Of a stretch of DNA of 64,000 bases, positions 1-64,000 are shown piece after piece. The stretch lies in assembly GCA_965216465.1 (NCBI GenBank), contig CBDCFW010000005.1, forward strand, positions 690,816-754,815. Reading direction: 5' to 3'. A program made the translations under genes and the position numbers. Numbering within the stretch: the stretch's first letter is position 1; the number at the start of each line of letters is the position of its first letter. Source of the stretch: Bacteroidia bacterium (lineage in GTDB: Bacteria; Bacteroidota; Bacteroidia; NS11-12g; UBA9320). Under the pieces are notes generated by a model. The model was not told where the DNA came from. It saw nothing but the letters and a program-made list of their open reading frames with translations, and ran no database searches.

Positions 1-1
1 G

Positions 2-1669
2 GAAAACAGTGAGGTAATTCTTCATATTTATGTGCAAGAGTATTGGTACAAATCGGGATTAGCTTATTTAAGCTACGGGCTAATCTTAAGTCTGCTAGTT
101 TGGCTTGGCTATCGATTCAATCTGAGAAGACATAAAGAACGAAATGAAGCCGAAAATCTTAGAAAACTTGATGAGTTCAAGAGTGAATTTTTTACAAATA
201 TCACGCATGAGTTTAGAACTCCTCTAACCGTTATATTAGGTGCAGCAGGTGAGTTGAACCAAGGAAGCAATGAACAATCGGTGATCCAAAGAAATGGCAA
301 ACGTCTTCTAAATTTGATTAATGAGATTCTCAACTTGTCTAAACTTGAATCGGGAAAATTGAAACTATTACTAGTGCAAATTGACATCGTTTCTTACCTC
401 AAGCATCATGTAAACCTGTATCACTCGTTCGCTGCAACAAAGGGGCAAAGTATTGAATTCAAATCGAATTTATCGGAGTTTTATGTCGACGTAGATCAGT
501 CTAAGTTACAAACAGTATTGGAGAATTTAATATCAAATGCAGTGAAGTTTGGCCCTAGAGATTCAACAATTAGAGTAGAATTGACTTGCAGTTCAGATGA
601 AGTACGCATTGATGTCAGTGATGAAGGTCCAGGAATTGAAGAAAAAGACATTGATCGAATCTTCGACAAATTTTACCAGGCGAATACAGGGCAGATGGAC
701 CTTGGCAGTGGAATTGGACTTGCAACCTGTGCTCAGCTTATGAAATTGATGAAAGGAGACATTGCTTATACCGACAAAGACAGAGGTAGCACTTTCTCAA
801 TTTACTTCCCTGCTGTGCACGAAGCAACAATTGCTGACTGGCAAACGACATCCGATTTCAATTTTCTGGGAAGTCATTCTGAGGTTGAAAGTGAAGAAGA
901 AAACAATACAAGATTTGAGCATACTGTCTTGGTGGTTGAAGATTCTGAAGACATTTTAAACTATGTAGTTCGATGTTTAAAAGGCTTTTATAATGTGGAG
1001 ACAGCGGTAAATGGAGAACTGGGTGTCGCCAAGGCCGCTGAAATTGTTCCCGACATAATAATAAGTGATGTAATGATGCCAATAAAAGACGGATATCAAT
1101 TATGCGCAGAAGTAAAAGCCAACATTGGCACTTCTCATATCCCAGTGGTTATGTTAACAGCAAAAACTGATTTTGAGTCGAAGATGAAGGGTTTACATGA
1201 AGGTGCAGATGCCTATTTGAGTAAACCATTCGAAAAAGACGAATTACTGCTCACACTTAAGAACCTAATCGATCACAGAACCAGACTACAGCAATTTTAT
1301 ACCAGTAATGTTGAAGTTCAAGCGCCGAAGAAAGAAAAAGAACATCAGTTTATACTTCAAGTAAAGCAGGCTCTTTTCGAGAACCTGGATAATGAAGACC
1401 TTAGCATAAACCAATTGTGCGAAGAGCTTCATGTGAGTCGAATGCAACTGCATCGAAAACTAAAAGCGTTATGTGGTATGTCAACAACCGAATTTGTGCA
1501 ACATTATAAAATTGAAGCCGCGGTCGAGTTGCTTGAGCAAGAAGAACTCAACATTTCCGAGGTATCGTATCGGGTGGGCTATTCAGACCCATCGTATTTC
1601 ACTCGTGTTTTTACTAAAATTAAAGGAATATCGCCTACAGAATTCAGGAAATCAGCACAAAAACAATAG
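2..1669 (+). CDS. Hybrid two-component sensor (TM-HisKA-HATPase-REC-AraC), 5'-truncated by window edge
   Basis: Frame is open to the window start; H-box NITHEFRTPL, G-box GSGIGL, REC DVMMP, AraC HTH at C-terminus. Confidence 0.92.
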   Translation, partial: ENSEVILHIYVQEYWYKSGLAYLSYGLILSLLVWLGYRFNLRRHKERNEAENLRKLDEFKSEFFTNITHEFRTPLTVILGAAGELNQGSNEQSVIQRNGKRLLNLINEILNLSKLESGKLKLLLVQIDIVSYLKHHVNLYHSFAATKGQSIEFKSNLSEFYVDVDQSKLQTVLENLISNAVKFGPRDSTIRVELTCSSDEVRIDVSDEGPGIEEKDIDRIFDKFYQANTGQMDLGSGIGLATCAQLMKLMKGDIAYTDKDRGSTFSIYFPAVHEATIADWQTTSDFNFLGSHSEVESEEENNTRFEHTVLVVEDSEDILNYVVRCLKGFYNVETAVNGELGVAKAAEIVPDIIISDVMMPIKDGYQLCAEVKANIGTSHIPVVMLTAKTDFESKMKGLHEGADAYLSKPFEKDELLLTLKNLIDHRTRLQQFYTSNVEVQAPKKEKEHQFILQVKQALFENLDNEDLSINQLCEELHVSRMQLHRKLKALCGMSTTEFVQHYKIEAAVELLEQEELNISEVSYRVGYSDPSYFTRVFTKIKGISPTEFRKSAQKQ

Positions 1670-1704
1670 TGTAACCTTCTGATTATATGGAATTTATTAG
1701 GCAT

Positions 1705-1769
1705 GTTACAATAATCCAATCATCAGATACAATGTTAAAAGTATAACATGCTAAGATTAAGGTCCTTTG
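1705..1769 (+). promoter_or_regulatory. Putative hybrid-TCS (AraC) direct-repeat operator upstream of a -7-like box
   Basis: GTTACAAT (1705) and GATACAAT (1726), 21 bp period, ahead of CCTTTG just before the next gene. Confidence 0.45.
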
Positions 1770-1773
1770 AAGT

Positions 1774-3198
1774 ATGAAAAAATTCTTATACATCATTGCA
1801 CTGGTATTATTTACCCTTTCGTACACGTCAAGCACCGCTCAAATTAGCAGCGGTTTAGAATTCAAATTGCAAAAGCTCATGGACGACGCTGCTGAAGCCG
1901 GGAACGATGGCTTAGGAGCAGCAATTATATTTCCTGACGGCTGTACATGGGAATCGACCAGCGGAAATGCATTCCCTAACCAGGAAGTTTCTCCTTCTCT
2001 CAGATGGGATTTTGCTAGCAACGCTAAGATGATGACAGCGGTTGTGTTGCTTCAAATGCATGAAGAAGGCAAATTGAGCATTTATGATTCAATAGGAACT
2101 TACATTAATTCGCTTGATTATCAATATTTAGACGGATCTCAAACGTTGCATCAATTTATGACTCACACTACGAATGTAACTAACTCGTATACCCCAGACC
2201 CAAGGTCTGCTCTTTGGGACAGCATCTGGGCAGATCGCTCAAAAATTTGGGACCCCGCTGAATCGATTAAAGCACCTTTCGCTCAACCGACAACTCCTAA
2301 TCCTAATCGAGTGCATCGTTATATTGGACATAATAACTACATTTTTCTTGGCGAAGTAATTAAGGCAGTTAGCAGCAATACACTTCAGGATGAATTCGAC
2401 GAACGTCTTTTTACACCATTTGGACTTAGTAGAACGAGCTTGGCAACAAATGGGTTTAGCATGGACTCCCTGAACGGCGTGTACAACGACAATAATTCAG
2501 TTGGTGGCTGGAATCACAATTCGTATCTTAGCTCAAAAGGGGCTTCCGGTGCTTTAATATCTTCACCAATGGATATTGCTCAATTCCTATGGGCCTTGCA
2601 TCATGGTGACATCATTTCAGATTCTAGTCTAGCAATAATGACAACGATTACGCCAGGAGCACCAACCTATGCACCTGGAATGTGCTTATCATACCTTGCT
2701 TCATACTATGGTGCCGGCTCTAATGTTTTGTTTGCCTCTAAACAAAATTCGAATGACACGATAATAGCTTATGGTCATGGCGGGATTGGACTTGGCGTAG
2801 CTTCATCATTTTACATCAAAAGTCTTGATCTATCTTTTGTATTAATCAATAATGATTTTAAGTCACTAGGCCGAAGTACAAAGTTGTATACCGATATGAT
2901 TTGCTTGCTAATGGAAGAGATTGAAAATGACCCATGTGGCTTAGCTAGTATAGAACAAGTTGCTCTAAGCATAGGCATCAGTCCAAATCCTGGAACAACG
3001 CAAATCAGCATCAACTTGCCACAAACAATAAACTCAGGAACGATTGAAGTTTATAATACTACAGGAGTTCAAATTCATTCGGCGAATATTTCGCGTAGCC
3101 AAGTTGAGTTTGACATGGTTGAGGCAGCAACCGGCACTTATTACATTAGAATTTCATCGCCTAATGAACAAATAATCAAACGCTGGATTAAACTCTAG
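1774..3198 (+). CDS. Serine hydrolase (beta-lactamase/PBP-like) with T9SS C-terminal sorting domain
   Basis: Signal peptide, SxxK motif (ASNAK), GHGG, C-terminal SPNP...GTYYIRI...KRWIKL. Confidence 0.85.
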   Translation: MKKFLYIIALVLFTLSYTSSTAQISSGLEFKLQKLMDDAAEAGNDGLGAAIIFPDGCTWESTSGNAFPNQEVSPSLRWDFASNAKMMTAVVLLQMHEEGKLSIYDSIGTYINSLDYQYLDGSQTLHQFMTHTTNVTNSYTPDPRSALWDSIWADRSKIWDPAESIKAPFAQPTTPNPNRVHRYIGHNNYIFLGEVIKAVSSNTLQDEFDERLFTPFGLSRTSLATNGFSMDSLNGVYNDNNSVGGWNHNSYLSSKGASGALISSPMDIAQFLWALHHGDIISDSSLAIMTTITPGAPTYAPGMCLSYLASYYGAGSNVLFASKQNSNDTIIAYGHGGIGLGVASSFYIKSLDLSFVLINNDFKSLGRSTKLYTDMICLLMEEIENDPCGLASIEQVALSIGISPNPGTTQISINLPQTINSGTIEVYNTTGVQIHSANISRSQVEFDMVEAATGTYYIRISSPNEQIIKRWIKL

Positions 3199-3209
3199 CA
3201 TGTAAAGTT

Positions 3210-3247
3210 TAGTTCCTGTTTAGAAAATTTGATCTGAACAGGAACTA
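3210..3247. terminator. Hairpin / possible terminator
   Basis: TAGTTCCTGTT...AACAGGAACTA inverted repeat after the stop codon. Confidence 0.45.
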
Positions 3248-3270
3248 ACTTATTTACTATTATTGTGCTG

Positions 3271-3489
3271 ATGAAGCCAGCAGAATTACGAAGCAAAATC
3301 TGGAAATTAAGATACAATGGACTAAAAGATTATTTGGCCTACTTAAAAGACCAACATAACAATCATACCGAAGGAGATCTCAAAAAAGATTATAGAGACT
3401 ATATTGAAATGGAGATAGAGCGAACCGAACGCTTTATGAACAAAGCCGAGTCGAAGATCAAATCATATAATCCGACGACTTTCAAATAG
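3271..3489 (+). CDS. Small helical hypothetical protein
   Basis: 72-aa charged ORF filling the gap between genes. Confidence 0.55.
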   Translation: MKPAELRSKIWKLRYNGLKDYLAYLKDQHNNHTEGDLKKDYRDYIEMEIERTERFMNKAESKIKSYNPTTFK

Positions 3490-3496
3490 GTAATCT

Positions 3497-4213
3497 TTAA
3501 GCTTCCCTATTATATATAACTGGCAATTCTCCTTTCCATTTTTGCCAAGAATCTTCACCCTTCAATAAATCAGCCATAAAATGTGCTACATTAATGCGGC
3601 TAGTTTTTCCCGCATTAAATATTGGATCTCGAGTAGGAGAATAGTGTACATCATAGGCTGACACCTCATTTTTATCAACCAATCCATCAGGCCGTACTAT
3701 CGCCCAATCAATATTAGGATGCTCTGCACCGATCGTATATTGCAAATATTCTGCAGCCTGCTCATTGTCTGTATGAGGTGGGAGTATCAACCTCAGTAAC
3801 CCAACTACCAGTTTATGACCAAAGTTTACCTTCTCATTCCGTTTTTTATTGCGGTTTCCACTTGTATTCATCAAAACAAAACGCGTAGTTAAATTTTGGT
3901 CTGCATTGGTGCAAAGCTTAATTACTGCATCGCGAACCAACTTTCTCGGTTTACCATATACCCCTTTAAAACTCAAATTATGTCCAAGGCAAACACCTAT
4001 AGCCTCACAACCGGTCAAGCAATCTTTGAGGTCAGTATCGCTCATTTCAAGCAAGCTGGCTTGAATCGTTTTAAGATTTGTATGTGCCCGTAAGTCGTCA
4101 GGAATTCTATCTTTCGATCGAGCAACAGTTACCACTTGGTGTCCTGAATCAAGCAATTGTCTTAACAAAAGTGAACCGGTTGCACCTGTAGAGCCTGCAA
4201 GAAATACTTTCAT
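3497..4213 (-). CDS. NAD(P)H-binding atypical SDR (flavin/biliverdin reductase B-like)
   Basis: GSTGATG Rossmann motif, WAIVRP, ISRxxVA-like TSRINVA. Confidence 0.85.
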   Translation of the reverse strand: MKVFLAGSTGATGSLLLRQLLDSGHQVVTVARSKDRIPDDLRAHTNLKTIQASLLEMSDTDLKDCLTGCEAIGVCLGHNLSFKGVYGKPRKLVRDAVIKLCTNADQNLTTRFVLMNTSGNRNKKRNEKVNFGHKLVVGLLRLILPPHTDNEQAAEYLQYTIGAEHPNIDWAIVRPDGLVDKNEVSAYDVHYSPTRDPIFNAGKTSRINVAHFMADLLKGEDSWQKWKGELPVIYNREA

Positions 4214-4317
4214 AGGGGCAAGCTAATGCCAAATAAAAATCTAAAGCTAGAATATCGACGGTACCATCTTATTGATCGTTGGATTAATTCAGATCGAGTA
4301 TATTTGGAAGACTAGCC

Positions 4318-5940
4318 TTGAGTCGACCAAATCAAATAAACCTAAAACTATCTCACGACGCACTTCATTGGGGAGTAGATACATTCCGTAATAAAATGAC
4401 GGAGCAATATGATAGACTCAAACTCTACTTAGTTAATCAAATTGGAGATCCGTCTTATACAATCCCAGAGTCAACCAGCATCAGCATAGTTGACAGGGAA
4501 AGCTTTGCTGAGTCTGTGGCAAAAAAACTAAAATCGACTTCGTTTGAGGGAGAAATTTCGACGAACATCTTGGAGCGATTCCTGGCTAGCAAAGGTCAAT
4601 CCTACGTTGACCTTATCGAACTTTACCATCCCAATTCAAAAGCTGTACAAATTCCCGATATCGTGGCTACACCAAAGACTGGTCAAGACCTACAACTGCT
4701 CTTAAAATTTTGCCACAAAAACAACATAGTATTGACACCTTTGGGCGGTGCTACCAATGTTGTTAATGCATTCAGTAAAGGAGATGAAAACCGAGAATGG
4801 TTAGTAGCGAACCTATCTAAGCTCAACAAGTTAATCTCGATTGATCAAGAAAATGGTTTGGTCATCTTACAAGCGGGAATTACAGGATCAAATATCATCA
4901 ACTTACTAAATCCATTGGGTTATACAATTGGTCATTACCCCCAGTCGATAATGCATTCAACCCTAGGCGGTTGGCTAAGTACACTAAGTAGCGGACAGGA
5001 GTCAAACTTTTATGGTTCAATTTCAACCATATGCACAGGCTTGAAAGTGCTAACGCCATCAGGTATTCTTCAGTTCAGTCACCGTGAGACAAGCGCTGAA
5101 GGACCCGATTTAAAAACGATGTTTTTAGGTGCTGAAGGAACACTTGGAATAATTGAAGAGGCAACACTTAAGATACACAAAAACAGAGGTTCAACAAGAT
5201 GGATTGAAGCCATATTCCCTGATTTCAAATCCGGAATTGAAGCGGTTAAGCTTTTAAAAGAAGAACATCTTACTCCCGACATTTTCAGGCTACAAGATTT
5301 AAATGAAGTAGTCTTGTACAATAGCTTAGAACAAGAGAAACGTTCAGAACATGTAAAAGCTAAGTTATGCTATTTCGGTAAAAGTGAAATTTTAACTGCA
5401 AAACACCAGCTGGTAAGCAAATGTCTGAAAGAATTGGCATCGTCTGTAACCACCGTGGATGTTGAAAGCACTTGGCAACAAAGCCGATTTGCGTTACCCT
5501 ATCTTCGTGATTTCCTTTTAGAGGATGGCTATTTCATTGAAACTTTCGAATGCGAAGTTCTTTTTACCAAATGTGCTTATCTGCACGAATCCATTCATAA
5601 TCAATGCCAGGATTATTGGCAAAAACACAATGAAAAAGGAATTGTTCTTTGTCACGTCTCCCACATTCATCACACAACATGTGGAATATATTTTACCGTA
5701 ATTTCATTGCGTAACACAAATTCACCACGGGAACAATGGAAAGCAATTAGCGATATTTTTCTAGCAGCGTTTGACTTTTACGGAACATCGATTACACACC
5801 ATCACTCACTAGGAAACCGGCACAAAGAGATGTACCTTAAGAGAATGGGAACTGTGCAGTATAATTTGTTATATCAGATAAAAGAGCAACTAGACCCAAA
5901 CAACATTTTGAACCCTGGGCTTCTAAATAAAGAAGAATGA
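4318..5940 (+). CDS. FAD-binding oxidase, alkyl-DHAP synthase (AGPS)-like
   Basis: PLGGATNV, GHYPQS, STLGGW, GAEGTLG, CHVSH, THHH, LDPNNILNPG. Confidence 0.8.
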   Translation: MSRPNQINLKLSHDALHWGVDTFRNKMTEQYDRLKLYLVNQIGDPSYTIPESTSISIVDRESFAESVAKKLKSTSFEGEISTNILERFLASKGQSYVDLIELYHPNSKAVQIPDIVATPKTGQDLQLLLKFCHKNNIVLTPLGGATNVVNAFSKGDENREWLVANLSKLNKLISIDQENGLVILQAGITGSNIINLLNPLGYTIGHYPQSIMHSTLGGWLSTLSSGQESNFYGSISTICTGLKVLTPSGILQFSHRETSAEGPDLKTMFLGAEGTLGIIEEATLKIHKNRGSTRWIEAIFPDFKSGIEAVKLLKEEHLTPDIFRLQDLNEVVLYNSLEQEKRSEHVKAKLCYFGKSEILTAKHQLVSKCLKELASSVTTVDVESTWQQSRFALPYLRDFLLEDGYFIETFECEVLFTKCAYLHESIHNQCQDYWQKHNEKGIVLCHVSHIHHTTCGIYFTVISLRNTNSPREQWKAISDIFLAAFDFYGTSITHHHSLGNRHKEMYLKRMGTVQYNLLYQIKEQLDPNNILNPGLLNKEE

Positions 5941-7433
5941 GCACTTTACGAAAACAAGAATTAATTGATGCTCAAAAAAACACGTTTGACATACTTATAA
6001 TTGGTGGAGGAATAACTGGCGCTGGGGTTTTGCTCGAAAGTTGTAGATTGGGGCACTCAAGCTTTCTGGTTGAAATGAGCGATTTTTCAGCAGGGTCGAG
6101 CAGCAGGTCTTCGCGCATGATTCATGGTGGTGTGCGCTATCTTAAGTATGGAAGAATAAGTGCTGTGCTTAAATCACTAAGAGATCGATCTGAAGTTAAA
6201 GCAACTTTTCCAAACATTGTAAAGTTGCAACCGATTCTAATGTGTGTTTATCACTCGCCAATCAGGCTAACATTGCTTCATTTGTTCATAAGCATATATA
6301 CCTGGTTAAGTCCAAAGAAAGACAGGTTCATCGCCAAAAAGTTAGCTACTAATGAAGTTTTAGACCTTCACCCTAATTTGGAGCGACAAAATTTGGTCGG
6401 AGGTGTTCTATATCGCGATGGTTTAGCCAATGATACAGATTTAGTTATGGCTACATTATTGAAAGCTCAAAACCACGGTGCACAATTCTTCAATTATCTA
6501 GAAGCACAAGAATTTAGGCATGAGGATCAGCACATATTTGTTAGCTGCCAAGATCATGAAACAGGCAACGTTCTAAATTTTAAAACCAAATGCATCATTA
6601 ACGCTACTGGTGTTTGGACCGACCTTTCATTAAAGAAATTTGGATTGGGTTCTACACCCATATTGCAGCCAAGTAAAGGCACACATGTCTTAGTTTCAAA
6701 GAACATAATTGACCTTAAATCAAGCTTGATATTTAAAGACAATAAGGCTCAAAGGTATCTTTATGCTTTTAGTTGGAATGAAGATTTAAGTGCGATTGGT
6801 ACGACAGACCAGCTCCATGAAGATGAAAAAAACCGAGTGATAGGAAGCAAAGAAGAGGTAGATTATATTCTTGATAGTTATAATGCCTTAACTAAAAACA
6901 ATTTATCCGTCTCTGATATTGTGGCTATTTATGCAGGACTTCGTCCTCTCTTAAATCAAAACAGCAAAAACCCTATTTCTGCATCCAGAGATTACAAAGT
7001 CTGGTCGCCCAAAGAGCGAGTAACCTTTATAGCTGGAGGAAAACTAACCTCTTTCTTAAGAATGGCTAGAACTTGTTTAAGTAAAGCTAGGTCAAATGGT
7101 TGGATATCGCCATCAAATCAGTCGACTCAAAGCGAAAAAATTCAATGGGAAATTGTTCGAGATGAATTGATTCTGTCCAAGTGCTCGGAAGAAAGTATTA
7201 AATCACATTGGCAAGCACTTAAGCTATGCCATCTTGAAGATCTATTTACGCACCGAACTGATATCACTTATCAAATGACAACATATGACAGCAAATATGT
7301 TGACAGTATAATACAGCTTATTGCAGAAATGAACAACAATAGTGTGGAATGGATTGAAAAAGAAAAGCTTCGCTACAAAAATCATTGGCAACAATTTCAT
7401 CCTTCCTTTTTACACAAAAATTTATCAATATGA
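5937..7433 (+). CDS. glpD: FAD-dependent glycerol-3-phosphate dehydrogenase/oxidase
   Basis: GGGITG, SSRSSRMIHGGVRYL, GTTD, AGLRPL, GGKLT; ATGA overlap with the upstream gene. Confidence 0.88.
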   Translation: MSTLRKQELIDAQKNTFDILIIGGGITGAGVLLESCRLGHSSFLVEMSDFSAGSSSRSSRMIHGGVRYLKYGRISAVLKSLRDRSEVKATFPNIVKLQPILMCVYHSPIRLTLLHLFISIYTWLSPKKDRFIAKKLATNEVLDLHPNLERQNLVGGVLYRDGLANDTDLVMATLLKAQNHGAQFFNYLEAQEFRHEDQHIFVSCQDHETGNVLNFKTKCIINATGVWTDLSLKKFGLGSTPILQPSKGTHVLVSKNIIDLKSSLIFKDNKAQRYLYAFSWNEDLSAIGTTDQLHEDEKNRVIGSKEEVDYILDSYNALTKNNLSVSDIVAIYAGLRPLLNQNSKNPISASRDYKVWSPKERVTFIAGGKLTSFLRMARTCLSKARSNGWISPSNQSTQSEKIQWEIVRDELILSKCSEESIKSHWQALKLCHLEDLFTHRTDITYQMTTYDSKYVDSIIQLIAEMNNNSVEWIEKEKLRYKNHWQQFHPSFLHKNLSI

Positions 7434-8353
7434 AAAAGGTCTCGTTTATAATTCATGGAAATATTAACTCAAAAAGTCGAATAGAAGCGACTATAAGAGA
7501 AAACTGCTCAGGTCACTCGATTAAATATGATATTTACTATACCGAACATGAAAATCATGGCACAACCCTAGCATCTCAAGAATCAAAAAAGGGGGTTGAC
7601 GCTATTGTTTCAGTTGGTGGAGATGGTAGTTTAAATGACGTGATGAACGGCATTATGTTGGCACATGAGGAAGTTGGTTTGCTCGAGCTGCCTATACTTG
7701 CCTGTTGGCCAAAAGGATCTGGAAACGACTTTGTTCGTTCGGCAAAAACACCAAACAAATTAACTGAAATCTTAAACTTAATCAACCAACATGCAACTCA
7801 GAATATTGATGTTAAGCGGCTAAGCTTCACCAATCGTAAAGGGGAAGATGAAAAAAGATGGTCGATGAACATAACTGACATAGGTATGGGAGGTAAAGTA
7901 GTTGAACGCATGAATAAATATCCTCGATGGTTACCTTCTAAATTAAGGTATCAAATGGCCATATTTACTACGCTACTGACCTATAAACATCAAAAGGTGA
8001 CTATTGAATCTGATGTGATTAACGAAGAAGCCGAAATTATGAACATTGCAATCTGCAACGGTCAATACTTCGGAGCAGGTTTGTGCATAGCCCCAGATGC
8101 AAAGCTGAACGATGGGATTCTAAATCTTGTGGTCATTAAGAAAATAGGTGTTTTAGACTACATAAAAGAGCTAGGAAATCTCAAGAAAAGCATTAAACTA
8201 GACCACCCAGAAGTAAGTTTCCACGAGATCAGAAAGCTTACGTTAAATCCCAAATTGCCTTTGCCAATTGATATGGATGGCGAATTTATTGGATACACTC
8301 CACTTACAGTAGAGGTGGAAGAGCAAAAAATAAAATTTCTTTCGTCAAGGTGA
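7430..8353 (+). CDS. Diacylglycerol/lipid kinase family (YegS/DAGK)
   Basis: GGDGS, GSGNDF, NGQYFGAG, DGE; ATG at 7430 overlaps the glpD stop (ATGA). Confidence 0.9.
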   Translation: MKKVSFIIHGNINSKSRIEATIRENCSGHSIKYDIYYTEHENHGTTLASQESKKGVDAIVSVGGDGSLNDVMNGIMLAHEEVGLLELPILACWPKGSGNDFVRSAKTPNKLTEILNLINQHATQNIDVKRLSFTNRKGEDEKRWSMNITDIGMGGKVVERMNKYPRWLPSKLRYQMAIFTTLLTYKHQKVTIESDVINEEAEIMNIAICNGQYFGAGLCIAPDAKLNDGILNLVVIKKIGVLDYIKELGNLKKSIKLDHPEVSFHEIRKLTLNPKLPLPIDMDGEFIGYTPLTVEVEEQKIKFLSSR

Positions 8354-8388
8354 CCTTTCAAACTTATAATTTCAATGCAATTAGAACG

Positions 8389-8766
8389 CTATGCCACAAC
8401 GTAAAAGAGAGACGTTCCTACCACTCCAAACAAAACCGCAAACAATATCATCCTTCGTGCTTTGGCCATATCTTTTTTGTGCATTTCATTCAACTCGACA
8501 GAAGATGTCGTTCCTACATCTCCAAAATTAAAAATACCCTTCATTCCAAAGTAAACACAAAACTTGTTATACCATTGTTGTATTCCAATACCAAATGCGG
8601 ATAATGGAACAACTAATAGCAATCTCCATAATTTATCGGCTCCTGTAACCAACAAAACGGTTGCTAGAATAATTGAAATACTGGCCATTAAAACAGCGTT
8701 GTTTCTCCTAACTTTAATTTCATCTCGTCCAATATTGCAAGTTCCTGGAATGTAGTTCGGTTCCAT
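8389..8766 (-). CDS. Small membrane protein
   Basis: About 3 hydrophobic segments; N-terminal PGTCNIG; upstream ECF-like GAAC...CGTT. Confidence 0.7.
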   Translation of the reverse strand: MEPNYIPGTCNIGRDEIKVRRNNAVLMASISIILATVLLVTGADKLWRLLLVVPLSAFGIGIQQWYNKFCVYFGMKGIFNFGDVGTTSSVELNEMHKKDMAKARRMILFAVLFGVVGTSLFYVVA

Positions 8767-8922
8767 ATGTTTATCTATAACGTTCGGCTCTTAATTTGGT
8801 TCGTAAAGATAGTCAGTCGGAACCAATCAGCAACCCTCAACTTGCACCACTTATAAGCCTTACAATAACAATGATCTCCTTTTTTTTCGCTATACTTGAG
8901 AACACCAACTTAATTATTAATC

Positions 8923-9348
8923 ATGGAAATAACAATCAATTACATGGCAGTGGGGATTGCCGTAATCGCTAATTTTATCCTAGGATGGCTATGGTATGGA
9001 CCTCTTTTTGGAAAGGCTTGGGCCGGAGAAATGGGAATGGACATTAACGAAAAACCAGCTACTGGCGAGATGGCCAAGGGCATGATTTTTATGGTTATTG
9101 GGAACTTTTTAATGGCCTATGTGCTAGCACATAACATTTTCGTTTGGGGATTGGTAGATGGTATGGAAGAAAATTCAGCTGTTACTGTTTCATTAATGAC
9201 CGCATTTTTTACCTGGCTAGGATTCTACGTGCCAACGCATTTAGGTGCTACCACGTGGGAGAAAAAATCATGGAAATTAACCATCATTAATCTAGCTTAT
9301 CACTTTGCAACACTGTTCGTTGCGGCAATGATCATCACATCGATGTAA
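8923..9348 (+). CDS. DUF1761-like membrane protein
   Basis: LGWLWYGPLFGKAW motif, 4 TM segments. Confidence 0.8.
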   Translation: MEITINYMAVGIAVIANFILGWLWYGPLFGKAWAGEMGMDINEKPATGEMAKGMIFMVIGNFLMAYVLAHNIFVWGLVDGMEENSAVTVSLMTAFFTWLGFYVPTHLGATTWEKKSWKLTIINLAYHFATLFVAAMIITSM

Positions 9349-9354
9349 GATCTA

Positions 9355-9391
9355 AAAGAGGAATCTGGTTCAAAATCAGATTCCTTTTTTT
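9355..9391 (+). terminator. Rho-independent terminator
   Basis: GGAATCTG...CAGATTCC followed by a T tract. Confidence 0.8.
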
Positions 9392-9713
9392 AATTCGTTC
9401 AGTTCTCGGTAAGATTTATACACAAAGCAAGGTTCGAATTCTGCTTTGCCAAGAGCCTAAAGTAGTGGCTAATCGCACGCGTAGGTTATATAAACATTTT
9501 TACTTAGGCCTAGTATACATTTAGGGTATTTTTCGGAAGTATAGTCATTTGTCTAACTTCTGCTTGGATTGTCATCTTCAGCTTCAATCATGTTCTTCTA
9601 AGCCTAAAAAAACAAGGTATTCTAAGATTGAGCCAAATTTCCAAACAAGTGGTCTTTTTTCACAAATTCAAGCTGTATTGTACTTCTACGTTTGCAGTAT
9701 AAATTATAACACA

Positions 9714-10055
9714 ATGAGTAAAAAAAATAAACCAGCACAGTTACGCGTAATCTTCATCTTAAACGCATTAATGATGATTCTACCCTTTGTCTTTTATTCT
9801 GTAATCACCTCAAAAGAAATCACACTTGGTGGCTTAGACCCCATGTGGATGATTTACACTGGTATTGCCTACATTGTTAGTTTTGCCTTGTTAGTCTATT
9901 CAATTTTGAATGCAAAACTGATGCTTTTTAGAGCATTATTTGTGGTTAACATACTTATTGCTATCCCGGCCAAAGCTTGGATTGGAGTGGGTGTTGCGGT
10001 TATTTCAATGGCATTGTCATTTCATAATAAAGTAGTAGGTTACTTTAGTAAGTAG
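9714..10055 (+). CDS. Small membrane protein
   Basis: Hydrophobic 113 aa from ATG 9714; the upstream TTG extension is unlikely. Confidence 0.7.
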   Translation: MSKKNKPAQLRVIFILNALMMILPFVFYSVITSKEITLGGLDPMWMIYTGIAYIVSFALLVYSILNAKLMLFRALFVVNILIAIPAKAWIGVGVAVISMALSFHNKVVGYFSK

Positions 10056-10116
10056 TGATGTAAGAGCTTAGTAATTCTTCCTTGCATTACTTATCTGTTT
10101 TCGCTAACTTGGCAAG

Positions 10117-10521
10117 ATGAAAAATCTAGCATACCTATCTTTTCTGATAATCTTTATTACTGCCTGTGGTGACAAGACTACTACCACACCTGAAGCTGAA
10201 AAAGAAACTCCTAAAGGCAATCTAATTGAGTTTGTTGTAGACTCTGAAGTGGCGTGCGAAGTCCACATGATTGTAAATAGACCAGGCGATTCTGAGTTGT
10301 ATTATGAAACGGCAGATTCTCCAGGAGATTTTAGAGACAGCACCCATATTGAGCTGCAAGACATGGACGAGATCACGTTAATAGCAGGTCCTTCTAAGGT
10401 GGATGGTAATTATCATATGATAAAAAACTTTATTTACATAGATGGATCAAAAGAGAAGGAAGTTTGGTTAAACTGCAATGGCAACTTGAAGAACAATATA
10501 ACCTTTGTCTACCGCGAGTAA
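10117..10521 (+). CDS. Hypothetical lipoprotein
   Basis: Lipobox FITAC. Confidence 0.7.
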   Translation: MKNLAYLSFLIIFITACGDKTTTTPEAEKETPKGNLIEFVVDSEVACEVHMIVNRPGDSELYYETADSPGDFRDSTHIELQDMDEITLIAGPSKVDGNYHMIKNFIYIDGSKEKEVWLNCNGNLKNNITFVYRE

Positions 10522-10543
10522 GCCATCTTGCAAACCCTTCTCA

Positions 10544-11077
10544 ATGCTTTATCTTTTTATAATACTTTCATTTTTAAGTTGTAATGAAAAGAAATCCCAC
10601 AAAAGCAGCGATGACGTCAAGCAAAGTTCAACAATTAAATGCGACGATTTTGGCTGTGAGGGACAATACAAAGGACCTGAATTTATAAACGGAGATGATA
10701 TAGCCCATCAATTCTCGAACAAGATGTCGGCAAAAGTCGGTGACCAACTTAAAAAGTTATACGCTCAAAAGAAATTTGTAAAAGTAGACTTCAATAAGCT
10801 AACCATGTACACCGAGGGCATGGGCACGGGCAATGTTATTTACAGCTTGAATATTCCATTTGAAGAAGTAAACACAGCTTGTGAAGCTTTCACGTCATTT
10901 GATCATGTCGGAGGTTGGAATCACAGTCCTGCGTTAGAGGCACGTAAAAAGCAATTGAGCAAGGCACTTTTAGCTGGCGATAGCTTAGACATTAGCTCGC
11001 TTAAAACTACACCAGAAGGATTGCAGGAATATTGGATCCAATGGAGACATAAGCAGGTTCAAGCATCTTGTAATTAA
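10544..11077 (+). CDS. Hypothetical lipoprotein
   Basis: Lipobox FLSC; conserved-looking FDHVGGWNH and LQEYWIQWR. Confidence 0.7.
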   Translation: MLYLFIILSFLSCNEKKSHKSSDDVKQSSTIKCDDFGCEGQYKGPEFINGDDIAHQFSNKMSAKVGDQLKKLYAQKKFVKVDFNKLTMYTEGMGTGNVIYSLNIPFEEVNTACEAFTSFDHVGGWNHSPALEARKKQLSKALLAGDSLDISSLKTTPEGLQEYWIQWRHKQVQASCN

Positions 11078-11099
11078 GCTTTTAACTTTGCCTTGATTT

Positions 11100-11672
11100 A
11101 TGAATCATCGTCATTTCAAAATTTATAAACCTACAGGCTACCTCTCGCAATTTGTAAATAATCAGAACAGAAGACGAAATAAAAAACTGCTTAGCGAACT
11201 GGGTGATTTCCCTGAAGGAACAATGTCTGTTGGTAGGCTAGACGAAAAGTCTGAAGGTCTATTGCTTTTAACTACGGATGGTCGTCTGAGCAACAAAGTA
11301 CTCTCTAAGAAAGTTGAAAAGGAATATTGGGTACAGGTAGAAGGAATTGTAAGTCCAACATCCATTTCAAAACTTGAAGCTGGTGTCGAGATTACCATTA
11401 ATAAAAAGAAGTACACCACTCTTCCAGCCAAAGCCTATAGCATAAATCCAGCACCTGCAGTTTCTCCTCCTCCACGGGGAGAACGCGATATTCACAAAGA
11501 AACAAGTTGGATTTCAATAACTATTTGCGAAGGAAAGTACAGGCAAGTACGTAGAATGACAGCAGCCCTAGGTCATCCTACCCTTCGCTTAATTCGGGTA
11601 CGCGTAGGGAACGAGAAAATTGACGATTTAGTTCCAGGAGAGTTTGTGGAAGTGTCAGATTACAAGCTTTAA
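11100..11672 (+). CDS. rluE: RsuA/RluE-family rRNA pseudouridine synthase
   Basis: GRLD catalytic motif, EGKYRQVRRM, LRLIRVR; no S4 domain. Confidence 0.85.
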   Translation: MNHRHFKIYKPTGYLSQFVNNQNRRRNKKLLSELGDFPEGTMSVGRLDEKSEGLLLLTTDGRLSNKVLSKKVEKEYWVQVEGIVSPTSISKLEAGVEITINKKKYTTLPAKAYSINPAPAVSPPPRGERDIHKETSWISITICEGKYRQVRRMTAALGHPTLRLIRVRVGNEKIDDLVPGEFVEVSDYKL

Positions 11673-11683
11673 TCTAAATGAAA

Positions 11684-12070
11684 TCAGCGTACTCTTAAAT
11701 GGATGAGTACAAAATCTTCGGCCCACGCCGTGCCTGTACCCTCCCATCTCATACTATCACCAATCATCTCTACCTTCCAATAACTATCATCTTCTTCACC
11801 CGCATCGCTATCTAAAAATAGCACATTCTTTTGGTAGGTATAAGCACCTTCATTTGTCCCAAATGGACGTCCAGAAGTTTGAAACCTGCCGTTCTCTTTG
11901 AACTCAATCATTCGTTCATTATTTGGATTGTGTTCTGCAGATACATCTTGACCGCTTTGAATTACGTTTGCCATTTTCCAAACACCGACTAACTCATTCT
12001 TCGGTTGATTACAGGAAAGCAACGAAGAAGTCAACAGTAAACCTGTTATAAGAATAATTGATTTATTCAT
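11684..12070 (-). CDS. Lipocalin-like lipoprotein
   Basis: Lipobox LLSC, LVGVWK. Confidence 0.7.
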   Translation of the reverse strand: MNKSIILITGLLLTSSLLSCNQPKNELVGVWKMANVIQSGQDVSAEHNPNNERMIEFKENGRFQTSGRPFGTNEGAYTYQKNVLFLDSDAGEEDDSYWKVEMIGDSMRWEGTGTAWAEDFVLIHLRVR

Positions 12071-12173
12071 GGTGTAAACCTAAGACTTTTATAGCAACAA
12101 CAACAGACCTTCCTAAAACAGAATTAAGCAGTGCTAAATTCAATGGTAACTTTTGTTAGTTTCGCCCGTCTAA

Positions 12174-12968
12174 ATGAACAAGATGACCCGATCAATTATA
12201 CTCTTCACACTCGTACTTATATTTTCTTGCAAGCCAATGATTAGGGTTACTGACTATGTTGAATTCGACATCTACTCGTATAAAAAAGATGGCAATGAAT
12301 ATGGTGCCGCGATGCCAAAAATTAAGGATAGTACATTACTTCACCCCTACGAGCGACGGTTTGAATATCTGTTGCTAAATACGCCCAAGATTCATCAACC
12401 TGAAAGCTACGACGAGCGCAAAAAACTCTTCGAACTTTACCCAGACACTGCTGCTCTTGCAGAAGAATATGCTCAAATACTGACACAAGACAAAGATTTG
12501 AATTCCTACTTTTTTCAGGCTATTCGCCCGCTAATTTATGAGGATGTTGAACCCTCCCTTACCTATTCTGAGTCTGAGGTCATGGAAGTAGCTTCAAAAT
12601 TCTTTTACTGTGATAAGGTTAATCCAGACACCTCAATACAGTTTCATATTTGCATTGGTCTTAACGGAGTTCAAGAAGCAAACTGGGATAAGGACTACCG
12701 ATTGGTTGAAGCATTTTGTTACGAAGCAATATTTACCGATTTTGATAACGACACCTCTCAACTGATATCTAAGTTTGCAGCTGAATTAAACCAAGTTAAC
12801 AAAGCTTTTAAACCGATGATCACCTCTTTTAACCAACATTTAAATGACGTTAAATTGGAGATGTTTTCAAGAATGAAGAACGAAATCGCTCTCAAACTGG
12901 TTCTTTCCACATACTTTGCTAATAATCAGGAAAATCTAGCATTTATGGTACCAGATTGGACCGACTAA
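12174..12968 (+). CDS. Hypothetical lipoprotein
   Basis: Lipobox IFSC, 264-aa ORF. Confidence 0.7.
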   Translation: MNKMTRSIILFTLVLIFSCKPMIRVTDYVEFDIYSYKKDGNEYGAAMPKIKDSTLLHPYERRFEYLLLNTPKIHQPESYDERKKLFELYPDTAALAEEYAQILTQDKDLNSYFFQAIRPLIYEDVEPSLTYSESEVMEVASKFFYCDKVNPDTSIQFHICIGLNGVQEANWDKDYRLVEAFCYEAIFTDFDNDTSQLISKFAAELNQVNKAFKPMITSFNQHLNDVKLEMFSRMKNEIALKLVLSTYFANNQENLAFMVPDWTD

Positions 12969-13019
12969 CACTCCTCACAACCTCACTTTCTCTCAATTTT
13001 TTGCTATATTGAGCGAATC

Positions 13020-15149
13020 ATGAAAAAAGTGATAGTACTAACCTTAATGCTCACTGCCCCATGGTTGAGCTTTTCTCAAAATGCTTTGTGCTTTGATGGA
13101 TCAGACGACGGTGTAAACTGCGGAACTAACTCCTCTCACAATGTAGGGAATACGTCGTTCTCCCTTGAGGCTTGGATTTATCCAAAATCGTTCGCAAAAG
13201 ATGTATTCGAAGGCAGCATAATCATTCAAGAAAATAATTCAAATAATGGAGGCTTCATGCTAAGGGCTGGTGCTACAAATCAACTGAACTTTGCTATTGG
13301 TGAAGGCCAAGGTCAAGATTGGGCCGAGTTAACCACTAGTAATATCTTAGCCTTAGATTCTTGGCAACATGTTGCCGCTACATACGATGGCTCTAAAATG
13401 AGACTTTACCTTGATGGAGTTCTTGTAGATTCATTATCTGAATCATTTAGCGTTGATGGTCACGGAGCCACGCCCCTTACCATAGGATATCATCCGAACT
13501 ATAGTACCCGTTTATGGGATGGTGCTATTGATGAGGTTAGGATTTGGGACAAAACCTTAACTCAAGCCGAAATTCAAAGTAATATGAATCGTGAATTTTG
13601 CGACACATTAATTGATTTAGTCGCCTACTATAAATTTGACCAAGGAACAGCCGGTGGAACCAATACGAGTATCTCGGCGGCAACCGATTATTCGTACAAT
13701 CAAATTAATGCTGCTTTGAATAATTTTGGACTGACCAGCACCTGCTCAAATTTTATTAATGGACCATCATTATCACAAGATACAACCACAATAAACTTGT
13801 CGAATACAGCTTGTAATCTCTATACAGACCCCAACATAAACCAAACTTTTAATGCAGATACCTTGCTTGATTACCACATGCCAAATTCAGATGGCTGTGT
13901 GAATCGTATTATTCGAAACGTAACCATTAATTACAGTAGCCTTTCGAATATCACTGTAACAGCCTGCGATAGCTTTGTTTCTCCTTCTGGCGATGTGTAC
14001 TTTACTTCAGGCACCTATTACGACAACGTCAAAAATCAGCAGAATTGTGATAGCCTTATTACCATATTTTTAACCATTGCAAACAGCCCAATAACTGAAG
14101 TTAGTTATACCAACTGTGACAGCTTTTACATCCAGAGTATGGATCAGTGGGTTTATAACTCGGGCATTTATACTGACACTTTAACGAACCAACTTTCATG
14201 TGATAGCATAGTCAATTACGACATTCAAATTAACCGTCCATCATATGCTGACACAACGTTGTTTTTCTGCAAGTTTGTTTTCAACCCTACAGGAAGCGAA
14301 GTATGGCAGGAAGAAGGCATCTATTATGACACCATAGCGAACCATTTAAACTGCGACAGTATTATTACGTACCATGTAATTTCCAGTAGAACTTACGACA
14401 CCATAACAATAAGTTCTTGTGGAGAATATATCAGTCCATTTGGCACAAAAACATGGACATCATCTGGTGTTTATAACGACACCTTACCCTTTGGCAACCA
14501 ATTTGTTTGCGACAGCATTATTCAGGTCAACTTAACTGTAAATGAGCCTGTTACTACACAAGAAGATTTGTCTGCTTGCTTCAGTACTATACTTCCCTCA
14601 GGCAAACGTGTAACTGAGTCTGGTTTGTACCGCGACACGCTTCAAACTATTCATGCATGTGATAGTATTATTGAATATGACGTAACCATCAACACCGTGA
14701 ATGTAGATGTAAAGGTTGAAGACTTTACGCTAACTGCACTCTCTACCGTGGCTAATGAATTGCAATGGCTAGATTGTGAAAGTAGTTTTTCAGAGATTTC
14801 AGGTGCAACAGCTGACACCTTCCAAAGCGATAATCACGGAAGTTTTGCGGTTGAAGTTACCGAAGATGCATGTGTTGACACATCCGAGTGTTATGAGATT
14901 TATGGGTTGAGTATTTATGAAGCCGAAGGCGATATAAAAATCTATCCTAATCCAAGCTCTGGAAGTGTATTCATAACCGGAATTCATCAAAAAACCAGCT
15001 TCAGAGTATATAACTCATTAGGGAAACTGATTGATAAGGGCATACTTAATTCACGAGTTGATCTGCCTAAACAAAATGGCATTTACTTTTTAGAATTAGT
15101 GTCGGGATATGACATAATTCTCAAAGAGCGGATTATTGTACATCGCTAG
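13020..15149 (+). CDS. LamG-like jellyroll + Cys-paired ~51-aa repeats + T9SS CTD
   Basis: WQHVAATYDG...LYLDG, IDEVRIW, repeated CDS motifs, IYPNP. Confidence 0.88.
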   Translation: MKKVIVLTLMLTAPWLSFSQNALCFDGSDDGVNCGTNSSHNVGNTSFSLEAWIYPKSFAKDVFEGSIIIQENNSNNGGFMLRAGATNQLNFAIGEGQGQDWAELTTSNILALDSWQHVAATYDGSKMRLYLDGVLVDSLSESFSVDGHGATPLTIGYHPNYSTRLWDGAIDEVRIWDKTLTQAEIQSNMNREFCDTLIDLVAYYKFDQGTAGGTNTSISAATDYSYNQINAALNNFGLTSTCSNFINGPSLSQDTTTINLSNTACNLYTDPNINQTFNADTLLDYHMPNSDGCVNRIIRNVTINYSSLSNITVTACDSFVSPSGDVYFTSGTYYDNVKNQQNCDSLITIFLTIANSPITEVSYTNCDSFYIQSMDQWVYNSGIYTDTLTNQLSCDSIVNYDIQINRPSYADTTLFFCKFVFNPTGSEVWQEEGIYYDTIANHLNCDSIITYHVISSRTYDTITISSCGEYISPFGTKTWTSSGVYNDTLPFGNQFVCDSIIQVNLTVNEPVTTQEDLSACFSTILPSGKRVTESGLYRDTLQTIHACDSIIEYDVTINTVNVDVKVEDFTLTALSTVANELQWLDCESSFSEISGATADTFQSDNHGSFAVEVTEDACVDTSECYEIYGLSIYEAEGDIKIYPNPSSGSVFITGIHQKTSFRVYNSLGKLIDKGILNSRVDLPKQNGIYFLELVSGYDIILKERIIVHR

Positions 15150-15515
15150 TTAAGCTTGGCGGAGAATTTTCTCCATTTTTCGACCTCTGGCAAGTTCATC
15201 AATCAATTTGTCGAGGTAGCGAACTTCTCGTGTGAGTTGCGTTTTGATTTCCTCAACTCGATAACCACAGATCATACCTTTGATGAGGTGTGCATTAGGA
15301 TTCAAGTTGGCTTTTTCAAAGAATGTCTTAAACGTGACTTCGCTTTCAATTAGTTCTTTTAAATCCTTCTCATCGAAACCCGTAAGCCATTCAATCACTT
15401 GGTGAAGTTCATCAACCGTTCTTCCCTTCTTCTCAACTTTTGAAACATACATGGGGTAAATCGAAGCAAAGGTGTATTCAGCTATGGTTTTATCGTGTTC
15501 AGGCGTTGTCGTCAT
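15150..15515 (-). CDS. DUF2200 family protein
   Basis: FASIYPMY...KKGRT...GMICGYRVEEI...RYLDKLIDELA. Confidence 0.85.
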   Translation of the reverse strand: MTTTPEHDKTIAEYTFASIYPMYVSKVEKKGRTVDELHQVIEWLTGFDEKDLKELIESEVTFKTFFEKANLNPNAHLIKGMICGYRVEEIKTQLTREVRYLDKLIDELARGRKMEKILRQA

Positions 15516-15552
15516 TGCGAAAAATTAGCTGTAAAGTTAATAAATTCAAATA

Positions 15553-15617
15553 GGAAGTAATGCCAACTCGCCGGGAATTTTAACCGAGTATTCGCCTTCA
15601 AAGTGGGGTCAACTTTG
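15553..15617 (+). promoter_or_regulatory. AraC-type operator + -7 box of the AhpD-like gene
   Basis: GGAAGTAATGCCAA with a second half-site 21 bp later; TTTG ends 51 bp after CCAA, the same spacing as at 17104. Confidence 0.65.
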
Positions 15618-15637
15618 CATTATAAATAATTAAAAAA

Positions 15638-16180
15638 ATGCAAACATTAACACAAATTCAAGTTCCAACAGCGGAACAAGTAGACGAAAAAAGTCAAGAA
15701 ATCTTTGGTCAATTAAGAGGTCAATTGGGTATGGTTCCAAACCTTTATGCGACTCTTGGGTATTCTAGTAATGCACTTAAAAACTTTTTAGCATTATCAG
15801 GAGATGCCGGTAAAGGAAGCTTTTCAAACAAAGAAATTGAAGCGATTAAGCTTGCAGTATCGCAAGAGAACAATTGCGTTTACTGTAAATCAGCACACAC
15901 TGCAATTGCTAAAATGAACGGTTTCAGTCATGAAGAGACAGAACATTTAAGAGCATGTACGATTGCTGACGACAAGCTAAGATTTCTTACCACTTTTGCT
16001 AAGCAAGTGGCTCGAAATGCAGGCCATGTGGAAGAAGAGCTGAGAGATCAATTTTTTGCTTACGGGTACAAAGAGAGAGATCTAATTGAGTTCATCTCTG
16101 TAGTGATTGCAGTTACCTTTACAAACTACACGCACGCACTTACCCAAGTAGATGTAGACTTTCCTCTAGTGAATAATTAA
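15638..16180 (+). CDS. AhpD/carboxymuconolactone decarboxylase-family peroxidase-related protein
   Basis: EAIKLAVSQENNCVYCKSAH (CxxC-H). Confidence 0.88.
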   Translation: MQTLTQIQVPTAEQVDEKSQEIFGQLRGQLGMVPNLYATLGYSSNALKNFLALSGDAGKGSFSNKEIEAIKLAVSQENNCVYCKSAHTAIAKMNGFSHEETEHLRACTIADDKLRFLTTFAKQVARNAGHVEEELRDQFFAYGYKERDLIEFISVVIAVTFTNYTHALTQVDVDFPLVNN

Positions 16181-16217
16181 TTGGTTTGATTCAAACTTCC
16201 ATTCGGAAGAAATACAA

Positions 16218-16245
16218 AAGAAGGGGTAAGTTTTTACCCCTTCTT
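16218..16245 (+). terminator. Hairpin terminator
   Basis: AAGAAGGGGTAA...TTACCCCTTCTT. Confidence 0.65.
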
Positions 16246-16266
16246 CGTATAATAACCAAATAGAAT

Positions 16267-17094
16267 ATGAAATATCACAATAATTTAGGCGAACACATCG
16301 AATTTGCGGAAGTAACAGCGGAGAATTGCTCGTTTTATGAGCATACTGACGCCGAAGTTTACCAACTGTTCTGGTTCACATCTGACCATAATGTTCTATT
16401 TATTGACGGCGAAGAGTTCATTTACAACAAAAACGATATCATTTTCTTAACCTACTTCAACAAAGTAGAGTTTAAGCAAATAAATCAGATGAATTTACTT
16501 CGTTTTAATCGCTCATTTTATTGCATCAAAGATCACGACAGTGAGGTAGGCTGTAATGGATTGCTTTTTTTTGGTAGTGCTGAACCAGCGCACATAATGC
16601 CCAACAAAACAGAACTAGAGGTTCTTGCCTTGGCATGGAAAATGGCAGTTTTGGAGTTTGAAATGCGCGACAATTTGCAGCTTGAAATGCTTCGTATGAT
16701 GCTGAAGAGAATACTAATTCTTTGTACGAGAATCTTCAAGACACAAAGTAACCATAACAATCTCAGTGTATCTGAGCATGACTTGGTACGCAAGTTCAAT
16801 TATTTGGTTGAAACTCATTTTAAGGAAATGCATAAGGTTTCTAAGTACGCAGATATGCTTCATAAGTCGCCCAAGACAATATCAAATTTGTTTAAAAAAC
16901 TTGGTGTGAAATCACCGCTTGAATTCATTCAAGACAGAATAATGTTAGAAGCAAAAAGAAAGCTTTGGCACACACAACGTGACATATCTGAAATCGCGTA
17001 TGATCTAGGATTTAGCGACATTCAAGCTTTCAGCCGATTTTACAAGAAAAACAAAGGGGTCTCTCCTACCGAGTGTCGTGCTCAAAATCAATAA
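16267..17094 (+). CDS. AraC-family regulator (two Cys in sensor region)
   Basis: C-terminal EIAYDLGFSDIQAFSRF HTH; YCIKDHDSEVGCNG. Confidence 0.9.
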   Translation: MKYHNNLGEHIEFAEVTAENCSFYEHTDAEVYQLFWFTSDHNVLFIDGEEFIYNKNDIIFLTYFNKVEFKQINQMNLLRFNRSFYCIKDHDSEVGCNGLLFFGSAEPAHIMPNKTELEVLALAWKMAVLEFEMRDNLQLEMLRMMLKRILILCTRIFKTQSNHNNLSVSEHDLVRKFNYLVETHFKEMHKVSKYADMLHKSPKTISNLFKKLGVKSPLEFIQDRIMLEAKRKLWHTQRDISEIAYDLGFSDIQAFSRFYKKNKGVSPTECRAQNQ

Positions 17095-17103
17095 TACACC
17101 AAG

Positions 17104-17168
17104 GGAAAAATTGCCAAATCAACGTGTAATCTAGCCAACAATTTGGCCTCAAGCTATAGTTAGATTTG
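17104..17168 (+). promoter_or_regulatory. AraC-type operator + -7 box of the thioredoxin gene
   Basis: GGAAAAATTGCCAA...GCCAA repeat and TAGATTTG at the same spacing as 15553. Confidence 0.65.
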
Positions 17169-17187
17169 AAGTATAAAATAATACATC

Positions 17188-17526
17188 ATGAAAGAAATAA
17201 ACGGACTCAGAGAATTAAAGAAATTTGTAAATCAAGAAAAACCAGTTGTGCTTGACTTCTATGCAAAATGGTGTGGCCCTTGTCAAGCATTAATTCCTAC
17301 CCTTGAGCGCGTTGAAGAAGACCATAAAGAGGATGTAGCCTTTGGCAAAGTAAATATTGACCTCAACGGCGACTTGGCTACGCTCTTTAAGGTAAGAAGC
17401 ATCCCTTCAGTATTTTATATCGATAAAGGACAAATTAGAAAAAATGAACTAGGCAATCAGAGCGAAGAAGCCATAGTTGCCAATATTGAAGATTTGCTTA
17501 AAAATCGCGAAACTGCCCCGGTATAA
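17188..17526 (+). CDS. Thioredoxin
   Basis: WCGPC active site, RSIP. Confidence 0.92.
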   Translation: MKEINGLRELKKFVNQEKPVVLDFYAKWCGPCQALIPTLERVEEDHKEDVAFGKVNIDLNGDLATLFKVRSIPSVFYIDKGQIRKNELGNQSEEAIVANIEDLLKNRETAPV

Positions 17527-17577
17527 ATTAAAGGGTAAAGATTTGGTACATAACAAGCGGGGTTAGTTTCATATTGG

Positions 17578-17607
17578 AAGCCCAGACAATAACGGTCTGG
17601 GCTTTTT
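17578..17607 (+). terminator. Rho-independent terminator
   Basis: AAGCCCAGAC...GTCTGGGCTTTTT. Confidence 0.8.
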
Positions 17608-17693
17608 AATTGACTGAGTGAAACAATAACTTCATATTGCAGCCATACAATCAAATTAAATTTGGCGTTATATTTTGTAACTTTATCCCTTTA

Positions 17694-19326
17694 ATGAGAC
17701 TCTTCACCTTTAAAAATGCCTTAGTACTTTGCTTACTGGCTTTGATTTCGTGGAGCTTTAAAATTTCACAAAACAAGGTTGACCGCGATGAGATTATTGG
17801 TCAGACCGCACCAGCTGACATGCGCTTTGTTAAAGGAAAAGGAAACATCCCCTCTTTCTACATCGGTGTTTCTGAAGAGCCAAACATAAACTACGTCCTC
17901 TATCTTGAATGGCTCGAACGTGTATATGTAGACTATCCAGAGGTCTATGAGAAAGCCAAGCCGCATGTAGCCAATCAAAAAATTGCCTTTAACGACCCAT
18001 ACCTCGAATACCACATGGAGCACCCTGCTTTCGCGTATTACCCCAGTAACAGGGCTTAGTTGGAATCAAGTCAATCGGTATTTGCAATGGAAGACCGATC
18101 GAGTAAACGAAGACATTCTTATTAGACTAAAAGTCTTAGAAGAAGATGGTGGCCAAATGAATGAAGCTGTCTTCAACACTGAAACGTACATCTACGGTCA
18201 GGATGATGGAATTATCTATCGCAAACACAGACGTAATCAACTTCATTGGTCAGAAGGCGTGCTCTTTCCTTCGTTCAGATTACCCAGCGAAGCAGAATGG
18301 GAAATGCTTACAGAGGATAATAATGTTAATCAATCTCGTAGTTTTTATCCCTATGGGAAAGACTATTTCAGTTTGCGATGGTTAACAATATACAAGAAAC
18401 AAGACGAAGGCCCATCTTACTACAATTACTCAATCCCCAACTATAAATCTTATTGGAGATCGAATAAGCCTCCTGAAAATCAACAGAACAGAATTCACGG
18501 ACCTTGGTCTTCAGAACACCCTATCAATTTGTCAGGAAATGTTAAAGAATGGCTAATCGATTTTTATGGTGATGAGAAAATAACCCAATGGTCGAGTACC
18601 AAAGAAATGCTTAATCGCAATGGATTTAATGCTGAAATCAAGGATGATTCAACTGTTTATGACGAATATGGCATCATTAATCTAAAAGACTATTTAGGCA
18701 ACTTCCCCTTTAAGATTGGGGCCACTGAAATGGATGGCTCAGCCATGTGGGTAAAGCCTCCTGTTCCGTTTAGCCCTCTGTCTTACAGATATGCGGTTGT
18801 AGACTATAATTTGGGTCATGACACCCTTGGCATAATTTACACTTTCGATGAATTCTTCAAAACATTCAATACCAAGATCTACGATTACTATTTTGAAAAG
18901 AAGCTCCACGGGAATGGGCTAAATCCTAATTTTTTAACTTCTAAGTTTAACCACAGCTCTCATTACTACACCTATTCTAAATTAAACCAGGATTCTTTGA
19001 GGGCAATCGTAAGGCATTTTGCACTAGAGATGTGGAAGTCGATTCACGATGACAAATCCATTGGCGTTGTAGCTCACAATCATCAAATGCATGCTTGCTA
19101 TAAGTCTAAACGAGGTTATTTCATCAGGAAAGGAATGACTCAAGCGGCTCCAAGCTTTCTACCATATAATGATTCCCTACGCTTGGTGCGCGGCGGAGAT
19201 TGGAAAAACCCGGATTTTAACGCTCGGATGGCCATGCGTCCTGATAGTGCAGCCAACAATGTAGGTTTTAGATGTGTGCTTCCTTACACCTCAATGCCCG
19301 TTGAAAAACAATATAAAGTCAAATAA
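17694..19326 (+). pseudogene. SUMF1/FGE-sulfatase domain protein (GldJ/GldK-like), frameshifted at 18041-18044
   Basis: Removing one C from CCCC joins HPAFAYYP to VTGLSW; RLPSEAEWE, NLSGNVKEW, RGGDW, VGFRCV. Confidence 0.8.
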
Positions 19327-19334
19327 ACAAAAGA

Positions 19335-19357
19335 GCCTCATACTTCCGCATGAGGCC
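19335..19357. terminator. Hairpin between convergent genes
   Basis: GCCTCAT...ATGAGGC. Confidence 0.55.
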
Positions 19358-19384
19358 CCTTATGATTAATCTGAGGTTAGTTTT

Positions 19385-20956
19385 TTATTCGATATACACA
19401 CGTGCTGAATACAAAGCGTTATCAAGAATAGTTTTTAAGAAATATGTACCGCTTGAAACATCGCTCGGAATTGACAATTTTTGAGCTGACCCTTCCAAAT
19501 TCCACTCACATACCTTACGTCCATATACATCCCATAACTCTACCGTACTTGGAATTTGTTCTTCGAAATTGATATTCAACTCGGTCGTTGCTGGGTTAGG
19601 ATATACAGTCATTTGGTTAGCTGTCATTTGCTTGAAACCAGCAGTTTCTTCATCTTCCCAATGCATTACTCTAGCCACTGTTACATTATACGCATCGTGA
19701 TTTGGCAAAGCCGTTGTTCCTGCAATTACAAGATTGCCATCAGCTTGCATAGCTGCTGATTTAAAGTGAATGTAAGTTGGTGTAAGACCTAACTCATAGT
19801 TTACATCTCCTTTGGTTCCGAAATCAGGGTGCGCTGTTCCTTTTTCAGTAAGTTTCAACACATAAACATCGTCATAACTCTGACCAGAAAGACTTCCTGT
19901 ACAAATTATTTGGTCGTCCTTATCAACAAATAGTGAGTTTAAATACACCCCATTCATCGTTCCAATATCTGATCCCATTACACCATCGGTTCCAAACGTT
20001 TCATCCGGAACTCCTTGAGCACTGAATCTAAAAATCATTCCATTTCTATCTGGGTTTTGCCCTTCAGAACCAATAGCAACAATTCTTCCTTGGTTGTCGT
20101 ACTTAACGTCCATAATTGTATTGAGCCCGCTTCCTTCATTATACACGAAGTATCCAGCACCATCAAAAGTTGATGTTTTCAGCCCAAATTGATTCAATTT
20201 TACAATTGCTCCATATTGAATATTGTTAGCGTAAGAAACTCCGCCAATAATGAAACTTCCATCGTCTCCAACATCTAAACTTGTTACTTGATCTGATCCT
20301 TTAATATCAATAAGGTTACTGCCACTGCTTGCAAAAGAAGTTACCAATGCACCTGAAGCACTAAACTTGAATAAACCAAAGTTGGTTCCTTCGTCGTCAG
20401 TAGAAACTGAAGCAGCGATATAAAATGAATTTTGGAACAATTCAATATCACGTGGTCTGCACGATTTATCATTTCCAGCATTAAAAAAGGTATATCCTTT
20501 CGAGCCTTCACCAAAGCTTTGATCTAACGATCCATCTTTGTTTAGACGCATAATAAAGCCTTTAGTAACTCCATTTTTTAAAGAACTTCCAACTAAAATG
20601 AGCTTCTCATCCGATAGTTCGAGCATGGCATGAGCTTGATCAGCAGATCCATCTTGAATATCATAAGTCCAATATCCTCCATCACCAAAATTCAGGTCAG
20701 TTGAACCGTTTGAATTTAATCGGGCTACCAGAATATCATTTCCTCCCGACTGAATAATCGTTCCGCAAAAAACAATTTTGTTGTTTTGATCAACGATAAC
20801 GTCATTTAGGTACTCTGCACTATCATCTTCGAAATTGGTGTAAGCAAAGCCGTCGGAGCCAAAGCTGTTGTCAATATCTCCAAGTTCTTGAGCAGATAAC
20901 GAAGCGGCACCGATCATTATCAGAAAGGCAAATGTTAGTTGTAATAATTTGTTCAT
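19385..20956 (-). CDS. Delta-60-repeat beta-propeller protein with T9SS CTD
   Basis: Repeated RLNxDGSLDxSFG units; VYPNP...GTYFL. Confidence 0.88.
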   Translation of the reverse strand: MNKLLQLTFAFLIMIGAASLSAQELGDIDNSFGSDGFAYTNFEDDSAEYLNDVIVDQNNKIVFCGTIIQSGGNDILVARLNSNGSTDLNFGDGGYWTYDIQDGSADQAHAMLELSDEKLILVGSSLKNGVTKGFIMRLNKDGSLDQSFGEGSKGYTFFNAGNDKSCRPRDIELFQNSFYIAASVSTDDEGTNFGLFKFSASGALVTSFASSGSNLIDIKGSDQVTSLDVGDDGSFIIGGVSYANNIQYGAIVKLNQFGLKTSTFDGAGYFVYNEGSGLNTIMDVKYDNQGRIVAIGSEGQNPDRNGMIFRFSAQGVPDETFGTDGVMGSDIGTMNGVYLNSLFVDKDDQIICTGSLSGQSYDDVYVLKLTEKGTAHPDFGTKGDVNYELGLTPTYIHFKSAAMQADGNLVIAGTTALPNHDAYNVTVARVMHWEDEETAGFKQMTANQMTVYPNPATTELNINFEEQIPSTVELWDVYGRKVCEWNLEGSAQKLSIPSDVSSGTYFLKTILDNALYSARVYIE

Positions 20957-20984
20957 GATGTTTATTTTTAAGTTAATTTCTCCT

Positions 20985-21055
20985 CAAAAATTGACTTCCC
21001 TTTGCGCGTTAACAATCAAAAGTTGGCCAACAGAACCTAGAATCAAGTGAAATGC
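20985..21055 (-). promoter_or_regulatory. Putative LytTR operator + -7 box (divergent gene)
   Basis: Minus strand GCATTTCACTTGATTCTAGGTTCTGTTGGCCAAC resembles 23817-23850, with the same 40 bp to TTTG. Confidence 0.6.
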
Positions 21056-21140
21056 ATTTTTCTAAGGGTAAAAGGAAGAATTACTGGGTTAAACTCCTCA
21101 AATTTCAAGATTTGAATAAATCGAATGATTAAATTTGTTC

Positions 21141-23075
21141 ATGCCCATTGCTAGGATAGCCACACTATTTCTGTTCATTATCAGCGGATTACACGCTGTT
21201 TTTGCACAAGAAAATCCACAGGAAATAATCAATCGAGGTGTTGAAGACACGCTTACGGTTCAAGCCTATGTACAACTTAGTGTAAAGTCATTAAGTAAAA
21301 GCTACGACTCATCGTTGTTTTATGCTCAAAAAGGAAAAGAAATTGCACAACGCATAGACGACCAAAAAGGATATCGTGCCAGCCTAATGCGTATGGGAAA
21401 TGCCTACATGTTTAAAGCGGAATACGACAGTGCTCATAATACCTATATGGAAGTTTTAGCCCTGAACGAATCAATGGGCGATTTTCTTGAAATGGGTAAG
21501 GTATATAATAACCTAGGGTTAATGTATCGCTATAAAGCCGACTATCCTACATCGCTAGAATACTTCATAAAATCACTTGAGTTTAAACGGAAGTATGGAA
21601 CAGACATTGACGTTGGAGTTGGCTACCAAAATATTGGAATTGTGTTTGCCATTCAACGTGAATATGAAACGGCTGAAAAATACTTGCTTGACGGCCTTGA
21701 ATTGTTTCGAAAAGGTGGAGATTCAACAAAGTACCACTCTGCATTGATAGATGTAAGCTCGATGATGCGTGAACAGGGTAAAATGGAGGAAGCCATCCAA
21801 GCTCTTAAAGAAGCATACGAATACAATCGCCGAAGAGAAAACACTACACAAATGGGCATTTGCATCTATAACATGGCTTTTACCAGCTACTTAGATGATG
21901 ACTATACTGCTGCAATCAACTACTACCTTCAAGCAAAAGATATTTTTGTGCAGTTAGGTAATAGAGTTCGAATAACCGGTTGCAACATAAGGTTGACGAT
22001 TTGTTATAAGGAGACCGGACAACTCAAAAAAGCAGAACGAGTAGCACGAGAAGGCCTCGAGATTTTCAGTGAATTAAACTCTCCTGTTCAGCAATACACA
22101 TTACAAGAAAGTCTTGCTGATGTACTAGCAGCTCAGGGAAAATATAAAGAAGCTTATTCGTATCGCGTGAAGCACGATCATCTCAAAGACAGTATTACAA
22201 GCGAAGAGCATCAAATTAAAATCGCTGAGATGCAAGCGAAACATGAAAATGAGGTTGACAAAAGAAAAATTGCAGAGTTAACTGCTGAGAACAAACAGAA
22301 TCAGCTTCAAGCTCGTAAAAAAGAAGTTCAAACCTATATTCTTTACGGAGCCGTTTTGCTTATATTAATTTTAGCCATAATGTTCTACTTCTTGGCTGTA
22401 AATAAGAAGAAGGCTAATGATGCACTCCGAGAGAAAAACAAGGTAATTGAACATTCGTTAGACGAAAAAGAAGTCTTGCTTCGTGAGATTTATCATCGTG
22501 TGCAAAACAACTTACAGTTCGTTTCTAGCTTGCTGAATCTGCAAAGTAGAAGAGTCGAAGACGAAGGAACCAAAAACGTGCTCAAAGAGTGTAAACTTCG
22601 GGTCCAATCAATGGCTTTAATTCATCAACGTTTGTACAAAGAAGAAAGTTTAAAAGGCATAAGCTTTGAAAACTACATCAAGAATTTGGTTCAATCACTT
22701 CAAGAGTCCTATCAAATTGAAGAAGGTCGTATAGCCACCGTGTTTGAAATAGACGACATCTTAATGGATATCGACACAGCCATCCCTATGGGGCTGATAC
22801 TGAATGAATTGATTACGAATGCCTACAAATATGCCTTCCCCGATTTTTCAAAAGGAGAGCTTCAAATTCGTTTAAAACAAGAAGATGGTCTAACTTTGAG
22901 TGTAGCTGATAATGGCATTGGCTTGCGAGAAGATTTCGACATCAATAAAAGCAACTCGTTTGGGTTAAAGTTGGTGCGATCACTTGCCAAAAAGCTAAAC
23001 GCTGATGTACAATTTTCTAGCGAAGGGGGAACACAAGTTAAACTTATTATTAAAGAAAATAATCTGGCTCAATGA
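21141..23075 (+). CDS. TPR-sensor histidine kinase (HisKA_2 type)
   Basis: TPR repeats, TM, EIYHRVQNNLQ, NELITNAYK, DNGIG. Confidence 0.9.
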   Translation: MPIARIATLFLFIISGLHAVFAQENPQEIINRGVEDTLTVQAYVQLSVKSLSKSYDSSLFYAQKGKEIAQRIDDQKGYRASLMRMGNAYMFKAEYDSAHNTYMEVLALNESMGDFLEMGKVYNNLGLMYRYKADYPTSLEYFIKSLEFKRKYGTDIDVGVGYQNIGIVFAIQREYETAEKYLLDGLELFRKGGDSTKYHSALIDVSSMMREQGKMEEAIQALKEAYEYNRRRENTTQMGICIYNMAFTSYLDDDYTAAINYYLQAKDIFVQLGNRVRITGCNIRLTICYKETGQLKKAERVAREGLEIFSELNSPVQQYTLQESLADVLAAQGKYKEAYSYRVKHDHLKDSITSEEHQIKIAEMQAKHENEVDKRKIAELTAENKQNQLQARKKEVQTYILYGAVLLILILAIMFYFLAVNKKKANDALREKNKVIEHSLDEKEVLLREIYHRVQNNLQFVSSLLNLQSRRVEDEGTKNVLKECKLRVQSMALIHQRLYKEESLKGISFENYIKNLVQSLQESYQIEEGRIATVFEIDDILMDIDTAIPMGLILNELITNAYKYAFPDFSKGELQIRLKQEDGLTLSVADNGIGLREDFDINKSNSFGLKLVRSLAKKLNADVQFSSEGGTQVKLIIKENNLAQ

Positions 23076-23794
23076 AAAGCGATATTAAGATACTAATTGT
23101 CGAGGATGATCCAATCATTGCAGAGGATCTGCAAGCATATATGGATGACTTTGGGTACATCGGCTTAGAGCCAGCGAGCAGTGCAGACGAGGCATTAAAG
23201 CGAATCAAGCAAGAACAACCCGACTTGTGTTTGCTCGATGTACATCTAGCGGGCGAAATAAACGGCATTCAACTGGCCAAATTAATTCAAGCCGAATGGA
23301 ATATTCCGTTCATCTTTTTAACGGCATTCAATGATCGATCAACCATAGATCAAATTAAGCAAATTGGACCCGCTGCCTACTTGGTTAAACCGGTTGAAGA
23401 ACGCAATCTGCAAACAGCAATTGAGCTTGCTTTGGCCAAAAGAGAAGAGCAAGCTGAAGTAGCGGAAGAACTACATCATGCCCAGGATGCAATTTTCATT
23501 AAAATTAAAGATCAGCTGGTAAAATTTGAATTCTCAGATATCCTTTACTTTGAGGCTTATGACAACTATGCATTTCTTCACACCTCAAAGAAAAAGCATA
23601 TTCTCAGCTCGTCATTAAAGCAATTAGAAGACAAACTTCCCAATCGCTTATTCTTACGTTCACACCGCTCATACATCATTAATCTGAGTAAGGTAACACG
23701 CATTTTTACCAACTACCTGACCATAGGCACTGTTGAAATCCCAATAGGCAAAAAGTACAGATCAATCCTATTAGAGCACATCGATACCCTCTAA
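23072..23794 (+). CDS. LytTR-family response regulator
   Basis: REC domain + FLRSHRSYIINL LytTR motif; ATGA overlap. Confidence 0.92.
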   Translation: MKSDIKILIVEDDPIIAEDLQAYMDDFGYIGLEPASSADEALKRIKQEQPDLCLLDVHLAGEINGIQLAKLIQAEWNIPFIFLTAFNDRSTIDQIKQIGPAAYLVKPVEERNLQTAIELALAKREEQAEVAEELHHAQDAIFIKIKDQLVKFEFSDILYFEAYDNYAFLHTSKKKHILSSSLKQLEDKLPNRLFLRSHRSYIINLSKVTRIFTNYLTIGTVEIPIGKKYRSILLEHIDTL

Positions 23795-23816
23795 ATTGTT
23801 CGCACGATTTATTATT

Positions 23817-23886
23817 TCATTCACTTAGATTTTTAGTCAGTTGACCAAAATTCGCTAGTTACTCTCTTAGTAAGGGCTAAGCTTTG
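23817..23886 (+). promoter_or_regulatory. Putative LytTR operator + -7 box
   Basis: TCATTCACTTAGATTTTTAGTCAGTTGACCAAAA then TAAGCTTTG. Confidence 0.6.
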
Positions 23887-23931
23887 TTGTATAAAACAAA
23901 ACCTCGAATACAACAATTATCCTAACCATAT

Positions 23932-23960
23932 TAACCCCCTAACCCCCTAACCCCCTAACC
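23932..23960 (+). repeat. Tandem TAACCCCC x3.6 in a C-rich leader
   Basis: Copies start at 23932, 23940, 23948, 23956. Confidence 0.85.
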
Positions 23961-23989
23961 TCCACCCACTAACCCCACCATTGACCCCC

Positions 23990-24253
23990 ATGAGAGTAGC
24001 ATCATTGAGAATAACGCCGAATCCAGCTCCAAAAGGTAGTGAGGTAACTGTAAGCTTATTTAATGAGTTTCAGGAAGAACTCTTACTTGAGCTTTGCGAT
24101 TACAGAGGATCTGTAGTCAATGCCTTGGGTTCGTCAAACGATCGAGTTGTGATCAAACATCTTGAAACCCGAGGTATAAAACCTGGAACCTATATACTCC
24201 GAATTAGCGGAAAGCGAATTCGAATAAATCACAAATTTCAAATCAACTTTTAA
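23990..24253 (+). CDS. Stand-alone T9SS CTD-like protein
   Basis: ITPNPA...GTYILRI...KFQI fills the whole 87-aa ORF; no signal peptide. Confidence 0.65.
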   Translation: MRVASLRITPNPAPKGSEVTVSLFNEFQEELLLELCDYRGSVVNALGSSNDRVVIKHLETRGIKPGTYILRISGKRIRINHKFQINF

Positions 24254-24265
24254 ATCTTATAAAAA

Positions 24266-25435
24266 ATGAAACACTTAAAAACATTAAGTATGGCACTCGC
24301 TATTTTTCTACTTGTATTTACGCAGAGTGCGTGTCAGGATGGCCTTTCTGAACTGGGAGTAAATCAAGATCTTCCCACTTTTGATATGGATGCATTCGAG
24401 CAAAACATTCAAGACTATGTAAATTTCGGTGGCGACCAACCTGTTGGGTGGGCATATGTAATCAGCAAAGATGGACTCTTATCTCGATGGGGATCATTTG
24501 GTGACGCAAGAACAGCTGCAGATAATCAAGTAGATTTTACTTTAAACAAGGAAATCAATATTGCGAGTATTTCAAAGTTTTATACTGCAATTGGTGCACT
24601 TCAACTTATTGAAGCTAATGGATTAACGATCAACAGTAAAATTGGACCATGGTTGCCAAACTCGTGGTCTCAAGGGCCAGGAGTGAGCAATTTAAGTTTT
24701 AAGGATTTGCTTAAACACGAATCAGGATTAAATTCAATCAACACCCGTTTTGATTCTACACTTGGATACACCGGGCTTAGATCGTGTATAGCTGGTGGTG
24801 TTGTGAACCCAAAAACACGCACTTATCTCAATGTAAACTTCGCTTTATTTCGAGTATTGATTCCATCGCTGTGGGCAGAAGCTGGAGGACCAAACACTAT
24901 CGACATAGAAAATGATCAAAACACACAAATTGCCTATCTGTGGTATATGCAACAGCATGTATTTGGACCCATTGGACTAACTTATGTTAATTGTTCTCCT
25001 GAAGACCGAAACACTGCGACCTTGTATTACAACGTGAGTGACCCACAGAACAACACAAACGGCACTTTCTACAACCACTGGTCAAACAAAAGTGGTGGTG
25101 GAGGATATTTTATGACACCATTAGAAATTGCGGCTGTAAATGCTTATTTCAACAATACCAATGTTTTGCTATCAGATGAAATGACTGACTTGATGAAAGA
25201 GCATCGTATGGGAATGGATGTTGCCTCTGGAATGGAAGAACATGGTGAATACTATGGTAAAGGAGGTTCTATTTCAAACACTCCAGGACAAGGCATCTTA
25301 GGTCAAATTGCGGTCTTTCCAATTAACGGAGTTGAATGCACGGTAATCATGAATACGCAAGGAGTGAATTTGGATGCTCCGAACAATTCGCTATCAGCAC
25401 TCATTTACAAAGCTTATAATAACGCATGGGACTAG
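24266..25435 (+). CDS. Serine hydrolase (beta-lactamase-like) lipoprotein
   Basis: Lipobox QSAC, SISK (SxxK), LLKHESG, YLN (YxN), KGG. Confidence 0.85.
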   Translation: MKHLKTLSMALAIFLLVFTQSACQDGLSELGVNQDLPTFDMDAFEQNIQDYVNFGGDQPVGWAYVISKDGLLSRWGSFGDARTAADNQVDFTLNKEINIASISKFYTAIGALQLIEANGLTINSKIGPWLPNSWSQGPGVSNLSFKDLLKHESGLNSINTRFDSTLGYTGLRSCIAGGVVNPKTRTYLNVNFALFRVLIPSLWAEAGGPNTIDIENDQNTQIAYLWYMQQHVFGPIGLTYVNCSPEDRNTATLYYNVSDPQNNTNGTFYNHWSNKSGGGGYFMTPLEIAAVNAYFNNTNVLLSDEMTDLMKEHRMGMDVASGMEEHGEYYGKGGSISNTPGQGILGQIAVFPINGVECTVIMNTQGVNLDAPNNSLSALIYKAYNNAWD

Positions 25436-25482
25436 CCACTTCGCAACTAACCTTAATAACCATTACTAGCCCCTAACCCCTC

Positions 25483-25510
25483 AAAGGCCCGAACTAATCG
25501 GGTCTTTTTT
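25483..25510 (+). terminator. Rho-independent terminator
   Basis: AAAGGCCCGA...TCGGGTCTTTTTT. Confidence 0.8.
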
Positions 25511-25659
25511 ATTATGGCTTTTTTTAGAATTTGTCAAAAACATTCACCCTCAAAAATTAGCTATTCCCGTAGTTCTGCCTCCCCTTCGCCATATACTTCT
25601 AGTAACTTCTACTAAGGCTCCCAATATTTGTTTCCAACAATAACTTAACCGAATAAGTC

Positions 25660-27114
25660 ATGTCGATCAAGAAAATAACCGCCGTCTATCTTTTCTGTAT
25701 GGGAATACTCTTTCCTTTTACGACTACAGCCCAAGATACCATGCAAATTCACCTAAACTCTGGATTTCATGCACATGAAAATGCCAAGATTGGATTGTTT
25801 GGAAGCTTGATCAATGATGACCACTTGACATCTACAAATCAGCAAATTGAAGGACAGCTTTATTTGGTTTCAAACAGTAATCAACTATTAGGTGGAGATT
25901 CTTCAATTCTCGTTGACACTTTAGTTGTTAAAAATTCGAACGGCGTTGAAGTGCAGCTTGAATTAATGGTGGCTTCAGAAGTTCAGTTTGAGGCTGGTAA
26001 TTTGGAAACGAATCGAGTGGATAGCAGCACTGAGTTTGTACATTTCTTAGATAACGCCAGTTATTCAGGTGAATCAGACAACAAACATGTGAACGGAACG
26101 GTTCGAAAAACGGGTGATGATGCGTTCATATTCCCTATTGGAAATGGAAACTACATTCAACCTATCGCAATATCATCTCCAGCTCAACAAAACGACCACT
26201 TCACCGCATTCTATCGTCAGGAAAATGCAAGCTCGATAGGATATTCAACCAGTTCAATTGACTCCAATTGCGGCGGATCTCCTGTAGTGGTAGATGTAAG
26301 CGAAAATGAGTACTGGAATCTTGAACGTACCGGAGGAAACTCAAATGTTGAAGTAACATTATATTATGACAACCATAGCAGCGTAAACACACCTTCTGAA
26401 TTGGTGGTGATGAGTTGGAACGGAAGCGAATGGCAATCTCATGGAAATGGAGGCACAACTGGCACCAATTTAGATGGGACTGTAATATCGGGAACAGGAT
26501 GTGGGACATCAGGTACTGCATCAACGGTCAGCATTTTTGGTCCATTTACTTTAGGTGGAACCTCTGCCACAGCAGTCCCTGTTGAACTTATTCTTTTTGA
26601 AGTTGCCAAATACAACAATACAAAGTCGCTGCTAACATGGGCCACTGCTTCAGAAATAGAAAACAGCCACTTTGTGATTGAGCAAAGCCATGATGGAATA
26701 CAATTTAGTGAACTGGGCATCGTACAAGGTGCCGGTTACTCGAATCAAATCATCAATTACAGTTTCATAGACCATCAGCCTGAAGAAGGAATTAACTACT
26801 ATAGACTGAAACAAGTGGACTTCAGTGGTGCGTATGAATACACCGAAATTAGAAGTTTGCTTTTCGAAAACGGAAGCGGTTTGGTAACAGCTTACCCCAA
26901 CCCTGCTCGTGAACATGTAACCGTTGATGTTTCTACAATTTCTCAAAGAGGAGAGGCTCTACAGCTTGAGGTGTATAACCAACTGGGAGCCCTGATTTCA
27001 TCAACCAATGTTCCAGAGTCTGCGAACAAATTCAACTTGGATTTAACCGGCTGGAATTCTGGCATATATCACATAAGAATTAACAACCAAACCATTAAAA
27101 TTATAAAGAATTAA
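25660..27114 (+). CDS. T9SS-secreted protein (PVEL Ig-like domain + CTD)
   Basis: PVELILF, WATASE, YYRLKQVDF, YPNP. Confidence 0.85.
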   Translation: MSIKKITAVYLFCMGILFPFTTTAQDTMQIHLNSGFHAHENAKIGLFGSLINDDHLTSTNQQIEGQLYLVSNSNQLLGGDSSILVDTLVVKNSNGVEVQLELMVASEVQFEAGNLETNRVDSSTEFVHFLDNASYSGESDNKHVNGTVRKTGDDAFIFPIGNGNYIQPIAISSPAQQNDHFTAFYRQENASSIGYSTSSIDSNCGGSPVVVDVSENEYWNLERTGGNSNVEVTLYYDNHSSVNTPSELVVMSWNGSEWQSHGNGGTTGTNLDGTVISGTGCGTSGTASTVSIFGPFTLGGTSATAVPVELILFEVAKYNNTKSLLTWATASEIENSHFVIEQSHDGIQFSELGIVQGAGYSNQIINYSFIDHQPEEGINYYRLKQVDFSGAYEYTEIRSLLFENGSGLVTAYPNPAREHVTVDVSTISQRGEALQLEVYNQLGALISSTNVPESANKFNLDLTGWNSGIYHIRINNQTIKIIKN

Positions 27115-27142
27115 ATCATACCAAATCAATAAAAACATCATC

Positions 27143-30070
27143 ATGAAAAAGTTAATATTTACAATGATTATTAGTTTCACGCTTGCATTTGGAAGCACAA
27201 ACTCAGCATTTGCCCAAGTAAAAATTGGAGCAAATCCCGACACCATTCACAGCAATATAATTCTCGAGTTAGAGAGTACAAGCAAGGGTGTATTGCTTCC
27301 TCGAATGACAAGTTCAGAAGCATTGGCAATCACCAATCCACCTGATGGAATGTTATTGTACAGCACAACTGACAGTGGATTCTACTATTACCACAACAAC
27401 AATTGGTATGGGTTTATTCAAAAATTACGACTCGACTCCGACACCTTATCTATAAGTGACAAAGAAGGATACATCATATTACCTGATGCCGATAGCACAA
27501 ACGAGTTGCAAACATTATCCATTGATAACGACACAATCTTCTTATCTTCAGGAGGTTATGTTGAATTATTAGATAATGATGCGACAAATGAAATTCAGAC
27601 CATCAGTCTGCAAAACGACACGATTTTTCTATCTGATGGAGGAAGAATTGCACTGCTTGACAACGATAGTACTAACGAGATTCAGACCATTAGCTTAGTG
27701 AATGACAGCATCTTTTTAACCGATGGAGGAGCCATTTCGCTAACTGATTTTGCTAAGGAAATCAATGATCTACTTGATGCTATTTCAGATAACACGAACA
27801 TCTTTTTAGGAGATAGTTCTGGGACCAACAATACAGGAAGCCACAATACCGCCACTGGACTTTATGCCCTATATAGTAATACCGGCGGAAACAGTAACAC
27901 GGCCGTTGGATATGAAGCTTCACGTGCAAATACGATCGGAATAATGAACACCGTGACTGGATTTCAAGCGATGTACAAAAACTTCTCTGGGAACAACAAT
28001 ACAGCTACTGGAAGTCAAGCTATGTACGAAAACACTACGGGATCAGAAAACACTTCAGTAGGTTACCAGTCGATGTACAACAACACTATCGGAACTCAGA
28101 ATAGTGCCGTTGGTACCTATGCACTTTACAGCAATACAGATGGTGCAAAAAATACAGCGGTGGGATACTCATCAATGGGATATAATACCACTGCCGACAA
28201 CAATACTGCTCTTGGACATAAATCGTTAGGATCTAATACGATTGGAAGCAACAACAGTGCCGTTGGAACCGATGCCTTGAACAAGAATACACAAGGGGGA
28301 AACAACTCTGCATTTGGTGCAGATGCCATGTTTAGTAATCTTATTGGACTTGATAATGTAGCACTTGGTAATTCTGCCCTGTACAGCAATGAGTATGGCT
28401 CAAATAACGTAGCAGTTGGTAGCGAAGCTATTTACAATGGATCAGCGGCGAGTAGAAATACTGCAGTTGGCCATAACTCGATGCGAGCAATCACTACGGG
28501 AGGTTATAACACAGCTCAAGGATATCGCTCGTTATACTCAAATACTACAGGTCACCGAAATGTGGCAAGTGGCTACGAAAGCGTGTATAGCAATACAACA
28601 GGTCAACATAACACAGGATCAGGCTACAGAGCGCTTTATTCAAACGTTGATGGCGATTCAAATACAGCAGTTGGTACTCGATCTCTATATACCAACTCGT
28701 CAGGTACGGGAAATACCGCTGTTGGTGCCAATGCCTTACAGACGAACAACGAAAGCTACAACTCTGCTTTTGGTTATAACGCGCTGAAATCTAATACAAT
28801 TGGTGAAGGAAACACCGCGGTTGGCGCACACACACTTCAAACCATCACTTATGCTGATTATCTAACAGCAGTTGGATATGGAGCATTGAAAGAAAACACT
28901 ACAGGATATCGAAATGTGGCAATAGGTTACGAAGCAATGACTTCTAATACCACTGGAAATTCGAATGCTGTAGTTGGTTTTAAAGCCTTAACCTCAGCCA
29001 CAGGATCTGAAGGGAATGCTGTTCTTGGAGGATATGCTATGTATTCAAACGTATCGGGGTCTTACAATACTTCTGTAGGAATGAGTAGTTTATATACCAA
29101 TTACAACGGCTGGAATAATACAGCAATTGGATGCCAAGCCATGTATTACAACTTTGGAGGAGACAATAATGTTGCGATGGGATACCAAACTCTGATGTCG
29201 AACACGGGCGACTACAATACTGCAGTGGGTGTACACGCCCTTAGAAATAGTGGTAACAAAGAATTCAACTCTGCGTTTGGTTATGATGCACTTAAAGGAA
29301 ACGATGGTGATGGTAATACCGCCATGGGATATAAAGCACTTGAAGACAATGAAGGTGATCATAACACCAGTATTGGTATATATTCGATGCAAGCAAACAC
29401 CACAGGTAAGTTTACAGTTGCAGTGGGTTATAAAGCTGGCGACGAAAGCACAAACAACCGCTACTCGGCTTATTTAGGAGCTGCTGCTGATAATTCCACT
29501 GCTTCTAGCTACCAGCACGTGGTTGCTGTAGGTTATGGAACAAAAACAACAGCCAGTTATCAGGTTCGTATTGGTAATAGTCAGATCACCTCGATTGGTG
29601 GACAAGTAGGATGGACAACATTAAGTGATGGTCGATTCAAAGAAGGTATCGAAGAAGATGTTGTTGGAACCGATTTCATCATGAAGTTAAAGCCGATTAC
29701 TTATTATGTAAATACCGATAAGGTAGATGAGTATTTGAATACAGAAACTCCAGAAAAAAGATCCTACAAAGTTCGTCAGTCTGGTTTTATCGCGCAAGAC
29801 GTTGAAGCTGCGGCAAAAGCCAGCGGATATGACTTCAGCGGTGTTGATACCCCGCAAAATGAAAACGACTATTACGGTTTGAGATACTCAGAATTTGTAG
29901 TGCCGTTGGTAAAAACGGTGCAAGAGCAACAAGCTTTAATCGAACAACTTAATTCATCAAAGCAAAATCAAGAACTTGTAATTCAAGAAATGCAATCTCA
30001 ACTCGATGGGCTAAAAAAGGCTCAAGAAGAGATGCACGAAGCTATGCTACTCCTAAAAGAGTCGCTTTAA
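27143..30070 (+). CDS. Fibre/adhesin with NTAVG beta-helix repeats and C-terminal S74 intramolecular chaperone
   Basis: QVKIG, DxTNEIQT repeats, many NTAxGxxAL repeats, SDGRFK...GFIAQDV...YSEFVVPLVK + coiled coil. Confidence 0.85.
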   Translation: MKKLIFTMIISFTLAFGSTNSAFAQVKIGANPDTIHSNIILELESTSKGVLLPRMTSSEALAITNPPDGMLLYSTTDSGFYYYHNNNWYGFIQKLRLDSDTLSISDKEGYIILPDADSTNELQTLSIDNDTIFLSSGGYVELLDNDATNEIQTISLQNDTIFLSDGGRIALLDNDSTNEIQTISLVNDSIFLTDGGAISLTDFAKEINDLLDAISDNTNIFLGDSSGTNNTGSHNTATGLYALYSNTGGNSNTAVGYEASRANTIGIMNTVTGFQAMYKNFSGNNNTATGSQAMYENTTGSENTSVGYQSMYNNTIGTQNSAVGTYALYSNTDGAKNTAVGYSSMGYNTTADNNTALGHKSLGSNTIGSNNSAVGTDALNKNTQGGNNSAFGADAMFSNLIGLDNVALGNSALYSNEYGSNNVAVGSEAIYNGSAASRNTAVGHNSMRAITTGGYNTAQGYRSLYSNTTGHRNVASGYESVYSNTTGQHNTGSGYRALYSNVDGDSNTAVGTRSLYTNSSGTGNTAVGANALQTNNESYNSAFGYNALKSNTIGEGNTAVGAHTLQTITYADYLTAVGYGALKENTTGYRNVAIGYEAMTSNTTGNSNAVVGFKALTSATGSEGNAVLGGYAMYSNVSGSYNTSVGMSSLYTNYNGWNNTAIGCQAMYYNFGGDNNVAMGYQTLMSNTGDYNTAVGVHALRNSGNKEFNSAFGYDALKGNDGDGNTAMGYKALEDNEGDHNTSIGIYSMQANTTGKFTVAVGYKAGDESTNNRYSAYLGAAADNSTASSYQHVVAVGYGTKTTASYQVRIGNSQITSIGGQVGWTTLSDGRFKEGIEEDVVGTDFIMKLKPITYYVNTDKVDEYLNTETPEKRSYKVRQSGFIAQDVEAAAKASGYDFSGVDTPQNENDYYGLRYSEFVVPLVKTVQEQQALIEQLNSSKQNQELVIQEMQSQLDGLKKAQEEMHEAMLLLKESL

Positions 30071-30085
30071 TAGCAATGGACATAC

Positions 30086-30111
30086 AAAAATCCCGCTAAC
30101 TGCGGGATTTT
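30086..30111 (+). terminator. Rho-independent terminator
   Basis: AAAATCCCGC...GCGGGATTTT. Confidence 0.8.
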
Positions 30112-30209
30112 CTTTGTTTTATTCTGGTGGAGATTTGTCGCTTATCCCATCCAAAAGCACAACACTTTGACATTTAATTTGTTAAAAAAATACGCTAAAT
30201 TGTGACTTG

Positions 30210-31118
30210 ATGGATCGCAAGCGATTTATAAAATCAACCTTAACGTTAGGACTTATGGCTTTTACCAATCCACTTAAAGCACTCTCAGATAGACTCAATG
30301 AGCAAGAAGAAATCATGCCTGCATTTTTTATTGGTCATGGAAGTCCAACTAATGCTCTGGAAGATAATGAGTTTACTCAAAGCTGGCGATCCTTAGGAAA
30401 GCAGCTACCAATCCCTAAAGCGGTATTGTGTATTTCAGCTCATTGGTTAACACGAGGCACACATGTTACGGCCATGGAATCTCCTAAAACTATCCATGAC
30501 TTTGGAGGATTTGGACCCGACTTATTTGCCGCCCAATATCCAGCTCCTGGAAGTCCAAAATTCGCAAAAGAGACACAAGAAATAATTACTTCAACTGAGA
30601 TTGGATTAGATCACGACTGGGGACTCGACCATGGAACATGGAGTATCTTAAAGCAGATGTATCCTGAAGCGAACATTCCAGTATATCAGCTAAGCATTGA
30701 TTATCATCAAAGTCCACAATATCACTACAACCTCAGTAAAGAGTTGGTTAAACTTCGTAACAAAGGCGTGCTGATTATAGGAAGTGGAAACATGGTACAC
30801 AACCTGAGATTGGTTGATCCATCAAAAGGTTTTGCACCCGACAAAGAAGGTAAAATTCCAGAGTATGGATTTGATTGGGCGGAAGAGTTCAACACCATCC
30901 TCAAAACAAATATTCAAGCTAGAGATTATCAAGCTGCAGTTGACTACAGCAATTTAGGAAGTATTGCGAAGCTTGCACATCCAACACCAGACCACTATTA
31001 CCCTTTACTTTACTCCCTAGGTGTGGCACTGCCCGATGAACCCATTTCATTTTTTAACGACAAATGCATGGCAGGGTCATTAAGTATGACTTCAATTCAA
31101 TTTGGAGGAAAAGCTTAG
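30210..31118 (+). CDS. ygiD: 4,5-DOPA extradiol dioxygenase (LigB family)
   Basis: FIGHGSP, ISAHW, GLDHGTW, GSGNMVHNL, AHPTPDHYYPL. Confidence 0.92.
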   Translation: MDRKRFIKSTLTLGLMAFTNPLKALSDRLNEQEEIMPAFFIGHGSPTNALEDNEFTQSWRSLGKQLPIPKAVLCISAHWLTRGTHVTAMESPKTIHDFGGFGPDLFAAQYPAPGSPKFAKETQEIITSTEIGLDHDWGLDHGTWSILKQMYPEANIPVYQLSIDYHQSPQYHYNLSKELVKLRNKGVLIIGSGNMVHNLRLVDPSKGFAPDKEGKIPEYGFDWAEEFNTILKTNIQARDYQAAVDYSNLGSIAKLAHPTPDHYYPLLYSLGVALPDEPISFFNDKCMAGSLSMTSIQFGGKA

Positions 31119-31804
31119 AATGAAATTTCTCGTTTATCGCGAAAAAAGCGACCGGTTGGGCCATCACTATCCAATGTTGCAGCCCATACAATGGTTTCTG
31201 CACCTTTTTCTACCGAACGTGTTGCTGCGGACCCTCCCATATCGGTACGTACCCAGCCTGGACAAACTGAATTAACCAAGATGCCTTTTGACCTCAGTTC
31301 GGCTGCAGCTTTAATTGTTAAAACATTCATGGCCGTTTTAGACATGCTATATCCAGGTGTTCCTCCCGACATGCCCTGAATGGCACCTGCCCCACTACTC
31401 ACGTTTACAATTCTTCCATTTCCTGAGAGCTCTAATAGCGAACCAAAGCTTTGAATCATTGCCCACGCTCCAAGCACGTTGGTCTCAAGAGTTTGTCTGA
31501 TTTCGTTTAAATCAGAATTTAAAACGGTGTTCCAGGTATCATAATTTATACCAGCATTATTTACAAGTACATTGAGTTGACCAAATCTAGCTCTTATGAA
31601 CTCAGCCAGCTTTTGCACACTAGCTTTGCTTGAAACATCAAGTTCGTGCACAATTACATTATCGGGATTGCCTATATCAGCCTTGGCCTGCTCTCCATTC
31701 AATTGATTCCGGCTTCCAAGAATTACGGTGTAGCCCAGCAAGGCCAGTTGTCTAGTTACTTCTAAACCAATACCCCTGTTGGCCCCTGTGACAATTGCAA
31801 TCAT
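31115..31804 (-). CDS. SDR oxidoreductase (carbonyl reductase-like)
   Basis: TGANRGIG, NNAG, YSMSK, PGWVRTDMGG. Confidence 0.92.
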   Translation of the reverse strand: MIAIVTGANRGIGLEVTRQLALLGYTVILGSRNQLNGEQAKADIGNPDNVIVHELDVSSKASVQKLAEFIRARFGQLNVLVNNAGINYDTWNTVLNSDLNEIRQTLETNVLGAWAMIQSFGSLLELSGNGRIVNVSSGAGAIQGMSGGTPGYSMSKTAMNVLTIKAAAELRSKGILVNSVCPGWVRTDMGGSAATRSVEKGAETIVWAATLDSDGPTGRFFRDKREISF

Positions 31805-31860
31805 AGCTGCAATATACACCTAACCATATGTGAAACTCAGAATGAGGTCTTAAAACGAGG

Positions 31861-32301
31861 TTAAAGTGTAAGCTTACAATTCCACTCTTCTCCAGAAATT
31901 GAAGCTCCTAAAGATTTATAAAAGCCTTGTGCCTTTACATTCCAATCGGTGACTTGCCATTTTAAAGATTTTGCTTCAATATGCCTTCCTTGTTCTATTA
32001 TTCGATTTAGTAAAGCTGTGCCTACTCCTTGAGCTCGACTTGCCTCTTGAACAAATAGATCATCCATATAAATTGAAGTACCACTCCACGTATGGTAGGT
32101 ATAGAAATAGGTTGCATAGCCTATCAACTTTCCATCTTGTTTGGCCACGAAGCCCTTAAACATATCCTTCTCCTTTTTCATTAATTCAACCGTATTCTTC
32201 ATGTGGTCAGAAAGATTTAGGTAATCTGCGAATTCTTGAATAAGTGCGTGCAGCTCTTCGAAGTCCTCGACTCCAAGAACATCAATGGATACATTAGTCA
32301 T
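31861..32301 (-). CDS. GNAT acetyltransferase (SSAT-like)
   Basis: YMDDLFV...RAQGVG...WNVKAQGFYKSLG. Confidence 0.88.
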   Translation of the reverse strand: MTNVSIDVLGVEDFEELHALIQEFADYLNLSDHMKNTVELMKKEKDMFKGFVAKQDGKLIGYATYFYTYHTWSGTSIYMDDLFVQEASRAQGVGTALLNRIIEQGRHIEAKSLKWQVTDWNVKAQGFYKSLGASISGEEWNCKLTL

Positions 32302-32354
32302 TGTGATTTGAAACCACAATGATAGGATTTTCCACTACTAAACCTTAACTAGGC

Positions 32355-33350
32355 CTAGTGCTTTATAATCTTTTTGCTAAAGATACTCCCGTTACTTTCA
32401 ATGCTGACAATATACATGCCTGAAGAAAGCGTTGAAATATCCATTTTGAGTTGTCCACTGGCAGCTTTCGTCTGCAATACTCTCCCTGAAAAGTCTGAAA
32501 GAAAAACTGTTGACTTAAGGTCTAATGGAGTATCTACATAAACTACATCTTGAGCTGGATTCGGATAAACCGAAATGTTTTTCTGAGTTAATTCATCTAT
32601 CGACGCAGTTTGACCCGAAGCTTCTTCAGACGATTGCACCTGTTCAATAGATTTAGTTGAACTGTTTTGAACGATGGCTAGTGCGTACATTCTTTGTGCA
32701 TCCCAATCCTGATGGTTTACTGTACGAGCGAAGATTACCAGTGAGTCTCCAGGTTGAGGAAGGTTAATTGCTTCATCAATCATTGTATTTCGGTATACAT
32801 TATAATGACGATTTTCTCCATTTGGTGCGTTATAAAACACCGTATCTTCAACTGAAAAAATTGTCAAGTTAAGGTCTGATAGACTGTGAGATTCAGTAGC
32901 TTTAATTATAGCACGAACCACGAGCGAATCATTTCCTTTTTTGATAGTATTTAAAGTTATACCTACAGGCGTAGTTTCTCCCTGTTCTGATGTATACAAA
33001 CTAGATGATCCAAAATTTACACCCCCTGACTGAACCTTTCCTTGTACAACAACACGAGGAGTAGCTCCATAAATTCCATAATAATTGGTTCTATCGTCGT
33101 TGCCTGATTTATTGTGTTGATTGAGCAAGCAAGAAGAATATGGGCTGCTTGGATGGTACGAGATATGGTACACTTCAGATGCCGATGCTAAGTTTTGATG
33201 TAAGCTAGGGTTTTTGCTCCCGCAAATTCCGCATCGCGTATTGGTAAAGTGTTCAACTATAACATTTCTCTCGGTTTGTGAATAAGCCGCTTCAACAAAA
33301 GCTAGCATGGAGAGTGTTAAAATGATCTTGGTGATTTTTTGCATATTCAT
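32355..33350 (-). CDS. Omp28-related thioredoxin-fold protein with T9SS CTD
   Basis: VEHFTNTRCGIC, APNGE, VYPNP CTD. Confidence 0.82.
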   Translation of the reverse strand: MNMQKITKIILTLSMLAFVEAAYSQTERNVIVEHFTNTRCGICGSKNPSLHQNLASASEVYHISYHPSSPYSSCLLNQHNKSGNDDRTNYYGIYGATPRVVVQGKVQSGGVNFGSSSLYTSEQGETTPVGITLNTIKKGNDSLVVRAIIKATESHSLSDLNLTIFSVEDTVFYNAPNGENRHYNVYRNTMIDEAINLPQPGDSLVIFARTVNHQDWDAQRMYALAIVQNSSTKSIEQVQSSEEASGQTASIDELTQKNISVYPNPAQDVVYVDTPLDLKSTVFLSDFSGRVLQTKAASGQLKMDISTLSSGMYIVSIESNGSIFSKKIIKH

Positions 33351-33550
33351 ATAAAGGATTTACTAGTATTTATCGAGTAAGGTTGCCAATCATTACAGAT
33401 AGTAGAAGAAGATTTGTTTGTGCAATGTCATTTCCATAGTGATAAACAAACTTCAAGTAGTTTTTGATTTATACACATATTCAACATCGTTAATAACGAT
33501 ATAAATCAATTCACTAATTTCGTAGAACATCATAACCAATTAGCATCTTA

Positions 33551-33586
33551 AACCCTCATTAACCCTCATTAACCCTCATTAACCCC
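33551..33586 (+). repeat. Tandem AACCCTCATT x3.5 just upstream of the start codon
   Basis: Three exact 10-mers plus a partial copy. Confidence 0.85.
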
Positions 33587-33592
33587 TGAAGG

Positions 33593-34333
33593 ATGGCAAA
33601 AAACACAGTGGTTGTTATAGAAGACAATCCAGAAATACGAGACACAATCAAAGACCTCTTAGAATCGAGTGATTACAATGTACATACTGCAGCAGACGGT
33701 ATTGAAGGACTTAATTTGATTCGAAGCGAGAGTCCAGATGTTGTTTTGTGCGACATTATGATGCCAAAAATGAATGGCCACGAAATGGTTAAGCAATTGA
33801 GAGCGGATGTAAATTTAAGACACACACCGGTAATTTTTGTTACCGCTAAAGTTGCTTTAGATGAAAAGCTTGAAGGATTAGAACTTGGTGCTAACGACTA
33901 CATTACAAAACCTTTTGAGTTACAGGAGTTGTTGCTAAAAATTAAGAATACCGTCTCATTGCGAGATGCCACCTTAAATTTTGTTAGATCGAAACCTCAA
34001 GAAGTTGAAGTTCTATCAAAAGATGAGCGTTTAATTATTCAACTTAATTCCATCATCGAAAGTAGAATTAAGGAAACAGGACTGGGATTGAATGATTTAG
34101 CTGCTGACCTTAAAATCAGTACTTCGTCGCTACAGAAAAAATTAAGAAAAATTAGCGACAAGTCTGTGAGTCAGTACTTACGAGAATACCGGTTGGATCG
34201 AGCCAAAAATCTGCTTGATTCTAATTTTGGCACTTTGAAGGAAATCACTGCTGAGTGCGGTTTTAAGAACGTAAGTTATTTCTCTCGCAGCTATAAAGCC
34301 TATTTCGGTCATTCACCAAAAAGAGGATTATAA
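33593..34333 (+). CDS. Response regulator (REC + AraC HTH)
   Basis: CDIMMP, KPF, CGFKNVSYFSR. Confidence 0.9.
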   Translation: MAKNTVVVIEDNPEIRDTIKDLLESSDYNVHTAADGIEGLNLIRSESPDVVLCDIMMPKMNGHEMVKQLRADVNLRHTPVIFVTAKVALDEKLEGLELGANDYITKPFELQELLLKIKNTVSLRDATLNFVRSKPQEVEVLSKDERLIIQLNSIIESRIKETGLGLNDLAADLKISTSSLQKKLRKISDKSVSQYLREYRLDRAKNLLDSNFGTLKEITAECGFKNVSYFSRSYKAYFGHSPKRGL

Positions 34334-34352
34334 ATTAAAATTTAGTCTAAAG

Positions 34353-35864
34353 GTGAGTTCAGATAACCAAAAAAGCAAGCTTAAGTCAGAGTACTTAGAA
34401 GTATTTGACACCATCGACCAGGGAATTGTGTATCAAGCATCAGATGGTCAAATTACCAATGCCAATCAAGCGGCACAAGACATTCTAGGCTTGACTCTTG
34501 ATCAAATGCAAGGCCGTGATTCGATGCATCCAGAATGGAAATCGATACATGAAGACGGTTCAGACTACCCTGGAAGCTCTCACCCCGCAATGGTGGCTCT
34601 TGAGACCGGCGAGGTGATTAAAAATAAAATTATGGGTGTATATCACCCAGAGAAGGACCAGCATGTTTGGATTAAAGTAAACTCTTATCCACTGTTTGAT
34701 GAAGACAAGAAAACAGCTTCGGGAGTATACACTACATTTACGAATATTACAGCTGAGTACAACAGCACAAAAGCGCTTGAAGAAAGTGAATCTAAATTCA
34801 GGGTTCTGTTTGATAATGCCTATCAATTTATTGGGCTAATGGGACCAGATGGTACGATGCTCGATGCCAATAAAACTGGTTTGCAATTTTTAGGAGTCGA
34901 AAGAGAAGCTGCGATTGGTGCTAAACTTTGGGAAACACCAGAATATGCATTAACTGAAAAAATTCAGAAAAAGATTCAAAATGCAGTAGCAATGGCCGCT
35001 AAAGGTCAATTCATTCGGTTCGATTTCAATTTAAAAGGTATTGACGGAACTAAAATTACTTTGGACTTCTCATTGAGGCCGGTGATGGATGAAAACAACA
35101 ATGTAATACTTTTAATCCCTGAAGGAAGAGATATTACAAAGAGGGTCCGTCTAGAGAAGGCGCTTCAGATGGAGAAAGAACTGAACGCCATGCAAGCCCA
35201 TTTTGCGATGAGTGCTTCTCATCAGTTTCGAACTCCACTTACAATTATTCAATCAAACACTGAATTACTCAGTCTTTTAAAAACCAATTTAGATCCTGAA
35301 TTGCAGGAGAAGTTTGAGCTCTACACCGAGCGAATCACGAATCAAGTAAAGCACACGGTGGGGTTAATGGATGACATTCTTTTGCTGGGTAAAATCACCT
35401 CAGGAGCTATTAGTCCGACCTATGAGGTTTTTGATGTTCAGGCCTTCCTCGAAAGCCTCATTACAGATTTAAACAACACCACCGAAAAAAATCGAATTCG
35501 GTTTAAGGCAACTGGAAAAATTGTGTCAATTCCATTGGACCAAAAACTCTTAACAGAAGCACTTAATAACCTGATTTCTAACGCATTAAAATATTCTACA
35601 GAAGATGTTAATGTTGAGTTAAAATTCGAAGCTACTCATATGACCATCTGCGTACAAGACTTTGGAATTGGAATCGAAAAATCGGACAGAGATAAGCTGT
35701 TTCAACCCTTTTTCAGATCGCAAGAAGTTCGTGACTTTAGCGGAACCGGACTGGGTCTAGCGATTGCAAAAGAGTACATCGAGGTTCAAGGAGGAACCAT
35801 CAATTTTAAAAGCAGTAAAGAAGAAGGCACTGAATTTATTATTCAATTCAAATACCCATCTTAG
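34353..35864 (+). CDS. Cytoplasmic PAS-PAS histidine kinase
   Basis: Two PAS domains, SHQFRTPL, NALKYS, GTGLGL. Confidence 0.9.
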   Translation: MSSDNQKSKLKSEYLEVFDTIDQGIVYQASDGQITNANQAAQDILGLTLDQMQGRDSMHPEWKSIHEDGSDYPGSSHPAMVALETGEVIKNKIMGVYHPEKDQHVWIKVNSYPLFDEDKKTASGVYTTFTNITAEYNSTKALEESESKFRVLFDNAYQFIGLMGPDGTMLDANKTGLQFLGVEREAAIGAKLWETPEYALTEKIQKKIQNAVAMAAKGQFIRFDFNLKGIDGTKITLDFSLRPVMDENNNVILLIPEGRDITKRVRLEKALQMEKELNAMQAHFAMSASHQFRTPLTIIQSNTELLSLLKTNLDPELQEKFELYTERITNQVKHTVGLMDDILLLGKITSGAISPTYEVFDVQAFLESLITDLNNTTEKNRIRFKATGKIVSIPLDQKLLTEALNNLISNALKYSTEDVNVELKFEATHMTICVQDFGIGIEKSDRDKLFQPFFRSQEVRDFSGTGLGLAIAKEYIEVQGGTINFKSSKEEGTEFIIQFKYPS

Positions 35865-35867
35865 CTA

Positions 35868-36833
35868 TTAGAATAGGATAACCTTTTCTGTTCCTAAAAG
35901 CTCTCTTTTTCTATAGATGACAACCATATACATTCCAGACAATTTTGGATCGAGTATAAGGTTTTGATGACCACACTGGCCACGCAATACAAGATTGCCA
36001 GCAAGGTTGTATAACTCAATTTCTATATCATCCCCATCAACAGAACTAACCTCAATTTGAGCAGGTGTCTGTACAATGGCATAAGGCAGTGCCCGATCTT
36101 TTTCCAGAACTACGACGTCTGAATAGGAGGATTTTCCGTCAAAGTCCACTTGTTTGATCCTCATCAACAGAGTCGATTCGTTTTGCAATTCAAATGGTAG
36201 CTCAATCGATTCCCGGTAATTGAGAATAGAATTGGAAGTGCCACTTTCAGCTTGTGATTTCACTTCTTTAACCGCTACAAACTCCGAAGTTTGCTTACTG
36301 AGTTCAACTACAAAGTGGCTATTGTTTAACTCGGTGGCTGTTGACCAATTCAACGAAATCAAGTGATTATTGACTTCCGCATCAACATTTACCCACGATA
36401 CAGGTAAAAAAGTATGAGGTTGAAAACCAGAAGAAGTGTTTGTAGCAATTTGTGGCCCAGTTACGCTAAAGCTTCCATTGATGCTTGTTCCATTGTTAAA
36501 ACGAAAAGAGGAGCCTGAATTTCCACCCGTTATGGCTCCTCCATTGTGAACTAGCACAACGCCATTGTTCGTAAGATCAATCTTTTTTCCGTTGCCAAAT
36601 TGCAATGTCCCTTGTACGTGTAAAGTATCAATCAAAGCCGTTCCGCTCACATTACAAGTGATGGTATGACCCGCTTGAATTACATAAATAGTTGGAGTTC
36701 CGGACCCACTGCTTGTGAAAGAAGTAGACCAATTTCCGTTGCCATTAGATGTGAAAGTAGTTTGAGCTTGAGCATTAAATAACCCCAAAAAAGCCCATAA
36801 AAAAATACAAATAGTAGTAGTAGTTTCTCGCAT
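35868..36833 (-). CDS. Secreted protein with LPV Ig-like domain and degenerate T9SS CTD
   Basis: Signal peptide, LPVSW, WSTATE, RIKQVDFDG. Confidence 0.8.
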   Translation of the reverse strand: MRETTTTICIFLWAFLGLFNAQAQTTFTSNGNGNWSTSFTSSGSGTPTIYVIQAGHTITCNVSGTALIDTLHVQGTLQFGNGKKIDLTNNGVVLVHNGGAITGGNSGSSFRFNNGTSINGSFSVTGPQIATNTSSGFQPHTFLPVSWVNVDAEVNNHLISLNWSTATELNNSHFVVELSKQTSEFVAVKEVKSQAESGTSNSILNYRESIELPFELQNESTLLMRIKQVDFDGKSSYSDVVVLEKDRALPYAIVQTPAQIEVSSVDGDDIEIELYNLAGNLVLRGQCGHQNLILDPKLSGMYMVVIYRKRELLGTEKVILF

Positions 36834-37057
36834 GTTCTAAATAATTAACCCCCAACAGAACACCCCCAGTGTCTTAATAGGATATGCAAATATATGTACT
36901 TTTTATATCTTTTTACATATTTTCATGCATTAATTACGTATTTGTTCATATTAACTACCTTTATCTTTAATATTTATTTATGTCATCTAGGTTGATTTTT
37001 AAGGTCTATCTTGAGCTTAGATGAGTGAAATAGATTGATTATCTTCGAAGGCCAAAA

Positions 37058-37750
37058 ATGGCCAACACTAAACAACAACTTCTTCTCCTTCATGGTGCAT
37101 TAGGTTCAGAAAAGCAATTTAAAAAACTGACAACGTTACTTGCAGATCAGTTTGAAATAGCGACTTTAAATTTCGAGGGCCATGGTGGACTTCCAATAGA
37201 TAGAGATTTTTCAATAAATCACTTTGTTCAAAATCTAATTGACTATTTAGAAGAGATGAATTTTGTTAACGTCTCCATTTTCGGTTATAGTATGGGAGGA
37301 TATGTCGCTATAAAAGCTGCACTTCAAACGACTAGGATTAGAAACATTGTGACTTTAGCCACGAAATTTGATAGGAATGCTGAGGCTACTCAAAAAGAAG
37401 TTGCAATGCTAAATCCAGAAAAAATCGAAGAGAAGATACCGCACTATGCCGAATTCCTCAATCAACTACACCAGCCAAACAACTGGAAAGTGGTGATGCG
37501 GCAAACCGCAGGCATGATGACCAAACTAGCCAATGGCGAGAAGTTGGTAGAAGAAGATCTTGAGCAAATCTCCATCCCTATAACAATTGGTATTGGAGAC
37601 CAAGATCGTATGGTTTCAATTGCAGAATCAGAATGGGCCACTGCTTATTTACCTAACTCAACGTTGAAAGTCTTGGAAGGCGTCAAACATCCACTTGAGC
37701 AAGTTGAGCATAAACTACTCAAAGAGCATATTAAAAATGCAATAAAGTAA
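37058..37750 (+). CDS. Alpha/beta hydrolase
   Basis: LLHG, GYSMGG nucleophile elbow. Confidence 0.9.
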   Translation: MANTKQQLLLLHGALGSEKQFKKLTTLLADQFEIATLNFEGHGGLPIDRDFSINHFVQNLIDYLEEMNFVNVSIFGYSMGGYVAIKAALQTTRIRNIVTLATKFDRNAEATQKEVAMLNPEKIEEKIPHYAEFLNQLHQPNNWKVVMRQTAGMMTKLANGEKLVEEDLEQISIPITIGIGDQDRMVSIAESEWATAYLPNSTLKVLEGVKHPLEQVEHKLLKEHIKNAIK

Positions 37751-37778
37751 AAAGGCACCGCTAAAATCACGGTGCCTT
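37751..37778. terminator. Bidirectional terminator
   Basis: AAGGCACCG...CGGTGCCTT between convergent genes. Confidence 0.7.
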
Positions 37779-37785
37779 ACTAAAG

Positions 37786-38754
37786 CTATATGATGGTTGC
37801 AATTATCCAATAATAGAATGGGATTCCTATCATTACATTGACAGGGAATGTTATGCCCAATGCCATGGGTAGATAAAGACTTGGGTCGGCTTCTGGAATT
37901 GCCTCTTTCATAGCTGCTGGTACAGCAATATACGAAGCACCCGCACCTAAAATCGCGAACAAAAGTTGGTTACCTGCAGAATCTGTAATCTGTGCACTAA
38001 TTAAAAGTGCGATTAACCCATGCACAAAAGGCATAACCATGGAAAAAACAAAGGGGTACACTCCTTCTTTTATGATTATGGAAAGCTGTTTTCCACTGGT
38101 AATTCCCATGTCAAGTAAAAACACTGCTAAGAATCCCTTAAAAATGTCTGTTGTAAAAGGCTTAATTCCGGCTGCATGTTCAGGTGTTACTACATACCCA
38201 ATTAGTAAACTGCCCAATATTAAAATAACACTTCCGTTGGTGACTGAGTGCCATAGCAAGTTTGACATTCCTTTCTTAGATGCGGCACCAGACCGTTTAA
38301 ATAAATTTGTTAAAACCACTCCGACCACAATAGCAGGTGCTTCCATTGAAGCCATAACTGCAACCATGTGCCCATTGTATGCCAACGATTCTAATTCTAG
38401 AAATGAAGTCGCTGTAACAAACGTTACTGCACTAACAGAACCATACGATGCCGCTATTGCACCAGCATTGGCAACGCTCATTTTTCGTTTTAATAGAAAG
38501 AATGATCCTACAGGAATTGCAACAGCTAATAACATCCCAAGTCCAAGACTGAGTGCAATTTCTGAAGTAAATCCAGTATGTGATAATTCTTGGCCACCCT
38601 TAAAACCAATTGACAGAAGCAGATAAATAGAAATGAACTTTGAGCTATTTTCAGGAATTTTCAGATCACTTTTTATAGAGACCGCCATTATTCCAAGTAA
38701 AAAGAACAACAAAGCCGGATTGGTCAGGCTGGTAACAATGGTCTGTATATCCAT
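37786..38754 (-). CDS. sbtA: Sodium-dependent bicarbonate transporter
   Basis: SDLKIP, IGFKGG, YGSVSAVTF, ASYIAVPAA, LGITFP. Confidence 0.92.
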   Translation of the reverse strand: MDIQTIVTSLTNPALLFFLLGIMAVSIKSDLKIPENSSKFISIYLLLSIGFKGGQELSHTGFTSEIALSLGLGMLLAVAIPVGSFFLLKRKMSVANAGAIAASYGSVSAVTFVTATSFLELESLAYNGHMVAVMASMEAPAIVVGVVLTNLFKRSGAASKKGMSNLLWHSVTNGSVILILGSLLIGYVVTPEHAAGIKPFTTDIFKGFLAVFLLDMGITSGKQLSIIIKEGVYPFVFSMVMPFVHGLIALLISAQITDSAGNQLLFAILGAGASYIAVPAAMKEAIPEADPSLYLPMALGITFPVNVMIGIPFYYWIIATII

Positions 38755-38756
38755 TC

Positions 38757-39125
38757 TTACTTAGAGATCTTTACAGAAAGAGTTCGATTGTAAGTAATAT
38801 TTTGTCCCAGTTCCTCTGCCTTCAACAAGAAATGGTGAAGTGCTCGCGAAGAAATCATTGAAAGATTAACTTCATTAGCTGATGTCCACACCATTTTACA
38901 TTTTTCTTGTTCATTCATCTCCTTTAAGGTATCAAATAGAAGTTGAACTAGATCTTGAGAGTTATCTTCATCTTGAAGTCTTGACCCATTTTGAACCGCC
39001 GGATGTACTGAATTGGTCTGAATGTTGATTGTTAATTCTCCAGAATCGGCTTGTTCATTTTGATTAGCTGAGACGCCCATCTGGGTCGAATCGTAAGTAG
39101 AAATTTTTTGTGTTGCTAAATTCAT
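38757..39125 (-). CDS. Hypothetical protein upstream of sbtA (C-terminus weakly STAS-like)
   Basis: 122-aa ORF 2 bp from sbtA, preceded by a CAACTTTG -7 box. Confidence 0.55.
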   Translation of the reverse strand: MNLATQKISTYDSTQMGVSANQNEQADSGELTINIQTNSVHPAVQNGSRLQDEDNSQDLVQLLFDTLKEMNEQEKCKMVWTSANEVNLSMISSRALHHFLLKAEELGQNITYNRTLSVKISK

Positions 39126-39209
39126 ATTGTTGTATTTGAATGCAAAGTTGCTACATTCGTATCATAATATTTTATTTATAGTTTTTATCTTTATCATTAG
39201 TATATATTA

Positions 39210-40127
39210 ATGCATTTTACATTTCACCAACTCAACGTGTTCTTAAAAGTGTCTGAATGTCAAAGCATTACGAAGGCAGCTGAAGAACTTCACCTTACCC
39301 AACCCGCAGTGTCGTTGCAATTAAAAAAACTTCAAGATCAGTTCGATCTACCACTAACTGAAGTTATTGGTCGACAACTATTTATTACTGATTTTGGTAA
39401 GCAAATTGCATTAAGGTGTGAAAAAATTTTAAACGAAACAGAGGGGATAAAATTTACCGTTGACCAATACAAAGGATTACTTTCAGGCCATATAAAAATA
39501 TCGGTCGTTTCAACAGGAAAGTACGTAATACCTTATTTCCTAAAATCGTTTATGGACCAATATCCAGGTGTCGATATTAGCATTGATGTTTCAAATAAGG
39601 GGCGGGTAATTGAAGGATTAAGCAATAACAAAAGCGATTTCTCCCTTGTTTCTGTGGTTCCTGATAACATTGAAGTTCATAGCTTAGAACTGATGGAGAA
39701 TAGACTCTACTTGATTGGAAGCAAGTCTCTTCAACAGCAAATTAAATCTCCGAAAGACCTTGAAAAAGTTACACTTGTTTTTCGTGAGGAAGGCTCAGCT
39801 ACAAGAATGGCCATGGAAGAGTATTTAGACAAACACAAAATCAAGCTTAAAAAATCACTCACGTTGGTATCGAATGAAGCTGTTAAGCAAGCTGTTAATG
39901 CCGGATTAGGGTTTTCCATCATGCCTTTAATTGGATTAAAATTATATCTCGACTATGAACAATTGGAAATCTTTCCATTAAGTGACCTACCAATTGTAAC
40001 CCGATGGAATTTGATTTATAATAAGGGAAAGAAATTAACTCCTGCCCAGAAAACATTGCTAGACTTTATTCAACAAAACAAACAAGTTATAATGAAGGAT
40101 AATTTTAACTGGGCACTGAGCCACTAG
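39210..40127 (+). CDS. LysR regulator (CbbR/CmpR-like), divergent from sbtA
   Basis: SITKAAEELHLTQPAVS, FREEGSATR, SNEAVKQAV. Confidence 0.92.
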   Translation: MHFTFHQLNVFLKVSECQSITKAAEELHLTQPAVSLQLKKLQDQFDLPLTEVIGRQLFITDFGKQIALRCEKILNETEGIKFTVDQYKGLLSGHIKISVVSTGKYVIPYFLKSFMDQYPGVDISIDVSNKGRVIEGLSNNKSDFSLVSVVPDNIEVHSLELMENRLYLIGSKSLQQQIKSPKDLEKVTLVFREEGSATRMAMEEYLDKHKIKLKKSLTLVSNEAVKQAVNAGLGFSIMPLIGLKLYLDYEQLEIFPLSDLPIVTRWNLIYNKGKKLTPAQKTLLDFIQQNKQVIMKDNFNWALSH

Positions 40128-40133
40128 TCTATA

Positions 40134-41516
40134 TTATTGTGTGACTAAGTCTGGCAAAAGAGCAAGCAGATAATAATACTCTAATATATTTATACGGTAC
40201 TCAACGAGACTCTTGATATACTTCTTTCTCGTTTCTAGCCATCTTAATTCTCGGTTGTTTAATACAAAATTGTTGCTTTCACCTAATTGAAATCGCTGTT
40301 GCTCAGCACGTAATAGCTCTTCATAATTGATGGCTGCTGATTGCCAAACCTGCTGAGTACTATCCAAAATTTGACGTGCTTGAATGTTCGCCTGAATTGC
40401 ATTGGAAATATCCATTTTGAAATATTCAGACTCTAATCCAACTATCTTCTTTTGAATTTCCCACTGCTTTGACCTCGCTCTTTCAGAACGAACAAATAAT
40501 GGATACGAAAACTCAAGTGCCCAATATTGGTTCTGGTCTAAATTGAGTGACCCTAGAATGGGATCGCCAGCATCTTGTTGAATGGCATACTTAACGTCGA
40601 GTTCTGGTTTTAAAAATTCTCTAGCCAACTTTGTTTTAGCTTCATACCCTGATGCACTCAACTCAAAGTAACGAGACATGGGATGTGTTGCAACAAAGTC
40701 TTGCGTAAATGCAGAATCAATTGATGCGAGTGCCTCTAGATTCCCGACCACTGGATCCATTGCCACGTTCGTGTTTAGAGCCATCGAAGTTCTTAATGAA
40801 GCTCGAGCAAATTGTAAGATCTTAGCTTGTTGAAAGTAGAAAGCCTCTCTGTTTTGAAGATTTATAAATGCTTCCAATGTATCAATTGCAGCTGCCTCAC
40901 CAATTAGCTGGTTCGACCTAACAAAATCGAGTCGATCTTCGGTGACCAACCGAGCCTGTAGAGCAAGCTCATTCATCAAAACAGCTTCGTACCATTTCCA
41001 GTATTCTTTTCCTGCTTCAAACAAAAACTTATTCAAATCAAGATACACTTTCAATTCAGTAGCATCGCGTTGAATTCGAGCAAGTTTTACTTTCGTTCTT
41101 TCCTTGTCTGTAATTAATCCTGCTCCTAATGGAACCTCAAACGCAAAAAAACCAAGACCATCTTGAGGTACCGTTTCCGAGGGGTTGATATAATCTCCAA
41201 ATGCCTGTCCATATCCTCCACTCACTTTTAGTGCATAGGGGGTTTGCACAGTAACAGAAGATGATGTTCTGCTATAGTATAGTTGGTCATTAAATCGTTT
41301 ACTCTCATACAAAGTCTGAAGCTTGGGCTCAAATGCAGCTTTCGTTTCGTTGTACTTCTCTGTTGCAAAGTCACTATTCAACGAAATCGATTGAATGTAT
41401 GGTGAGTTTTGCCATACGGATTTAAAATACGATCGCTCGTCTAGGTGCAATGTATCTTGTGCAAGGCTTGAAACACCCAGACTCAGCAATAAAATGAGTT
41501 TTATAAGTCTATGCAT
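40134..41516 (-). CDS. TolC-family outer membrane protein
   Basis: Signal peptide; AEQQRFQLGES; position in exporter operon. Confidence 0.85.
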   Translation of the reverse strand: MHRLIKLILLLSLGVSSLAQDTLHLDERSYFKSVWQNSPYIQSISLNSDFATEKYNETKAAFEPKLQTLYESKRFNDQLYYSRTSSSVTVQTPYALKVSGGYGQAFGDYINPSETVPQDGLGFFAFEVPLGAGLITDKERTKVKLARIQRDATELKVYLDLNKFLFEAGKEYWKWYEAVLMNELALQARLVTEDRLDFVRSNQLIGEAAAIDTLEAFINLQNREAFYFQQAKILQFARASLRTSMALNTNVAMDPVVGNLEALASIDSAFTQDFVATHPMSRYFELSASGYEAKTKLAREFLKPELDVKYAIQQDAGDPILGSLNLDQNQYWALEFSYPLFVRSERARSKQWEIQKKIVGLESEYFKMDISNAIQANIQARQILDSTQQVWQSAAINYEELLRAEQQRFQLGESNNFVLNNRELRWLETRKKYIKSLVEYRINILEYYYLLALLPDLVTQ

Positions 41517-41517
41517 G

Positions 41518-42836
41518 CTATTTCTTATAATAATCTGGAGGGAAACCATTTAATTGTCTCCACAGTTCATACCAAACGGGAACCTCATTTAACAACATTA
41601 TGCCACGAGCACCGGATCCTGCTTTTAGCTGTTCGGGCCAAGGCTCGTCTTTAGGTTCAGCAACCAGAATCCTGTACTTTCCATTTTCGCTAATGTTATA
41701 GTCAATTGCAATTACTTCACCAGGGAATGTTCCATAACTTAAATTAGGCCAGCCAGAAAAAACTACAGATGGCCAACCATCGAAGAGAAGCATGGCTTCA
41801 TTTCCTCTACTCACCAAAGGCAAATCAATGGGTTCAACGTACACCTCTACAGCCTTATCCCAATGAACGGGCACTAACGTAACCAAGGCAGAGTTTTCTT
41901 TAATATTTTCACCAATACCGACTTTTAAAGCTTGAGTGATATATCCACGAGCCGGAGAAACCACGAAATACATGTCGTTTCTCAACTGGTAGTTGGCCAG
42001 TTGATTTTTCATTTTAGCCATATCTGCTAGGCCGTTATACAACTCTGTTCCTGCCGATGAGCGCTTCGAACGTACCTCTGCAATTTTCTCGGTAAACTCG
42101 CTTACAACTTGGTCTTGCCTGATGAGGCTATTGATATAAGCATTTACAGCTTGTCGATACTCGTTTTGGGCTTTTACCACTGCAGCTTCTGATGCTTGCA
42201 GCTTTAATCTACGTGACTCCAAGGCTGTTAACGAAACCAGTCCGTCGGCGTACAACTCCTCTTGACGCTCTAATCGCTGCTGTTGTGTTTCGTAATCTAC
42301 CTTCTTAGCCATCCATGCAGCACTATCTGTTGTAACCTTGAGTTTGGCCTGCTTAACATCATTATCAACTGTTTGAATCTTTAAAATCTGAAGAGTGTTT
42401 AATGAATTAATCTGCTCATCCAGAGCTTTTAACTTGTCTTCGTATGCATTAATGGCCGAAGCCTTTGCATCAACCTGCTCCTTTACCCGATCAATCAACA
42501 AGGGTCGAAATATTCAGTATTGATTTCAGAAAGAAACAATATGGTATCACCAACCTCAACAATCTCTCCTTCTTGAACATACCATTTCTCAATCTTGCCG
42601 GCAATTGTATTTTGAATGGTTTGTGGTCGCTGTTCTGGCTTAAGTGCCGTTACCGCTCCTGTAGTTCGAACGAATTGAGTCCAGGGTGCAAACATGCTGG
42701 ATACTAACAAAATAAATAGCACCAAAATTATGCGTAGCAATGCTGGTTTTTGAAACGATGATGAGCCAAATTTTAGTGCATTGAACTTATTGAGATCGAT
42801 GCGATCTGTAATTTTATTTTTACTAATATTAAGCAT
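41518..42836 (-). pseudogene. HlyD-family adaptor, frameshifted at ~42500
   Basis: One extra T joins EYFDP to LLIDRVKEQ; PWTQ...RPQ N-part, FDGWP and WRQLNGFPP C-part. Confidence 0.85.
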
Positions 42837-44472
42837 GACTTAGTTCTAATGTTTTGTTACACATTTTAGAAATTCTCGATTGGTTTGATGAAATCACAAG
42901 GGTGGTATTCTGACAACATTCTATCAATAACCCAATTAGGTCTTTAGCTATGACCTCATCCAATTCCGCAAACACATCTTCTACAAAAACTATTCCTGGC
43001 TTGCCTACTAGGGCCCTCGCCGTGATTAGTCGTATTCGGTCTGTTTTAGACAACATTCTTTCTGCGTTTGTTATCATTTCATAATAACCATTCGGGAATA
43101 AGTCTACCACAGGTTTCAATCCAACGCGATCGATAATTTCAATAATTTCTTCGGTAGTCACTTCAGGTTGCTGAAGGCCTATATTGTCTAATAAGGTGCC
43201 GTAAAATATTTCTTGATCGCTAAATATTACCCGGTTAGCTGCACGATACGATTGTACATCAATATTGTTGCTTGGAATACCATTTACTTGAATCGAACCC
43301 TCATAACTATCAAGCAATGAGCTCAACGTTTTAATGAGGGTACTTTTTCCACTTCCACTCTTTCCTGTTATACATAAATGTTCACCTGGCTTAACCTCAA
43401 AACTTAAATTTTCAATAATAGGTTTGTCATCAACCACTCCTGAAATTGTAAGATTACTTACTGACAGACTTAGAGGCTCATGATTTGGAACGGCTACTGC
43501 ATTTTCATGCTTACTGTCTCGATCGAGCTGCAAGTCGGTTACCTTTCCAATTTTTTCAACTGAAGTCAACAAGTCGTATATCGGTTCTAAACTCCCAATT
43601 AACTTTTCAGAAGAATTTAATACCAAAATAATAACGATTTCAGATGCAACAAATTGACCAATAGTAATGCTGTTGCTGATCAACAACAATGCTCCAATAA
43701 TTAGCAAGCCAGCAGTGACTAACGTTTTTAAGCTAAGAATACTAACCAATTGTGAAACAACAATTCTAAAATGTTTCTTACGATGCTGAATATACTCAGA
43801 AGCAATTTTATCGGTCTGCTTCAAGGCGAGGTCGTTTGACCCTTGCAACTTGAAAGTGGTCATTGAACGAGCAAGTTCCGTTAGCCAATAAGCCATTTTG
43901 TATTTGCTATCGCTCTCTCGAATACTCGTAGCCAATCCCGATTTAAAGGTGAGATAGATGATTAAGACCAGAATGATAATCAGTACAAGTCCAAACCCAA
44001 TAAACACTGGATGATAGAGTGACAATAGCACTAATCCAAACAATATTTGAATAGCGGAGGATGAGAAATCTAAGAGTACCTTATTTAAATTCTTTTGCAA
44101 TCCTACTACATCAAAAAAACGATGAACAAACTCAGGAGCATAAGAAGTTCCTAATGCCTTTATCTTGAAGTGTGGTATACGATAAGCAAACTCAAACGCA
44201 GCTCGAACAAATAGCTTTCGTTGCAAAATCTCTACAATGTATATCTGAAACAGTTGAAATAGTCCTGCAACTATAACCCCTATGGTCACTAACAAGGTCA
44301 ATATGGTCCATGAGGCAGAAAGCCTTCCAGCTAGAACCAAACTCATGATAGCCTGAATACCAATTGGCAGCGACAGATTAATGATTCCTTGCAAAGCACC
44401 ATAGGTGTACAAATACACCAAGTCCTTCTTGTCTTTGATTAACAGGTTAATAAATCTTCTTACGGTTGTCAT
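42829..44472 (-). CDS. ABC exporter (TMD + NBD) with degenerate NBD motifs
   Basis: Walker A GKSGSGKS intact; signature LSKTD and Walker B VFVED are non-canonical. Confidence 0.88.
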   Translation of the reverse strand: MTTVRRFINLLIKDKKDLVYLYTYGALQGIINLSLPIGIQAIMSLVLAGRLSASWTILTLLVTIGVIVAGLFQLFQIYIVEILQRKLFVRAAFEFAYRIPHFKIKALGTSYAPEFVHRFFDVVGLQKNLNKVLLDFSSSAIQILFGLVLLSLYHPVFIGFGLVLIIILVLIIYLTFKSGLATSIRESDSKYKMAYWLTELARSMTTFKLQGSNDLALKQTDKIASEYIQHRKKHFRIVVSQLVSILSLKTLVTAGLLIIGALLLISNSITIGQFVASEIVIILVLNSSEKLIGSLEPIYDLLTSVEKIGKVTDLQLDRDSKHENAVAVPNHEPLSLSVSNLTISGVVDDKPIIENLSFEVKPGEHLCITGKSGSGKSTLIKTLSSLLDSYEGSIQVNGIPSNNIDVQSYRAANRVIFSDQEIFYGTLLDNIGLQQPEVTTEEIIEIIDRVGLKPVVDLFPNGYYEMITNAERMLSKTDRIRLITARALVGKPGIVFVEDVFAELDEVIAKDLIGLLIECCQNTTLVISSNQSRISKMCNKTLELSHA

Positions 44473-45134
44473 TTTATTGCCGATCTTACGGTGTGAATTA
44501 GGTAATCATATAATTGTTGCACATCGTTTTCTTCAATGTCAGTTAAGCGAGGTAGGTGCTTGCTAAAAAACAATTGATCGTGAGCAGATTCAACTATGGT
44601 TGATGCTAACGAATGAGCATATTTATACTTCGGATTGATATTTAGAACCAGCTGGGCAAGAGAGTCACATAAGCTTTTGTACTCCATAAACACGCCTTCC
44701 TTATTATCTTCATCTACCGCTTTCGTTAAATATACTTTGGGACCTTCCGCCGTAATTACTTCAGATAGTTCTTTAAATGGAAATACAAAACTCTCATGGT
44801 CAGCATAGGGCTCAACAATCATTCGAATGGCCTTCTCTAACCGAGAAGAATGAGAAGCTCTCTCAAAAGAGAGCTGCTTAATTCTAGAATCTAACCAACG
44901 CCAATACAAATTGTGCAGGTAAACCAACAGCATGTGTTTGTTTGTAAAATAGCGGTATACGGAGGCCTCGGTACTTTGAATATTATCCGCTAATTTTTTG
45001 AATGTAAAAGACTCCAACCCAATTAGGTTGATTAAGCTTATACTCTCAACGATTATCTGTTCCCCTAGCGAACTCGAAAGCGGATTTTTGACATATGTAG
45101 TTTCCCGTATGGGTAACGATTTAACTAATAGCAT
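44469..45134 (-). CDS. TetR/AcrR regulator
   Basis: FTFKKLA...STEASVYRYF HTH. Confidence 0.9.
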   Translation of the reverse strand: MLLVKSLPIRETTYVKNPLSSSLGEQIIVESISLINLIGLESFTFKKLADNIQSTEASVYRYFTNKHMLLVYLHNLYWRWLDSRIKQLSFERASHSSRLEKAIRMIVEPYADHESFVFPFKELSEVITAEGPKVYLTKAVDEDNKEGVFMEYKSLCDSLAQLVLNINPKYKYAHSLASTIVESAHDQLFFSKHLPRLTDIEENDVQQLYDYLIHTVRSAIK

Positions 45135-45163
45135 TACTATTGTAACGTAATAGTAATACTATT
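45127..45163. promoter_or_regulatory. Paired palindromic TetR operators
   Basis: AATAGCATTACTATT (45127) and AATAGTAATACTATT (45149) overlapping the tetR start. Confidence 0.65.
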
Positions 45164-45176
45164 GTTTTAATTTTTT

Positions 45177-47078
45177 TTAATTTTTTTCTGGCTCTATCGT
45201 CTCGCCTGTTCGTTTGTCGATATACTTGTACTCCTTTTGAAAGAATAATTGGCCATAGTGTATATTATAAGGACTTGAACCTGAGCCTCTTATAACAAAA
45301 GGAGTCAGCTGGTTTCCTGATCGATCATAAACTGCACATTGGTATTTGTATTGCTCTAGTTTTTCGGTTACTAAAAAGAGACCTGCCTGGTGTTCGATTT
45401 GGCTGTACTTCAAAGGGATAATCGTATCTCCATTTAAATTCAAGACGCCGTATTGGCCTTCTTTGTACACCTTAAAAAATGGCTTGTCGTTGTACTCTAT
45501 TAAATCGTATTCGGGTTTTAAAACAAATTGACCTTGCCTATCTACAACCCCATACTTTCTATCAATAGAAGGTTCATAGCCAATCATGAACGCCGCTCGG
45601 ATTGGGTCAACTTTTGATCGTGTTTCTTTTAGCACAACTCGATAACCATTCGGCAGTTTTACAAGTTGAGAAAATGTGCTATCTCCTAAATCCACCAACT
45701 TTGCTTGCTTAAATTGAGGCTCTATCCCCCACCTTCGGCCTAATGAAAATGGACTATATGCTGCTGGATCCATAATAAATGCTCCAGAAAACCAATCGCC
45801 GCCTCCTTCTACTAAGGTTGAGTATGGATGAGATGAATCTCCCAAGAATCCATTTTTATCAAACTCTTGATAACTACCGTAAAGATAATATCTCGGAATT
45901 CCTGTGTTTAATGACCTGCTCGAGTGATAGGTACAAGCAAAGCCAACATTGTCGCTCTGCTTAGCAATTGCGATATAGTTCATTGGGATTAATGTATCGC
46001 CCTTCTCATTTACAGCACCCCATCCAAATGGCATCGACCTAATTTTATATGGGTTGCCATCATCGTCATCCACTTTTACATTACTTGAACCTAAAATAGC
46101 ATATACCTCACCAAATAGATGACTTAGCTGCCTGTATTGCATGGGTAAAATCTCACCACGTTCAACATCAATCAATCCAAAAAGGCTATCGTTTCGTGCG
46201 ATGTACTTTGTTCCAGAAACATGACTCAGTGAACTGTACTGGGGTTCGACTCTCATTTTACCGTCGCGGTCAATTATGCCCCATAAACTATCAACCATAA
46301 CCATTGCATAGGAGCCAATAAACGGCTCCGCCCAATCGTACTTGCAACGGATTTGAGTATTGAAGCTTTGGTTCATGTATCCGAACTTCACTTCATCACC
46401 TCTCTTTTTATAGGTCACTGCAAGCCCATCTTGAAAATTGAGCAAGGGGGTTTGTCGTGATATATAGACCGATGTTCCTATTGAAAACTCCTTGTACAGA
46501 TAAATGTTTTTATGGGGAAACCACGGGAAAATGATGCAGCCATCTCTCGAGTCGTACATTATGCTTTGCTCACCCTTGAGATTAACGATTCCAATCTGAC
46601 CTAGAGAACGATACAAGTATTTATCTTGGTCCAGATAGATTAGATTATCATAATACTGATCTAGTTTCACCTTCCCTTTGCGATTGAGCAATCCGAAATT
46701 TCGACTGCCCCATTCTCTAAACACAATGTGACCGTTCTCCATTTCACCCAACACAGCTAAATCAGGTTCTCGAATTATTTTACCCGTACTATCAATAAAG
46801 CCATACCGATTATTTAGCGATACCTTGGCATATCCCTCCCTAAACTCCCAAATTTTATCAAACTGTGGCTCGAGAAGCACTTTTCCACTTTTGCCGATTA
46901 ACCCTACATAACCTTGGTGGTGCAATCGAGCAACTTCACCATTAAACCATCCCGACTGATAGGCCGAGTTATCAGCTACATACACCTGATTTGCAGTATC
47001 AAAATATCCAGGAATATTCTTTTGTGCAAGAAGCTCAAAGCAAAAAGCCAATCCGATTAGAGTAGTCCAAAATCGCAT
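45177..47078 (-). CDS. WG (KWG)-repeat protein
   Basis: Repeated YGFID/WGIID...PxY units; signal peptide. Confidence 0.85.
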   Translation of the reverse strand: MRFWTTLIGLAFCFELLAQKNIPGYFDTANQVYVADNSAYQSGWFNGEVARLHHQGYVGLIGKSGKVLLEPQFDKIWEFREGYAKVSLNNRYGFIDSTGKIIREPDLAVLGEMENGHIVFREWGSRNFGLLNRKGKVKLDQYYDNLIYLDQDKYLYRSLGQIGIVNLKGEQSIMYDSRDGCIIFPWFPHKNIYLYKEFSIGTSVYISRQTPLLNFQDGLAVTYKKRGDEVKFGYMNQSFNTQIRCKYDWAEPFIGSYAMVMVDSLWGIIDRDGKMRVEPQYSSLSHVSGTKYIARNDSLFGLIDVERGEILPMQYRQLSHLFGEVYAILGSSNVKVDDDDGNPYKIRSMPFGWGAVNEKGDTLIPMNYIAIAKQSDNVGFACTYHSSRSLNTGIPRYYLYGSYQEFDKNGFLGDSSHPYSTLVEGGGDWFSGAFIMDPAAYSPFSLGRRWGIEPQFKQAKLVDLGDSTFSQLVKLPNGYRVVLKETRSKVDPIRAAFMIGYEPSIDRKYGVVDRQGQFVLKPEYDLIEYNDKPFFKVYKEGQYGVLNLNGDTIIPLKYSQIEHQAGLFLVTEKLEQYKYQCAVYDRSGNQLTPFVIRGSGSSPYNIHYGQLFFQKEYKYIDKRTGETIEPEKN

Positions 47079-47235
47079 GTGTTAAGAGAAGCAAAAATCG
47101 TACTAGTTTTTGATTTAGCCTTATGGTTATCCTCAGTTCAACGGTCAATATCCTTCATTTTCTTTATCTTTGGAAATGAGCCCTTCTAGTTAGGAAGTTT
47201 GCTCCAAACCATAAAACTAACCAATTGCCCCTGTC

Positions 47236-48783
47236 ATGAGAACATTTGAAGTCTTTCTGCTTATTGTGCTCTCCTTACCCATTCTGAGCCTATTTTTTAA
47301 TCGTAAAAAAAGACAAAGTTGGTTTACATGGCAGTCGGTTATCATTTTTGCGACCTTTCTTCTACACGCTTTTTTTGAAGATTTCAGATGGCAAATGACT
47401 TTTGCCTACTTGGTTGTTGCTTTTGTGGTCATTCGATCAGGATTAAACATCCTTCAACTTAGCAAAAAACCAAAAACCTATGTATCAAAGCTTATTGCTC
47501 GTATTGGACGCGGTGTTGTTGCAATTATTTGCTTGTTGTTTTTGATTTTCTCAGGGCTTCTATCTTACCTATTTCCTGTTCCTAAAATGCCCTCACCTAC
47601 CGGACCCTTTGCCGTAGGAAGCACTTATCTGCACGTAATAGATTCTGCACGAGCCGAACTTATCACCGAAGACACGACTGATTTCAGGTCGCTGTGGGTT
47701 CAAGTGTGGTACCCTGCTGAACATACCCGTTCTAGTGAGCGGCTTCCAATCTTACCTGAGTCAAATTTGTACATGGGGCAAATATTCAAGCGTTTTGGGA
47801 TGCCAGCTTTTGCATCTAGACATCTTCCGCTGATTAAAAGTCATTCGTTCTTAGATGCTCCAATCAAGCAAGGAGAAGAAGCTTTTCCCATTATATTGTA
47901 CTCCCATGGATTTACAGGAAACCTAAGCGACAACACACAAAAAATGGAAGCATTGGCCAGTCATGGTTATGTGGTATTCTCGGTTGCTCATGCCTATAAC
48001 ACTCAATTGGGGAAACGCGATGATGGAAGTTGGTTAACCTTAGATGATGAAAATACGATTCGCAATGTAAATGTCTTATCAGACACAGCACTAAAGCGTT
48101 CTATTCGTTCTGATCTTGACCATTTGTTTGACAGCATAAAATCACCACAATTTTTGACCCAAGAGAATAGGTTGGTTATAGATTCGCTTTACGACATACT
48201 TTACGAAAATCCTCGACAATACTTGCACACCCATGCGCAAGATTTATCTTCAGTTTTGAACGAAATAAGTCTATTGCAAAACGGAGAAAAGGAGTCGCAA
48301 TTTTTTGAGAAACTCAATCTAGATAAGGTAGGTGCAATGGGCTCATCGTTTGGAGGTCCCACCGCAGCAATATTTGCAGCAACCGATGACCGTTGTAGGG
48401 CCGCAATTAATATCGATGGGACTCAATTTGGCCTTCTGTATCGCTACCAAATTAATAAGCCTTATATGTGCTTTGGTGGAGCAATGAGTTGGGATGTTGA
48501 TACTGGGAAGACCGATTTCGAGAATATTGGAAATGCACATCCTTACTATCGCATTTCGATTAAAAATGCGTCTCATATGAACATTGCGGACCAATGGTTC
48601 AGCACCTCAATTCACCGTCAACGTGGAGTTTTTGGGTTAGGAAGTATCGAGCCCCATCGTTGTTACGACATATACAACACCTATGTGCTTGCCTTTTTTG
48701 ACCAGCACGTGAAAGGTGGAGAGCAAACCTTGTTAGAAGGAGAAAATCGGTTTGAGGAAGTGAAGTTTATACGGCATGAATAA
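47236..48783 (+). CDS. Membrane-anchored alpha/beta hydrolase (PAF-acetylhydrolase-like)
   Basis: N-terminal TMs, PTGPFAVG, SHG, GSSFGG, INIDG. Confidence 0.85.
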   Translation: MRTFEVFLLIVLSLPILSLFFNRKKRQSWFTWQSVIIFATFLLHAFFEDFRWQMTFAYLVVAFVVIRSGLNILQLSKKPKTYVSKLIARIGRGVVAIICLLFLIFSGLLSYLFPVPKMPSPTGPFAVGSTYLHVIDSARAELITEDTTDFRSLWVQVWYPAEHTRSSERLPILPESNLYMGQIFKRFGMPAFASRHLPLIKSHSFLDAPIKQGEEAFPIILYSHGFTGNLSDNTQKMEALASHGYVVFSVAHAYNTQLGKRDDGSWLTLDDENTIRNVNVLSDTALKRSIRSDLDHLFDSIKSPQFLTQENRLVIDSLYDILYENPRQYLHTHAQDLSSVLNEISLLQNGEKESQFFEKLNLDKVGAMGSSFGGPTAAIFAATDDRCRAAINIDGTQFGLLYRYQINKPYMCFGGAMSWDVDTGKTDFENIGNAHPYYRISIKNASHMNIADQWFSTSIHRQRGVFGLGSIEPHRCYDIYNTYVLAFFDQHVKGGEQTLLEGENRFEEVKFIRHE

Positions 48784-48815
48784 ATTAAGACTCTAGATTT
48801 TCTTTCCTAAATTGC

Positions 48816-51188
48816 ATGCCTTTGTACTTCGACTACATGATTACGACATCAAAAAAACATACCAAACTGTTCAGCATTATTGTTTTTCTTTTTTTGGTAT
48901 TAGCTCAAAATCAGTCATTTGCACAAAAGGTGACCATACATTTCAATCAGCCGCTGTACTTAACAGAGGGTGCTCAAGAAGCAACTATTTCGGCTGTGTA
49001 TCACGATGGAATCCGCTGGTGGAAACAAACCGAATACAAAATTGTAACCGGTCAGAGCACATTTGAATGGGACCTCGATCTTGGTCTTGAACATTCTACA
49101 GAAGTTGTACTCAGTCTTGATCACTGCAAGACGAAATTCAAGCTCGGGCTGTGGTTATCTCCAAAAGACAATGTTACCGTTCATGCCCACGATGAAATAG
49201 TATGCAACAAACGTCCTTGTGCACCCGAATTCTTCAACAAACGTTACATTATTGAAGGAAAGAATGCCGACTTCCATAAAAAGTACGCCTACTATCACTA
49301 TTTGAACGACCGAGATTATGGCTCACAGAACAACCCCTATTATATTGGTTACAGCAGTCCGGCTCATGACAAAAAAGCACCAACCTTGGCGCACATCGAT
49401 CAAAAATTAGCCCTCCGGTTGGATAGTATAAATACTCATCTTCCAGGAAAGAATAACACCAAACTGCGACTGCTCTTACGCGATAAAGAACGCTACCATG
49501 CAGCAACTTCCATTCTAAATGAGGTGGGTCCAAACGCAACCATTGCTCGAAGTGAACGTCTTGACTCCGGTGAAGTGGCAGAATTGATTAAGAAGTATCA
49601 CCTTCTTGAGTCTGGAGAAGAATTTCTTTGGGAGTTTGTGAATTTCGCTTACGAGTTGCCGCTATTTCAAAAAGGCTCACGGCGTTACGGCTATCGGGAT
49701 AGAAGCTCAGTAATATTAGACTCTTTAGTAGAAAATGGGTTACTGGATGCACGGAAAGAAATTGAGCCTCTATACCAACACTGGTTGAATAATAAGAATC
49801 AGACCTTTTATCGATATAAAGATTCGATTGGTGATTTAGATCCTGCCTTAGGGTTTGCTTTTTGGGAGGATGAACAATTAAGTCTCGGAATGCATAAAGG
49901 TTATCAGAGCAACCTTAAATATTATCAATACTTGAAAGACTTGAAGCTTGACCCTAGAATTAAACGATACAAGGCCTTTAAGCGACTAACCAACATGCAA
50001 AACAACAGCATGTATCTTATGCGAAAGCCGGAATATCTGTCAGAAAGAGAGTGGAATAGTTTTACCTTATACTTTGGACTATCATTTGGGAAATCACTTG
50101 ATCGAGTTGAAGATATAGCAACTTCTATGTGTCCAGATCATCGAAAATTGCTCAATATTAATTATGGTGCACTTGCTTTTGAATGGATTGAAGACGATAC
50201 GAGTTTTCATCAGATGATGGAGAAATATAAAGGCAAGACTACGGTGCTTGTTGTGTTTCCTCCATACAGTTGGGGCTACCAGCATGAAGCTTTAGCTATG
50301 TATCAAAATTGGAGAAAGCTCCCTGTAATGAAGGATGTACAGTTTGTGAAACTCATTCGACAACGCAAGCGCGATGACTCAGACAACGACGTTCGAGATT
50401 ATGTTGACATGCTCTATCAATCAAATGAATTGGATGATACTTATTTGGTTAAAACGGATATCAATATATGTTTTGATCAGTATTTTCAGTGCAATGCAAT
50501 CGGACCATTTATGGTAATTGATCCGAATGGACACGCACTTCCTATAGAGAAAAGTCATTTAGGCAATGAATTTTATAATTTAAGGCGACCACGTTTAAAT
50601 ATAAATCCTCACCCGCCGCAAGAACAAGAAGTCGTTGTTGATGAAGATCTTCAATTAGGTTCGGGCTATGCTGGAGAGGAATACGAAATGGATGTGGCTA
50701 TTGAGGAAGGTGAAAGAGTATACTTTGACCCACCTAATTATAACCGCAATTATGGCCGGCGAGTTGAAGAAAAGCCAGCTTGGGAAGTGAAAGAAATTGA
50801 AGAAAAGACAGATGAACACCGTTCATTTAGTGCTATTGTCTCGCAGTATCAATCAAAAGAGCTGGTGTCGTTTGAATCTTCCAATTTTATTGAACAATTC
50901 TTTCCAAAAAATGAGGGCTGGTACGCATCACGGGGCTTTGGTTTCACTTATCTCACCAAAGAAAAACCACGAAACTTATACGCCCAATCTATTTGGACAA
51001 TAAGTGGCGACACACTTTTTACTTGTGAAGATGATGGAACCATAAAAGACAATTATTCGTTTAGCTATAATCCAAAAACGTTCATTCTTACCGTCAGCAA
51101 CGAAGAATACTATGGTGAATATCAAGTGATGATGAGCAGCGTTAGAGCCATCGTTTTAAAGAATATTAAATCAGAATTTAAACGCTAG
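48816..51188 (+). CDS. Large secreted hypothetical protein
   Basis: 790-aa ORF with signal peptide (start may be 48837); no family recognised with confidence. Confidence 0.75.
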   Translation: MPLYFDYMITTSKKHTKLFSIIVFLFLVLAQNQSFAQKVTIHFNQPLYLTEGAQEATISAVYHDGIRWWKQTEYKIVTGQSTFEWDLDLGLEHSTEVVLSLDHCKTKFKLGLWLSPKDNVTVHAHDEIVCNKRPCAPEFFNKRYIIEGKNADFHKKYAYYHYLNDRDYGSQNNPYYIGYSSPAHDKKAPTLAHIDQKLALRLDSINTHLPGKNNTKLRLLLRDKERYHAATSILNEVGPNATIARSERLDSGEVAELIKKYHLLESGEEFLWEFVNFAYELPLFQKGSRRYGYRDRSSVILDSLVENGLLDARKEIEPLYQHWLNNKNQTFYRYKDSIGDLDPALGFAFWEDEQLSLGMHKGYQSNLKYYQYLKDLKLDPRIKRYKAFKRLTNMQNNSMYLMRKPEYLSEREWNSFTLYFGLSFGKSLDRVEDIATSMCPDHRKLLNINYGALAFEWIEDDTSFHQMMEKYKGKTTVLVVFPPYSWGYQHEALAMYQNWRKLPVMKDVQFVKLIRQRKRDDSDNDVRDYVDMLYQSNELDDTYLVKTDINICFDQYFQCNAIGPFMVIDPNGHALPIEKSHLGNEFYNLRRPRLNINPHPPQEQEVVVDEDLQLGSGYAGEEYEMDVAIEEGERVYFDPPNYNRNYGRRVEEKPAWEVKEIEEKTDEHRSFSAIVSQYQSKELVSFESSNFIEQFFPKNEGWYASRGFGFTYLTKEKPRNLYAQSIWTISGDTLFTCEDDGTIKDNYSFSYNPKTFILTVSNEEYYGEYQVMMSSVRAIVLKNIKSEFKR

Positions 51189-51205
51189 CGCCAGCTTCCT
51201 GCTGG
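51184..51205 (-). repeat. REP-like palindrome family 3 (CCAGC-TGGAA-GCTGGCRCTAGC)
   Basis: Related copies at 51694-51720, 51727-51743 and 61113-61138. Confidence 0.65.
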
Positions 51206-51257
51206 AACTGCAATAAACTAACTTGTGCTTGCCTATGTAACATAAACCAACACGTTA

Positions 51258-51358
51258 ATTGCGGCGTTGGCCCGGTGGCTTAAGCACCGGACGACAAAAA
51301 CATCATACAGCGCTATTATAGCCTTCGATTTTTGCAGTACTTTTTCTAAAAAAGTGCG
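51258..51358 (+). repeat. Structured repeat family 1, copy A (short subtype, 20-bp internal deletion)
   Basis: ATTGCGGCGTTGGC...GCTATTATAGCCTTCGATTTTTGCAGTACTTTTTCTAAAAAAGTGCG. Confidence 0.9.
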
Positions 51359-51384
51359 TAAGAGAAAGAAAGAGATAAACCTAC

Positions 51385-51411
51385 TTCTGGTCCCTTACAG
51401 GAGACCAAGAA
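51385..51411 (+). repeat. Bulged hairpin family 2 (diverged copy)
   Basis: CTTCTGGTCCCTTACAGGAGACCAAGAA. Confidence 0.75.
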
Positions 51412-51467
51412 AAAGCTGAATTCTACATGAATTATATTTCGAGCCTACAACTTTGATTAAAACGTTT

Positions 51468-51622
51468 ATTGCGGCGTTGGCTTGAAGGCTATCAGCGGCG
51501 GCCCTGTGTGACGACGGACGGGGGTGTTTAGCTTAGAGGCGATGGAGTTAAAGAGCGACAGAAACACCCTGCAGCGCTATTATAGCCTTCGATTTTTGCA
51601 GTACTTTTTCTAAAAAAGTGCG
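51468..51622 (+). repeat. Structured repeat family 1, copy B (long subtype)
   Basis: Same 5' and 3' conserved blocks; inner GGGTGTTT/AAACACCC stem. Confidence 0.92.
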
Positions 51623-51640
51623 AAAGAGAAAATATGGATA

Positions 51641-51670
51641 CTTCAGGGTCCCTTACAGGAGACCCTGAAG
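51641..51670 (+). repeat. Bulged hairpin family 2
   Basis: CTTCAGGGTCCCTTACAGGAGACCCTGAAG. Confidence 0.85.
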
Positions 51671-51693
51671 ATGTCGAATGTTATGTTAAAATT

Positions 51694-51743
51694 TAGTACC
51701 AGCTGGAATCTGGCACCAGCATAAAATGGAAGCTGGCACTAGC
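51694..51743 (+). repeat. REP-like palindrome family 3, two copies
   Basis: TAGTACCAGCTGGAATCTGGCACCAGC and TGGAAGCTGGCACTAGC. Confidence 0.65.
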
Positions 51744-51810
51744 ATGTATTGGTACAATCAAAACAACCCTTAAAAACATTAACCCTATATTACACCACTA
51801 AAACTAAATT

Positions 51811-53292
51811 TTGGATATAAAACTTGTCATCCTTCTACTCTATGTTCTAATTCTATTAGGCATAGGCATTGTAGCTTCTCGTCGAGTAAGAAACATTTCG
51901 GATTTTTATGTGGGAGGAAAAAAGATCGGCTATTGGGCTGTAGCCTTTTCAGCACGTGCCACAGGAGAATCGGGTTGGCTGTTAATAGGACTAACCGGAA
52001 TGGGCGCCATGGCCGGATTGTCTGCCTACTGGGTGGTCGTCGGTGAGGTTCTTGGGGTTGCTATTTCGTGGTTTTTCATGGCCAAACCCTTTAAGCTTCT
52101 GTCCGATAAGTACGGCTCAATAACAGTTCCGGATTTTTTAGAAAGTCATTTCAAGTCTAAATCACACTTGCTTAGAGGACTAACTGCCTCCATCCTATCC
52201 ATTTTTGTTATCATCTATGTCAGCACTCAAATAGACGCTACGGGCATTGCCTTTGAAAGCATGATGAAGATGGACTATTATTATGGAGCTATTATCGGCT
52301 TTATAATTGTGCTGGTTTACATCTTCTTTGGTGGATTTGTAGCTGTAGTTTGGTCAGACCTATTTCAAGGATTGTTAATGTTCTTTGGGCTAATAATTCT
52401 GCCCATAATAATGATTATGCAGTTCGATGCACCGGTAAACATTGTAGATCAACTCAGCAGTATTGACCCCAAACTGATTCACCCATTTGGAGGTGAAAGT
52501 AGTGGATGGATGAATCTCTTTACCATTCTCGGTTTTTCGATGATAGGTCTAGGATTTTTAGGCTCACCTCAAGTTTATGTACGATTCATGTCGATTAAGA
52601 ATGTCGATTCGATACGAAAAGGACGCTGGGTTGCAATTTTGTTTACCTTATTGACCGATGCGGCGGCTGTATCTATTGGAATCTTAACACGCATTTACTT
52701 CACGGATTCAGGAATGGACGCTGAAGCTGTTTTAGGGGTTGGAGGCAAGCATGTATTAAGTCTCGCCACTGAAAACTTTTTACCGCTGACCATCACAGCA
52801 ATTTACATTGCCGTTGTACTCTCGGCGATCATGTCGACCGTAGATTCTTTACTCGTTTTGGCATCGAGTGCCATAACCCGAGATTTCTATCAGAAGATAT
52901 TTAGACCCAATGCTTCCGCAAAGCAACTAACCCGATTGTCCAGAACTGTGACAGTAATCATGGCAATGTTTGCTTTAGCAATTGCAATGGCCATTGCCTA
53001 TTTCAGTCCTGAAAGGCAGGTGTTTTGGCTGATTATTTTTGGTTGGAGCGGAATAGCCGCGTGTTTTTGTCCTGTGATTATCCTCTCACTCTTTTATAAG
53101 GGATACAGCGAGGCTGGAGCAATTGCATCCATCATAACTGGATTTGTGAGTGTTGTTTTGCTGAAATTTGTACTTCAACCCATGGAAGGCATTGGAAAAT
53201 ACATCGACAAACTCGACGTACTCGCACCGTCATTTGCGTTAGCGATTTTGGCAGGGGTAATTGCTTCTAAGCTATGGCCAAGAAGTTCGTAA
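51811..53292 (+). CDS. Sodium:solute (proline-type) symporter
   Basis: SARATGESGW, GGFVAVVWSDLFQG, LSAIMST; ~13 TM. Confidence 0.92.
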   Translation: MDIKLVILLLYVLILLGIGIVASRRVRNISDFYVGGKKIGYWAVAFSARATGESGWLLIGLTGMGAMAGLSAYWVVVGEVLGVAISWFFMAKPFKLLSDKYGSITVPDFLESHFKSKSHLLRGLTASILSIFVIIYVSTQIDATGIAFESMMKMDYYYGAIIGFIIVLVYIFFGGFVAVVWSDLFQGLLMFFGLIILPIIMIMQFDAPVNIVDQLSSIDPKLIHPFGGESSGWMNLFTILGFSMIGLGFLGSPQVYVRFMSIKNVDSIRKGRWVAILFTLLTDAAAVSIGILTRIYFTDSGMDAEAVLGVGGKHVLSLATENFLPLTITAIYIAVVLSAIMSTVDSLLVLASSAITRDFYQKIFRPNASAKQLTRLSRTVTVIMAMFALAIAMAIAYFSPERQVFWLIIFGWSGIAACFCPVIILSLFYKGYSEAGAIASIITGFVSVVLLKFVLQPMEGIGKYIDKLDVLAPSFALAILAGVIASKLWPRSS

Positions 53293-53338
53293 ATGTTTTG
53301 AAGTTCTCTCATAAGATTCAATATGAAGCAACACGCCA

Positions 53339-53460
53339 ATTGCGGCGTTGGCTTGAAGGCTATCGGCGGCGGCCCGGTGGCCAGGGCACCGGACGACAAA
53401 AACAGCTTGCCGGGCTATTATAGCCTTCGATTTTTGCAGTAATTTTTCTAAAAAAGTGCG
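53339..53460 (+). repeat. Structured repeat family 1, copy C (short subtype)
   Basis: Full 5' block, CCGGTG/CACCGG hairpin, conserved 3' block. Confidence 0.92.
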
Positions 53461-53565
53461 AAAGAAAGTAACAAATACCGCTCTTACGATCGCCAACAAT
53501 CTTTTACTCTAAAGGACATGCGACATATTAATAACTAACTACAGAGAGATGTTTGTTTAATGTTT

Positions 53566-53595
53566 CTTCAGGGTCCCTTGCAGGAGACCCTGAAG
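53566..53595 (+). repeat. Bulged hairpin family 2
   Basis: CTTCAGGGTCCCTTGCAGGAGACCCTGAAG. Confidence 0.85.
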
Positions 53596-53705
53596 ATGTT
53601 GCTCTTTCAATTCTCTCGAAGACCTCATTCCTAAAAAAAAAGAAGCCATTAATCAAATCAAAGAACGTCTATGTAACTTTTGAATGATTTCATCGTTTTA
53701 ACCAC

Positions 53706-55379
53706 ATGAAAACTATCAAACTAAAAACACTATTCATTCTAATAACGATTGGATTATCATTCCACGTTATGGGAATCAACGCTGCAAAGTATAGCGTTGA
53801 TCGATTTAAAAATGATGCTCCCAATTCAGTAGTTCTAGAACTCAATTTCGCCGAAGCGAAGGTGCTCAATGCAGAAGCAATTGAACAGTTAGCAGACCGA
53901 GAAATCTATCACATTGACCTAGTCTATACTGCTTATAAAGAAAATGCAGGATTCAACCAAGACCAACTCAACCAAACAAGGGTTAATCAACTAAAGTCGC
54001 TGCTTCCTAAACTCAGAACCTCAAATACTTCTTGGAGATTTATTGAGCAAACGCAAGCTCAGTCAAGAACAGAAGCTCAGAAACTTTTTCACGGATTTGT
54101 AATTCATTTCGGGGAGAATTTAGACTATTCTAACCTCAGTCAATTTTTAGCAGACTATCAAGAACCTTTTTTTGAGCAAAGCATAAGCAACAGTTCAAAT
54201 GAGCTCGTTGAATACAAGACTGGATCAAAAATCCATGTGCCAGCCAATGCAGTAACCTACTTAGATGGCACACCCGTAACAGGCGATTACACCTTGCAGT
54301 ACATAGAGTTCCGAAATCCAGCAGACATTGTGTATTCTGGCATTCCTATGACCTATAATTCCGGTCAAAAGGAGTACAATTTTAACTCTGTGGGAATGTA
54401 TGAAATCAGAGCAGAGCAAGATGGAAAAGAGTTAGCCCTTCAGAAGCCCATTACTGTAGATTTTAATTGTACTGAACAAGAAGCCGATGTAGACTTCTAC
54501 GAGCTTGACGACAATACCGGAGAGTGGAAGAAAAAGAGAGACATTCAATTTGAAAAAAAAGAAGCACAGGCGGAGCTTTTTGAAGCGGCACCACAAAAAA
54601 TTATTGCCAATATTGGTGGTGACGACGGTTCATATTCGTTTGAAGCTGGTGATTTAAAACTCGCATACAAATACAAGGTAAAAAATGACCTTGTTCATAT
54701 AACATTTTCAGATGGTTGGGAACAAGTCAAGACACAAATGGAAGTAGATAATGATGAAATCTTTGATATCATACAATATCACGACCCCAATACTGGCAAG
54801 GTTCGTATCAAATTAGAGGATCACAAAGCATTTACTGAATTTGTGAATAGAAGCTGGTTTGTTGATCTTGCCTTGGCCCAAATGAGAGGAAACGAAATAA
54901 ATTTTGAAGGAGAGCTTGATGCAAATATGGATGAACTATCAAGAACTTCATCCACGTTGCTTGCAGAAAGCAAAACGGACGCTACGCATATGTATCCCAA
55001 CTTGGTAAAAGGTTTAAATTCAGACAAGTTTGGGGTTTTTAATTGTGATCAGATCTATCGAATCAAGAATCTAGCAACCATTTCGCCAATGTATGTTGAT
55101 GCAGAGACAGGTAGAAAGATAACCAACGGAAAGGTGGCTTGCCTACTTGATTTGACTTACAATGGGTCTTTTAGTTTCAATCCCAACAGCATCACCTTTG
55201 ATGCAAAAGGTAGAAATGTAATCATCCTTTTCACTACGGATAAACAGACCTATGTACTAAGCGAATCGGAAGCTCAAAAAATTAATTTCTCAAATAATTA
55301 CAGACCCCAATTGTCAATGAAAAACATGACCGATGAACTGCAATCATCTAGCGACTTGTCGGAATACTTGAAATTATGA
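53706..55379 (+). CDS. Secreted hypothetical protein
   Basis: Signal peptide, 557 aa; upstream ECF-like TGTAAC...CGT (53672-53696). Confidence 0.75.
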   Translation: MKTIKLKTLFILITIGLSFHVMGINAAKYSVDRFKNDAPNSVVLELNFAEAKVLNAEAIEQLADREIYHIDLVYTAYKENAGFNQDQLNQTRVNQLKSLLPKLRTSNTSWRFIEQTQAQSRTEAQKLFHGFVIHFGENLDYSNLSQFLADYQEPFFEQSISNSSNELVEYKTGSKIHVPANAVTYLDGTPVTGDYTLQYIEFRNPADIVYSGIPMTYNSGQKEYNFNSVGMYEIRAEQDGKELALQKPITVDFNCTEQEADVDFYELDDNTGEWKKKRDIQFEKKEAQAELFEAAPQKIIANIGGDDGSYSFEAGDLKLAYKYKVKNDLVHITFSDGWEQVKTQMEVDNDEIFDIIQYHDPNTGKVRIKLEDHKAFTEFVNRSWFVDLALAQMRGNEINFEGELDANMDELSRTSSTLLAESKTDATHMYPNLVKGLNSDKFGVFNCDQIYRIKNLATISPMYVDAETGRKITNGKVACLLDLTYNGSFSFNPNSITFDAKGRNVIILFTTDKQTYVLSESEAQKINFSNNYRPQLSMKNMTDELQSSSDLSEYLKL

Positions 55380-55428
55380 AGCTTTGGCTTCTTTAGTTCA
55401 AGTCAATTTCCAATACCTTTGATACCCT

Positions 55429-55830
55429 ATGAATTCCATTTCAAAGTCAATTTGGATACTTTTTAGTGGATTATCGCTTTGGTTTTTTGCCTGCACTGGC
55501 ACTGAGAATAAGCAACACGAAAGACTAATAGGTTCAAGCCATACTTTTCTGTTTGAAGATGGTGAGCATGCTGATGAATATTACAACGATAGATTGGAGT
55601 TCATAAAGCCGTACAATAGTGAAAAACACGTTGGTGATACCTTGTTCATTACCACCTTAAGAAGGGTTAATTCTTGTGCCGAAACACAAGGCGACATCCA
55701 AATAAATGGAGACAGCATTATCCTATTAGATTACCAAATTGGAGACATAGCTTGTGCTTCAACCGATTTTCATAAGTTTGAATATGTGGTATTCGTTCCT
55801 CAAGATTCAAACTACATTATATCTTACTAG
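55429..55830 (+). CDS. Hypothetical lipoprotein
   Basis: Lipobox FFAC. Confidence 0.7.
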   Translation: MNSISKSIWILFSGLSLWFFACTGTENKQHERLIGSSHTFLFEDGEHADEYYNDRLEFIKPYNSEKHVGDTLFITTLRRVNSCAETQGDIQINGDSIILLDYQIGDIACASTDFHKFEYVVFVPQDSNYIISY

Positions 55831-55882
55831 TTCTAAAAGCATTCTTCGAATCTTATAATAGTCATATTCGATTCGACATGCA

Positions 55883-55897
55883 AATTGCGGCGTTGGC
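55883..55897 (+). repeat. Family 1 5'-block remnant (copy D)
   Basis: AATTGCGGCGTTGGC only. Confidence 0.7.
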
Positions 55898-55950
55898 ACG
55901 ATAGCTATTAACTGCTAAAGGACGAATGTTAACAGACAGTTATTCTATTT

Positions 55951-56100
55951 CGCACTTTTTTAGAAAAAGTACTGCAAAAATCAAAGGCTATAATAGCCCG
56001 GCATAGTGTTTCTGTCACACAAACCCGCCGCCTCTAAGCCAAACACCATCATCCATCATCGCTCTTGTCCGCCGCCGATAGCCTTCAAGCCAACGCCACA
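55951..56100 (-). repeat. Structured repeat family 1, copy E (long subtype)
   Basis: Reverse complement of both conserved blocks. Confidence 0.92.
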
Positions 56101-56181
56101 AATCCATATCCAAAGGAACCTCACATTCATCCATCTTGAAAATTTGCAAACTCGACTGCTTTCAATCCTTCCAGCATCAAC

Positions 56182-56212
56182 AAAAAAAAGTCCGGCCTCT
56201 CGACCGGACTTT
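56182..56212 (-). terminator. Rho-independent terminator
   Basis: AAAGTCCGG...CCGGACTTT with an A8 tract on the + strand. Confidence 0.8.
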
Positions 56213-56231
56213 ACTAAAAGCTAAGTTTATG

Positions 56232-59200
56232 TTATTGCTTTATAAGCTTCGTTCTCATGCGTTTTTGGTCTGATTGTATTTCTACAATGTACATCCCTTT
56301 ACTCGCATCAAGTACAAACTGGTGTTTGATTCCAGCGATGTTCATCGCATTGTAAACCACTTTACCATTAAGGTCAGTTACTACAATGTTTACATTGGAT
56401 AAGTTGGCCAAATCAACATTTACAACATTGCTTGTTGGGTTTGGATAAACAGTAACTCCTTCAAATACAATGTTGTCTCTTGCACTCGCTTTGCTAATGG
56501 TTACACATTCAGAAGTATCTGAACATTCACCTTTAGTCACAATTACTGCATAACTTCCATTGTCAGTAGCTACAAACTCTTGGCCTGTCGCACCATCGAT
56601 TGGAGCATTGCCATTATCGCAGTCAATCCATTGGTAAGTTGCAGTTTCATCATTTGCATTGATCTTAGGATCAGCAATTGAAACTGAGTTATCAAGGCTG
56701 GTAATCGTCAAGTTCAAGGTTACAACCGAGTCACATCCAGCTGCGTTAGTTAATGTAAAGCTAGGTGCATCAGTGCTTGAAGTATAAGTAACTCCATCGA
56801 TCCACGTGTAGCTGTTACATGCTTCAACAACATCAACTCCAGAAGTAGACTTATTGATTGTTAAATCAAGGTATACAATTGAATCACAACCATCTGCTGT
56901 TAAGTATCTTCTTAATGCGGTATTATTGCTTTCAGTATACGTAGTACCGTTAATCCATCTGTAGCTGTTGCAAGCAACAATTACATCAGTGCGCGATACC
57001 GATTTGTTGATGGTTAAATCAAGGGTTACAACTGAATCACAACCCAATGAGTTTGTTACGGTATGTGTTGCTGTGTTATTGCTTTCAGTATACTCAACAC
57101 CATCAATCCAAGTGTAAGCATCACAAGCGGTGATCTCATCAACTCCGAAAGTAGTTTTGTTAATGGTTAAGTCTAAAGTAACAATAGAATCACAACCAGA
57201 AACATTGGTTAAAGTATAAGTTGGAGTGTTGGTACTTGAAGTATAAGTAACACCATCAATCCAAGTGTATGATTCACATGCAGTAATTACATCAGTTGTT
57301 TCATCTGGACTAAGAATAGTAAGATCCAACTTCACAACTGAATCACAACCTGCTTCGGTAACGATGGTGTAAACGGAAGTGTTGTTGCTGAAAGTATAAG
57401 TAAATCCGTTGATCCAAGTATAGCTTCCACATGCAGTGATAACATCTGTGGTTGTTGACGAATTTCTAATGGTCAAATCCAAGGTAACTACAGAATCACA
57501 TCCTTTGCTAGAAGTTAATGTGTGAGTAGCTGTATTGTTGCTTGAAGTATAAGTTACTCCATCAATCCAAGTATAGCTAGCACAAGCTAAAATCTTATCT
57601 GTACTGGTTTGAGAATAGTTAATGGTCAATTCAAGTGTTACAATTGAATCACAACCATGAACAGTTTGATGCGTATCTTTAGCAATGTAGTTGCTTGAAG
57701 TATATGTTACACCGTTGGTCCAAGTATAGCTGTCACAAGCGGTGATTTCATCCGTAGTAAATACAGTTTCGTTAATAGTTAAGTCTAAGGTAACAATAGA
57801 GTCACAACCCACTGAATTGGTATACTTCATTGTAGCAGAATTGTTGCTCGCATAGTACGTAATTCCATCAATCCAAGTAAATGAATCACACGCTTCAGCT
57901 TCATAAGTGCTTGCACTTTCAGGAAGAATGGTCAAGTTCAAAGTAACAATAGAATCACAGCCGATGATGTTTGTAAACGTATCGGTAGCGGTGTTGTTGC
58001 TTGAAGTATATGTAATACCGTTTGTCCAAGTGAAGTTTCCACATTCAGTTACAACATCAATGCTTCCATTAATTGGCAAAATGGTTAAATCTAAAGTTAC
58101 AATAGAGTCGCAGCCGTTAACTGTAGCAAATGTGTCTTTTGCAGTATTGTTGTCTGCAAAATAGGTGATACCGTTTGTCCATGTATAGCGATCACAAGCT
58201 GTAATTAAATCCGTGCTAGTTGTCGCATTATTTACGGTTAAATCAAGTGTTACAATCGAATCGCAACCCGCAACATTTAAGTAAGTAAAAGTTGCAGTGT
58301 TGTTGCTTGTATAATACGTAACTCCATCAACCCAAGTGAAACTATCGCATGATGCAACCGTAAATGTGCTACCGTTTGACAAAATGGTTAGGTCTAAAGT
58401 TACTACAGAATCACAGCCATGGATGTTAGTGAAAGTATCAGTAGCCGTATTGTTTGAAGATGTATAAGTAACTCCGTTTGTCCAAGTGTAGCTATCGCAC
58501 GCAGATTGAACATCAGTGCTTTCGTTTGAAAGAATAGTCAAGTTCAAGGTTACAACTGAATCACAGCCTTGAGCACTGAAATAAGTGTTTGTCGCTGTGT
58601 TGTTTGAAGTGGTATACGTGATACCATCTGTCCAAGTATAGCTTCCACAAGAAGAGATAACATCAGTGCTTGATTTAGAGTAGTTCACGATTAGGTCAAG
58701 TGACACAATCGAATCACAACCAGCTGCATTCACAAAAGTATCTTTAGCTGTATTGTTTGAAGATGTGTAAGTTACTCCGTTTGTCCAAGTAAAGCTGTTG
58801 CATGCACGAACTGTTTCAGTTGAAGAAGTTGGATTTAAAATGGTTAAATCTAAGGTTACAACTGAGTCACAACCGTTAACGTTAGTTAATGTTTGAGTTG
58901 CAGTATTGTTTGAAGAAGTATAAGTGATTCCATCAATCCAAGTATAGCTTTCACATGCAGATGTAGTAAAAGTGCTTGAGTTTGAAAGAATAGTCAAATC
59001 TAAAGTTACTACAGAATCGCAACCTGCAGCGTTGGTGTAAGTTTTAGTAGCTGAGTTGTTGCTTTCGGTGTAGGTAATTCCATCTACCCAAGTATAGCTA
59101 TCACAGGCTGATACCGTAAATGTGCTAGAAGTAGAGTTGGTAATCGTTAAATTCAATCTCATGTAAAGGTCACAACCAGCTGCATTTACTAGTGTATCCA

Positions 59201-59813
59201 TTGCAGTGTTGTTACTTGCGTAATAGGTAACCCCGTTGGTCCAAGTAAAGCTATCACAAGCAGTTGTTGTGAATGTGCTCGAAGTTGGTGAGTTGATTGT
59301 AAGATCTAAAGTGATTACAGAATCACAACCATTCGCATTTGTAGTGGTGTACGTTGCTGAATTGTTTGAAGCAGTATAGGTTACTCCATCAATCCAAGTG
59401 TAGCTAACACAAGCAGAAATTACATCTGTGCTAGAAGTTGATTCATGGATGGTAAGGTTTAAAGTTACAACGGAATCACAACCGGCTGCATTCACTAAGG
59501 TGTGCGTTGCAGAGTTGTTGGATGTTGTGTAAGTAACCCCATCAATCCAAGTGTAGTCATCACAAGCAGTAACCACATCGGTACCTGAAGTAGGCTGATT
59601 AATGGTTAAGTTTAGTGTGATAACAGAGTCACAACCGGCTGCGTTCACTAAGGTGTCGGTAGCTGAGTTGTTCGAAGATGTGTAAGTTACGCCATCCATC
59701 CAGGTGTAACTTCCACATGAAACTTGTGTGTCGGTACTATAAGTAGTAACACACTGAGCTGAAAGCTTGAACATGCCCAAGCCCATCAGCAGTAGTAAAA
59801 AAAGATTTCTCAT
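56232..59813 (-). CDS. T9SS-secreted protein with 20 tandem ~51-aa Cys-paired repeats
   Basis: Unit ACDSYTWIDGVTYTSSNN...GCDSVVTLDLTI x20; VYPNP CTD; signal peptide from ATG 59813. Confidence 0.92.
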   Translation of the reverse strand: MRNLFLLLLMGLGMFKLSAQCVTTYSTDTQVSCGSYTWMDGVTYTSSNNSATDTLVNAAGCDSVITLNLTINQPTSGTDVVTACDDYTWIDGVTYTTSNNSATHTLVNAAGCDSVVTLNLTIHESTSSTDVISACVSYTWIDGVTYTASNNSATYTTTNANGCDSVITLDLTINSPTSSTFTTTACDSFTWTNGVTYYASNNTAMDTLVNAAGCDLYMRLNLTITNSTSSTFTVSACDSYTWVDGITYTESNNSATKTYTNAAGCDSVVTLDLTILSNSSTFTTSACESYTWIDGITYTSSNNTATQTLTNVNGCDSVVTLDLTILNPTSSTETVRACNSFTWTNGVTYTSSNNTAKDTFVNAAGCDSIVSLDLIVNYSKSSTDVISSCGSYTWTDGITYTTSNNTATNTYFSAQGCDSVVTLNLTILSNESTDVQSACDSYTWTNGVTYTSSNNTATDTFTNIHGCDSVVTLDLTILSNGSTFTVASCDSFTWVDGVTYYTSNNTATFTYLNVAGCDSIVTLDLTVNNATTSTDLITACDRYTWTNGITYFADNNTAKDTFATVNGCDSIVTLDLTILPINGSIDVVTECGNFTWTNGITYTSSNNTATDTFTNIIGCDSIVTLNLTILPESASTYEAEACDSFTWIDGITYYASNNSATMKYTNSVGCDSIVTLDLTINETVFTTDEITACDSYTWTNGVTYTSSNYIAKDTHQTVHGCDSIVTLELTINYSQTSTDKILACASYTWIDGVTYTSSNNTATHTLTSSKGCDSVVTLDLTIRNSSTTTDVITACGSYTWINGFTYTFSNNTSVYTIVTEAGCDSVVKLDLTILSPDETTDVITACESYTWIDGVTYTSSTNTPTYTLTNVSGCDSIVTLDLTINKTTFGVDEITACDAYTWIDGVEYTESNNTATHTVTNSLGCDSVVTLDLTINKSVSRTDVIVACNSYRWINGTTYTESNNTALRRYLTADGCDSIVYLDLTINKSTSGVDVVEACNSYTWIDGVTYTSSTDAPSFTLTNAAGCDSVVTLNLTITSLDNSVSIADPKINANDETATYQWIDCDNGNAPIDGATGQEFVATDNGSYAVIVTKGECSDTSECVTISKASARDNIVFEGVTVYPNPTSNVVNVDLANLSNVNIVVTDLNGKVVYNAMNIAGIKHQFVLDASKGMYIVEIQSDQKRMRTKLIKQ

Positions 59814-60134
59814 AAAAGTGTTTATCGATAAATTGTAATTAAAATAATTCATAGTTGGTTGCACATTGAACCTGTTCAATTTGTTGTAGTAGGACATGAA
59901 AATTACTTAGGAACTAAGTGCTTAGAGTTTTAAATGGTGAGTGATTCATAGTTTTCTTTCTGTAGAGTTATCGTGTTTTAAAATTTGGTGCGAATCTAGT
60001 CAAATAATCGATTCATTCTCAACAAGTAACAGTTATTTTTACCAGTGGTAATTAAATGTATTTAATAGGTATTTTTTGTGTCTTTTTGCGTAAAAAAATG
60101 CCATCTGAAGGTTGGTACTTTGTTTTATTTCTCT

Positions 60135-60284
60135 CGCACTTTTTTAGAAAAAGTACTGCAAAAATCGAAGGCTATAATAGCCCGGCAGGGTGCTTCTGTC
60201 TCACAGACCCCAACCCTTTAGGCCAAACACCCACATCCATCATCACACAATCCCACCGCAGATAGCCTTCAAGCCAACGCCGCA
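60135..60284 (-). repeat. Structured repeat family 1, copy F (long subtype)
   Basis: Reverse complement of both conserved blocks. Confidence 0.92.
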
Positions 60285-60401
60285 CATGCATAGCTGATTC
60301 AACTTTTGTAGTAAAAGGTGAACCCCTGTTGCATTGACCGCTACGAGTTCTCACGCGAGAGAACCCTGAGATAACGAATCTCTTTTTGTTATTTTTGAGT
60401 T

Positions 60402-60980
60402 ATGTATGAAAATTTCTTTGAGAATAGACTAATTACTAGCAGACCCAGCAGTGATAACGATTGGACACAATTAAATGAGGTGAACCCTCAATTCAATCAA
60501 GTAACCAAATCACTCTCAGGCAAACAGATAGAAAATGGGTTATTTACATTTATGTGGCCTGAAGAATCCAAGAAGTGGTCAAATCTTATGGCGTCTTATT
60601 TTAATTTTCAAAATATGAAGTTATTGTGTTTTGCTTTTGATTGGTCTGGAAAGGTTTTTGCTCTAAACTCTATTGACGATGGATTTATTTATTGCCTTGA
60701 CCCTGCAACCTTTGAGTGGTTTGAATTAGAAACTGGAGTTGAGGATTTTTTAAATATAGAATTAGTCGACTCTATAGAAGAGTTGTTGGAGTGGCCTAGA
60801 TTTAGAAATTTTATGAGAACAAATTCCTTACTAAACTTAAAGGACAATTACTGCGTTGGTTTTAAGAAACCTCTTTTTTTAGGAGGCGAGGATGATGATG
60901 AAAATTTTGAGCTTACAGAAATGGAAGTATATTGGGGATTGAATCACGAGCTCCTGTTGTCTATTTTAAAAAAGAAATAA
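60402..60980 (+). CDS. Tdi1/DUF1851 (GAD-like) polymorphic-toxin immunity protein
   Basis: FAFDWSG, CVGFKKPLFLGG.DD.ENFE...EVYW C-terminal motif. Confidence 0.75.
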   Translation: MYENFFENRLITSRPSSDNDWTQLNEVNPQFNQVTKSLSGKQIENGLFTFMWPEESKKWSNLMASYFNFQNMKLLCFAFDWSGKVFALNSIDDGFIYCLDPATFEWFELETGVEDFLNIELVDSIEELLEWPRFRNFMRTNSLLNLKDNYCVGFKKPLFLGGEDDDENFELTEMEVYWGLNHELLLSILKKK

Positions 60981-61038
60981 TTCCATTTAACATTTTAAGG
61001 TCCCTTTCAGCTGACCTCAAAGCGTTTGATTCGCGAAA

Positions 61039-61184
61039 ATTCCGGTGTTGACTTAAATGCTATCTGCAGCGAAGGAGCTTGTTGTGTGAAGATACGAGGA
61101 AGGTGTAGATAAAGCATCAGCTGGAAGTTGGCACTAACAAACCTTCGATTTTTGCAGTACTTTTTCTAAAAAAGTGCGAAAGAA
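61039..61184 (+). repeat. Structured repeat family 1, copy G (decayed 5' half, intact 3' block, family-3 palindrome inside)
   Basis: ATTCCGGTGTTGACTTAAATGCTATC ~ ATTGCGGCGTTGGCTTGAAGGCTATC; CCTTCGATTTTTGCAGTACTTTTTCTAAAAAAGTGCG at 61142-61178. Confidence 0.85.
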
Positions 61185-61302
61185 AAAGATAGACTTTGGC
61201 AGCGAGATTAACCAAACAACCAAACCGATTAAGTCCGATAATTCATTAATTTTACCCTCGTAAATTATGCAGATTAAAAATGCATAACATGCACCTCTTT
61301 TT

Positions 61303-62367
61303 ATGAAAACGAACAACAACACCTACGACCTACTTCTGCTATTTGATGATTTTATTCGTTACAACCGTCTCAACAAAAGAACGCTATCCGGCGGAAGAAA
61401 CTTAACCGCAGCTAGCAAGAACAACTACATTTATGTACGAAACCTTTTGGCTGACTTTTCCAAAAGCACCGGATTTGAGTTGCGGATTAAAGATTTATCG
61501 CGAAATAAAAGAACATTCAACCAAGAAAAGCGATACTACGAACGATTTTATTTAAAGTTTACAGACTACCTATTTAACGAGTGCAATCATTACGACAACT
61601 ATGTTGGGAACACGATCAAATTGCTCAAATCATTCTTCAATTGGGTAGTAAATAAGAAAGGAATTAATGCTGGAGGATTTTATAAGGATTTTTACCGCTG
61701 GAAAGAAGACATACAAATTGTTGCATTAAGTCCTGAACAACTAAATTTTTTAATCTTTAACGAAAATTTTGAAGAGCAATTAAATCCTAAGATGAAGTTC
61801 GTGAAAGACTTTTTTGTTTTTGGATGCACAACCGGATTGCGAATTAGTGATTTGAGATCAATTTCAGAAAACGACATTGAATATATCGGTAGAAAATGCT
61901 ATTTGCGGAAGGTCTCAAAGAAAACGCAGACCTTTACCCGAATCAAGCTTCCTGAATATGCAGTTAACATTGTTGAAAGAAGTGAATTTAAAAAAGGTAG
62001 ACTGTTTAATGAATTGAGTTTACACAACTTCAATAAGCACTTAAAAAACTTGATTGAACTAGCGGGTTGGGACTATGCTCATCCAAAAATTCGACACAAA
62101 CGCGGAAAGGCGGTAGAAGTTTTTAAGGATGATAAGCAGACTTCTTACCGCTTTTGTGATTTGATATCGTCACACACCATGCGAAGAACAGCAATAACAA
62201 CAATGTTAAACCTGGGTATGTCACATATCGATGTCAGAAGAATAAGTGGACATGCACCCAACAGTGCAGAGTTTTTTCGGTACGTAAAATTCAGCCAAGA
62301 AACCTTGGATTTAGAGTCGGATAAAGTGTTTCAAAAACTGAGTAAAAAACGGATGAAAAGACGCTGA
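61303..62367 (+). CDS. Tyrosine recombinase/integrase, no arm-binding domain
   Basis: GLRISD (R), SKKT (K), SHTMRR (HxxR), SGH, FRY (Y); 354 aa. Confidence 0.92.
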   Translation: MKTNNNTYDLLLLFDDFIRYNRLNKRTLSGGRNLTAASKNNYIYVRNLLADFSKSTGFELRIKDLSRNKRTFNQEKRYYERFYLKFTDYLFNECNHYDNYVGNTIKLLKSFFNWVVNKKGINAGGFYKDFYRWKEDIQIVALSPEQLNFLIFNENFEEQLNPKMKFVKDFFVFGCTTGLRISDLRSISENDIEYIGRKCYLRKVSKKTQTFTRIKLPEYAVNIVERSEFKKGRLFNELSLHNFNKHLKNLIELAGWDYAHPKIRHKRGKAVEVFKDDKQTSYRFCDLISSHTMRRTAITTMLNLGMSHIDVRRISGHAPNSAEFFRYVKFSQETLDLESDKVFQKLSKKRMKRR

Positions 62368-62451
62368 TTTTGCGCATTGCAGCACCCCGCAGTTGGACAT
62401 AAAACCTTAATTTACTGCACTTTACCAACATCTCATTACCATCCATTTGGG

Positions 62452-63960
62452 ATGCTGATTGAAGAACGGTCAATTTCTGGGGTGTCAAATGTGAGTAAAT
62501 TAACCCACTCTCCGAACCCTACTTACACCTTTGTAACTCAGTTACCGAATGGTGATATTCAGTGGACAAAACACGCTTGGAAAGGCGGCGGTGTATCGCA
62601 AGAAGTATACACTGAAAATTGTCGAGTAGTGTGGAACGATCCATTGGGTGTAGGCGGTACCCGAGCACATGCAGGACTATCGAGTCAAACCTATTCGTCC
62701 ATTTGGAATATAGAATATCGTATCACCACAGATGTATCTCAGACCAATTATGGGTATCGTGTAATTGGCGGTTCATCTGGCCTAACAGGAATAGCAGTAC
62801 AGGCTGGCGACCAAGCCGTTGTAGAACGATTGAATGGAATTATTTATCTTTACATCATCAGAGCCAACGGAACACGAATAGACATTGTAAATTTCGCAGA
62901 ATCCTATGCAGATATGCCTTTGCGAGCGGCATACTACTGTGATATTGCATCGGCAACCAACGTCCTCACCATGGATTTGGATTTCTATGGCCCCAATGGG
63001 TATCGATTTGGGTTTAATGGTTATGAAAATGAACCAAAAGTAGCTGGAGAAGGAAGTGTTATTGATTTTGGGGCTAGAATATATGACTCAAGGCTAGGAA
63101 GGTTTCATAGCACAGATCCGTATTTTAAGATGTTGCCAACATTCAGCACCTATGGTTATGCTATCAGTAATCCAGTATTGATGAAAGATGGAAATGGTAT
63201 GGGGCCCATACCATTTCGCTTTAAAGAATTTCTAAGCGATGATTCATATTATTTTACTGGTCTTCTAGCAGGAATCGGAGATGGCCTCGTTGAAAGCGTT
63301 GATATGATGCTTGGTGTAGTGGAAGCCAAAGATGCTTGGAATCCAACCGCAGGTCTATTTTATACTGCACGTGGTGCTGAGATTCGTGATCAACATATTG
63401 AATTTGGAAAACTTGCAATTAATTTAATGACTGACGAGGAACTCCAGAAGGAGGTTTATAACTCGCTAAAGACAGAATTTGGAGACTGGTGGGACGAAAC
63501 TACTTTTGACGGTACAACAGCAGAAGCGGGATATAATCATGGCAAGATAATCTTTGAAGGCGTTGCAGCAATTATTGGAGTATCTGAACTTAACTATTTA
63601 ATGAAGACTGGACAGTTCTCGGTCAGGGGCCTTGCTAAAATTGCCAGAGCTAGGTATCATAAGATTATAAGTACAATAGACGATGAGATTGTTGGATTGA
63701 AGACCCTTGAAGAAAAGGCTAGAAGAGCTTATGACATTAGACACGAAGCAAGAATCGTTTCAAGAGAAGCATCCGGAAGAATTAATAGTATAATTGCGAA
63801 AACGAGAGATATGATTAGATATGGGAAAACAGATGGTCCTTCATTTGACGATTTGTTTAAAAAGCATAAAGATAATGGTTTGTCAGATGATGAGGCATAT
63901 GAGAAAATCATAGAAAGTGCCAAGAAGACTAGCACAGTGTTTGACAAATTAGCGGAGTAA
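62452..63960 (+). CDS. Headless Rhs-associated core + C-terminal toxin module
   Basis: HYHPFG|M, YRFGFNGYE, DFGARIYDSRLGRFHSTDP, NPVLMKDGNG cleavage-type motif; no Rhs repeat body; start uncertain (TTG 62377 or ATG 62452). Confidence 0.85.
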   Translation: MLIEERSISGVSNVSKLTHSPNPTYTFVTQLPNGDIQWTKHAWKGGGVSQEVYTENCRVVWNDPLGVGGTRAHAGLSSQTYSSIWNIEYRITTDVSQTNYGYRVIGGSSGLTGIAVQAGDQAVVERLNGIIYLYIIRANGTRIDIVNFAESYADMPLRAAYYCDIASATNVLTMDLDFYGPNGYRFGFNGYENEPKVAGEGSVIDFGARIYDSRLGRFHSTDPYFKMLPTFSTYGYAISNPVLMKDGNGMGPIPFRFKEFLSDDSYYFTGLLAGIGDGLVESVDMMLGVVEAKDAWNPTAGLFYTARGAEIRDQHIEFGKLAINLMTDEELQKEVYNSLKTEFGDWWDETTFDGTTAEAGYNHGKIIFEGVAAIIGVSELNYLMKTGQFSVRGLAKIARARYHKIISTIDDEIVGLKTLEEKARRAYDIRHEARIVSREASGRINSIIAKTRDMIRYGKTDGPSFDDLFKKHKDNGLSDDEAYEKIIESAKKTSTVFDKLAE

Positions 63961-64000
63961 TGAAAATTGAAAGGCATTTTAACAGGTTAACTTTGCAACT
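63960..64000 (+). CDS. Start of a putative immunity protein (truncated by window edge)
   Basis: TAATG stop/start overlap; MKIERHFNRLTLQ... open to the edge. Confidence 0.5.
   Translation, partial: MKIERHFNRLTLQ

What the first reader, a model, noticed from the sequence alone, without database searches (positions are those of the whole stretch)
61303..64000. Arm-less tyrosine recombinase directly abutting a headless Rhs toxin tip: candidate site-specific toxin-tip shuffling system
Seen: an intact tyrosine recombinase ends at 62367. About 65 bp later, Rhs homology begins abruptly at (S)HYHPFGM, with no Rhs/YD repeat body or signal upstream. Core motifs, a DxxG cleavage-type motif, a variable C-terminus and a TAATG-coupled ORF follow. 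Known: orphan Rhs-CT/immunity modules are normally swapped onto a full Rhs by homologous recombination and lie downstream of that full gene. Inference: here the recombinase sits where the Rhs body should be. The break near 62420-62450, in or next to the DNA encoding YxPFG, may be a recombination site used to excise, invert or integrate tips, as in an integron or shufflon for polymorphic toxins.
Basis: partly seen in the sequence, partly recalled or inferred. Interest (0 to 1): 0.8.

Follow-up and report, generated by a model that had tools for sequence, protein, structure and literature searches.

The report
Recombinase that shuffles Rhs toxin tips
A DNA-cutting enzyme gene sits right next to a spare bacterial toxin tip, and comparison with about a hundred related loci indicates that this enzyme family swaps toxin tips at one short fixed site, a way of changing antibacterial weapons that my literature searches did not find described.

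Summary
An intact tyrosine recombinase gene (61303-62367) is followed 75 nt later by a headless Rhs tip that starts at YHPFGM, with a core, a DGNG motif, a toxin domain and a TAATG-coupled gene.

The window ends at a contig end. From 62441 on, the tip matches without a difference the tip of a ~4170-aa Rhs gene on contig C6.

- Homologues of the recombinase (38-57% identity) abut a headless tip, with the tip's 5' end facing them, in 17 of 28 genome loci and 62 of 80 metagenome loci.
- Within loci, homology among tips starts sharply within about 9 nt of the P-F-G codons.
- Near-identical contigs carry the same tip on different flanks, joined inside a 20-nt core. One pair differs exactly as an inversion of the recombinase segment predicts.
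- In this genome the two assembled Rhs bodies have no substitutions over 6.8 kb but carry different tips, so one body was probably caught in two inversion states.

Best reading: a shufflon-like, partly integron-like, tip-swapping system. It is a new variant of a known kind. Sequencing-run contigs could not test inversion here. Six literature searches found no description of such a system.

The parts
61303..62367 (+). Tyrosine recombinase gene (354 aa), single copy in the genome
   Evidence: PF00589; one match in the genome; invariant R180, K207, H291, R294, H317 and Y327 in 24 homologues.
62368..62434 (+). Recombinase-proximal 'head': a non-coding flank unrelated to the Rhs body except for a decayed remnant of its last ~20 nt (ACATCTCATTAC against ACCATCTCCGATTAC)
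   Evidence: Alignments. [quoted passage not shown]
62435..62459 (+). Predicted core recombination site: left arm ATTACCATC, 7-nt spacer CATTTGG, right arm GATGCTGAT. It encodes (H)YHPFGML.
   Evidence: Homology with gene A, gene B and orphan tip2 starts here. Family consensus ATTACTATC|CnTTYGG|GATGnTAAT. Sharp within-locus rise in identity at -9..0. The arms, the spacer and the crossover point are inferred.
62377..63960 (+). Headless Rhs tip ORF (tipA). It holds a ~190-aa conserved insert (62455-62994), the Rhs-associated core (63004-63201), the DGNG cleavage-type motif (63181-63204) and a variable toxin domain (63205-63957).
   Evidence: identical to the tip of the full-length gene A on C6; no Pfam or NCBIfam family for the toxin domain.
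63960..64000 (+). First 41 nt of the presumed immunity gene immA (94 aa on C6), start codon overlapping the tip's stop codon (TAATG), cut by the contig end
   Evidence: L009 7686-7970; contigs in 3 of 4 runs go on from 64000 through 531 nt to the next site, the order found on C6.
60402..60980 (+). Context: an orphan Tdi1-like immunity gene directly upstream of the recombinase, bracketed by a 44-nt inverted repeat (60128-60171 / 61142-61185)
   Evidence: PF08906, E 5.9e-08; repeat I1, 98% complementary.

Best explanation
The recombinase belongs to a large Bacteroidota family dedicated to Rhs toxin-tip cassettes.

Its inferred site is about 25 bp of the DNA that encodes the conserved (D)YYPFGM start of the Rhs-associated core. 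The spacer and the tip-side arm are conserved. The arm on the other side varies.

Recombination between two such sites moves a tip and its immunity gene from one 'head' to another. A head can be the full-length Rhs body or a short flank next to the recombinase gene. Sites in inverted orientation give inversion, as in a shufflon. Sites in direct orientation give excision and integration, as with integron cassettes.

In this genome the most likely layout is one Rhs body and the recombinase gene at opposite ends of a ~7-kb segment: tipA-immA, tip2-imm2, immB-tipB. Flipping all or part of that segment puts tipA, tip2 or tipB onto the body. The window shows the state in which tipA is parked next to the recombinase.

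Shown: the association, the common sharp boundary, the reassorted junctions and the intact catalytic residues. Inferred: that this enzyme makes the exchanges, the crossover point, and that the two assembled bodies are one.
For: (a) Association.
- Homologues occur in 23 of 191 genomes of the order at E <= 1e-60.
- 23 of 28 loci examined hold an Rhs core, and 17 of 28 have a headless tip whose 5' end faces the recombinase.
- 62 of 80 metagenome loci do so: 39 downstream and co-directional, 20 upstream and divergent, 3 on both sides. Of the other 18, 16 have under 320 nt of flank on one side.
- 22 of the 23 recombinase-positive genomes have Rhs cores, against 66 of 191 genomes overall.

(b) Boundary.
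- Over 137 sites and 86 within-locus pairs in 39 loci, identity is about 0.35 upstream. It rises to 0.87-0.95 at positions 0 to +17 and then decays slowly.
- In recombinase-less arrays (G024, G027, G143) homology runs on upstream of YPFG.

(c) Reassortment among contigs whose recombinase genes are 95.6-100% identical.
- L140 and L134: the same tip (1784 nt, 99.94% identical) sits on the upstream head in one and on the downstream head in the other. Inversion of the recombinase segment predicts this.
- L125 and L132: a cassette of 2943 nt, 100% identical, is joined to different heads inside CCGTTTGGGATGGTAATGCC.
- L126 and L129: 3576 nt are identical up to the second site, and different tips follow.
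- One cluster of five contigs shows four different tips on each of two heads.

(d) This genome.
- tipA is joined both to the recombinase flank (C5) and to the body (C6), with 0 differences in 1560 nt.
- Bodies A and B show 0 substitutions and 3 homopolymer indels over about 6.8 kb. They then show 14 substitutions in the next ~500 nt.
- The end of C5 plus the tail of C6 reproduce the layout of the same-genus locus L025: recombinase, tips, then a convergent full-length gene.

(e) Geometry. Wherever a full-length gene lies on the same contig as recombinase-proximal tips, it has the opposite orientation to those tips. This holds for L025, L054, L064, L051, L152, L072, L084, L088/L090 and L130.

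(f) Catalytic residues are invariant. There is no tRNA gene and no Rfam match nearby, so there is no usual island attachment site.
Against: - No experiment and no read-level evidence shows recombination in this genome. The only runs available are low-depth Logan contigs, and none of the 30 pieces listed bridges 62382-62508 (87 more were not shown).
- In two of the four runs the tipA-specific contigs have 2-3 times the word depth of the recombinase contigs: 6.1 against 2-3.4, and 5.9 against about 1-2. Two real copies of tipA would give this. A third run shows about 1:1, and the tool warns that depth is not copy number.
- In this genome the tips share about 590 nt at 97% identity, so RecA-dependent inversion is also possible.
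- Tandem arrays of direct sites are stable enough to be assembled (L033, L066, L069), which a freely excising enzyme would erode.
- Multi-tip arrays exist without this recombinase (G024, G027, G143).
- In G054 the recombinase-proximal tip lies on a different contig from the full-length Rhs genes.
- The 80 metagenome loci are not independent: 32 of them fall into 12 clusters of near-identical recombinases.
Confidence: 0.65

Rival explanations
1. Ordinary homologous recombination does the swapping, as proposed for classical Rhs orphan modules. The recombinase is a linked passenger, or has another job.
For: Tips in this genome share about 590 nt at 81-97% identity after the site. Arrays of orphan tips exist without this recombinase. 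No read-level evidence ties the enzyme to the events.
Against: In most other loci the shared stretch is short, and the reassorted junctions lie inside a 20-nt core with unrelated sequence on the head side. The left boundary is common to 137 sites, whereas recombinase-less arrays keep homology upstream of YPFG. A passenger gene would not sit 75-110 nt from the site in dozens of unrelated genomic contexts. In this genome the exchange lies within the first 85 nt of the ~590-nt shared stretch.
Confidence: 0.12
2. The recombinase is the integrase of a small selfish element (recombinase plus one or two tip cassettes) that targets the conserved YPFG-coding DNA of Rhs genes. What looks like a host-controlled switch is the trace of such insertions.
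For: L132 equals L125 plus a 5.0-kb block bounded by two direct sites. The block carries its own recombinase copy (95.6% identical to the resident one) and two tips, as expected from integration of a circle. The genomic context of the recombinase differs between genera. In G054 the recombinase-plus-tip module is unlinked from the full-length genes.
Against: No full-length gene was found upstream of and co-directional with the recombinase, as simple integration into an Rhs gene would leave. Full-length genes are always convergent with the recombinase-proximal tips. There are no other mobility genes, no flanking direct repeats of the site upstream of the recombinase in the window, and no tRNA gene. 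This reading uses the same chemistry at the same site, so it differs in purpose rather than in mechanism.
Confidence: 0.13
3. The locus is mainly a defensive immunity store like rAID-1. The recombinase gathers immunity genes, and the toxin tips are carried along without being deployed.
For: rAID-1 pairs a tyrosine recombinase with arrays of orphan immunity genes and repeated intergenic motifs (10.1101/471110, passages read; PMC12247911). A Tdi1-like orphan immunity gene lies just upstream of the recombinase here.
Against: The cassettes keep long open tip ORFs with a core, a cleavage-type motif and a toxin domain. The site lies in the toxin's reading frame at the point where a body can be joined. 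In this genome the parked tip is identical to one carried by the full-length gene.
Confidence: 0.05

Closest known systems
R64 / IncI plasmid shufflon (Rci recombinase, sfx sites, pilV C-terminal segments)
   Same: A tyrosine recombinase gene lies at the far end of a cluster of alternative 3' gene segments. The sites lie in the reading frame. The core and one arm are conserved and the other arm is variable. Inversion changes the C-terminus of one long protein. The properties of sfx are taken from passages of 10.1101/2024.10.25.620183 read.
   Different: The target is an antibacterial Rhs toxin, and each segment brings its own immunity gene. The site coincides with a conserved protein motif, so foreign tips fit. 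Exchanges between direct sites also seem to occur, whereas Rci is described as inversion-only. Homology to Rci was not tested, and the recombinase matches only the general PF00589 model.
Tyrosine-recombinase tail-fibre shufflons of phages (Rin shufflon, Mavrich et al. 2018, PMC6109161). Known here only from earlier notes of this scan; the paper was not read.
   Same: Silent alternative tips lie next to a tyrosine recombinase and are swapped at a short in-frame core.
   Different: This is a chromosomal bacterial toxin system, not a phage receptor-binding protein. The cassettes include immunity genes.
rAID-1 recombinase-associated acquired interbacterial defence clusters of Bacteroidales (10.1101/471110; PMC12247911)
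   Same: It occurs in the Bacteroidota, has a tyrosine recombinase at the edge of an array of genes from toxin-immunity systems, and has been called integron-like. Its mechanism of array formation is unknown, and PMC12247911 says so.
   Different: rAID-1 arrays are described as orphan immunity genes with conserved intergenic motifs. Here the cassettes carry whole toxin tips and the site lies inside the Rhs coding sequence.
Classical Rhs / CdiA orphan modules and C-terminal displacement (Jackson et al. 2009, PMC2935791, cited from earlier notes; Koskiniemi et al. 2014, recalled; neither read)
   Same: Headless tip-immunity modules lie near a full-length gene and share part of the core-encoding DNA.
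   Different: Those are thought to move by homologous recombination, lie downstream of and co-directional with the full gene, and keep variable lengths of core DNA. Here the boundary is fixed, a dedicated recombinase abuts it, and parked tips face the full gene.
Integrons (IntI, attI, attC cassettes)
   Same: In the divergent layout (for example L066: the recombinase gene, then five tandem tips reading away from it) the first site abuts the recombinase gene as attI does. Cassettes seem to be gained or lost between direct sites.
   Different: There are no attC-type folded sites. The site is a simple ~25-bp duplex-type core in coding DNA. The recombinase scores 32 bits against a 220-bit cut-off for the XerA/integron-integrase model.

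Membership tests
Tyrosine recombinase (PF00589) | Catalytic residues R-K-H-R-H/W-Y and a match to the family model | tested here: met
   31.6 bits against a 27.1 cut-off; 24 of 24 homologues match. R180, K207, H291, R294, H317 and Y327 are invariant.
Rhs polymorphic toxin C-terminal module | Rhs-associated core domain (TIGR03696) before the toxin | tested here: met
   38.7 bits against a 32.5 cut-off, residues 210-275. The same holds for orphan tip2.
Rhs polymorphic toxin C-terminal module | DPxGL-type autoproteolysis motif at the core-toxin border | tested here: inconclusive
   The variant motifs are KDGNGM (tipA), DFRGL (tip2) and DIEGA (tipB). The canonical motif is recalled from memory. 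Cleavage was not tested.
Rhs polymorphic toxin (full protein) | YD-repeat shell upstream in the same ORF | tested here: not met
   Only 20 codons are open upstream of YHPFGM in the window. The shell is present in gene A on C6: about 4170 aa with DUF6443 and a BNR propeller.
Shufflon (multiple-inversion system) | Recombinase gene next to a cluster of alternative 3' segments bounded by sites in both orientations | tested here: met
   Sites lie at C6 1285500 (+), 1287591 (+) and 1292530 (-), and at the C5 end (+). The same layout occurs in L025, L051, L152, L072, L084 and L088.
Shufflon (multiple-inversion system) | Alternative arrangements co-existing in one population | tested here: inconclusive
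   The assembly holds body|tipA and body|tipB with bodies that differ only by 3 homopolymer indels. L140 and L134 differ by the predicted inversion but come from different samples. The run contigs could not resolve it.
Shufflon (multiple-inversion system) | Asymmetric site: conserved core and one arm, variable other arm | tested here: met
   The left arm matches ATTACTAT in at least 7 of 8 positions in 18 of 31 downstream heads, 10 of 21 upstream heads and 7 of 28 internal heads.
Integron | IntI-type integrase | tested here: not met
   NF040815 at 32.4 bits against a 220-bit cut-off. The IntI-specific insertion was not examined.
Integron | attC sites that fold as single strands | not tested
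   No folding was done. The sites are short and lie in coding DNA.
rAID-1 | Recombinase at least 44% identical to BF9343_RS08045 (criterion quoted in 10.1101/471110) | not testable with these tools
rAID-1 | Array made of orphan immunity genes | tested here: not met
   The cassettes carry complete tip ORFs of about 300-530 aa as well as small downstream genes.

The most novel reading that the evidence does not exclude
A widespread Bacteroidota recombinase family has taken a conserved piece of Rhs coding sequence (the DYYPFGM codons, themselves a near-palindrome) as its recombination site. Any Rhs tip-immunity pair from another strain would then be a ready-made cassette that can be captured, parked next to the recombinase and later placed on the resident delivery shell by inversion or integration. 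That would make it a combined shufflon and integron for antibacterial weapons. Some recombinase-proximal heads seem to carry a promoter-like box and an in-frame start codon. They may therefore be expression sites, so that flipping the recombinase segment chooses which parked tip and immunity gene are transcribed. The same logic might explain how rAID-type immunity arrays are built.
Probability: 0.35. Interest if true: 0.9.

Novelty: new variant of a known kind. Interest (0 to 1): 0.8.

Why it matters
Rhs and other polymorphic toxins are thought to diversify by slow, RecA-dependent displacement of their tips. A dedicated site-specific recombinase would make toxin switching fast, reversible and programmable. 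It would explain why spare tips in these bacteria all start at the same codons. It would also make arsenal variation within a clone directly testable.

The family is large: 1831 protein clusters at E <= 1e-20, all with generic names only. The recombinase occurs in 23 of 191 genomes of this order. A whole class of loci now annotated as 'integrase' next to 'RHS repeat-associated core domain protein' would gain a function.

It may also bear on the unsolved origin of rAID immunity arrays. And it offers a natural recombinase-site pair that works in frame within a protein-coding sequence.

Tried and rejected
- **Sequencing runs.** Four runs from one study hold the stretch, all as low-depth Logan contigs. 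None of the 30 pieces listed bridges the junction at 62382-62508 (87 more were not shown), and word depth is not copy number, so neither inversion nor copy number could be settled. The one relevant joint (64000 to 62441 with 531 nt between, in 3 of 4 runs) only confirms the order tipA-immA-tip2.
- **Ordinary island integrase at a tRNA gene.** There is no tRNA gene and no Rfam match in 50000-64000.
- **Intergenic repeats upstream of the recombinase as a second cassette array.** Rejected, because the genes between them are ordinary, for example a sodium:solute symporter.
- **A second 'duplicated tip' case in the well-assembled relative G054.** Its recombinase-proximal tip is unique in that genome.
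- **L097 against L098 as a case of cassette loss.** Only 170 nt of the second tip are available, so this is suggestive at most.
- **Earlier notes of this scan.** Neither words nor sequence turned up a note on a recombinase-linked Rhs system.
- **Literature.** Six searches gave no paper describing a recombinase-driven Rhs tip switch: 'Rhs + shufflon'; 'programmed inversions / polymorphic toxin / recombinase'; 'Rhs / DNA inversion / tyrosine recombinase / toxin'; 'shufflon / toxin / immunity / C-terminal'; 'RHS repeat + invertons'; 'Rhs / site-specific recombination / orphan / toxin / Bacteroidetes'. The main text of Milman et al. 2023 (PMC9881135) contains neither 'Rhs' nor 'toxin'; its supplements were not opened. 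Subscription-only papers are outside the library.
Full report
**What is in the window.**

The ORF at 61303-62367 (+) encodes a 354-aa tyrosine recombinase.
- It matches only the general catalytic model PF00589. No arm-binding domain was detected.
- In an alignment of 24 homologues the residues R180, K207, H291, R294, H317 and Y327 are invariant.
- It is the only copy in the genome.

Ten bases after its stop codon an ORF opens (62377-63960).
- It reads ...TSHYHPFGM after 20 codons.
- A ~190-aa stretch follows, then the Rhs-associated core (TIGR03696, 38.7 bits, residues 210-275).
- After that come a KDGNGM motif where Rhs proteins have their cleavage motif, and a 250-aa domain of no known family.
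- The stop codon overlaps the next start codon (TAATG).

Nothing upstream resembles an Rhs body. The neighbours are a Tdi1-like immunity gene and a T9SS-sorted repeat protein.

The window ends at the end of contig C5. From 62441 to 64000 the DNA is identical, with 0 differences in 1560 nt, to C6:1285500-1287059.

On C6 that DNA is the 3' end of a ~4170-aa gene, gene A, which has DUF6443, a BNR propeller and YD-type repeats. C6 then continues as follows:
- immA;
- a second headless tip (tip2) with imm2;
- on the other strand, immB and a second full-length gene, gene B, with a third tip. C6 ends inside gene B.

These four are the only Rhs cores in the genome.

The homology of all four copies begins at the same place, ATCCATTTGGGATG, the codons of Y-P-F-G-M. 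The recombinase-proximal copy also keeps ATTAC just before it.

**One body or two?**

The tail of C6 is the reverse complement of gene A. Over the ~6.8 kb up to and just past the junction there are no substitutions, only three single-base differences in homopolymer runs, and these break gene B's frame. The next ~500 nt contain 14 substitutions.

Such a step is hard to explain by two old copies. It is easy to explain if a long-read assembler met one body joined to tipA in some molecules and to tipB in others.

The end of C5 plus the tail of C6 give this order: recombinase, tipA-immA, tip2-imm2, then immB-tipB-body facing them. That is the layout of the contiguous locus in a species of the same genus, L025.

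I therefore think that C5 and C6 abut, and that a ~7-kb segment between the body and the recombinase exists in at least two orientations.

This is an inference. The four public runs that hold the stretch are low-depth Logan contigs and do not resolve it. In two of them the tipA-specific contigs have 2-3 times the depth of the recombinase contigs, as two true copies would give. A third shows about 1:1.

If there really are two copies, tipA was still copied to or from the recombinase-proximal position with a breakpoint at the site. The main conclusion does not depend on this point.

**Is the recombinase linked to Rhs tips elsewhere?**

Yes, very strongly.
- Homologues of 38-55% identity occur in 9 of 66 genomes of the family (E <= 1e-20) and in 23 of 191 genomes of the order (E <= 1e-60).
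- I examined 28 loci: the window, 24 stretches fetched from those genomes and 3 from named MAGs.
- 23 of the 28 contain an Rhs core.
- In 17 of the 28 a headless tip lies with its 5' end against the recombinase gene. In 10 it lies downstream and co-directional, as here. In 7 it lies upstream and divergent.
- Five loci show no core (L030, L038, L052, L053, L065). Four of those are cut by a contig end beside the recombinase.

A metagenome scan found 406 relatives, of which the best 80 loci were kept.
- 62 of the 80 have the same adjacency: 39 downstream, 20 upstream and 3 on both sides.
- 16 of the remaining 18 have under 320 nt of flank on one side.
- The last two have cores 1.4-5.8 kb away.
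- The loci are not independent: 32 of them fall into 12 clusters of near-identical recombinases.

22 of the 23 recombinase-positive genomes have Rhs cores, against 66 of 191 genomes overall.

Wherever a full-length gene lies on the same contig as recombinase-proximal tips, it faces them. This is the geometry that inversion needs (L025, L054, L064, L051, L152, L072, L084, L088/L090, L130). L055 is an odd case and is noted below.

**Is there a site?**

Across 137 sites, identity between tips of the same locus was measured in 86 pairs from 39 loci.
- It is about 0.35 upstream, near the between-locus background of 0.28.
- It climbs between -9 and 0, counted from the first base of the Pro codon.
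- It reaches 0.87-0.95 over the next 18 nt and then falls slowly.

The family consensus is gATTACTAT CCn TTY GGG ATG nTr ATG CC. It can be read as two 9-nt inverted arms around a 7-nt spacer: ATTACTATC | CnTTYGG | GATGnTAAT, with 7 of the 8 specified arm positions complementary.
- In the window this is 62435-62459, with 7 of 9 arm positions complementary.
- The tip-side arm and the spacer are always kept.
- The other arm is kept on the Rhs body and often on recombinase-proximal heads: at least 7 of 8 positions in 18 of 31 downstream heads and 10 of 21 upstream heads. It is kept less often on internal cassettes, 7 of 28.

This asymmetry resembles the sfx sites of the R64 shufflon (passages of 10.1101/2024.10.25.620183). 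The arms, the spacer and the crossover point are my inference.

In three genomes that have tip arrays but no such recombinase, the homology between orphan tips runs on well upstream of YPFG. Displacement by homologous recombination would leave exactly that.

**Do exchanges happen at the site?**

Contigs from different samples whose recombinase genes are 95.6-100% identical show that they do.
- **L140 and L134.** In L140 one tip (1784 nt) lies upstream of and divergent from the recombinase, and another lies downstream. In L134 the first tip, 99.94% identical, lies downstream. Inverting the recombinase segment between its two flanking inverted sites would produce this.
- **The five-contig cluster.** In the five contigs of that cluster, four different tips are joined to each of the two heads. 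All are joined at the invariant 20-mer CCGTTCGGGATGGTAATGCC.
- **L125 and L132.** They share a cassette of 2943 nt at 100% identity. It is joined to one head in L125 and to the recombinase-proximal head in L132. L132 differs from L125 by a 5.0-kb block bounded by two direct sites, and the block carries its own recombinase copy. This is the footprint of excision or integration.
- **L126 and L129.** They are identical for 3576 nt up to the second site and carry different tips after it.

The shared sequence at these joints is 20-26 nt, with unrelated DNA on the head side. This fits site-specific recombination better than homologous recombination.

**Mechanism proposed.**

The recombinase recombines pairs of these sites. 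Inverted pairs invert the DNA between them and so change which tip-immunity pair is fused to the Rhs body. Direct pairs excise or insert cassettes. In this genome the body can carry tipA, tip2 or tipB, and the window shows tipA in the parked position.
- Shown: the linkage, the fixed boundary, the reassorted joints and the intact catalytic residues.
- Inferred: catalysis by this enzyme, the crossover point, the single-body reading of the assembly, and any regulation.

Some heads carry what looks like a Bacteroidetes -7 box (TAnnTTTG, a consensus recalled from memory) and an in-frame ATG 12-14 codons before the site. In two loci of G064 the tip ORF overlaps the recombinase stop codon. Parked tips and their immunity genes may therefore be transcribed. 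This was not tested.

**Rivals.**
- **Homologous recombination with a passenger recombinase.** This remains possible for this genome alone, because its tips share ~590 nt. It does not explain the fixed boundary, the 20-nt joints or the constant position of the recombinase.
- **A selfish integrating element that targets Rhs genes.** The L125/L132 pair and the unlinked module in G054 support it. It uses the same chemistry, but it predicts co-directional full-length genes upstream of the recombinase, and none was seen.
- **A purely defensive immunity store like rAID-1.** The complete tips, and the identity of the parked tip to a deployed one, argue against it.

**Comparison with what is known.**

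Shufflons for pilV and for phage tail fibres are established, and so are inversion systems in Bacteroides and integrons. Recombinases next to polyimmunity loci were noted in 2012 (PMC3482391, section 39, passage read). rAID-1 was described in 2019, and its mode of assembly was still called unknown in 2025.

I found no description of a recombinase that swaps Rhs tips. The six searches are listed under Tried and rejected, and papers outside the library cannot be excluded.

I class this as a new variant of a known kind. The principle is that of a shufflon or an integron. The target is new: a polymorphic toxin with its immunity gene. The placement of the site inside a conserved protein motif is also new.

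**Verdict.**
- Observation: confirmed.
- Interpretation: supported by comparative evidence.
- Confidence that this is a dedicated site-specific tip-shuffling system: about 0.65.
- Interest: 0.8.

Noticed in passing
window 51312-61185: A local family of 45-168-nt intergenic repeats has six copies in the 10 kb just upstream of the recombinase and none elsewhere in the genome. Two 44-nt arms (60128-60171 and 61142-61185, 98% complementary) bracket the Tdi1-like immunity gene. One run contig joins 56069 to 61142 on opposite strands, with a 33-nt side. The genes between the other copies are ordinary. There is no Rfam match.
   Followed up: partly
window 60402-60980: An orphan T6SS-type immunity gene (Tdi1 C-terminal domain, weak DUF2625) lies directly upstream of the recombinase, with no toxin gene beside it.
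   Followed up: no
window 56232-59897 (-): A 1221-aa protein with a T9SS C-terminal sorting domain is made of about 20 tandem 51-aa (153-nt) Cys-containing repeats.
   Followed up: no
window 62455-62994; L009 gene A, tip2 and gene B: In this genome a ~190-aa conserved domain is inserted between YPFGM and the RFGFNG part of the Rhs core. In the other loci that linker is 16-18 residues. Its function is unknown. It supplies ~590 nt of homology among the three tips.
   Followed up: no
L055 7212-11426 (-): A tip is fused in frame to a ~1100-aa ORF whose end looks TPR-like rather than Rhs-like. The joint lies at ...SYSNIG|SSIPELQY, where the other tips of that genome read YYPPFG|SSIPELQY. This may be recombination at a secondary site.
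   Followed up: no
window 62365-62377; L028 and L029: The recombinase and the tip ORF are in the same reading frame, separated by the single TGA stop codon (coordinates). In both loci of G064 the tip ORF overlaps the recombinase stop codon by 4 nt. This suggests co-transcription.
   Followed up: no
Heads of many metagenome loci, for example L075, L095, L099, L109, L120, L144: A motif (A)GTTCTTTGAA recurs 6-60 nt upstream of the site in many cassettes. It may be a promoter element or an accessory binding site. It is not present in the window's head.
   Followed up: no
L132 3926-5020 (+) and 7282-8064 (-): Two recombinase copies, 95.6% identical, lie in one 8-kb contig in opposite orientation with tips between and around them.
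   Followed up: partly
window 62954-63014 (loose ends in runs X1 and X2): The run contigs carry further tip variants that are not in the assembly, for example sequences diverging after 62993 and before 62956. The sampled population therefore holds more tips than the three assembled.
   Followed up: no
L025 about 18300-18420: The stretch around the site of the full-length gene of G025 reads N (withheld bases), so that junction could not be compared.
   Followed up: no
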